This document shows, piece by piece, positions 1 to 25,235 of a stretch of DNA of 25,235 nucleotides. Origin of the DNA: a virus (lineage: Duplodnaviria; Caudoviricetes); the IMG/VR virus record IMGVR_UViG_3300032319_000377, positions 1 to 25,235 of that record; one strand, 5' to 3'. The translations under genes and the position numbers were made by a program. The notes beneath the pieces were generated by a model. The model was not told where the DNA came from, ran no database searches, and saw only the letters and a program-made list of their open reading frames with translations. Within the stretch, counting starts at the first letter, position 1. Each line of letters starts with the position of its first letter.

Positions 1-123
1 GCCGAGCTGACCGCCGACGTGACCCCCGAGGTTGCCGATGCGCCCGCCGGGACCTTGCCGGTCGATACGTCCACGGCTAGTGACCACCGAATCAAAAACG
101 GCGCGATGGACAATGTCAGCACA
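1..123. repeat. Terminal direct repeat, left copy (circular-assembly overlap)
   Basis: 1-123 is identical to 25113-25235 (gccgagctgaccgcc...caatgtcagcaca). Confidence 0.98.
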
Positions 124-155
124 AGCGCAATCAGTCCGACAATTAGCAGCGGCAT
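1..155 (-). CDS. Two-TM small membrane protein, 5' part (spans the circular junction; 78 aa in total)
   Basis: ATG at 155 overlaps the upstream stop (TGATG). MPLLIVGLIALVLTLSIAPFLIRW... continues in frame into the 25031-25234 ORF. Confidence 0.8.
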   Translation of the reverse strand, partial: MPLLIVGLIALVLTLSIAPFLIRWSLAVDVSTGKVPAGASATSGVTSAVSS

Positions 156-385
156 CAAGCGCCACCCTGAAACATCAGATGTACCGTGTGACCGTCACGC
201 TCGATTGTCACCGAGAGCGCACTGGTGGCACCACGCAGCACCGATATCACCGCGTCAATGTACGACTCGGGGACCGTCGCAAACTCAAACGACAGACGGT
301 ACCGCCGTCCCGGTTCGATCAGTCCCGTGAAACTGTCCACCGGCGGCGTCTGCTTGCCGGACGCGATCTCCTGCCAGTCCGCCAC
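155..385 (-). CDS. Hypothetical protein (76 aa, MADWQEIASG...)
   Basis: GTG at 385 just after the upstream stop; its own stop overlaps the next ATG. Confidence 0.65.
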   Translation of the reverse strand: MADWQEIASGKQTPPVDSFTGLIEPGRRYRLSFEFATVPESYIDAVISVLRGATSALSVTIERDGHTVHLMFQGGA

Positions 386-386
386 G

Positions 387-629
387 TCACACCCCGTGTA
401 TCGGCAAGCCGACGTGCCACCGTCGCACCACGTGCGAGACGTGTACCGCGCCGGGGGCTTCCTGTGGCCGTCCTTCGTGCATGTCGCGCACATCCGCACC
501 GCGCACGTAGTGATCCTCGCGGAGCTGCGAGCCATAAAAGACTTCGCCAGTGTCCGGGTCCACCGCCTCCGCCTGTGGATGCGAAGCGAACAGTTCGCGT
601 ATCTGCTGCTGATTTAGCGGTTCGTTCAC
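387..629 (-). CDS. Hypothetical protein (80 aa)
   Basis: Start overlaps the stop of 629-1246 and tiles the operon. Confidence 0.65.
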   Translation of the reverse strand: MNEPLNQQQIRELFASHPQAEAVDPDTGEVFYGSQLREDHYVRGADVRDMHEGRPQEAPGAVHVSHVVRRWHVGLPIHGV

Positions 630-1246
630 TAGATAACCCCCTGTTGCTGCAGAACCGCATACCCCACCGGCCCCGCCGGTACCAACCTGCCTGCTTTGAA
701 ACCCTCGCGCAGCGCCTCAGTCATCGAAGACGGCACTTGTGGATACAACCCAGTAACTCCGGTAGGCGTGTCGCTTCGTACCCACTCCACCATATCCCCG
801 CTGACGTTTCCGCCCTGATTGGCAAAAGCTCGCTGCTGTCCCCAGGGAATATCAGTGACATTCGAAACATCGGCAGCAATGCCGAACCTGCCAAACTCGG
901 AAGGACTGGTGACGTAGTGAAACCGCCCGGTTTGGTCCTTGGCCCAGAGCTGCTCATTTAGGGTGCTGGTTGGCAAACGGACGCGAAACACCGTAAAGCT
1001 TGGCGCGTCAGTACGGCCTGCGTTCAGCAGACCCGGCACTATGACCGCGCCGGAACTTGATCCCGCGCCAGACTGCTGACCAGCCGAAGACGAACCCGAC
1101 GCCGGAGGCTGAGTATTGGTGCCACCAGACGGCACTGTCTTCGGCGCTAGCAGTGTGCCCAAACGACTGCGTAAATCCGGACTGAGCGCAATCAGCGCTG
1201 CTGCGCCAAGTCCTAGGTACAAAAGAGTGCTATCGTCGCGCGCCAT
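629..1246 (-). CDS. N-terminally membrane-anchored virion protein
   Basis: TM helix LLYLGLGAAALIAL, Gly/Ser/Pro linker, then a globular domain; operon tiling. Confidence 0.75.
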   Translation of the reverse strand: MARDDSTLLYLGLGAAALIALSPDLRSRLGTLLAPKTVPSGGTNTQPPASGSSSAGQQSGAGSSSGAVIVPGLLNAGRTDAPSFTVFRVRLPTSTLNEQLWAKDQTGRFHYVTSPSEFGRFGIAADVSNVTDIPWGQQRAFANQGGNVSGDMVEWVRSDTPTGVTGLYPQVPSSMTEALREGFKAGRLVPAGPVGYAVLQQQGVI

Positions 1247-1248
1247 AG

Positions 1249-1806
1249 TCAGTCTCCCAACAGTATCACGGCACCGAGTGCCAACGCGGTAAGGGTGAAC
1301 GCCGCCGCCCGTCGCTCGGTCGGGTCAGGTGAATTAAGCTTGTTTACTCCGGCGACAATCGCCGCGACGGCGGTCGGTTTCGACGCTTCCGGCGTCGCCG
1401 ACTCGGACGGCGAAGTACTGGCACGCAGTCGCGAGGCAACCGCCAGAACCTTGTCAACGTAGGCCGGAGTCTCGCCGTTATCCGGCACCTGATTGCCCAC
1501 GCTGTGTACCGCGCCCGGTCCCGCGTTGTAGGCGGCCAGTGCAAGCCGCTCGCTTCCGAACTCGCGCAAGTGCGAGGCAAGCAACCTTGATGCGTAGGTA
1601 AGAGACGCTTCGGGGTCCCGCGCGTCTACGTCAGGATGCCACCTCGGAACGATCTGCGCGATTCCCACTGCACCCTTCGCGCTCACCAAGTCAGGATCGT
1701 AGCCGCTCTCGACCTGCAAAAGCGCGTCGAAAAGGTCGGCATCGACACCCGCCGCAGTCGCGTTAGCGCGTGCAATCGGTCGCCACCGCGCAGGATCGGC
1801 ACTCAC
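1249..1806 (-). CDS. Lytic transglycosylase (SLT/GH23) with C-terminal membrane anchor; putative entry enzyme
   Basis: Motifs QVESG (catalytic Glu), SAKGAVGIAQIVP, ALAAYNAGPG, ETPAYVDKV; C-terminal FTLTALALGAVILLGD. Architecture comparable to PRD1 P7. Confidence 0.93.
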   Translation of the reverse strand: MSADPARWRPIARANATAAGVDADLFDALLQVESGYDPDLVSAKGAVGIAQIVPRWHPDVDARDPEASLTYASRLLASHLREFGSERLALAAYNAGPGAVHSVGNQVPDNGETPAYVDKVLAVASRLRASTSPSESATPEASKPTAVAAIVAGVNKLNSPDPTERRAAAFTLTALALGAVILLGD

Positions 1807-2105
1807 GGTACCGCAACCTCAGGCTCCACCGGCGGTGCCGTCCACACACCGTCGATCAGTGACCACCCAGGCGGGACGAACTCGTCCCGGACCGCGTCAT
1901 AGGCGTAGCCGGGTCCGGCGTATCGTGCGCGGATGCGCCCGTTGTAACTGGTCTGCACCCACGTGCCACCGAGTAGGTCGGTCAAAAACACCTTCCCCAA
2001 CGCCTCATCCTCAGTGCCTTCCGGCGTCGCATGCGTGACTTCGTTGGCGACCACGAGGACGCGGATGACGGTGTTGGTTGCGTCGATTTCAGCGTAATGT
2101 GCCAT
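1803..2105 (-). CDS. Small spike/fibre-associated protein
   Basis: MAHYAEID...WVQTSYNG...YAGPGYAYD pattern, recalled from proteins encoded beside glycine-rich fibre genes in aquatic phages; coupled to 2105-3118. Confidence 0.75.
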   Translation of the reverse strand: MAHYAEIDATNTVIRVLVVANEVTHATPEGTEDEALGKVFLTDLLGGTWVQTSYNGRIRARYAGPGYAYDAVRDEFVPPGWSLIDGVWTAPPVEPEVAVP

Positions 2106-3118
2106 TAGACTGCCACCCTAATGATGACCGTACCGGAACCGCCTGCTGTAGACCCGCCGTACCCATAACCACCACCACCAGTGTTTGCGTCGCCAAGCGT
2201 GCTGTTTGCCTGACCGCCTCCGCCCTTGCCGGGACTGGTCGTCTTGCTGCCATTCCACCCATTGACGCCAGTACACCCGCCACCGCCACCGAGATACATT
2301 GTCACGCCCGTCAGCGTGTTCGTTGCGCCATTGCCAGATGCTGCAAGCGCACCCGCACCACCGGCACCACCCGCGCCACCACCCAAGGAGTCCGAGCCAC
2401 TGGTATGACCACTTGCGCCACTAAACCCTTGGCCCGCCGTGCCCGAGCCACTTGAGCCACCCGCGCCACCCACCGAAGCACTACCTGCCCCGCCACCGAC
2501 TAACGACAATTGCGCGGTCATTGCAGTGGCGGTTACTACCGTGGAAGATACTGACAAGTTGTACGTGCCAATTCCGCCGGTTCCAGTCCCAAACGATGTT
2601 ATCCGTGTCAATGCGCCTACGCCGCTTCCAACAATTAGTTGACCGATTACAAACGTCCCTGATGAAACAGCCGTCACCGTAAGAACCGTCGTTGCTATTG
2701 TTGCGGTAAATGCCACCAAAGTGACATCCCATGTTGTATTTGATCCGGCCGTAGCACTTGCCCCACCACCGCCAATGGTGATAGTGGTTGCAGTTGTGCC
2801 AATGGATAAACTCGTTCCGGCCATGTATCCACCACCACCGCCACCGGCCACCGATCCTCCTCCTCCTCCTGCAAGCACACACCAATCGGCCGTCACCGTG
2901 CCGCTCCGAGCGGCAACGGTTCCGGTACCGATAAACCGATACACCGCATACCGGGTAGAGGTGGAGGCATCAATGTATGTACTGACCACACATGCGCCCG
3001 TACCCGTAACGGCCAATGGGTCGAGGCTACCCGGTTGCGTCCCGGTCTGCACCGACGCACCCAACGCACGCGCCTTGTACCCACCAAGGTTCGCGTGATT
3101 TGCCGTCACCACACTCAC
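2105..3118 (-). CDS. Glycine-rich spike / receptor-binding protein
   Basis: [21 protein letters not shown] and terminal GGSGTVIIR motifs of the phage glycine-rich domain, with an internal Thr-rich beta insert. Confidence 0.8.
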
Positions 3119-3441
3119 GGCCCGGTCACCCCATACGCCGTCACGTTGACCGCCGCGTTCGAGACCGTGACCACCAGGTACCGATTGGTTGGGTCGAGAC
3201 TGACTCCTTGGCCCAAAAAGACCGAGTCGTTCCCGGCAATGGTCGCGGCGGACGTCACGTAGGCCCCATGCACGGCACTGCTCGCGCTCGTGGAAATCGT
3301 GTACGTGTACGCCGTCGCGCTTGTGTTGCAGACGGTGATATTCGACAGCACCGTATAGGTGCCCGCCGTCGCACCGTTGTCAAACAGGTTTGCCGCACTT
3401 GTTGACGTGGAGGTACCGAGACGCTTAATGACTTCGGCCAT
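3115..3441 (-). CDS. Small beta-sandwich spike/vertex protein
   Basis: All-beta Thr/Ser/Val-rich pattern (ITVCN...A, ND..., TAYG); stop overlaps the next GTG. Confidence 0.7.
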
Positions 3442-3444
3442 TGA

Positions 3445-3957
3445 TCAGGCTCCCAAAAACAGAAACGTGCGCGTGTACCCCGCGGCAGACGCGGTACTAG
3501 AGACAGTCACCGCTCCGGTCGCCCCGGAGATCGAAATATTGGTACCTGCCACGAGCGACGTGACGCCCGCGTTCGTGACGGTCACCGCTCCGGTCGCCCC
3601 GGAAACGCTGATACCGGTTCCCGCGGTCAGGCTGGACACCGTCGCAGGCCCGGACCCGGACGACTGATCGTAGGTGCTATTCCCTGTGCCGGTTGCACTC
3701 GCGAGACTGCCCGCGCCGGTGAACAGCGCCCCGGTATTGATCCAGACCATGACGTAGGACAGGCCAGTCCACGAAACGGTGGAGTCTAGGCGATACGTGC
3801 CGGACGGCACGACGACGGTCCCGCCGCCCGCCTGTGACGCCGCCACCATCGCTGCCACGAATGCGGGCGCGTCGTTGACGTTCCCGCTGCCGGTCGCGCC
3901 GTAGTCCCTGACATTCAGCCAGCTCGGGACATAAGTCGTGATTGATGGTTGGGCCAT
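3445..3957 (-). CDS. Fibre protein with truncated pectate-lyase-3-type N-terminus and two shaft repeats
   Basis: ATG at 3957 (TAATG overlap); NVRDYGATGSGNVND...GGGTVVVPSGTY; two copies of VxSLxAGTxISxSGATGAVTV. Confidence 0.75.
   Translation of the reverse strand: MAQPSITTYVPSWLNVRDYGATGSGNVNDAPAFVAAMVAASQAGGGTVVVPSGTYRLDSTVSWTGLSYVMVWINTGALFTGAGSLASATGTGNSTYDQSSGSGPATVSSLTAGTGISVSGATGAVTVTNAGVTSLVAGTNISISGATGAVTVSSTASAAGYTRTFLFLGA
3506..3603. repeat. Intragenic direct repeat (23 bp identical, 75-bp period)
   Basis: gtcaccgctccggtcgccccgga at 3506-3528 and 3581-3603. Confidence 0.9.
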
Positions 3958-4862
3958 TACGTGATCTCCGCCACGCGCCAATTGCCGGTACCGGACGCAC
4001 CAAGATATGCCGTGATTATCCCGGTATACCCGAAGGGTACCTCCCAATATCCGCCCGCGTTGGTAGCCACGGCTGCAAGCACGCGCGTGAAGTCGGTCGT
4101 TGTCGCGCCGGACCCGAGCTTCACGTGCACGTGTGCGGTCGCGTCGTTGTAAATCGTTGCGCCCTTGCGTGCTGTGTTCGCCGCGAGGATCGTGGTAGTG
4201 GCCTGAGCGACCGCGGTAACCGTGTGGGTACTCGTGCCATTCGCGGAGTAGACGGCCAGTGCGTTCTGGTTGCTTGCGATGACGACGGGGACGCTGTTGC
4301 TCGCCGTTGTCGATCCGAGTGCAATCGCGGACGAGCCGACCTGCGCGAGGTTCATGGGCACGTTGCCCTGGTTCGAGGCAATCGCGACGGGGAGGCTTGA
4401 AGCCATTACGGTCTGGCCCAGATTGATCGTCGACCCGTTGACTTGCGCGAGGTTCTGGTTCGCCGAGACCGTGTTCGAAAACGTGTTGGTACCACCGGCG
4501 ACATATGGCGTGACATAGACCTGCACGCCCTGCCCGGTGGCAAACGTGCCCGAGACGTTCGCGACGCGCACCCGCACATACGCGCTACCGACGAGGACGT
4601 TGTACGCCTTGTTTGCCGTGACGCCGGCCGTGCTTGCGTTCGGATCGCTCAACGTGATGAACACGCCGGACGCGCTGTTGCTACCTTCGAGTATCAGATC
4701 AAAACTTGCGGACGACGCCAGAAGGTACGCCTCCACGTGAACAGCGTTGTACCCGGAAACATTGACGATGGTCGTCGACGTACTCGCCTGCGATACCGGA
4801 ATCTGGAACGCCTGTACTGGTTCGCCCTTGTACGACAACCCGAGCGGTTGTGGTGTGACCAT
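3957..4862 (-). CDS. Putative penton/vertex-spike protein (two beta domains joined by repeats)
   Basis: AGGAGG upstream of the ATG at 4862; lies directly after the MCP; beta-rich; two NLAQV...PVxIASNQ repeats. Confidence 0.7.
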   Translation of the reverse strand: MVTPQPLGLSYKGEPVQAFQIPVSQASTSTTIVNVSGYNAVHVEAYLLASSASFDLILEGSNSASGVFITLSDPNASTAGVTANKAYNVLVGSAYVRVRVANVSGTFATGQGVQVYVTPYVAGGTNTFSNTVSANQNLAQVNGSTINLGQTVMASSLPVAIASNQGNVPMNLAQVGSSAIALGSTTASNSVPVVIASNQNALAVYSANGTSTHTVTAVAQATTTILAANTARKGATIYNDATAHVHVKLGSGATTTDFTRVLAAVATNAGGYWEVPFGYTGIITAYLGASGTGNWRVAEIT

Positions 4863-4890
4863 GCGGCGCACCTCCTAACAATTGCAACCA

Positions 4891-4925
4891 ATCGCCCGCG
4901 TGGCGGGAGGCTCCACGCGGGCGAT
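4891..4925 (-). terminator. Strong stem-loop downstream of the MCP gene (attenuator or mRNA stabiliser)
   Basis: Perfect 13-bp stem atcgcccgcgtgg / ccacgcgggcgat with a 9-nt loop; only a weak U-tract follows. Confidence 0.65.
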
Positions 4926-4947
4926 GGTGCTGGGGGAAGGATACGTC

Positions 4948-6054
4948 CTAGCGACCCGCATTCGCAGGGTGGCTCAGGTTGTAGTCATACCGGCGGTAGA
5001 AAAAATTCAGCGCAGCATTTGAGGTTGTCTGGATGCCATATTGCACCTGAACCGCACCGGTACCGACGCGCCGCAGGTCAAGACCGTAGAGCGGATCGCC
5101 CCGCACCGCGTATTGGGATACGTCCAAGTGGATCAACCCAGGGTCGCTCTGCGTCCCGACCGTGAAGGAACCAATCGACGCCGGATCGTCAACAAGCGGG
5201 AAGGAATCGCCCTGCTGGGTCGCAATCTCCGCGCTGATCGAGTCGGTGGCAAGTGAACCCTGCCCGTATTCGATCACGGTATTCGACCCGAGAACGTCCT
5301 GCAAGCGGATTGAGTTCAGGACGGTGGATGAGCGTGGTGCGTTCGAACCGGCGGTAGTCATTGCAGTGATTGAGTGCAGCAGGCTGCCGACCGGAATGTT
5401 CTCGAACGTGCCAAAAGCACCACTGGTGCCGGAAAGCGCAGGCTGCGTTTGCAGCCACGTTGGAAGTGCGCGTGGCAGGTACGCCTCGAGCGGATCGCCA
5501 GCCTCGGGAAGCACGAGGTCGAGGTACACGTCAACCGTTGCCGCGTTCAGGGTCGCCCCTGAACCCATCGCCGTTGACGTGGCGAAGTTGCCTGTAAGAG
5601 TCAGGTTGCCGCCGGTGGAAGGCGGAATCCCCGCGGATAGGTCCCAGCGGTTTTCGTCCAGTCGACCACTTGCGCCGTTGAACACCAATGGAGCAACGCC
5701 GAAGTGAACATAATAGGCAAAGATCGCGCCATATACCGCCGTCTGCGAGCTGGCGGTTGGTGCCGGCCGCTTCGGCGAGAGCCACTGCAGGAAATGGCGG
5801 TTGTGGTAGAAGAAGGTCCGCATATCGAGCGCTTGGAAGTAGGTATGTCCTGCCCCGCTGAGCGTCAACGAAGAGATCAGCCGGTCCCAGAAGTCGTTAT
5901 AGGCGCCGGTCGTTGTGGTCGTGATCGAGCTGGGACGCACAACAATCCACATGCCAGTGATTGTCTGGGGCTTGTTGGACAGGTCGAGGGAAAAGGAGCC
6001 ACCGGAAGACCACGTGATGGAAACCGGGTGTCTGAGTGTTTGTCGCTTAGCCAC
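4948..6054 (-). CDS. Major capsid protein, double jelly-roll (STIV B345-like)
   Basis: 368 aa, beta-rich. TWSSGGSFSLDL, RLISSLTLSGAG, IPVGSLLHSI, SAEIATQ and LIHLDVSQY...LDLRR parallel recalled STIV MCP segments. Strong AAGGAG RBS, followed by a hairpin and vertex genes. Confidence 0.85.
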   Translation of the reverse strand: MAKRQTLRHPVSITWSSGGSFSLDLSNKPQTITGMWIVVRPSSITTTTTGAYNDFWDRLISSLTLSGAGHTYFQALDMRTFFYHNRHFLQWLSPKRPAPTASSQTAVYGAIFAYYVHFGVAPLVFNGASGRLDENRWDLSAGIPPSTGGNLTLTGNFATSTAMGSGATLNAATVDVYLDLVLPEAGDPLEAYLPRALPTWLQTQPALSGTSGAFGTFENIPVGSLLHSITAMTTAGSNAPRSSTVLNSIRLQDVLGSNTVIEYGQGSLATDSISAEIATQQGDSFPLVDDPASIGSFTVGTQSDPGLIHLDVSQYAVRGDPLYGLDLRRVGTGAVQVQYGIQTTSNAALNFFYRRYDYNLSHPANAGR

Positions 6055-6066
6055 GTATGAAACTCC

Positions 6067-6603
6067 TTAGAAACCCATCGTTCCGACGCCGGTAAGCGCC
6101 GAGGTTGACATGACCGCCTGCGCGGTCGTGCCCGAGCTAATGCCGGTCAGGTTCTGGTATCCGCCCTGATTGCCGGTTGCTGGCAGCATCGCTGCGCCCA
6201 TCTTCGGCAGCGCCTTCGCCGCACCGCTCACCGCACTCGTGACGCCGCTGCTGAAGCTCGGCTGCCCTTGCAACAGGTTGACCTGACCAACCAAGCTCGC
6301 GATCACGTCGCTTGCAGCGATTGCCGTCGCACCGAGTGCCACGTCGTCCTTGTGTTGCGAGCTGATCGGGAGCATCGGGCCAATAAATCCGGCGATGGCC
6401 GCGGCGGCGATGGTTTCCATTGCGCCGGTGCTGAGACCGGGCCGGACGCCGTCGACCATTGCGGCAACGCCGGGCAGGAAGCTGGTCAGGATCGCCCCGA
6501 CGTTCTTCGCTAGATAGACGCCTGACGCCGCGGCAACGCCACGCCCCACGTCAAGGCCCAGGACCTCTGGATTGTGGCCGTAGCGGCCGTAGTACCGTGC
6601 CAT
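6067..6603 (-). CDS. Membrane protein immediately upstream of the MCP (putative major internal-membrane protein)
   Basis: GGAGG RBS; several Ala/Gly-rich hydrophobic helices; N-terminal RYYGRYGHNP. Confidence 0.8.
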   Translation of the reverse strand: MARYYGRYGHNPEVLGLDVGRGVAAASGVYLAKNVGAILTSFLPGVAAMVDGVRPGLSTGAMETIAAAAIAGFIGPMLPISSQHKDDVALGATAIAASDVIASLVGQVNLLQGQPSFSSGVTSAVSGAAKALPKMGAAMLPATGNQGGYQNLTGISSGTTAQAVMSTSALTGVGTMGF

Positions 6604-6614
6604 TCAAACGCCTC

Positions 6615-6696
6615 CATTGAGTGCAGGCCTAATGCCTGCGCCCAATGTACGGTCAATTGACGGCTACGTGACAGCGTCAGTGACGCACCGTCACGG
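6615..6696 (-). promoter_or_regulatory. Structured leader of the membrane-protein/MCP genes
   Basis: 14-bp imperfect hairpin 6615-6647 abutting the RBS; palindromes gtcaattgac (6652-6661) and gcgtca-g-tgacgc (6674-6686) nested in cgtgac...gtcacg. Confidence 0.5.
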
Positions 6697-6705
6697 TACG
6701 ACGGA

Positions 6706-7518
6706 TTAACGCGCGATCTGGTTCGCGCCGTTGTCCATGAGCGCCTTGAGCGCCCGTAGCAGGGTATCGAGGTAGCCGGGCCGGTCGAGCAGCTGCGAGA
6801 CATCATGGCCATGGGTCGGGTCCTGCCGGTACCGGTTGGCAACCAGACGCACCAGTGATACCGGCGTTCGCACCGCCTGCGTGACAACGTTCAGCAGCTC
6901 CGTATTCCCGTTCACTGCCTGCGCGCGCGCCAATTCGTAGACGGCACTGGCGGCCTGCTCGGCGGGCCGATCAACAAACGCCACCACGGAAGCAATCAGG
7001 TTCGTTGCCAAGGTCTCATCCTCCGTACTGGGTGAGGGTTCGGCGCCGGGCCGCACGGGGCCGGGTGCCTGGGCGCTTGGTGCCGGAAGGCTCCCGGCGA
7101 TCAAGTTTGCGACCAGCGGCGCGAGTGATGGTGCGACCGCTTCCGCAAAACGCACCCCGGCGGCGCTGTTTAGGAGACGCTCCCATCCGGGCGCGTCCGG
7201 TGCAGGTGCAGCCGGTTCGCTGTCGCGTCGGCCACCGCGCAGACTGTCGGCAAGGTCGAGTGCCTCTTCCACCGTCTCCCGGACCGAGGCTATCGGGGAT
7301 TGTGGCGAGTGACCGTCCGGTTTCTTGCGTCCGCGCGCCTTGATCATCCGAACGCGGGCGCGGGCCTCCTCAAGCGCGATCCGCTCTTGCAGATCGGCAA
7401 GCTGCTGCTGGCGTGACGACCGACGCTCGGCGCGTGTTAGGCCGCGCGGTTTCCGTACCGCGGGTTTGTCTTCCTCGGCGGTTGCCGGTTCGCCAAACAG
7501 AAACTCTCGCCAACCCAC
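6706..7518 (-). CDS. Hypothetical helical/coiled-coil protein, first gene of the structural block
   Basis: GGAGG plus GTG at 7518; QQLADLQERIALEEARAR coiled coil. Confidence 0.75.
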   Translation of the reverse strand: MGWREFLFGEPATAEEDKPAVRKPRGLTRAERRSSRQQQLADLQERIALEEARARVRMIKARGRKKPDGHSPQSPIASVRETVEEALDLADSLRGGRRDSEPAAPAPDAPGWERLLNSAAGVRFAEAVAPSLAPLVANLIAGSLPAPSAQAPGPVRPGAEPSPSTEDETLATNLIASVVAFVDRPAEQAASAVYELARAQAVNGNTELLNVVTQAVRTPVSLVRLVANRYRQDPTHGHDVSQLLDRPGYLDTLLRALKALMDNGANQIAR

Positions 7519-7676
7519 GTTTCCTCCACGCGTGCGCGTAGGGATGCCGTTTCTTCGCCCGTACACCGCACGCCAACGTCATTGTACGTGACTTTTGGAC
7601 GGTCGTACACGCCGTTTGGCACCCTTTCGCGTCTGCGCAGGTGCAAACCGTGCCCGGCGTGACCGTCGGCACTGCG

Positions 7677-7994
7677 TTAGCAGTCCAAGGACACAAGCTC
7701 CCGAACCGCTGACCGCAAATGAGACAGTGCGACAGGCTCTGTCGTCGCCGTCCAATCCTCAAAGCACTGCGTTTTGGGATCGTACACCAGCGTAATCCAG
7801 ACTTGCGTCTGCCTGAAGCCTTTGCCTCCAGTTGCGACACGACGCGTCTGCCGTATCACCCACCAGCGCACGCGATCCGTGCAGCCGTCCCGTCGACCGG
7901 AGCCGTGCCGGATCACCAGGCAGTCGCGGTCAAACGCAAAACCGGCCACCGTCGCACGGTAGATGCGCCCGGCTTCCAACTCCGAGTCGTCCAT
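7677..7994 (-). CDS. Hypothetical protein (105 aa)
   Basis: ATG with GGAGG upstream; same strand as its neighbours. Confidence 0.6.
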   Translation of the reverse strand: MDDSELEAGRIYRATVAGFAFDRDCLVIRHGSGRRDGCTDRVRWWVIRQTRRVATGGKGFRQTQVWITLVYDPKTQCFEDWTATTEPVALSHLRSAVRELVSLDC

Positions 7995-8017
7995 TCCAGC
8001 GAGCCTCCGTGGTGCAG

Positions 8018-8134
8018 TTGTGGGTGGCGGGGTGGCACATAAACGGGCAAAAACGCATAAGTTTTGGAAAATCGAATCTCACGTAAGGGACTTTTGCGAA
8101 AATCGCGCCACCTGCGCCACCCCGCCACCCACAA
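8018..8134. other. Putative origin of replication
   Basis: Perfect 19-bp inverted repeat (8018-8036 / 8116-8134) built from GGTGGC units, enclosing an AT-rich 79-bp core, directly after the primase-helicase stop. Confidence 0.75.
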
Positions 8135-8138
8135 GCGG

Positions 8139-10370
8139 TCATAGTTCGGGGTAGTCATCAGGTTGAGAGTCACCTTGCGTGTGCGTCAGCAGTCTCAGGC
8201 CAGTCCATATTCGCCGGCCCTTTGCTGCCTTTGACGGGACGAATCCACGCTCGCGTAGCACCGAACCCAACTGCACCGGATTCAGGAGCCGCTCCGAACT
8301 CGCCTGCGCCCAATCCGTGTACGCCTTGTGCAGCGCGGCACTCAGGACCTGCAACCCTTCGCCCACCTCGCACGCGTGATCGAGGAACTCGCCGAACCAG
8401 TCGCTCTCCTCGCGGTACGAGTCCGTCGCTGCCAGCACGCGCTTCGGTGGTTGCAACCCGTCGCGGTACCAGTGATGCGCGCCCTCGATCAGCCAGTCAA
8501 GCACGCCCTCGGCTTCCTCATCGCGCAGACGTTGCGGTAATGACTTGTCCTGCTCTTCGTCCGTTATGCGCGTCTCGAACGGGATCAGGATCAGCCGGTC
8601 CCAGAGTGCCTCGCCACCATCGCGGACCTGTGGGCGGTGGTTCGTGGTCAACCACACCGTATGTGACGGCGTGAACGTGAAGGGTGCCTCGAACAACCGG
8701 CGCGCCTGGACTGTGTCATCACCAGTCAGCCACTTCACACGCCCCTCGTTGAGCCGCCCGCCCTGATCCGTCTCCGCGCAGATCACGTACCGCGTGCCAT
8801 GCAGAGCCGCAAGGTCGGGCGACGCCGATCCGGCATGTGACAGGTTCTTGCGCGCCATCAAAATGTCCGACGGCAGGACCTGCGAAAAGCCCTCGCCGAT
8901 GATGTCCCGCACCAGTTCGAGCAGCGTCGTCTTGCCATTGCGCCCGACGCCGTGGCAGACAAACAAGCGACGCTCACGCGTGCTGCCGGTGATTGAATAC
9001 CCGAGCGCTCGACGCAGAAAGTGCCTGACCGCCGGGTCCGGCTGAATGCGGTTCAGGAATTGCCAGAAGAGCGGCATATCTGGGTGCAGGTCTGGTACCC
9101 ACGGCAGCGGCCGACCCTTGTACGCCACGATGCGCGTGATGTAATCCTCGCGTGTGTGCGGTGCGAGTGTCCGCGTGCGCAAATCGACGGTCCCTGTGGC
9201 GACGTTTAGGAGCCACTCGTTGCGGTCGAGTTGATCCGGCAGGATGCCGACGCCGGGAAGGTCCTGTGCAAGTGCCAGCATCGCCTGCAACCGCTGCCGA
9301 CTTTCCGACCGTTCAGCGTGCCTGACCAACGCGGTCCGCCTGGCCGATGGCATGTCCGGCGACCGATCAGCGGACGCGACATTGGTCAGCTCGCGGATTG
9401 TCTCGACGGCCAATCGCATCGGTCCGCCGGTACCGTCCGGCCGCCACCGCATGCCGTCCCAGATAAGCCACGTTTTCCACGCATGGACGTAGCGGAGGTT
9501 CTCACCGTGGCGCGCGATCATGCGCTCCGCGTTGCCGGAGTCCGTCAGTGGCTGGTGATCAATCGCGCGTGCGTCGGGCGCGTCCGGCACCGGTGCGCGG
9601 TACGCCGGTGCGGATTGTGCGAGCCGTTCGAGCGCCTCAAGGGTGCCACCCTGTGCAATCCAGTCGCTAACGTCTGCGCCTTTGCCGACGACCGGTAACG
9701 TGACGATCGACACGCTCGACGCGACGCCCGTCAGCGCCTGCGCGATGCGTTCCGCGCCCTTGAGTCCGGGCGCATCGTTGTCGGGAATGATGCGAACGAC
9801 GCGACCACGCAGCGCGTCGGCATACCGGTCGTGCCACTTCCCCGCACCCATCGGGACCGTCGTGACGGTGGCACCCAACCGCGCGAGATTGTCTGCGTCT
9901 TTCTCGCCCTCGACAAACCACACCGCATTGGCCGACGCGATCAGTTCCGGCAGCCGGTACAAAACAGTCTGCACGCCAGCCAGTGACCAGGTGTACCCCG
10001 AGTCCGTCACCGCGCGCTGCCGAAACGACTTCGGTTGGTATCTGAGGGTCTCGTGTATGACGCGCCCCGTCGCATCGCGGTAGGCATAGATCGCCACGGG
10101 CGCACCACTGGCCGACGGTGCAGCCGCACGTGGTACCCGGGCGGGAGGGTCTCGCCTCGGTAGGTGGCCCGAGGCTAGCAGCGCGTCACGCACCGCCTCC
10201 TGACTGCACCCCGCGTGGCAAAACCACAAGACCCGCCCGTCGTCACCGTCGCTGATTGACAGCGACGCCTGCCGATCCTCGTGCGCCGGACACTGCGCGA
10301 TCCACCCCTTCGCGACTCGCTTCCCGCCCAACGAGTGCCCGAGTTCAGCCGCGTTCGGATATGTGATCAT
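8139..10370 (-). CDS. Primase-helicase (Zn-binding + TOPRIM primase + D5/P4-type SF3 helicase)
   Basis: CPAHED...CHAGC; FVEGEKDAD and PDNDAPG (TOPRIM); LTDSGNAER (D5_N); Walker A GVGRNGKTT; KWLTGDD, TTNHRP, WDRL. ATG at 10370 overlaps the upstream TGA. Confidence 0.95.
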   Translation of the reverse strand: MITYPNAAELGHSLGGKRVAKGWIAQCPAHEDRQASLSISDGDDGRVLWFCHAGCSQEAVRDALLASGHLPRRDPPARVPRAAAPSASGAPVAIYAYRDATGRVIHETLRYQPKSFRQRAVTDSGYTWSLAGVQTVLYRLPELIASANAVWFVEGEKDADNLARLGATVTTVPMGAGKWHDRYADALRGRVVRIIPDNDAPGLKGAERIAQALTGVASSVSIVTLPVVGKGADVSDWIAQGGTLEALERLAQSAPAYRAPVPDAPDARAIDHQPLTDSGNAERMIARHGENLRYVHAWKTWLIWDGMRWRPDGTGGPMRLAVETIRELTNVASADRSPDMPSARRTALVRHAERSESRQRLQAMLALAQDLPGVGILPDQLDRNEWLLNVATGTVDLRTRTLAPHTREDYITRIVAYKGRPLPWVPDLHPDMPLFWQFLNRIQPDPAVRHFLRRALGYSITGSTRERRLFVCHGVGRNGKTTLLELVRDIIGEGFSQVLPSDILMARKNLSHAGSASPDLAALHGTRYVICAETDQGGRLNEGRVKWLTGDDTVQARRLFEAPFTFTPSHTVWLTTNHRPQVRDGGEALWDRLILIPFETRITDEEQDKSLPQRLRDEEAEGVLDWLIEGAHHWYRDGLQPPKRVLAATDSYREESDWFGEFLDHACEVGEGLQVLSAALHKAYTDWAQASSERLLNPVQLGSVLRERGFVPSKAAKGRRIWTGLRLLTHTQGDSQPDDYPEL

Positions 10371-10633
10371 GACTGGCCGCCTGTCGCGTTTTGCATCGCC
10401 TCGATCTCCGCCCAGGCATCCCACGCCACCGTGGCCGAGGCCACGAATGCGCTGTCCGGCAGTTCGATCAGGACGCACGCGGCACAGAACCACGCGCCAC
10501 GTTCGCCGTCCTCATTGACCGGCCCGAAGCGGTTATCGGACACCCACGTCTTCGCGCGGTGAGGACACCTCGGCGACGCGCACGGCATGGAGATTGCTAC
10601 GCCGTTGCTTTCTGTCGTCAGTTGTGGTGGCAT
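10367..10633 (-). CDS. Small Cys-containing (putative Zn-finger) protein
   Basis: GGGAGGG RBS, ATG at 10633; CASPRC...CAAC; coupled to the primase. Confidence 0.7.
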   Translation of the reverse strand: MPPQLTTESNGVAISMPCASPRCPHRAKTWVSDNRFGPVNEDGERGAWFCAACVLIELPDSAFVASATVAWDAWAEIEAMQNATGGQS

Positions 10634-10709
10634 TATTCCCTCCCTGCCACGAATGCAATGGCGGGTCGGAATATCCAACCCGCCGTAGTGAAGCCTATGT
10701 GAACGCGCG

Positions 10710-11384
10710 CTAGAACGGCACGTCACCGCAACCGTCCGAGTCGTCAGTCTGCGCCTCCTCCGCTTCCGGCACGGTGTCCATCACCAACGGGGTCCAACCG
10801 TCCGCGGACAGGCGCGTAAACACGCCAGCCCCGAGAATGTCGCGGTCCGGCAACAGCCGCGCCACGATCTGCTCGATTGGTGTGTTACGTCCGTCAATCC
10901 ACCACTTCGCCCACCCAGAATGGTCGTAGTCGTCCATGCTAAACTCGACGCCCTGCATCAGGTCAGCAAACGCGTTCAACGCGTCGGTGATCGCCTGGTC
11001 ATACGTGTCCCGCGTCAAGCGGTTTGCGAGGAGCTGCATCAGTCCGGCTGCCTGCTCCCGTGTCAACCAGTCGCGAAGTTGGCTGGACCGGGACTGCCGG
11101 ATCGTCTGTGCCCACGGCACCTGTTTCGGGCCGCCTTCCAGCGCGACCCGCCTCCCCGCGTCTACCGCGTCCTGATCGGCCAGAGCCATCTTCTGGCGGT
11201 AGCATTCCCTACAGTCCCTGTCCTGTTGTGCCTGCACCCACTTGCTGCGCTGGGGGTTGGCCCCCGCAAATATCTGAATCGTTTCCGTGTGCCCGCACAA
11301 CCGCGTAATCAGGTAGTCGACCTTCTCGGCGGTCGCATCGGTGCCGCTGGACCTTGTCAGTGGTGTACGCCTTGGTCGTTGCAC
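10710..11384 (-). CDS. Conserved mobile-element protein (CGH...CxxC, KQxxWAxxIR, WWIDxR) with acidic DVPF tail
   Basis: Motif pattern recalled from phage/ICE hypothetical proteins; GAGGA RBS; function unknown. Confidence 0.75.
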   Translation of the reverse strand: MQRPRRTPLTRSSGTDATAEKVDYLITRLCGHTETIQIFAGANPQRSKWVQAQQDRDCRECYRQKMALADQDAVDAGRRVALEGGPKQVPWAQTIRQSRSSQLRDWLTREQAAGLMQLLANRLTRDTYDQAITDALNAFADLMQGVEFSMDDYDHSGWAKWWIDGRNTPIEQIVARLLPDRDILGAGVFTRLSADGWTPLVMDTVPEAEEAQTDDSDGCGDVPF

Positions 11385-11396
11385 GCTCTTTTTTCC

Positions 11397-11702
11397 TCAA
11401 AACTCATCAGTGGTCGCGGTCGTCACCGCGCTGTTGGCACCGTCAACCGCCGGTACCGTCACCGTGCCAACGTCGATTCCAAGCGCGCCGGCAATCGCCT
11501 GCGCCGTCGTCAGGCGCAAAGCCGCGGGACGCAATCCGGCGACGGTGCGCCTGCCACGTTCGGCACGCTCGACCGTCTCCACGCTGCACGCCGCCTCGCG
11601 TGCGACGCGCTCCCGCGACCAGCCAAGCCCGGTACGAACCGACCGGATTGTAGTCCCTGAGACCACGACATCATCCGTCCGCCCGTGCCACCTACGCGCC
11701 AT
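11397..11702 (-). CDS. XRE-family helix-turn-helix regulator
   Basis: IRSVRTGLGWSRERVAREAACSVETVERAERG...IAGALGI; likely ATG at 11702. Confidence 0.85.
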   Translation of the reverse strand: MARRWHGRTDDVVVSGTTIRSVRTGLGWSRERVAREAACSVETVERAERGRRTVAGLRPAALRLTTAQAIAGALGIDVGTVTVPAVDGANSAVTTATTDEF

Positions 11703-12015
11703 GACGCGCCTCGATGCGTCGCACCATCTCCGCAAACACGATCTCGACCAACTGTCGCTGTTGCTCCAGTGTGAGGCCGACAATTGCGAACGTACCGTAC
11801 TGCGGGCCGAGATTCCAGTGATGCATAACGTGATGCAGCGACGCCGGTATCAGGCTTTCGGTCAGGTACGCCAACTCGCGGTCATCCTCACGATTGACGC
11901 CGTGCGTGTCGCCCTTGGTCTGGTGGTCCCACGCCAAGCGTGCCACCACGTGATCCACTACCCATGCCTCCAATCGCCAGAATGAGGTAATCCGCAAACG
12001 ATCATCCATCGCCAA
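11692..12015 (-). CDS. Hypothetical protein
   Basis: Tiles the early operon. Confidence 0.6.
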   Translation of the reverse strand: MAMDDRLRITSFWRLEAWVVDHVVARLAWDHQTKGDTHGVNREDDRELAYLTESLIPASLHHVMHHWNLGPQYGTFAIVGLTLEQQRQLVEIVFAEMVRRIEARHGA

Positions 12016-12024
12016 ACCCTTTCG

Positions 12025-12291
12025 TTACCGCCACTCCAGGCAGTTGTCACGCCACGCATGGGCGCACGTCAGATCAGTCCCCGCCACGTGCGCCTGATAG
12101 CCGTCGATGCGAACCTCGTACCAATCCAACCGTGATAGGTGCCAAACTTCGAGGATGTGCCCGTCGACCTCGACGCGGTCGACCGCGCGATCCTCCGGCC
12201 ACGCCGGCACCTCGATCTTGCGCCCCCACAATCGCCGGACATACCGCAACCGAGGCAAGTCCACCTGCGCCGGTCCTCGCTTCTTAACCAT
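12025..12291 (-). CDS. Hypothetical protein (88 aa)
   Basis: GGGGAG RBS and ATG. Confidence 0.65.
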   Translation of the reverse strand: MVKKRGPAQVDLPRLRYVRRLWGRKIEVPAWPEDRAVDRVEVDGHILEVWHLSRLDWYEVRIDGYQAHVAGTDLTCAHAWRDNCLEWR

Positions 12292-12315
12292 TGCAATCTC
12301 CCCTGAAACAAGTGT

Positions 12316-12333
12316 GGCCGGGTTTCCCCGGCC
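12316..12333 (-). terminator. GC-rich hairpin with GAAA tetraloop between early genes
   Basis: ggccggg-gaaa-cccggcc on the minus strand, just after the stop at 12342; weak U-tract. Confidence 0.5.
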
Positions 12334-12341
12334 CGGTTTGT

Positions 12342-12668
12342 CTAGTTGTGAATGCTTGCCCAGTACGCTCGCAGGTCGTCCGCCAATACCTTCGCCTCGG
12401 CCTCGGCCGCTGCCCAGTTGGCCTGCCCCACCGTCAACGCGAGTTCGCGCGTCCGGCGCGTGTAGACCGCCATCTTCCGCGAGAATCCGTAGTTGTTGCG
12501 CGCCGGAATGTCAGCCATTGCCGTCGCCACAAGTGCAATCGCCGTATCCCGATCCTGATCGAGCGTTGCGTAGGACGAAACTTCCTTGTGGGTCGCGACG
12601 CGCTTCTTTGCGTGCGCGGCTGCGTACCGCGGGTCTGTCCAGAGGATTGGCTTGGTGCGTTGTTCCAT
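12342..12668 (-). CDS. Hypothetical protein, first gene of the early operon
   Basis: GGAAGGA RBS, ATG at 12668, downstream of a sigma70-like promoter. Confidence 0.7.
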   Translation of the reverse strand: MEQRTKPILWTDPRYAAAHAKKRVATHKEVSSYATLDQDRDTAIALVATAMADIPARNNYGFSRKMAVYTRRTRELALTVGQANWAAAEAEAKVLADDLRAYWASIHN

Positions 12669-12706
12669 CGTTTCCTTCCCTGTCGCGTGTAGTTGTGGCC
12701 GTCTCC

Positions 12707-12748
12707 CGTCCACGTCTGGATAGTGCCAGTGGGACGCGTCCACGTCAA
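12707..12748 (-). promoter_or_regulatory. Sigma70-type early promoter with two candidate operator repeats
   Basis: TTGACG (12748-12743), 17 bp, CACTAT (12725-12720); GACGTGGACG repeated at 12737-12746 and 12707-12716. Confidence 0.7.
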
Positions 12749-12792
12749 GGCACGGCCAAAAGAGTTAACAAACCGTTAGCAAACGACGTGCG

Positions 12793-13041
12793 CTACCCCG
12801 TCGGAACGATCCCCAGCGCCTTAAGCACACGCGTCAGAATATCGTCAAACATCGCCTCGAACGGTGCGACGTAAGCGCCTAGCCCCAGAAGATTAGCCGC
12901 GGTATCCACGCTTGCCGCCGCCCCGACTGCGCGTGCGATCCACAGTCCGACGCGCAGGATCGCGACCGTCGCGCTGACAGTGGCGAGGATCAACCGCCAC
13001 CGGTTGGCGCACGCCCTCACGCCGGTCAGGATCGCGCTCAC
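12793..13041 (-). CDS. Small hydrophobic protein of the lysis cassette
   Basis: GTG at 13041 in a GTGA overlap; hydrophobic LILATVSATVAILRVGLWIA. Confidence 0.55.
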   Translation of the reverse strand: MSAILTGVRACANRWRLILATVSATVAILRVGLWIARAVGAAASVDTAANLLGLGAYVAPFEAMFDDILTRVLKALGIVPTG

Positions 13042-13163
13042 GTGCGCCCACCCTGCCGGGCGACGCGTGCGCGGGGGTTGCCGAACGCACGCGCCGCCGG
13101 CCGAGGGCACACCAAACAGGGTGCGCCCGCGTGGTGCCGGGTTAGGCGCGCAGATCGTATCAC
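13038..13163 (-). CDS. Tiny basic protein (41 aa, CxxC)
   Basis: GTGA overlaps at both ends; no other support. Confidence 0.4.
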   Translation of the reverse strand: MIRSARLTRHHAGAPCLVCPRPAARAFGNPRARVARQGGRT

Positions 13164-13399
13164 GACGTTGGCGCGCCTGGGATAGTGGTTGTTCCGTTGC
13201 CGTTGCCGTTGCCGTTTGTTGCGGTTTGTCCGGACCCGCGGAACAACCACCCAGTTACAGCGCCCGCAGCGCCCACGAGCGCTGTGGATGCCGATTGCGA
13301 CTCCATCAGAGCTAGCCAACAAATTGCGCCGATGACCAGCAGCGCGATCACGCCACCGACCGCGTCCCTGAACGTGACCCAGGGCCGGTCAGGCGGCAT
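13160..13399 (-). CDS. Putative holin (two TM helices)
   Basis: AVGGVIALLVIGAICWLAL and ALVGAAGAVTGWLF; overlaps the endolysin stop. Confidence 0.7.
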   Translation of the reverse strand: MPPDRPWVTFRDAVGGVIALLVIGAICWLALMESQSASTALVGAAGAVTGWLFRGSGQTATNGNGNGNGTTTIPGAPTS

Positions 13400-14174
13400 T
13401 GGATGCCTCGGGTGTCGCGTCGGACGCTACGATTGGCGTTTCGGCCGTTTGCTCAACCGGTGCCTTGGCCGCCTCCAGCTCCACCACGCGTGCCTTCAAC
13501 GCGCCGATCTCCTCGATCCAACTGGCAAGGCTGGCGCTATTGGCCTGCCAGACCGCGCATGACGCAATAAGCGCCGGGACCTCTCCGGCGGGATAGTTGC
13601 TTGACGCGAGTGCGTCACTGATCGCTTGTAGTTCGGGTGTCACTGTTTCGTCTCCTTTTACAATCGCCGGACTGCCACCGTCCGCCCACCGTGTGTACGC
13701 GTCGCAGACCTCTACCGGGTCCCACGTCACCGCTGCAATCGCCTCGCGTGGCACGCCGGGTGCGCCGTACCACGACCACCCGGACGGTTTGGCACGCGTC
13801 ACCACGCAGTGCAGGTGTGGCAAAGTCGTGCCAGTGTGCCCACACCGACCGATCACGTCCCCGCGTCGGCACTCGTGACCGACATCGTCAAACTCGAACC
13901 CCTGGGCGTGCGCGTAATGCACGTAGGACCCCTCGTACGGACCACTGATCAACCGCCACCATTGGTGATTGCCGAAGCCCGTCGCACCGCTGCCTGACCA
14001 CTCAAGCACTTGACTGGTGATCGCCAGTAGGGGTAGTCCCTCGTCGCCCCACGCGCCCGCTCCGGCGTTTAAATCAATTCCCTCGTGATAGCCACGCTGG
14101 TAGTCCGACCATTGCAGGTATTCGTACCCGCCGTTCTCCGGATCCGCCTTGTTGACGCCTTGCAAAAAAAACAC
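13389..14174 (-). CDS. Endolysin, M23 peptidase with C-terminal coiled coil
   Basis: HEGID (HxxxD), YAH, GDVIGRCGHTG, PHLH (HxH); next to a holin-like gene. Confidence 0.88.
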   Translation of the reverse strand: MFFLQGVNKADPENGGYEYLQWSDYQRGYHEGIDLNAGAGAWGDEGLPLLAITSQVLEWSGSGATGFGNHQWWRLISGPYEGSYVHYAHAQGFEFDDVGHECRRGDVIGRCGHTGTTLPHLHCVVTRAKPSGWSWYGAPGVPREAIAAVTWDPVEVCDAYTRWADGGSPAIVKGDETVTPELQAISDALASSNYPAGEVPALIASCAVWQANSASLASWIEEIGALKARVVELEAAKAPVEQTAETPIVASDATPEASNAA

Positions 14175-14518
14175 TAGTTAACCCTTTCCGCCCGCTGCCG
14201 TTGTGGCACTTCATTCAACGGTACCACCGTCCGTGCCTGCGTCGCCCTTCGTGACGCCACCCTGCCAACGTCCCCGGGTCGCAGTCTGGGTAGCACCTGC
14301 GCCTGTGGAGTCCTTGCGGGACGTTCGAGTGCCGCCAGAACCTCTGGTGACCGCAGTGCCTGCTCCAGTGCGACCCGTGCGAGTTGCGACGGCACGCGCC
14401 GCCCGGCTTCCCAGGCTCGAACCGCGTCCGTCGATACACCGATCAGCGTGCCGAAGGATGATTGCGTCAGACGCAGTCGCTGACGCGTCCGCTTGATGCT
14501 CTGTGGTGTCGTGTTCAC
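14174..14518 (-). CDS. XRE-family helix-turn-helix regulator
   Basis: GGAGG plus GTG at 14518; IKRTRQRLRLTQSSFGTLIGVSTDAVRAWEAGRRVPS. Confidence 0.88.
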   Translation of the reverse strand: MNTTPQSIKRTRQRLRLTQSSFGTLIGVSTDAVRAWEAGRRVPSQLARVALEQALRSPEVLAALERPARTPQAQVLPRLRPGDVGRVASRRATQARTVVPLNEVPQRQRAERVN

Positions 14519-14584
14519 GCCTCCACCTGTCGGCCCGCAACCGCCCGCGGGTACCCTCGTTGTACACTGTGGGAGGCAAACATC

Positions 14585-14758
14585 ATGCAAGTGTTCTGGG
14601 CTGGGGTTTTCGCACAAGTGACACTGACCACGATCCTCGGCGCGTTCGCGATCTGGGGTTTGGTCACGTCCGAGCGTGCGCGCAAGCTGTGGTTTTCGGA
14701 ACGCTCGACGCGCGCGCGCCAATCGGCCGCCTGCACGTGTGGCGCGTACCACCAGTAG
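14585..14758 (+). CDS. Small membrane protein (57 aa)
   Basis: GGGAGG RBS, ATG at 14585, hydrophobic N-terminal half; divergent from the XRE gene. Confidence 0.6.
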   Translation: MQVFWAGVFAQVTLTTILGAFAIWGLVTSERARKLWFSERSTRARQSAACTCGAYHQ

Positions 14759-14763
14759 GATTT

Positions 14764-15204
14764 ATGGTCGTTATTAGCGTCACGCTGCCGTATCCACCGT
14801 CGACCAATCACCTGTACCGGCGGTTGCGCGGTCAGCTCGCACTGACGCCGGAAGCTCGCGAGTTTCGCCACCACGCCCGTTTGATCTGCGCGAGTGTGGT
14901 TGACCGGCCGATCAGCGATCCGGTCGCGGTGTACCTCAGGATTTACCGCCCCCGTCGTGTCGGCGATCTGGACAATCTTCTCAAGGCCGTGCTTGATGCC
15001 TGCAACGGGGTGATCTGGGTTGATGATTCGCTGGTCACGGGGATTCACGCGCAACGGTTCGAGGATGCCAGAAATCCGCGGGTCGAGCTGACCGCGATCC
15101 CCGCGCCAACGATCAGCGCCACCTACGACGCGTTGTACGATCACTTGCACCAACTCCAGGCACTCACCGATGCCACCACGTCACCAAGTGACGCGGTCGG
15201 CTAG
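14764..15204 (+). CDS. rusA: RusA-family Holliday junction resolvase
   Basis: LPYPPSTNHLYR, GDLDNLLKAVLDA, WVDDSLV; AGGA RBS with ATG at 14764. Confidence 0.92.
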   Translation: MVVISVTLPYPPSTNHLYRRLRGQLALTPEAREFRHHARLICASVVDRPISDPVAVYLRIYRPRRVGDLDNLLKAVLDACNGVIWVDDSLVTGIHAQRFEDARNPRVELTAIPAPTISATYDALYDHLHQLQALTDATTSPSDAVG

Positions 15205-15870
15205 CCGTCGCCGCTCCGCGTCCGTCAATCGCAGGTAGATCGTCGTCGTATCGACGCGCGCATGGCCGAGGTGGTTTTGCACCTCGGTCAGCGGCAGGCC
15301 GGTTCGCAACAGATGCACCGCCGCCCCGTGGCGAAAGTCAAGCGGTGTCGCCAACCGCGCACCGTCCGCACCGATCACGCGCACTCCGGCGCGGTCCGAC
15401 GCACCCTGCACGATCCGGTGTACCTCTCGACGGCTGATCGGACGGTCGCCGCTGACGCGCGTCCGGAAGAGGTGCCCATCATTGGCGCACCGTGTATCTC
15501 GCCCGAACGCCACGAGCGCACCGATCAAGTCGGGTGCCACGTAGACCAGTTTGGTTCGCCGACGCTTCGTGCGTTGCTTGAGATTGGTTAGGTGTAGCGC
15601 ACCCTCGGCACGGTCAAGGTCGCACAGGCGGAGCGTCGCCACCTCGGACACGCGCCCGCCCGACTGCCACAGGACCTCGACGATCAACCGGTCACGCGTC
15701 GTGGCGCACGCCGCCACGAGTGCGCGAGCATCCTCGCGCGTCACGTAGGCGGGTGGTCCGCCCGAGCTGGCGCGTGCCACGCCGACGATTGCCGGCAACG
15801 GTACCGCGCGTTCCCCACGTTCTGGGACGTTCGGTCTAGCGAGTGTGATCGTGCCGCTTGTGCCTGTCAC
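15181..15870 (-). CDS. Tyrosine recombinase, catalytic domain only
   Basis: GGRVSE (R), LKQR (K), LDFRH (R), HLGH, TTTIY (Y); 229 aa with no N-terminal binding domain. Confidence 0.93.
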   Translation of the reverse strand: MTGTSGTITLARPNVPERGERAVPLPAIVGVARASSGGPPAYVTREDARALVAACATTRDRLIVEVLWQSGGRVSEVATLRLCDLDRAEGALHLTNLKQRTKRRRTKLVYVAPDLIGALVAFGRDTRCANDGHLFRTRVSGDRPISRREVHRIVQGASDRAGVRVIGADGARLATPLDFRHGAAVHLLRTGLPLTEVQNHLGHARVDTTTIYLRLTDAERRRLADRVTW

Positions 15871-15898
15871 CGTGCCTCCCCCGTGATCGTTGCGAGTC

Positions 15899-15928
15899 TA
15901 CGTCACACAATACGGATACTGGGACGTA
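15899..15928. other. Putative tyrosine-recombinase target site (12-6-12 imperfect palindrome)
   Basis: tacgtcacacaa-tacgga-tactgggacgta, 28 bp upstream of the recombinase start; arms match at 9 of 12 positions. Confidence 0.65.
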
Positions 15929-15939
15929 AGCGTTTACTG

Positions 15940-16740
15940 TCACGACGTGACCGGCACTAGACGACCGTTTACATACACGCCGTCAATTCCGGTTTTTGGG
16001 TATTTCGCACGATTGGCCGTATAGCCTTTATCGCCTGCCGCTGGATACGTCATGGGGGTTAGAGTTTCATCTTCCCATTCGCCTTCTTTAGGGCGTGGGT
16101 GCATTGGCGATGGCACGGCAGTAGATCGCGATTGTTCGCGTTTCACCGACCAACCATTCTTGAGGCGTTTCACAATCGTCCCTATGCCCTCGTATTGACC
16201 GTACCCCCACGTGTACCAGAGGTGGACGCGTGATCCGACACTCAACGGGCCGCCCGATACTTTTTCCTCTGAAGCGGCAAGGGCTTGTGCCCGGGCCTCT
16301 TGGTACGCGGCTCGTCGCGCAAACGAGTCGGCTTCATCCGCCAATGCAAACGATTTGCGAATCTGTCGGTCGCGTGTGTTGAGTCCTGACCGACGCCGTG
16401 CCGTCATGACGCCGCCCCCCGCCATCGCGGCCTCTCGCAAATGGAACCGCACCGACGAACTGCGGGCCGCCACTTCGTCGCGCCGTTTGGCCTCTAAGGC
16501 GCGTAGACGTTCGGCGAGGGCTGCCGCGGCGGCGCTGCCGGACGGCGACACGCTGACGGGCGCCGGTTCGATTACAGGCGGTACGGTCTCCGGCACATCA
16601 AGCAATGACGGCTGGTACCACTCCGATGAACGAATAGGGTGGAACCGCCCGCTCCTGTCGCGGAATCCGGCGCCGGTGGGATTCCGGTTTGCATGGGACA
16701 ACCACCACAACGCACCGCCCAACGCAATAAACGGCCACAT
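15940..16740 (-). CDS. TM-RNP leader cargo protein A
   Basis: MWPFIALGGALWWLSHANRNPTG...; leader paralogous to 20166-21356; C-terminal beta-rich SH3-like segment. Confidence 0.8.
   Translation of the reverse strand: MWPFIALGGALWWLSHANRNPTGAGFRDRSGRFHPIRSSEWYQPSLLDVPETVPPVIEPAPVSVSPSGSAAAAALAERLRALEAKRRDEVAARSSSVRFHLREAAMAGGGVMTARRRSGLNTRDRQIRKSFALADEADSFARRAAYQEARAQALAASEEKVSGGPLSVGSRVHLWYTWGYGQYEGIGTIVKRLKNGWSVKREQSRSTAVPSPMHPRPKEGEWEDETLTPMTYPAAGDKGYTANRAKYPKTGIDGVYVNGRLVPVTS
16586..16719. repeat. 134-bp diverged repeat (leader of cargo A); partner at 21196-21329
   Basis: Colinear without gaps; 25 bp identical (gggacaaccaccacaacgcaccgcc). Confidence 0.9.
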
Positions 16741-16763
16741 AGCGCATCCTTCTCGGCACGTTG

Positions 16764-16868
16764 TCAGTCATCCAACAGTACCACCAGTACCAACGCCGCC
16801 ACTCCCAACCCAATCAGTGGAGCGTACGGACGGACGGATACTGGGACGTTAGTCCTCGTCCGCAACAA
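16764..16868 (-). pseudogene. Orphan C-terminal membrane-anchor fragment (or 34-aa microprotein)
   Basis: Reads NVPVSVRPYAPLIGLGVAALVLVVLLDD-stop; only a TTG start without a clear RBS; absent from the ORF track. Confidence 0.6.
16834..16849. repeat. 16-bp direct repeat of part of the recombinase site
   Basis: acggatactgggacgt is identical to 15912-15927. Confidence 0.9.
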
Positions 16869-17433
16869 GTACCAGAACCGCCAGACCGATCAGCCACCAC
16901 GGAAACGCACGTGACGCCGTCAGGCTGGCCGGTAGCGACGCCATCAGGCTGTCAACCGCGGGTCTCAGTGCCGCCGGGACGTAGTCGATCCTCGCCTCCC
17001 CGTAATCCGGTGCGACGGGCGCGGGTGGCGCCACCTGTACCTGCACGCCCTCCAGCCACTCCCGCGGGTCAATCGTGCCCGCGCCGTGAACGTCAACGAC
17101 TGGTCGATCAGTGATGGCAAAGTGTAGATGCGGCCCGGTCGTCTGCCCCGTCAGTCCGACGCTGCCAATCACTTGACCTGCCGTCACCGGCCCGATCACG
17201 CGCGTGTCAGGGTCGCTGCCGTGCCCGTAATACGCGGTCCGCGACCCGTCGAGGCTGATCAGGTACAATGCGTTCCCGGCAGTGGCGGACGAATACGGTC
17301 GCGTCACGCCGTCGAATACGGCGATCCACGGGGTGCCGAGTGCCGTCGGTAAATCAACCGCCCTGGTGCCGTCCCAATGATCGGTCACTCGCTGCCGTTC
17401 AGGCAACGGAAACGCGCCCGCCGTTGTCGCCAC
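16849..17433 (-). CDS. M23 peptidase with C-terminal membrane anchor (putative virion-associated)
   Basis: H...AVDL, YYGH, AGQVIGSVGLTGQTTGPHLHF, IDP; C-terminal PWWLIGLAVLVLVADED. Confidence 0.9.
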   Translation of the reverse strand: MATTAGAFPLPERQRVTDHWDGTRAVDLPTALGTPWIAVFDGVTRPYSSATAGNALYLISLDGSRTAYYGHGSDPDTRVIGPVTAGQVIGSVGLTGQTTGPHLHFAITDRPVVDVHGAGTIDPREWLEGVQVQVAPPAPVAPDYGEARIDYVPAALRPAVDSLMASLPASLTASRAFPWWLIGLAVLVLVADED

Positions 17434-17434
17434 G

Positions 17435-17734
17435 CTATCCGTCCGGAAACAGGCGCATTGATAGCGCCTTGATTGTGTCGGCGAGTGTCTGCAACCGCAT
17501 CCGGTAACTGATCAGCTTCCGCTGATGCGTCACCGTCCCTGCGGGTGGTGCCGGTTTGGCGCGCTCGTACTGGTATCGACTGTTGAGGGTCTCGTAGGTC
17601 GCCTCCACCTTCCAGAGCTTATTCCGGATCGCGTCGTAATTCGGGCCACGCGTCGGATTGCGCCTCCGAGCGCTGCCAACGAAACTGCCCGCTGCTCCGT
17701 GTCGGTGCGCCCGAGTGCATCCCGGATAGTGCAA
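17435..17734 (-). CDS. His/Cys-leader RNP cargo protein (99 aa)
   Basis: TTG start with AGGA RBS; MHYPGCTRAHRHGAAGSFVGSARRRNP. Confidence 0.75.
   Translation of the reverse strand: MHYPGCTRAHRHGAAGSFVGSARRRNPTRGPNYDAIRNKLWKVEATYETLNSRYQYERAKPAPPAGTVTHQRKLISYRMRLQTLADTIKALSMRLFPDG
17658..17733. repeat. 76-bp diverged repeat (His/Cys leader); partner at 18466-18541
   Basis: Colinear at offset 808; shares ctgccaacgaaactgcccgc. Confidence 0.9.
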
Positions 17735-17754
17735 AGTAGTTGTCCTTTGTTCTG

Positions 17755-18132
17755 CTAACTGGTACGGACGAACGTGCGGAAAAAGCCACGCCGCTTTTTG
17801 TGCGCATCCCGTCCAGCTCGTGTGCTTTCACCCAAATTGTCAATGTCTGCGCCGGTAGAAAAACCCAACTTGCGCTGAACGGAGGCCAGTTTGGCTTCCG
17901 CTCGCTTGATTGCTGATTGTTTGCTGCTCAGCCATTTGGTGGTTCCGGGCCAGTACGGTAGGCCTTGACGTAGTTCTGACAGCCGGTCGTACAACGCTTG
18001 CTTTTCCGCTAATAGTTCTGCGCGCGTTGGATTGCGGCGCAGCGTAGAGCGTTGTGGATTGCGTTCCTTGCGCCCTTTCAGATACCAATACGCGCCGCCC
18101 ACCGCCGCGAGTGCCAATAGTTTGTTATCCAT
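17755..18132 (-). CDS. TM-RNP leader cargo protein with two RNP motifs
   Basis: MDNKLLALAAVGGAYWYLKGRKERNPQRSTLRRNPT; basic helical cargo. Confidence 0.8.
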   Translation of the reverse strand: MDNKLLALAAVGGAYWYLKGRKERNPQRSTLRRNPTRAELLAEKQALYDRLSELRQGLPYWPGTTKWLSSKQSAIKRAEAKLASVQRKLGFSTGADIDNLGESTRAGRDAHKKRRGFFRTFVRTS

Positions 18133-18179
18133 CGTGATCGTCCTTTCAGCCGGTTAAAATTGTAGATTAATCTTGACCC

Positions 18180-18542
18180 TTACCGGGGTATAGACTGATT
18201 GGGATACTTGCCGTAGCGCTTGCGATAGGCTTCGTAAGCGGTAATGGTGGCCGTGCGTTTGTCAAAGTCAGCCTTTTGCAGCTGGTACCACCGGTCACGC
18301 CACCGCTCAGCTTCCGGCGATCCGGGGCCGTAATTCCGTTCGGCGCGTTCCCATTCAGCAAGTACCCTATCTTCTTTTAAGCGGTTCGCGCCTTCGCTCA
18401 ATCGCGCTTGCATTAGTGTCGGTGCGCGCTTGCTTACCGCGTAGGTTTTTCGCATCGGCTTCGGGTTGCGCCTCCGCCCACTGCCAACGAAACTGCCCGC
18501 CGCACCGTGTTTGTGTGCGCGTTTGCATCCTGGATAGTGCAC
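18180..18542 (-). CDS. His/Cys-leader RNP cargo protein (120 aa)
   Basis: AGGAG RBS, GTG start; MHYPGCKRAHKHGAAGSFVGSGRRRNP. Confidence 0.8.
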   Translation of the reverse strand: MHYPGCKRAHKHGAAGSFVGSGRRRNPKPMRKTYAVSKRAPTLMQARLSEGANRLKEDRVLAEWERAERNYGPGSPEAERWRDRWYQLQKADFDKRTATITAYEAYRKRYGKYPNQSIPR

Positions 18543-18563
18543 TGCATTACTCCTTTTCGTGTG

Positions 18564-18917
18564 TCAGGCTAACCGGTTAGCCACTTTGTTTGATTCTATC
18601 GCCCGTCGCGCCCACGCAAGCGCCCGCATCGACTGTGGCCGGGTTCCACCGCCCCACAACGCGTGCGCCACGACGCCCGGGCTTGGGTACCCATCCGCGC
18701 CGGGTTTCGCCCGTGGTGCGTCGAGGTCCACCAGGTGCCTAGCAAACCACGCGACCATCCGCGTTGCCTTGTCGATCGTCATGCGACCCTGCGCCATTGC
18801 GCGCGCCTCATTGATCGTCTGCGCTCGCAGACCGGGTCCGCCCCGACCCTGTGCGACCCACGCAACGCCACGTGACGCGTTGTAACGCAACCACGCAGGC
18901 ACGGCCTCGACGTACAT
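18564..18917 (-). CDS. Conserved small phage domain protein (RMxxWFARH...YPSPG...LWGG)
   Basis: Motif recalled from head-morphogenesis regions of tailed phages; function unknown. Confidence 0.75.
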   Translation of the reverse strand: MYVEAVPAWLRYNASRGVAWVAQGRGGPGLRAQTINEARAMAQGRMTIDKATRMVAWFARHLVDLDAPRAKPGADGYPSPGVVAHALWGGGTRPQSMRALAWARRAIESNKVANRLA

Positions 18918-18919
18918 CG

Positions 18920-19138
18920 CTACTTACCCTTGCCGAGTCCGCGCAACGTCAACGCGAGACGCGCCCGTTTCGCCACCAGTCCACACGCACGCGCCGCAAT
19001 CCGCAGCATTGCCGCCGGTATCGTCTCGCCCGTGGGAATGCCGAGCTGCCGGTGCAGGCTGCCGGGTTTGTGTTTTGCGAGTGCGCCCGCGATCCACTTG
19101 CGGGGTTCGGGGTTCCGTCGTTTCTGTGCGGGCCTCAC
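18920..19138 (-). CDS. Small basic RNP protein (KWI...KPGSLHRQLGIP...IP...RARLAxTL)
   Basis: GTGA coupling; KRRNP precedes a recognisable small basic phage domain. Confidence 0.8.
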   Translation of the reverse strand: MRPAQKRRNPEPRKWIAGALAKHKPGSLHRQLGIPTGETIPAAMLRIAARACGLVAKRARLALTLRGLGKGK

Positions 19139-20169
19139 GCCGTCACCTTGCGCTTTCGGGTCTTGCGTTCCGCGGTCAGTTCGGCCGCAAGTTTCGCCGC
19201 CTTGGCGTCCAGTTGCGCCCGCCGTCGGCTGAGCTGGCGTAGTACGCGCTCCTCTTCCCTTGCACCACCCTCGGCGGCCTTGCGAACCGTTTCGTGATGG
19301 TCAATCACGGACAGGTAGTACGACGCCTCCTCCTGCCTCGACGCGTCAGTGTCGCGCACGCGTCGCCACCGGGTGCGTTGAGCGTCGAGGTACTGGCGAA
19401 ACGCCTTGCCCCACGCCCCGGTGTGCAGTCCGACCGGGACGCCGGTACGTGTGTCATACGTGATGTAGCGACGCTTCCGGCGGGTCTTGTCTGCCGTGAA
19501 AATGGGAAACCCATCGGCATCCTCGCCGAGGTACTCGCCTCGCTCGGTCACGTCCTGATCAATCCACTTCCGACGGTCGGCGGGCAAGAACGCTGCTACC
19601 TTCTGCCGGTCTCCCCCGAGTTCCTTGACCGTAAATTCGAGGTTGTCGAGGTACGTTCTGCGTGCGTCCGCCCCAAGCGCGCGGGCTTTGGACCGTATCT
19701 CGCGTTCCTGGGTCCGCAGTGCGTTAGCCTCAGTGCGCGTCGATGCAACCTCTGCCGCATACGTGCGGGTCCGCGCGTCCTGGTACCGGTCTCCCAACCG
19801 TTGCCGCAGGGGAATTCGCACGACCGTACCGTCTTCCCTCTTGCGACTGAAAAAATCACCCTTTGCCCACTTGACGCGCGGGACGGCGACGGGCTGGTAC
19901 TCGTCGCGTTCCCGCACTTCACGCGCTGCGGCCTCGGCCGCCTCGCGCGCCTCTCGACGCTTGGCGGCGTTGATTGATCGTGTGTATCCGGCCATATTGG
20001 CGAGTCGGCGCATCGCCGCGCTGCTCTTGCCATCAATACCGCCAATGATGGGTGCGTCTGGGTCGTAAGGGTTGCGTGCGGGTCGTGACAACCAGTACCA
20101 CGCCGCGCCGAGTATTCCGAGGGTCGCCAACGGGTTCACGACGTAAGTACCTTTTATCTGCGCGTTCAT
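19135..20169 (-). CDS. TM-RNP leader cargo protein (Arg-rich, helical)
   Basis: NPLATLGILGAAWYWLSRPARNPYDP; start at ATG 20169 or GTG 20139. Confidence 0.8.
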   Translation of the reverse strand: MNAQIKGTYVVNPLATLGILGAAWYWLSRPARNPYDPDAPIIGGIDGKSSAAMRRLANMAGYTRSINAAKRREAREAAEAAAREVRERDEYQPVAVPRVKWAKGDFFSRKREDGTVVRIPLRQRLGDRYQDARTRTYAAEVASTRTEANALRTQEREIRSKARALGADARRTYLDNLEFTVKELGGDRQKVAAFLPADRRKWIDQDVTERGEYLGEDADGFPIFTADKTRRKRRYITYDTRTGVPVGLHTGAWGKAFRQYLDAQRTRWRRVRDTDASRQEEASYYLSVIDHHETVRKAAEGGAREEERVLRQLSRRRAQLDAKAAKLAAELTAERKTRKRKVTA

Positions 20170-21356
20170 CCGAGGTAGCTTTCGGGCGCCATTTGTTTCA
20201 GGCGCGCCAGTACCGCCTTGGCAATGTCTACCTGTGCCACGGCTTTACGATGCTGGGCAGCGGGCCACTTATCCTTACTTAGCAGATAGTCGATGGTTTC
20301 GGTCACCCGTTCTTCCGCCCGGCGTACCGCACTCTCCCAACGCATCGCGTTTTGCATTTCGCGCTGAAACTTGCGGCTTGCCTCATCGCGTTTGTGCTTT
20401 TCCCACTCCTCATGCTGCCGCCGATTGCGTTCTTCGAGCTTGGCAATCTCCGCCAGTCCCTCCTTGTCATCAGGCAACACAAACCGCCCTGGTTCGAGTT
20501 CGCGCACGCCGTTAGCTGCGGCTTCTTCCTGGGCAGCGGTGTACCGGTCGCGCGCCTCGTCAAGCGTGCGCTGCAAACCGCGTGAGTCGAACCGCGCCAA
20601 TTCGGGGCTGTATTTGTCGTAGGCTTCGGCCACCGCGACCAGTTTGGCGTTCGTCGCGTCCCATGCTCGTAGCTGTTTGAGCTTTTTCTTGGCGACCGCA
20701 ACAGCTATGGAGACCTTGGCCTTGTCAGGATCGCCGGGCAAGATTATCCGGTTGAGCTGGTCAGGCAATCTTCGCAGCATCTCGATGAAGGGCGCTGCGT
20801 CGCGGGCCCGCGTATATGGAGTAGGTATCCGCGTTGGCGTGGACAGGTAGGCCGTGTCCCGCAACGAGGCGCCTAATGCCTGGACGGTGGGCGAAGTCAT
20901 GTAATGGAGGGAATCCCATAGCGCGTATAGCCCATCCTGAAAATCTTTGTCTTGATTGCTTTGTTCCGCCCTCAGGCGTGCCTGCTCCTCGCCTAACTTG
21001 TCACGTTCTCGCTCAAGCGCAGAGTAGGCTTCCCACTGCTGCCTGTTTGAGTCCTCGACCTCGCGTAAATCGTTGCGTGCGTTGATCACACGGTCAATGT
21101 ACGTCTGGTAGTTCACTTGCGCAGTAACCGGCAAACGCGCGGGCCGTGCGGGTCTGGGCGCTGTCGCCACTACAGAACGTGGCGTCCGTGCCTTTGTCTC
21201 CGGTTCATCGAGCAACGACGGCTGGTACCACTTCGAATTACGAATCGGATGAAACTTCCCTGACTTGTCGCGGTAGCCCGCACCGGTCGGGTTGCGATTT
21301 ACTCGGGACAACCACCACAACGCACCGCCAACAACGGCCAGACCTATCGGGTTCAT
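20166..21356 (-). CDS. TM-RNP leader cargo protein B (long coiled coil)
   Basis: MNPIGLAVVGGALWWLSRVNRNPTG...; charged heptad-rich body. Confidence 0.82.
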   Translation of the reverse strand: MNPIGLAVVGGALWWLSRVNRNPTGAGYRDKSGKFHPIRNSKWYQPSLLDEPETKARTPRSVVATAPRPARPARLPVTAQVNYQTYIDRVINARNDLREVEDSNRQQWEAYSALERERDKLGEEQARLRAEQSNQDKDFQDGLYALWDSLHYMTSPTVQALGASLRDTAYLSTPTRIPTPYTRARDAAPFIEMLRRLPDQLNRIILPGDPDKAKVSIAVAVAKKKLKQLRAWDATNAKLVAVAEAYDKYSPELARFDSRGLQRTLDEARDRYTAAQEEAAANGVRELEPGRFVLPDDKEGLAEIAKLEERNRRQHEEWEKHKRDEASRKFQREMQNAMRWESAVRRAEERVTETIDYLLSKDKWPAAQHRKAVAQVDIAKAVLARLKQMAPESYLG

Positions 21357-21360
21357 GGCA

Positions 21361-21993
21361 TCAGTACCTTAAGTACTTTGGTCTGAAAGCCGTATCTAAG
21401 TGTTCGCGCACGCGCCACGTGTCGTCTTCTCCGGTTATTTTGAAGCGTTTCATTCCGGCGGCGATGATGCTTTTACGTTTGGCTTCCACCTGCGCGACAG
21501 TCCACTTCGGCACATCGCTCATTTTCTTGCCGCTAGCGCCCATTCGTTCTAAAGCGGTTGGCTTGCGCTTGTACGTTCCGGGGTCTGGCAATTCGGCCAT
21601 ATCATCCTTGATTGCCGCTTCTACCTTCGCGGCTAGTTCGCGCCACCGCGCGTAATCTTCCCAGCTCGGCGGGTTGTCGAATAGCCCGGGCAACCCGCGC
21701 TGGGTCGTTTGGCGTGGGGCTACGTCGAATAGCGTTGCTTGTGTGCCAGCGTCGATCCGCAATTGCATGAGGTCATCTAGGGCGCGTCGGTATTTGGCCT
21801 TTGCTTGTTGGCTTGTGGAGGCTCCGCGAGCCGCATCGGCCAGCTCGCGCACCTTCTCCTCAGCTTTGTCGATCGCGCCTGCGCGAACCACACTGGGGCG
21901 CCTACCTCGTGTTGGATTACGATGCATGTTCGGTCGCGACAGGTACCACAACGCACCGCCAAACGCGATCAATCCAAGGACAGACCGATCCAT
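21361..21993 (-). CDS. TM-RNP leader cargo protein (210 aa)
   Basis: ATG at 21993 in a TGATG overlap; MDRSVLGLIAFGGALWYLSRPNMHRNPT; internal DNPP. Confidence 0.8.
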   Translation of the reverse strand: MDRSVLGLIAFGGALWYLSRPNMHRNPTRGRRPSVVRAGAIDKAEEKVRELADAARGASTSQQAKAKYRRALDDLMQLRIDAGTQATLFDVAPRQTTQRGLPGLFDNPPSWEDYARWRELAAKVEAAIKDDMAELPDPGTYKRKPTALERMGASGKKMSDVPKWTVAQVEAKRKSIIAAGMKRFKITGEDDTWRVREHLDTAFRPKYLRY

Positions 21994-22478
21994 CAGAAAA
22001 GCTCCTGCCGCATACTGCTTGTGAACTGAAGGGACGTCCCGAGACTGACCGCGTCTGGTGCGTTCAACCGTGCCGCCGGTTCGAGGAGCGTCGGCACACT
22101 CTGGTACGGACGCGTCAGACCAATGCCGGCCGCATCCGTCACCAACGACGGGCCGCCTAGGAGCGCCTCGACGGCATCCTTCCGGTACTCCCGCGGCATA
22201 TGCCCTTCGTAGACGTTGACCAGTACCGCCATCGTGCCAACACTTGCCGCGAGCGGCACCCAGGATCGTGCAATCCACGAGATCACGCCTGCGGACAACA
22301 GCGCGATAGCCGCTGCCGGACGGTACGACGCGCGGTGCCGTTCACACTCGGCGGGACTGGTCGCCTCCGCGCGGATTTGCGCGAGGTTCGATCCCATGTT
22401 TCCGTAGACGTTGGCAGTCTCGCTGACTGCCAGCAGGGTCCACGCGGCTAACTCGGTATTACCAATCGGCGGCTGCAT
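21993..22478 (-). CDS. Membrane protein coupled to the packaging ATPase
   Basis: TGATG overlaps; hydrophobic hairpin AAAIALLSAGVISWIA / WVPLAASVGTMAVLV. Confidence 0.75.
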   Translation of the reverse strand: MQPPIGNTELAAWTLLAVSETANVYGNMGSNLAQIRAEATSPAECERHRASYRPAAAIALLSAGVISWIARSWVPLAASVGTMAVLVNVYEGHMPREYRKDAVEALLGGPSLVTDAAGIGLTRPYQSVPTLLEPAARLNAPDAVSLGTSLQFTSSMRQELF

Positions 22479-23470
22479 CAGCGGTGTCCCTTGTTGTAAC
22501 TCAGGCGGTCAGACCAGAAACTCGGCAGCTGGAAATGCACCGGCCCCCGGTACTCGCTGCTGATCACCCACGCGTGCCGTTTGCGTTCGCTCTCCGAGAT
22601 TGCCTGCCAGAACGGTTCGGCCTCGGTTATGAACGGTGCAAGTTCCTGTCGCTCAATTGCCTGCCACATCATGGGTGGAGGCTTGAGGAAAATCGCGTCC
22701 GCGTCGAGCGAGTACTTCGTGACGGCCGCCGCATATTGCACGTTCACGACGCAGTTGATATTCAGATGCCGAATGATCTGCACCAAGTGCTTAAACGCCT
22801 TAACAGCGCCCCCGCCACTGGAGGCACTGTCAAGCACGATCCCGGCGTCATCCACGATCAGGCTGGACCCGTGCGGGAGCGCCTCTTCCAGCCAATCGTG
22901 CGGCCGTGAGTCGAGTTCCTCGGGCGCGTCGTCATCCTCGACGGCGTCGGTATCCGCGTCAATCACGGTACGGCGCTTGACGCGTCGCACGCGCTGATCA
23001 ACCGGAACGCGAAGCTCGTGCCATCCCGGCGGGAGCTTGTCCTGACTGATGCCCCACGCGTAGGTGTCACGATCCCACAGCTCGCAGAGCCGTGCGGCCA
23101 GTGCCGTCTTTCCCGTCTTGCGCAGGCCAAGCACGAAGACCAGGCCGCCGTCAAGACCGCGGATATCCCGCACGACCTTACGTTCACCCGATCCGCTGTA
23201 CCACGGCGCACACACGGTACAGGCGGCACCCGCGGGAATCTCCGTGACCGACGCGCCCTGTGGTTGCGTCCAGCCGCGCGCATCGGCAAACTGCACCGCG
23301 CTCGTAAACAGCGACGCGCCCTCGGGTCCCAGCAGAATCGACGCCGCCTGTGGGCCGAGTTCGCGCACCAAGCGATCCGCCGCCGCCACGTTGCCAGTGG
23401 TGGCCGCGTGCGCCTGTGGTGCGTACCGGGCGGCGTTGATCAGCTTCTGGAGGTTCCCGAGGTTGAGCAT
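22478..23470 (-). CDS. Genome packaging ATPase (FtsK/HerA superfamily, A32-like)
   Basis: Walker A GLRKTGKT, Walker B LIVDD, and IRHLNINCVVNVQ (RH and sensor Q typical of DJR-virus ATPases). Confidence 0.88.
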   Translation of the reverse strand: MLNLGNLQKLINAARYAPQAHAATTGNVAAADRLVRELGPQAASILLGPEGASLFTSAVQFADARGWTQPQGASVTEIPAGAACTVCAPWYSGSGERKVVRDIRGLDGGLVFVLGLRKTGKTALAARLCELWDRDTYAWGISQDKLPPGWHELRVPVDQRVRRVKRRTVIDADTDAVEDDDAPEELDSRPHDWLEEALPHGSSLIVDDAGIVLDSASSGGGAVKAFKHLVQIIRHLNINCVVNVQYAAAVTKYSLDADAIFLKPPPMMWQAIERQELAPFITEAEPFWQAISESERKRHAWVISSEYRGPVHFQLPSFWSDRLSYNKGHR

Positions 23471-23482
23471 CGGTACCGTACC

Positions 23483-23746
23483 TTAGGCCTTTGCCATGTT
23501 TGGACGCATGAGCAGGTAGTACGCGAGCGCCGCTGCGCCCACATACATAAGCGTCTTGCTACCAGACTTTTTGCCGTACATCGGCATCTCCGGGTTGCGT
23601 CGCGTGCGTCGTTTCATTGCCATCGGCGCCGTCTCTCCTCGCCACATCTTGCCTGCCGCCTTCAGGGCGCGGGCGTGATCCGCTGCCGACGCGTTTGCCG
23701 GCAGACTGCGCAGGACGTTTGTGCTAAACGTTTTCCACGTCTCCAC
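23483..23746 (-). CDS. Small basic protein with RRNP and C-terminal TM
   Basis: AGGAG plus GTG at 23746; METWKTF...KAAGKMWR, then RRTRRNP, then LMYVGAAALAYYLLM. Confidence 0.75.
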   Translation of the reverse strand: METWKTFSTNVLRSLPANASAADHARALKAAGKMWRGETAPMAMKRRTRRNPEMPMYGKKSGSKTLMYVGAAALAYYLLMRPNMAKA

Positions 23747-23763
23747 GGTAAGTACTCCTGACC

Positions 23764-24240
23764 TCACGCTACCGGCGCAGTGTCGGTCGCTGCCGACGCT
23801 GAGCCGCCAAACCATCTGCGCGCCTGCGCGACCGCGGCTGCAATGCTGTCTGCGGTGCCGACGAGTGTGCCCTCATTTATTGTCACGACCTGCTTTGACG
23901 CGCTGTTCCACGCAAACCCGGGCGCGCCTTGTGGCCCCAGGTCAATCACCGCGTTCGTTCCCGTTGCTCCGGTCGACGGTGGCGGAGCAGGTGCGCCCGT
24001 GGCGCCTGCGTTGAAAAATGCCTTTACGATCTGTACCGCCTCGTCAATTGTGGCGGCCGTGCCTATGTCGGTGTTTTCCTTGATGGTCCTCACCCGATGC
24101 GTCCAAGGATGCCACGAGAACCCGGCCGCACCTTTCGGGCCAAGGTCGACGGGCGGTTGGGTGGACTGGTAGTACCAGTACGCGCCACCACCGACCGCGC
24201 CGACAATCGCTAACCGTCCGAACAATGAAGAACGCGCCAT
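23764..24240 (-). CDS. N-anchored membrane protein with two 46-aa repeats
   Basis: ATG at 24240 (TAATG overlap); LAIVGAVGGGAYWYY; two DLG...GFxW...GTA repeats. Confidence 0.8.
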   Translation of the reverse strand: MARSSLFGRLAIVGAVGGGAYWYYQSTQPPVDLGPKGAAGFSWHPWTHRVRTIKENTDIGTAATIDEAVQIVKAFFNAGATGAPAPPPSTGATGTNAVIDLGPQGAPGFAWNSASKQVVTINEGTLVGTADSIAAAVAQARRWFGGSASAATDTAPVA

Positions 24241-24554
24241 TATCCCACCAATCCTCGGCCGTCCTGCCAACGCATTGGACCGGCCAACCGTGGCGGTTTT
24301 CCGGGTTCCGTGATCAGGTACTCGGGTCGTTTTTCCGGTGCAACACCGTCGCCCCGGTCGCCCGCCTCGTGACGCCACCGCGAGCCGTCCGCCCGCTCAT
24401 ATTCGACTGCGAGCAACCGGTGAACGTGTTCGCGCCCGTGCCGGTTTATCAGCGCCCCGACCGCGGCACGCGCCCCGTCACTGACCGGATTGCGACGCAG
24501 GACGCCGCTTAACCACGCCACGTCAGGATCAGTCGCGTGTGATCGTCTTCGCAT
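24240..24554 (-). CDS. RRNP protein with small beta-rich C-terminal domain
   Basis: LRRNPVS; VEYERADGSRWRHEAG...GRGLVG; operon tiling. Confidence 0.72.
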   Translation of the reverse strand: MRRRSHATDPDVAWLSGVLRRNPVSDGARAAVGALINRHGREHVHRLLAVEYERADGSRWRHEAGDRGDGVAPEKRPEYLITEPGKPPRLAGPMRWQDGRGLVG

Positions 24555-24558
24555 CGCC

Positions 24559-25020
24559 CTACCCGTTTGCCGCGTACCACGCGCGCGCGATCAGTACCGC
24601 GTCCGATTTGGTGTCTGCATGCCCGATGACGGTTCGCTCACGGATGGTTAGGACCGCACCCGTGCTGTCCCACGCAAACCCGGCCGCCGCCGGGTCCTCC
24701 GCGCCAAGGTCGACGCTTCGCCCTGGTGCCGGAAGCGCCTGCCGGTTGGCCCCCGTCGAGGTTGATCCAGCGGTCGTGTTTGGCGCGCCGCCCGGACGGT
24801 CGACGACACTTGTACGACCGAAAGCCTTTTGAAGCGCATCGGTCGTACCGGTCGAGACCAGGCCGCCCGCCTGTCCAATGGTCGTCGTCAACGCTTGCAA
24901 CGGCAGACCAAACAACCCGCCCTGCGCCGCCTTGTAGGCGACGTAGCCACCCGCGACATACAACGCGACGCGTCCGTACCGCGTCGTCCCTCGCCCACCG
25001 AAATCAGGATTGCGTCTCAC
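24559..25020 (-). CDS. RRNP-TM membrane protein with one copy of the 46-aa repeat
   Basis: GAGGAG plus GTG at 25020; MRRNPDF...VALYVAGGYVAY...VDLG...GFAW. Confidence 0.78.
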   Translation of the reverse strand: MRRNPDFGGRGTTRYGRVALYVAGGYVAYKAAQGGLFGLPLQALTTTIGQAGGLVSTGTTDALQKAFGRTSVVDRPGGAPNTTAGSTSTGANRQALPAPGRSVDLGAEDPAAAGFAWDSTGAVLTIRERTVIGHADTKSDAVLIARAWYAANG

Positions 25021-25030
25021 GCCCGTCTCC

Positions 25031-25235
25031 TCAGTCGTCCAACAATACCAGTGCGCCAATTGCGAGACCCGCAAGCAGCACCCACGGGGCGACCGTACCC
25101 GCCGGTGCCAGTGCCGAGCTGACCGCCGACGTGACCCCCGAGGTTGCCGATGCGCCCGCCGGGACCTTGCCGGTCGATACGTCCACGGCTAGTGACCACC
25201 GAATCAAAAACGGCGCGATGGACAATGTCAGCACA
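25031..25235 (-). CDS. Two-TM small membrane protein, 3' part, ending PWVLLAGLAIGALVLLDD
   Basis: In-frame continuation across the junction; C-terminal hydrophobic helix plus acidic tail. Confidence 0.8.
   Translation of the reverse strand, partial: VLTLSIAPFLIRWSLAVDVSTGKVPAGASATSGVTSAVSSALAPAGTVAPWVLLAGLAIGALVLLDD
25113..25235. repeat. Terminal direct repeat, right copy
   Basis: Identical to 1-123, implying a 25,112-bp circle. Confidence 0.98.

Follow-up and report, generated by a model that had tools for sequence, protein, structure and literature searches.

What does a tripeptide do that recurs in eleven late proteins of one small virus? The DNA analysed here (the window, 25,235 nucleotides, positions 1 to 25,235 of IMG/VR virus record IMGVR_UViG_3300032319_000377) is a complete 25-kb viral genome with 40 open reading frames (ORFs), and the tripeptide Arg-Asn-Pro (R-N-P) recurs in its late genes.

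Capsid genes and affiliation of the virus

The genes other than the R-N-P genes that are referred to below are as follows.

4948..6054, minus strand, major capsid protein (MCP), probable double jelly roll (DJR)
6067..6603, minus strand, pre-capsid membrane protein upstream of the capsid gene, with H-N-P at 6568-6576
15181..15870, minus strand, tyrosine recombinase adjoining the cargo block
16849..17433, minus strand, M23 peptidase with a C-terminal anchor, a wall enzyme inside the cargo block without R-N-P
21993..22478, minus strand, conserved membrane protein, without R-N-P in the window copy
22478..23470, minus strand, P-loop ATPase with a presumed packaging role (Walker A GLRKTGKT; the G091 homologue matches AAA families)

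The virus is uncultured and bacterial, and likely tailless; related proviruses were found within Chloroflexota genomes. The product of 4948-6054 is probably a DJR MCP, as predicted from Atlas features (matches of 0.96-0.97, with clusters including P2 and P3 coat protein). It generated no sequence match in Pfam, PHROG or PDB, and its single-sequence fold had a pLDDT of 33.5, too low to show the fold. Family scans detected no portal or terminase family among the 40 ORFs of the complete record, and PHROG 'tail' labels in the window were confined to SLT, M23 and spike-like domains. The window has the combination expected of prokaryotic DJR members of Varidnaviria, a P-loop ATPase of presumed packaging function with no portal, terminase or tail genes. 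The many small late proteins with hydrophobic anchors suggest that the virion may contain an internal membrane. An assembly artefact was ruled out, as one run has the stretch in a single contig (possibly the source run) and the relatives come from separate records. Scanning for promoters and terminators gave no signal above that of shuffled sequence.

Enrichment of R-N-P in late proteins

R-N-P was confirmed at 12 sites, all in frame, in the 11 minus-strand late genes named in the initial annotation, and the H-N-P variant at residue 10 of the pre-capsid protein. The 11 genes, most of which comprise one or two modules, are listed below.

15940..16740, minus strand, hydrophobic leader, R-N-P (16678-16686), cargo
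17435..17734, minus strand, basic HYPGC-type leader, R-N-P (17654-17662), helical cargo
17755..18132, minus strand, hydrophobic leader, two R-N-P (18055-18063, 18028-18036), basic cargo
18180..18542, minus strand, HYPGC-type leader, R-N-P (18462-18470), basic cargo
18920..19138, minus strand, short basic leader, R-N-P (19109-19117), basic module
19135..20169, minus strand, hydrophobic leader, R-N-P (20068-20076), 310-aa basic cargo
20166..21356, minus strand, hydrophobic leader, R-N-P (21288-21296), 373-aa cargo
21361..21993, minus strand, hydrophobic leader, R-N-P (21913-21921), shared module, D-N-P junction (21670-21678), variable module
23483..23746, minus strand, conserved N-terminal module, R-N-P (23591-23599), C-terminal hydrophobic segment
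24240..24554, minus strand, leader, R-R-N-P (24486-24494), conserved domain, a candidate reader or processing enzyme
24559..25020, minus strand, N-terminal R-R-N-P (25006-25014), hydrophobic segment, conserved body

The D-N-P junction in 21361-21993 had been overlooked in the initial annotation.

The 16 late genes (3023 aa) contained all 12 R-N-P, against a mean of 0.51 in per-protein shuffles (maximum 5; 0/5000 reached 12), and the other 24 genes (4951 aa) contained none. R-N-P is the top-ranked tripeptide in the 40-gene proteome (Poisson p 8e-10, ~6e-6 after 8000 tests). Arrays of R-N-P were also present in three other complete relatives, with 9-14 copies on largely different cargo, so that the four genomes including the window carry 12, 14, 13 and 9 copies versus 0.3-0.5 expected (0/1000 shuffles each). 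Chance arising from Arg/Pro-rich composition was ruled out by these shuffle tests of the window and the four genomes.

The motif had been described as conserved at the protein level, and this was borne out in the four genomes: the R-N-P nonamer occurs 48 times in frame versus 6 out of frame, and among the copies Pro is encoded by each of its four codons and Asn by either of its two, with AGG also serving for Arg. The motif codons are biased toward AAT (34/48 vs 93/272) and CGY (37/48 vs 510/1078), and the copies are therefore not independent. The eleven proteins do share the motif, but they are not all unrelated as had been stated, since 15940-16740 and 20166-21356 have 134 nt in common at 79%, and 17435-17734 and 18180-18542 have 99 nt in common at 80%. 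As one hydrophobic leader type is also common to five genes, about seven R-N-P copies count as independent, for which P(>=7 | 0.5) is ~1e-6 by hand calculation.

Arg precedes NP at 50/51 sites, the residues upstream of the motif are basic, and those after NP are unconstrained. Asn-Pro is the deeper core of the motif, invariant across distant relatives, and the site in 23483-23746 reads S/R/V/A-NP in relatives and in the four proviruses or fragments from Chloroflexota that were checked (G005, G082 and G216 among them). Within this clade, NP behind a residue other than Arg shows no enrichment. Tandem forms (RNPANP, SNPANP, DNPYNP) also occur.

Exchange of modules at the motif

The proposed location at leader/cargo boundaries was upheld: among 46 motif proteins, 20 have R-N-P behind a hydrophobic segment at the N-terminus, and in 19 of those 20 the spacing is 2-6 residues. 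Some relatives encode proteins of two to eight modules with (R)NP between the modules, such as 15785 of G003 (three R-N-P and one D-N-P), 27348 of G002 and 22798 of G001 (two each), a module string in G091 (5010-6164), and a 380-aa and a 345-aa protein in the complete relative G406 (8 and 7 NP).

Modules switch at the motif, with 27 site pairs alike upstream only and 4 downstream only. Leader/cargo swaps between genomes fall exactly on the R-N-P codons, and so do those among strains from other lake samples; of 20 strain-joint ends, 6 coincide with an xNP nonamer (p 2e-7, or 1e-5 when the test is made stricter). The cargo of 17435-17734 sits behind a different upstream module in G001, with 45/45 nt identical after the motif; the leader of 17755-18132 is fused to the cargo of 18180-18542 in G003; and G001 and lake strains have other cargo from the motif onward in place of the latter. 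In other strains, 19135-20169 is joined to the leader type of 20166-21356 (joint 20068 to 21289, 8 nt shared). The gene 15940-16740 is an optional cassette between 16-nt direct repeats (15913-15928 and 16835-16850) that is missing in other strains. This use of the motif as a DNA crossover point for module shuffling was a further feature missed by the initial annotation. As each functional gene requires this 9-nt stretch where its modules meet, the motif codons may double as recombination microhomology. A search of viral contigs with the DNA pattern of a hydrophobic leader plus R-N-P returned 7 loci, of which 3 belong to relatives already known and the other 4 are unrelated and match by chance.

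A candidate reader of the motif

The conserved domain of 24240-24554 is the best candidate for a reader of the motif or a processing enzyme. It belongs to no Pfam, PHROG or PDB family. In the alignment of its family (89 clusters/members, 90 rows), Y52, H62, D66 and G68 were invariant in 90/90 rows and H39 was present in 84. H39 together with H62-x-x-x-D66 may form a metal site; these three residues invite comparison with His/His/Asp metallopeptidases, for which the model is of low confidence (pLDDT 54) and gave no significant fold match. Foldseek searches of viral structures and PDB and a wide structural search returned nothing usable for the model, nor was there a usable Atlas match for the protein, and HExxH was found in none of the 89 members. 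The domain ends in GLVG, and 84/89 members end in Gly. Within NP-delimited proteins it is the final module, and the N-terminal extensions of 53 members contain 46 NP versus 5.7 expected.

The co-occurrence of motif arrays with this MCP clade, suggested earlier as a check, extends to this domain: it was found in 4/401 Chloroflexota genomes, and three of these are the three having this capsid protein. G082 carries the domain and the ATPase with no capsid match, on a contig that begins within the structural block. None of the INPHARED cultured phages matched the capsid protein, the ATPase or a 24240 homologue, and the G091 capsid protein as query retrieved zero viral contigs.

Function of the motif

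The initial annotation interpreted R-N-P as a processing or sorting signal comparable to those of T4 and adenovirus. The boundary position and the tandem module-NP-module proteins suit processing; the comparison lacks its protease, as neither a T4-type nor an adenovirus-type enzyme was found. Family scans of the 40 window ORFs and 125 ORFs of five relatives revealed no known maturation protease; a Ulp1-family cysteine protease likewise gave no match in either set, although a very divergent copy is possible. No real window gene encodes HExxH, the single six-frame occurrence being outside a real gene frame.

We propose that R-N-P, with Asn-Pro as its core, is a cleavage site at module junctions, at which leader-borne cargo would be cut free at the particle, with the 24240 domain as the likely enzyme; in our judgement this proposal has an even chance of being correct. 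Each cargo would reach the assembling particle by way of its membrane anchor or basic leader and would be set free once the 24240-24554 domain cuts at R-N-P; the cargo may consist of DNA-binding core proteins or early anti-host proteins. The leaders are the likelier sorting parts, and R-N-P the release point. Judging from charges, R-N-P and cargo would lie on the cytoplasmic face. In PRD1-type budding, the cytoplasmic membrane face ends up toward the capsid, where cargo of up to 645 aa would fit poorly; the difficulty would disappear only with removal of the cargo by a cut or with closure of the membrane in the opposite sense. Further points count against cleavage: no recognised maturation protease turned up in the scans above, the unconstrained residues after NP would offer a protease thin specificity, the pre-capsid protein of G002 has no NP motif, and the 21993-22478 protein carries R-N-P in some relatives only (L006, L011 and L016, after the last hydrophobic segment). 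A wider proposal, possible but doubtful, is a combinatorial cargo system of DJR membrane viruses with Chloroflexota-type hosts. Any module recombined in behind the 9-nt R-N-P junction would be tethered to the membrane, packaged and then released, and the GLVG-ending domain, as a miniature His/His/Asp metalloprotease of a new family, would do the cutting after first freeing itself from its own R-N-P leader.

It is rather unlikely that R-N-P is instead bound and left uncut, as a short basic Asn-Pro turn; proteins would then be recruited to the particle through its docking on capsid protein, ATPase, 24240 domain or DNA. The pre-capsid protein fits docking, as NP is at its extreme N-terminus in 15/16 homologues, where a cut would remove just 5-15 residues. 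Tandem motifs would suit avidity, and the basic upstream residues and the failure to find a known protease point the same way. However, a single tag would suffice for docking, whereas motifs are retained between successive modules of one chain, so that the tandem arrangement is more in keeping with a mark for cleavage than with a plain docking tag. Docking is also disfavoured by the loss of the motif from the G002 pre-capsid protein and by its fixed distance, 2-6 residues, from an anchor able to localise the protein on its own.

Self-cleavage is improbable; here the Asn-Pro bond would break through cyclisation of the Asn side chain, with no protease and another role for the 24240 domain. FlhB/YscU-type autocleavage uses this chemistry once, inside a folded domain, whereas the motifs here are in variable linkers. 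The preference for Arg suggests a binding pocket, and NP preceded by other residues is not enriched in this clade. The invariant NP core and the absence of a known protease would agree with self-cleavage, and NPTH of FlhB/YscU/SpaS, documented as an autocleavage motif in the available text of PMC4620466, is a precedent for a bond broken at Asn-Pro.

Still less probable is a primary role of CGYAATCCN as a recombination site for cassette shuffling, perhaps via the adjacent tyrosine recombinase, with the peptide as a by-product. Crossovers exactly on the nonamer, the codon bias and the integrase gene adjoining the cargo block would be explained. The excess of in-frame copies and the synonymous codons are not, and NP is kept in unshuffled genes at ~20-28% protein identity. 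The flanks of the nonamer are not conserved and have no inverted arms; integrons and shufflons have extended sites with conserved or inverted arms, and only a degenerate in-frame nonamer was found here. The recombinase 15181-15870 is not thought to drive the shuffling, and a search of G002 found no integrase homologue.

Least probable of all are late membrane or cytoplasmic effectors acting in the producer cell, with R-N-P as a host-protease site or plain linker: the charge-predicted cytoplasmic orientation and a PBECR2-like nuclease with R-N-P in G005 (E 2.6e-5, below the Pfam cut-off) would suit them, but the genes of the ATPase and of wall enzymes lie among the motif genes, the protein preceding the capsid gene bears the motif in a gene order common to all 16 loci examined, and 0/13 early or lysis genes carry it.

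Comparison with known systems

The adenovirus-type maturation protease cuts at Gly-containing sites. As in the proposed cleavage reading, the Ulp1-family protease of adenoviruses and polintons serves one short site code that a DJR virus carries on many of its proteins, core and membrane-related ones alike, but that system is eukaryotic with a cysteine protease, according to the accessible parts of PMC6260650, bioRxiv 10.1101/2024.03.18.585575 and PMC13552765. The available review texts link maturation proteases of DJR viruses to the eukaryotic branch, and the main text of a survey of prokaryotic DJR members, as available, mentions neither protease nor cleavage. No description of the motif was found in the open-access main texts or the available part of Yutin 2018. 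About a quarter of the genes of a probable bacterial DJR member carry an apparent site code linked to an uncharacterised conserved domain, and the system, a 104-aa protein and a three-residue substrate, is small enough for the bench. If the wider proposal is correct, the virus would have a bacterial analogue of adenovirus-type maturation that relies on an unrelated enzyme, with a single motif as both protease site and recombination hotspot. Cleavage at R-N-P would let the virus load and release variable proteins module by module, which would explain how small viruses retain a payload that changes fast; a cutter specific for Asn-Pro, or a minimal loading tag, would also have uses as a reagent.

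Pro-Pro endopeptidases, secreted bacterial zincins, prefer VNP/PVP and break the chain just after Asn-Pro; they require Pro after the cut, whereas the residues after NP are free here. In T4, the soluble leader of internal proteins is removed by the prohead protease. These internal proteins are highly diverse, strain-variable small cargo sharing a short conserved N-terminal signal (PMC3012670, as far as available), and a conserved short signal on otherwise diverse cargo is common to both viruses. However, the tailed phage T4 uses a single soluble leader, whereas several leader types including membrane anchors occur here, the shared element is a tripeptide also present between modules, and the prohead protease family was not found in Pfam and PHROG scans of the 40 ORFs.

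The polyvalent proteins of phages and conjugative elements, in the available text of Iyer et al. 2017 (PMC5512222), string together shuffled domains that are unrelated to one another; their packaging, and their separation by a built-in peptidase, have been proposed. Their zincin peptidase (HExxH or HExxxH) is absent here, no junction motif is named for them in that text, and the modules here are small, basic and membrane-anchored in a probable DJR virus. The likeness lies in the multi-domain strings of shuffled modules in G003, G091 and G406, and in the PBECR2-like domain that carries R-N-P in G005.

The virus, its capsid and its relatives

The complete virus record contains 25,235 bases with about 63% G+C and a 123-nt direct terminal repeat (window 1-123 and 25113-25235), and the genes studied here lie on the minus strand. 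ORF 25017-25235 spans the terminal-repeat junction and has an intact copy in the relative G001 (16332-16592). When 40 ORFs were scanned against Pfam and PHROG, the families named were a lytic transglycosylase, two M23 peptidases, a primase-helicase, an integrase, HTH proteins and spike-like domains; no portal, terminase or maturation protease was detected in this set. Gene 4948-6054 matched no Pfam or PHROG family and no PDB entry; it is probably a double-jelly-roll capsid protein, because some of its Atlas neighbours (0.96-0.97) are clusters that bear the names P2 and P3 coat protein. The virus is probably a membrane-containing double-jelly-roll virus. Searches of INPHARED with its capsid protein, its ATPase and a homologue of the 24240-24554 product generated no match in cultured phages.

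The close relatives G001-G004 are IMG/VR records with capsid proteins 75-99% identical to that of the window; further ones were 17 metagenome loci, two Chloroflexota MAG contigs (35-43%) and G406, a complete 39-kb record. Chloroflexota is the lead candidate for the host. In sequencing run X7, contigs matching the cargo gene 19135-20169 continue, at loose ends at window 19162 and 19717, into one common 28-nt sequence that resembles a type I-E CRISPR repeat; the matching stretches are probably host spacers targeting this virus, a route to the host. The D5-like primase-helicase (8139-10493) was also present in G001 and the more distant G091 and was not found in G002-G004, so members of the clade differ in their replication module.

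Enrichment and position of the R-N-P motif

The initial annotation had listed 12 R-N-P motifs in 11 late genes, and all 12 were in frame. The 16 late genes hold 12 RNP against a shuffle mean of 0.51 (12 reached in 0 of 5000 shuffles), the other 24 genes of the window hold none, and RNP was the most over-represented tripeptide (p 8e-10). G002, G003 and G004 carry 14, 13 and 9 copies, with 0.3-0.5 expected (no set of 1000 shuffles reached the observed number). The counts rest on hand-curated gene sets and start codons and exclude G001, whose core genes are nearly identical to those of the window. The description of the carriers as unrelated held only in part, as some are paralogous and about 7 independent motif copies remain. 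In the four-genome count, NP without Arg was not enriched.

Placement of the motif at leader/cargo boundaries was borne out, the late genes being laid out as leader, RNP and one or more modules. Among 46 motif proteins from four genomes, with hydrophobic segments called above a threshold, RNP followed an N-terminal hydrophobic segment in 20 (at a spacing of 2-6 residues in 19; cargo net basic in 19) and preceded a segment in nine, while 17, mostly with short basic leaders, had no segment above threshold. The first motif lies at residue 19-25 in all 11 motif proteins of at least 200 aa. Flanking charges suggest that the motif is always on the cytoplasmic side. For the membrane protein encoded before the capsid gene (6067-6603), 13 of 14 aligned homologues carry NP near the N-terminus, as do those of G091 and the Chloroflexota provirus sequence G216. 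As NP is kept there in RNP, HNP, SNP and doubled forms, Asn-Pro is the deep core of the motif, with Arg preferred (50 of 51 sites).

In several proteins, the first module after RNP is a short conserved peptide, D-x-x-G-x-F/I-H-P-I-R or W-I-T-x-x-G-K-H-R-P, common even to the distant G091, which may serve as a further signal for sorting or DNA binding. Its carriers are as follows.

Window 15940-16740, minus strand, motif protein gene
Window 20166-21356, minus strand, motif protein gene
G091 5010-6164, gene of the distant relative
G004 21813, 24906 and 26244, three genes of a close relative

Gene 18564-18917, inside the cargo block and without RNP, matches phrog_2859 (E 8e-11), is kept in all four close relatives and is a candidate second partner. 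A DLGxxxxxGFxW domain is present in three copies across the anchored proteins 23764-24378 and 24559-25020.

Exchange of modules at the motif

Recombination swaps parts at the RNP codons. In pairwise comparison of 50 sites, the upstream side alone was shared in 27 pairs and the downstream side alone in four. The cargo of 17435-17734 is identical to G001 at 45 of 45 nt past the motif, there behind an unrelated module, and G003 20244 combines the leader of 17755-18132 with the cargo of 18180-18542. In three other freshwater runs, contigs contained strain joints at 17663, 18461, 20068 to 21289, and 21669/21670, the last exposing a D-N-P junction missing from the initial site list. Six of 20 joint ends fell on the 13 nonamers encoding xNP (p 2e-7; 1e-5 within the variable block alone), in a mapping at 85% likeness, where joints from other organisms can arise; several ends outside the nonamers are gene starts or stops. 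Gene 15940-16740 is bracketed by a 16-nt direct repeat (15913-15928, 16835-16850); the gene is missing from strains in runs X2 and X7, where the joint lies at this repeat.

Proposed processing and its alternatives

During assembly, leaders would carry late proteins to the membrane or the genome, and cleavage at the motif, probably by the domain of gene 24240-24554 (minus strand) once self-freed, would release basic modules acting as core or early-acting proteins, a reading with about an even chance of being correct. The chief argument for it, an indirect one, is that the motif recurs between successive modules of one chain, as predicted for a cleavage site. G003 15785 has the order anchor-RNP-RNP-module-RNP-module-DNP-module, two motifs each are present in G002 27348 and G001 22798, VNP, SNP and HNP surround a DUF6582 domain in G091, and G406 (18,964 of 39,045 bases examined) encodes proteins of 380 and 345 aa with 8 and 7 NP. 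Docking, in which the motif is bound without a cut, is less likely, since a tag is needed only once, yet the motif is kept between modules. Against cleavage stand the loss of the motif from the pre-capsid membrane protein of G002, the free choice of residues after NP, and a topology hard to fit with cargo of up to 645 aa.

Spontaneous breakage of the Asn-Pro bond is improbable. A site acting primarily at the DNA level is less probable again: the claim of protein-level conservation stood in the main (48 copies in frame versus 6 out of frame, with AGG and every Pro codon in use), but bias exists at the DNA level too, with AAT (34/48 versus 93/272) and CGY favoured, as expected if the copies arise from one another and recombine among themselves. 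Least probable is that the motif proteins are non-virion effectors.

The T4 internal-protein (CTS) system has a prohead protease and polyvalent proteins have an HExxH peptidase; neither was found here, so the RNP system belongs to neither and is a variation on the leader-plus-cargo theme. Double-jelly-roll maturation proteases are discussed for polintons and adenoviruses in three sources (PMC6260650; bioRxiv 10.1101/2024.03.18.585575; PMC13552765), and the main text of a prokaryotic survey is without protease, cleav or Chloroflex (PMC5894146). Full-text literature searches found no description of the RNP motif; the feature is real, replicated and not found in print.

A candidate processing enzyme

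No zincin motif was present in any real window gene, and a selection of 125 ORFs of five relatives contained no protease besides wall hydrolases. The product of gene 24240-24554 is the best candidate enzyme, specific and cheap to test. It is 68-98% identical in G001-G004, and its domain occurs in four of 401 Chloroflexota genomes, including all three with this capsid protein. A profile search gave 91 clusters, of which two multi-stretch repeat matches were removed; the remaining 89 and the window protein share invariant Y52, H62, D66 and G68, with H39 in 84 of 90. The C-terminus has Gly in 84 of the 89 and G-x-x-G in 81, and 23 members carry a hydrophobic segment at the N-terminus. In the 53 longer members, the N-terminal extensions contain 46 NP against 5.7 expected, the only count independent of the search because the domain-nearest NP was part of the query. 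The family had no match in Pfam, PHROG or PDB. A His and a His-x-x-x-Asp with a Tyr are compatible with a metal site as in His/His/Asp peptidases, but the predicted model of the domain is poor, and the domain may instead have a role in binding or structure.

The same block of related proviruses contains a PBECR-like nuclease domain (G005 C193 62751-63608; G216 C152, L057 4594-5205; P0101), a family assignment run on G005 alone. In P0101, this nuclease is joined via NP linkers to a 24240-type domain.

Follow-up and report, generated by a model that had tools for sequence, protein, structure and literature searches.

The analysed stretch of viral DNA (25,235 nucleotides, hereafter the window) carries on its minus strand a capsid gene, a tyrosine integrase, an array of cargo genes and a predicted packaging ATPase with further particle genes (Table 1). 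According to the modelled capsid fold, the window belongs to an uncultured double-jelly-roll virus that is predicted to be tailless, and its relatives are proviruses within Chloroflexota genomes. In Foldseek searches the capsid model matched the STIV MCP (2bbd, E 4.3e-14, TM 0.67/0.75) and PRD1 P3 (E 8.8e-14), with a structural identity to known double-jelly-roll capsids of only 12-14%. The capsid type together with the hydrophobic proteins suggests an internal lipid membrane. When the capsid or ATPase was searched with tblastn against 50,697 phage records, no match was obtained, and viral scans with the capsid, the ATPase, the family of the 24240 protein and the leader DNA pattern as queries returned the same 2-4 IMG/VR contigs only. 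The ATPase had no match in Pfam and a best match of E 0.017 among solved structures, which assigns it to no family, including the FtsK/HerA type of packaging ATPase; its counterpart in genome G485 matched AAA families. Across 23 of 64 parts of the metagenome collection, at least three loci aligned with the ATPase at 23-25% identity; they were not counted as relatives. The supplements of one account of the STIV group (PMC5894146) could list related contigs. The close relatives compared were G001, G002, G003 and G004, and the capsid of G001 is 99% identical to that of the window.

Table 1. Genes and sequence features of the window.
Feature	Position	Strand	Evidence
Double-jelly-roll capsid protein	4948..6054	-	model pLDDT 86.5; Foldseek matches to STIV MCP and PRD1 P3
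Predicted membrane protein immediately preceding the capsid gene; HNP in the window	6067..6603	-	
Tyrosine integrase, immediately downstream of the cargo array	15181..15870	-	PF00589 E 9.8e-22
First copy of the 16-nt direct repeat, downstream from cargo gene 5	15912..15927	-	
Cargo gene 5 (266 aa): RNP at 16678-16686 closes the leader and a second module follows (about 16585-16677); body a mosaic	15940..16740	-	
16-nt direct repeat copy 2 (16834-16849) and M23 C-terminal helix remnant (16764-16847)	16764..16849	-	
M23 peptidase, C-terminal hydrophobic helix, no RNP	16849..17433	-	PF01551 E 1e-12
Second HYPGC leader, RNP (17654-17662), cargo	17435..17734	-	
Cargo gene 4 (125 aa): helical body behind a hydrophobic leader, RNP present twice (18055-18063, 18028-18036)	17755..18132	-	
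Soluble Cys/His leader (HYPGC type), RNP (18462-18470), basic cargo	18180..18542	-	
Array gene without RNP, phrog_2859 domain (unknown function)	18564..18917	-	PHROGs E 7.9e-11
72-aa basic protein, RNP (19109-19117) after a 7-residue soluble stretch only	18920..19138	-	
Cargo gene 3 (334 aa): leader closed by RNP (20068-20076), body of long helices with a beta region	19135..20139	-	
Cargo gene 2 (396 aa): RNP at 21288-21296 closes the leader, a second module containing RD..G.FHPIR follows (about 21195-21287); body a coiled coil	20166..21356	-	
Cargo gene 1 (210 aa): basic, helical body behind a hydrophobic leader (21913-21993) whose last residues are RNP (21913-21921)	21361..21993	-	
P-loop ATPase, predicted packaging ATPase, no RNP	22478..23470	-	Walker A/B-like invariant columns
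Conserved basic protein, RRNP (23591-23599) before C-terminal hydrophobic helix	23483..23815	-	
Sixth gene: similar helix, no RNP, charge on N-side (+2/0)	23764..24240	-	
104-aa protein, conserved, with RRNP ahead of a W.H..GD domain; possible assembly factor	24240..24554	-	
Predicted membrane protein, conserved, begins M-R-RNP, motif before helix	24559..25020	-	RNP kept in G001-G004

As the first-pass annotation of this DNA had described, near-identical leaders stand at the N-termini of the five ORFs called cargo genes 1 to 5, and the GGGAYWYY helix is present without RNP in a sixth gene. The ORF of cargo gene 3 begins with GTG, and an ATG further upstream, at 20169, is possible. Most of the pattern of the Arg-Asn-Pro (RNP) tripeptide itself had been missed. 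RNP is the most over-represented tripeptide in the window proteome, with 13 occurrences against 1.06 expected from composition, distributed over 12 of the 42 hand-called genes; within-protein shuffling (2000 times) gave a mean of 0.99 and a maximum of 5. The motif is found in 11 of the 16 genes at 15940-25020 and in 1 of the 26 elsewhere (Fisher p 1e-5, for a region boundary picked after the data had been seen). At least three types of leader, hydrophobic and soluble, end in it; in conserved genes it stands ahead of hydrophobic helices, and it also marks the border between tandem modules.

RNP is a protein-level motif. The 58 sites in seven genomes are encoded by 22 different 9-mers using 5 Arg, 2 Asn and 4 Pro codons, and 12 of the 14 minus-strand DNA matches in the window lie in frame in called genes. 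A pure DNA signal was rejected, since synonymous codons vary and the matches are mostly in frame. A Tat signal, whose consensus has RR and an x-hydrophobic pair before the hydrophobic helix, was likewise rejected, because in the five leaders the arginines come after the helix and are followed by Asn-Pro. AAT is used as the Asn codon at 37 of the 58 sites (in the window at 7 of 12, against a background of 24%, p 0.011), so that shared descent by copying fits this preference as well as selection does.

The leader is predicted from its sequence to be a membrane helix. Its apolar runs span 12-15 residues, and the highest Kyte-Doolittle mean over 15 residues is 1.2-1.7, which is lower than that of the clear transmembrane helices of the window genome (2.1-2.9) and falls in the range of its soluble proteins. 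It is not a generic transmembrane helix, as a profile search of 1,835,955,588 proteins (E<=0.001) gave 36 matches, 34 of them N-terminal and 2 unrelated. The leader had been taken for a membrane-tethering tag, and this can be kept in part: the invariant element is RNP rather than the helix, and tethering appears to be optional because four cargo families carry either a hydrophobic or a soluble leader. The charge of the leaders (0 on the N-side, 0 to +6 on the C-side) predicts the cargo on the cytoplasmic side, and that of the sixth gene predicts the opposite orientation. In PRD1-type assembly the cytoplasmic side of the membrane faces the capsid and not the DNA; the cargo would then face the capsid, which fits badly with delivery into the cytoplasm.

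The motif is also found in conserved core genes. In the 104-aa protein of 24240..24554 (the 24240 protein), all 6 of 6 homologs aligned (34-70% identity) keep RRNP unchanged and it is present in G485 too, while the sequence upstream of it ranges from a hydrophobic helix to almost nothing. The structure model of this protein is poor (pTM 0.31), and a structure atlas search gave no usable match. The membrane protein encoded just before the capsid gene has RNP in G003, G004, G005, G006 and G485, and the motif is kept there in proviruses with capsid identities of 43, 35 and 30%. G001 shares the HNP of the window, G100 and G118 have DNP and ANP, and the motif was not seen in the G002 protein. Thus, Arg is not absolute in the motif.

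Behind the leaders, the bodies are diverse. The idea of a portable leader with interchangeable payloads was borne out: 66 leader-bearing proteins fall into 33 body clusters, and breaks between strains lie at or adjoining the RNP codons. The bodies of the five cargo genes had been called unrelated, and this is true past the second module, as no pair is better than E 0.72 with the module removed. The genes at 15940 and 20166 are the exception, with 31 further residues in common directly after RNP (81% identity) and a 134-nt repeat at 79%. Body comparison excluded reading the five as homologous proteins. Nor is the set fixed in relatives, apart from cargo1 and cargo3, which occur in 3 of the 4 close relatives in the same order after the ATPase region. 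The cargo1 body, present in G001, G002 and G003 and absent in G004, was found with three or more different leaders and also following internal RNPs. The cargo3 body is 53-93% identical in G001-G003, and its structure model (pLDDT 68.7, pTM 0.45) had 0 matches at E<=0.001 in a fold search. The other cargos vary. G001 is without cargos 2, 4 and 5 and carries others instead; among the close relatives it alone has the 72-aa basic protein. The cargo2 body is in none of the four, yet is homologous to P0054 and P0072, and cargo5, also in none of the four, has a C-terminal part of 184 aa that is 83% identical to P0071.

Where leaders are swapped in relatives, cargo similarity begins at residue 1 after RNP, with identities of 82, 84, 87 and 41%. 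For example, the 18180..18542 cargo stands behind a hydrophobic leader in G003 (81.5% identical from the residue after RNP), that of 17435..17734 is an internal second module in G001 (87%), and in G002 the leader ahead of the cargo4 body is soluble, of the PKRS..TGRF type (86 aa aligned at 41% identity, beginning with residue 1). The two genes with HYPGC leaders are linked by a 99-nt repeat which includes upstream sequence. In contigs from three other runs, 3 of 24 joint ends fall no more than 1 nt from RNP codons (p 0.005), in a set whose members are not independent of each other and partly reflect matches between paralogous leaders. Run X2 has a joint at 18461, an X6 contig joins 21304 to 20067 with the RNP-coding letters in between, and X2, X5 and X6 have joints or loose ends at 17663. 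Cargo gene 5 differs in its junctions: X2 and X6 contigs omit the 922 nt between the 16-nt repeat copies, and the M23 helix remnant, whose DNA matches the end of the G003 M23 gene at 85.5%, appears to have been brought in together with this gene.

In composition, 63 of the 66 leader-bearing proteins are net basic. Searched against Pfam, PHROGs, NCBIfam and PADLOC, the window cargos gave no match that passed the cut-offs; one match, to DUF463, was sub-threshold (E 0.0096). The 33 bodies include beta-clamp-like domains. For the C-terminal part of a 668-aa G003 cargo, a sequence search against solved structures found nothing, and the structure atlas gave a beta-clamp lead at 0.91. The family phrog_16123 was matched by cargo P0079 and also by an RNP-free early-region gene of the window (10710-11384), which is expected if free genes get captured behind the leader.

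We propose, with a probability of about one half, that RNP is a virion-sorting tag that works like the capsid targeting sequence (CTS) of T4, with the helix as an optional membrane tether. RNP would dock the tagged proteins onto the assembling particle and would have originated in core membrane and assembly proteins, where distant proviruses retain it. One conserved viral component may read the motif, the candidates being the capsid protein, the ATPase and the 104-aa W.H..GD protein; a complex prediction with the RNP peptide alignment, two capsid chains and the ATPase domain was uninformative on this (score 0.00). A gene recombined in behind the ribosome site, leader and RNP would gain late expression and a place in the virion, and such capture would account for the growing, shuffling array after the ATPase. 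The cargos may be basic internal or minor virion proteins, cargo1 and cargo3 stable and DNA-associated, the others fast-turnover accessory factors such as the beta-clamp-like domains. The restriction of the RNP excess to the particle-gene and array region speaks for such a tag. Against it, the phrog_2859 gene and the M23 peptidase are kept in all four close relatives and lack RNP, and the first array gene of G001 has a hydrophobic leader but only ANP at its module junction. The HNP of the window's own pre-capsid protein, the AAT preference and the predicted orientation of the cargo also count against it.

It is less likely that RNP is a maturation cleavage site, at or beside which a viral or host protease would cut to free the cargo from the leader and split the tandem modules. 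RNP does sit on leader-cargo and module-module boundaries, up to three times per protein, and the residue that follows is unconstrained (15 different residues at 58 sites). The T4 targeting peptide is also a propeptide removed by gp21, according to PMC9026906, and the 24240 protein has invariant Trp, His and Asp besides its own RRNP, as a self-processing enzyme might, but it has no usable feature match and a model of low pTM. No protein-processing or prohead protease family was found among the window proteins searched (43 in Pfam, 28 in PHROGs, 17 in NCBIfam); the sole peptidases are two M23 peptidoglycan hydrolases. The protease may be an unrecognised or a host one. In several proteins RNP lies 2-8 residues from the start, and little would be removed.

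We consider it improbable that the array encodes late or lysogenic host-membrane proteins (e.g., for superinfection exclusion or host modulation) instead of virion cargo, with RNP recurring as a recombination handle in a leader copied from a structural gene. The DNA of paralog leaders is 71-80% identical, upstream sequence included, and this agrees with copying, as does the AAT bias; cargo gene 5 arrived between direct repeats beside the integrase and not at RNP, and the predicted orientation would place the cargo in the host cytoplasm. However, RNP is kept across three unrelated leader types and internal junctions as well as in non-homologous core genes of distant proviruses, synonymous positions vary, and 9 nt is short for a recombination handle.

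In the least probable explanation there is no dedicated reader, and RRNP would be a short element that binds DNA or, as Asn-Pro frequently does, caps helices in basic nucleoproteins linking the genome to the membrane. Arg precedes RNP at 32 of the 58 sites and the cargos contain 14-24% Lys+Arg, but exact R-N-P is retained while its flanks range from acidic to basic, a few cargos (3 of 66) are acidic, and generic DNA binding needs no invariant tripeptide at each swap point. It can draw on concerted assembly around the genome, which is still possible for ATPase-bearing viruses of the realm according to PMC13552765.

More tentatively, the sorting tag may be a universal address in Chloroflexota-associated tailless viruses, in which one reader, possibly the packaging ATPase, loads core membrane proteins and hypervariable basic effectors into a membrane-bound particle that would deliver them along with the genome. 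Phages that lack a tail and contain a membrane are generally viewed as minimal particles with a fixed protein set, and to our knowledge, how they select minor and membrane proteins for assembly is poorly understood. Here a single short motif is shared by core genes and by an array that differs between strains, which makes three residues a direct point of test. If RNP sorts, a mechanism of recruitment is indicated, a changing payload is possible as in T4-like phages, and the 33 bodies, nearly all without a family, can be a pool of candidate early-acting or counter-defence proteins. If the universal-address reading is true, double-jelly-roll bacterial viruses have an internal-protein system of the polymorphic kind that only tailed phages have been known to possess, and a ready-made tag can be used to load proteins into lipid-containing virions.

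Among known systems, the window virus resembles STIV-like and tectivirus-like viruses (STIV, PRD1, Bacillus phage Wip1, and the STIV-group proviruses of PMC5894146) in capsid fold, P-loop ATPase, integrase, several small predicted membrane proteins and a transglycosylase with a C-terminal helix, where likeness to the STIV group means capsid fold similarity only. In the passages covered, that account describes no shared peptide tag or cargo array. No description of the motif or lineage was found in the literature listings covered, which lay mostly outside subscription journals, or in passages of PMC5894146 and PMC13317609. The array is also similar to phage polyvalent and MuF-fused effectors, mosaic modules predicted to be packaged in virions, most phage cases of which are tied to portal-terminase packaging and large multidomain chains by PMC5512222. 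In provirus G005, a PBECR2-like domain (E 2.6e-5, below the Pfam cut-off) precedes RNP and a C-terminal helix. In contrast to polyvalent proteins, the window cargos are mostly single small modules with a peptide tag instead of a MuF domain; membership was rejected, as they lack two or more conflict domains per chain and any Pfam domain at cut-off.

There is also a likeness to T4-like phages, in which a conserved 10-residue peptide encapsidates diverse, poorly conserved basic proteins (PMC3012670 and PMC9026906). The T4 CTS with IPI, IPII and IPIII likewise places a short conserved N-terminal peptide before diverse basic proteins whose set differs between close relatives. T4, however, is tailed and has a protein scaffold core, whereas the window virus has a double-jelly-roll capsid. 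The T4 CTS comprises 10 residues, is strictly N-terminal and is removed by gp21; the window motif comprises three residues and stands before or after the helix, after soluble leaders and internally. Unlike the T4 CTS, RNP also stands in core genes, and the searches of the window proteins revealed no prohead protease. For T4, both packaging and anti-restriction activity are proven; for the window cargos, packaging is a proposal. Because of its double-jelly-roll capsid, the window virus is not a member of the T4 CTS system but would have a system that works like one.

The near-identical leaders that the first-pass annotation had reported on five genes were all found at the starts of minus-strand open reading frames (ORFs), a sixth gene with the helix and without RNP (Arg-Asn-Pro) was confirmed, and the phenomenon is real. 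Every relevant gene is encoded on the window's minus strand. Each leader consists of a Gly/Ala-rich apolar run of 12-15 residues with an aromatic pair at its end, a few further residues and RNP; the net charge is 0 ahead of the run and 0 to +6 over the 15 residues behind it, and the sixth gene has +2 ahead and 0 behind. As the runs are only moderately hydrophobic (1.2-1.7, compared with 2.1-2.9 in clear helices of the same genome and up to 2.0 in the soluble integrase), their insertion in the membrane is given as a prediction. The cargos, the bodies behind the leaders, had been called unrelated, which holds past a second module, where the best mutual similarity is E 0.72, and fails for cargo genes 2 and 5, which have 31 further residues in common (81%). 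In the predicted membrane proteins 24559-25020 and 23764-24240, a VDLG...GF.W module without a family match occurs in three copies on the helix side opposite RNP.

Genes of the window with a leader, its helix or RNP
Feature	Position	Strand	Basis
Cargo gene 1, leader-bearing	21361-21993	-	leader at ORF start
Cargo gene 2, leader-bearing	20166-21356	-	leader at ORF start
Cargo gene 3, leader-bearing	19135-20139	-	leader at ORF start
Cargo gene 4, leader-bearing	17755-18132	-	leader at ORF start
Cargo gene 5, leader-bearing	15940-16740	-	leader at ORF start
Sixth gene, helix without RNP	23764-24240	-	sequence
Soluble Cys/His leader, then RNP	18180-18542	-	sequence
Soluble Cys/His leader, then RNP	17435-17734	-	sequence
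7-residue start, then RNP	18920-19138	-	sequence
Conserved gene, RNP ahead of hydrophobic helix	24559-25020	-	sequence
Conserved gene, RNP ahead of hydrophobic helix	23483-23815	-	sequence
Conserved gene, RNP ahead of W.H..GD domain	24240-24554	-	sequence

Across the 42 hand-called window genes, RNP is the most enriched tripeptide (13 observed, 1.06 expected), and it is borne by 11 of the 16 genes within 15940-25020 compared with 1 of 26 elsewhere (RusA). RNP is the invariant element of the system. The small 24240-24554 protein, retained with its invariant W.H..GD down to 30% capsid identity and always with RRNP ahead, keeps RRNP unchanged in all six aligned homologs, and the part upstream ranges from a hydrophobic helix down to four residues; this protein is a candidate RNP reader or protease. 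In the membrane protein encoded ahead of the capsid gene, RNP is present in the close relatives G003 and G004 and in the distant proviral relatives G005, G006 and G485 (the last at 30% capsid identity). The window and close relative G001 have HNP instead, and G100 and G118 have DNP or ANP. Six proviral loci with 21-26% identity (one each in G127, G188, G322 and G384 and a pair in G324) show no such motif in this gene, and the G036 contig, which has no pre-capsid gene, lies outside the comparison. Because RNP occurs in conserved genes and in the pre-capsid protein of distant relatives, the tag is best read as a clade feature older than the cargo array. Its codons vary (22 different 9-mers over 58 sites), with a bias to AAT for Asn (37/58) that may come from copying, and 12 of the 14 minus-strand DNA matches are in frame within called genes.

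The leader is portable, as had been proposed. When the array proteins were cut at every RNP and the pieces compared, the similarity between copies of one cargo with different leader types began at the first residue behind RNP. In G003, the first Cys/His-leader cargo of the window follows a hydrophobic leader (81.5% over 92 aa); another G003 cargo, there behind a soluble PKRS..TGRF leader, follows a hydrophobic one in the database protein P0058 (83.6% over 73). G001 has the second Cys/His-leader cargo as an internal module (87% over 69), and in G002 cargo 4 stands behind a soluble leader (41% over 86). In a fifth pair the similarity is lower and begins further in (36%, residues 12-77). The proposed interchangeability of cargos was borne out in part: G001 has a 99% identical capsid protein yet lacks cargos 2, 4 and 5, whereas cargos 1 and 3 are present in three of the four close relatives; none of the five occurs in G004, a linear contig whose last gene is cut. 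Contigs from three other runs, of freshwater, lake-water and aquatic metagenomes, were compared at 85% likeness: one joint deletes cargo 2 with RNP-coding letters between both sides, and joints or loose ends at 17663, 18461 and 20067 each adjoin RNP codons. Among 24 distinct joint ends (circular closure left out), which are non-independent events, three are no more than 1 nt from RNP codons (p 0.005) and eight no more than 25 nt away (p 0.0003), the latter count including paralogous leader matches. Cargo gene 5 arrived by a different route from the others. It lies just upstream of the integrase between exact 16-nt direct repeats (15912-15927 and 16834-16849), together with what is left of the M23 tail of a relative; the 922-nt insert carrying the gene is missing from two metagenome runs. 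Either an att-related site or a duplication arising at insertion could account for the repeat, of which G001 and G003 carry a near copy with 2 mismatches in the same place.

Using a 28-position leader profile built from 21 leaders (E<=0.001), we obtained 36 matches among 1,835,955,588 representatives, several of them training sequences or near copies thereof; 34 start at residues 1-3, and the remaining two are unrelated proteins. Among 8000 candidates scored, a word-indexed search yielded 28 matches, of which 21 were taken further. Pooling 22 locus proteins, 21 word-search proteins and 24 new ones yielded 66 non-identical proteins with 69 modules in 33 clusters behind leaders, the catalogue that the first-pass annotation had called for; the presence of RNP in all 66 is circular. 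Of the 66, 63 are net basic, and one of two short second modules is present in 20; recognisable cargos are few. A beta-clamp-like domain is found in P0068 (phrog_947, E 1.6e-21) and P0085 (E 1e-4), with a similar lead for a G003 protein from an atlas search, and a phrog_16123 domain serves as a cargo and is encoded separately without RNP at 10710-11384 in the window. In G005, a PBECR2-like domain (below cut-off) is followed by RNP and a C-terminal helix; its G485 counterpart gave no Pfam hit. A mosaic protein of G485 (L052:5013-6164, 384 aa) combines DUF6582 and xNP motifs (SNP/HNP) with an HPIR module as in cargos 2 and 5; its gene sits before the ATPase. No N-terminal helix-RNP gene array was found in the G005 and G485 stretches read.

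The 368-aa product of 4948-6054 has a confident predicted fold (pLDDT 86.5), and the model matches the double-jelly-roll capsid proteins of STIV (E 4.3e-14) and PRD1 (E 8.8e-14) and, in a viral structure library, those of Bacillus phage Wip1 and STIV. Its N-terminus has R-H-P in the family consensus, resembling RNP/HNP; in the model this closes the first strand and may have a structural role. Other products of the window are a P-loop ATPase, a tyrosine integrase, RusA, a D5-type primase-helicase, two M23 peptidases, a transglycosylase and, from 387-629, an 80-aa protein that contains His residues and ends in W..GLP..GV; it is present in all four close relatives and gave no family match. These relatives are the IMG/VR contigs G001-G004, of which two have terminal repeats and two are classed as linear, and their capsid identity is 76-99%. 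G002 (L002:16343-19486) and G003 (L003:7387-10593) have a spike-like protein of 1,050 aa with no counterpart seen in the window; spike genes vary strongly from relative to relative. In their replication regions, G003 and G004 (L016, L017) each encode a putative DNA methyltransferase with an SPPY motif. Capsid and ATPase had no match among 50,697 phage records. Relatives in two Chloroflexota MAGs (43% and 35% capsid identity) suggest Chloroflexota as host, and the capsid profile matched 11 of 401 genomes in the class of G005 and 3 of 401 in the phylum of G006, counts that include these two genomes. The G005 provirus (L012:1678-4308) adjoins a DnaJ-like host gene at its start, with an integrase-like ORF thereafter, a possible integration site. 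More distant double-jelly-roll proviruses of that class (G324, G127, G188, G322, G036 and G384; L043-L051, L055, L056) show no obvious ATPase near the capsid gene in their ORF lists. At loose ends at 15887 and 15919 in run X6, letters that look like a CRISPR repeat stand beside a short stretch matching 15887-15919; this may be a spacer directed at the virus and, if so, could name the host.

We give a probability of about 0.5 to the reading that RNP acts as a virion-sorting tag. A docking signal would be the simplest account, because RNP is in core and variable genes, is indifferent to the part preceding it and is kept at swap points. By landing behind a ribosome site, leader and RNP, a gene would come to be expressed late and to be included in the particle. 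The helix would keep the cargo at the membrane, yet be dispensable, since four cargo families also do with soluble leaders or as internal modules. Two conserved array genes without RNP and the replacement of Arg in some homologs count against sorting. Co-delivery with the DNA would be a further step. From the charge distribution, cargo is predicted on the cytoplasmic side, and in PRD1-type assembly this face is turned to the capsid and away from the DNA. ATPase-bearing viruses of this realm may assemble in a concerted way around their genome, according to the accessible text of PMC13552765.

Cleavage at RNP is a less probable role, and one compatible with sorting. It is unlikely that the array proteins are host-membrane proteins whose leader is merely a recombination handle. 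A generic DNA-binding element is the least likely alternative.

We found no description of the RNP motif or cargo array in the literature searched, subscription journals and supplements aside. In the accessible text of PMC3012670 and PMC9026906, the T4 capsid targeting sequence is the sole conserved part of highly diverse internal defence proteins, and the RNP system would work in a like manner. It is not a member of the T4 kind, because its capsid is of another type, a search of window proteins in Pfam, PHROGs and NCBIfam gave no prohead protease, and its motif is shorter, sometimes internal and common to core genes. Polyvalent proteins, which the available portion of PMC5512222 places mostly in portal-terminase phages, share with the window array the idea of mosaic packaged effectors.
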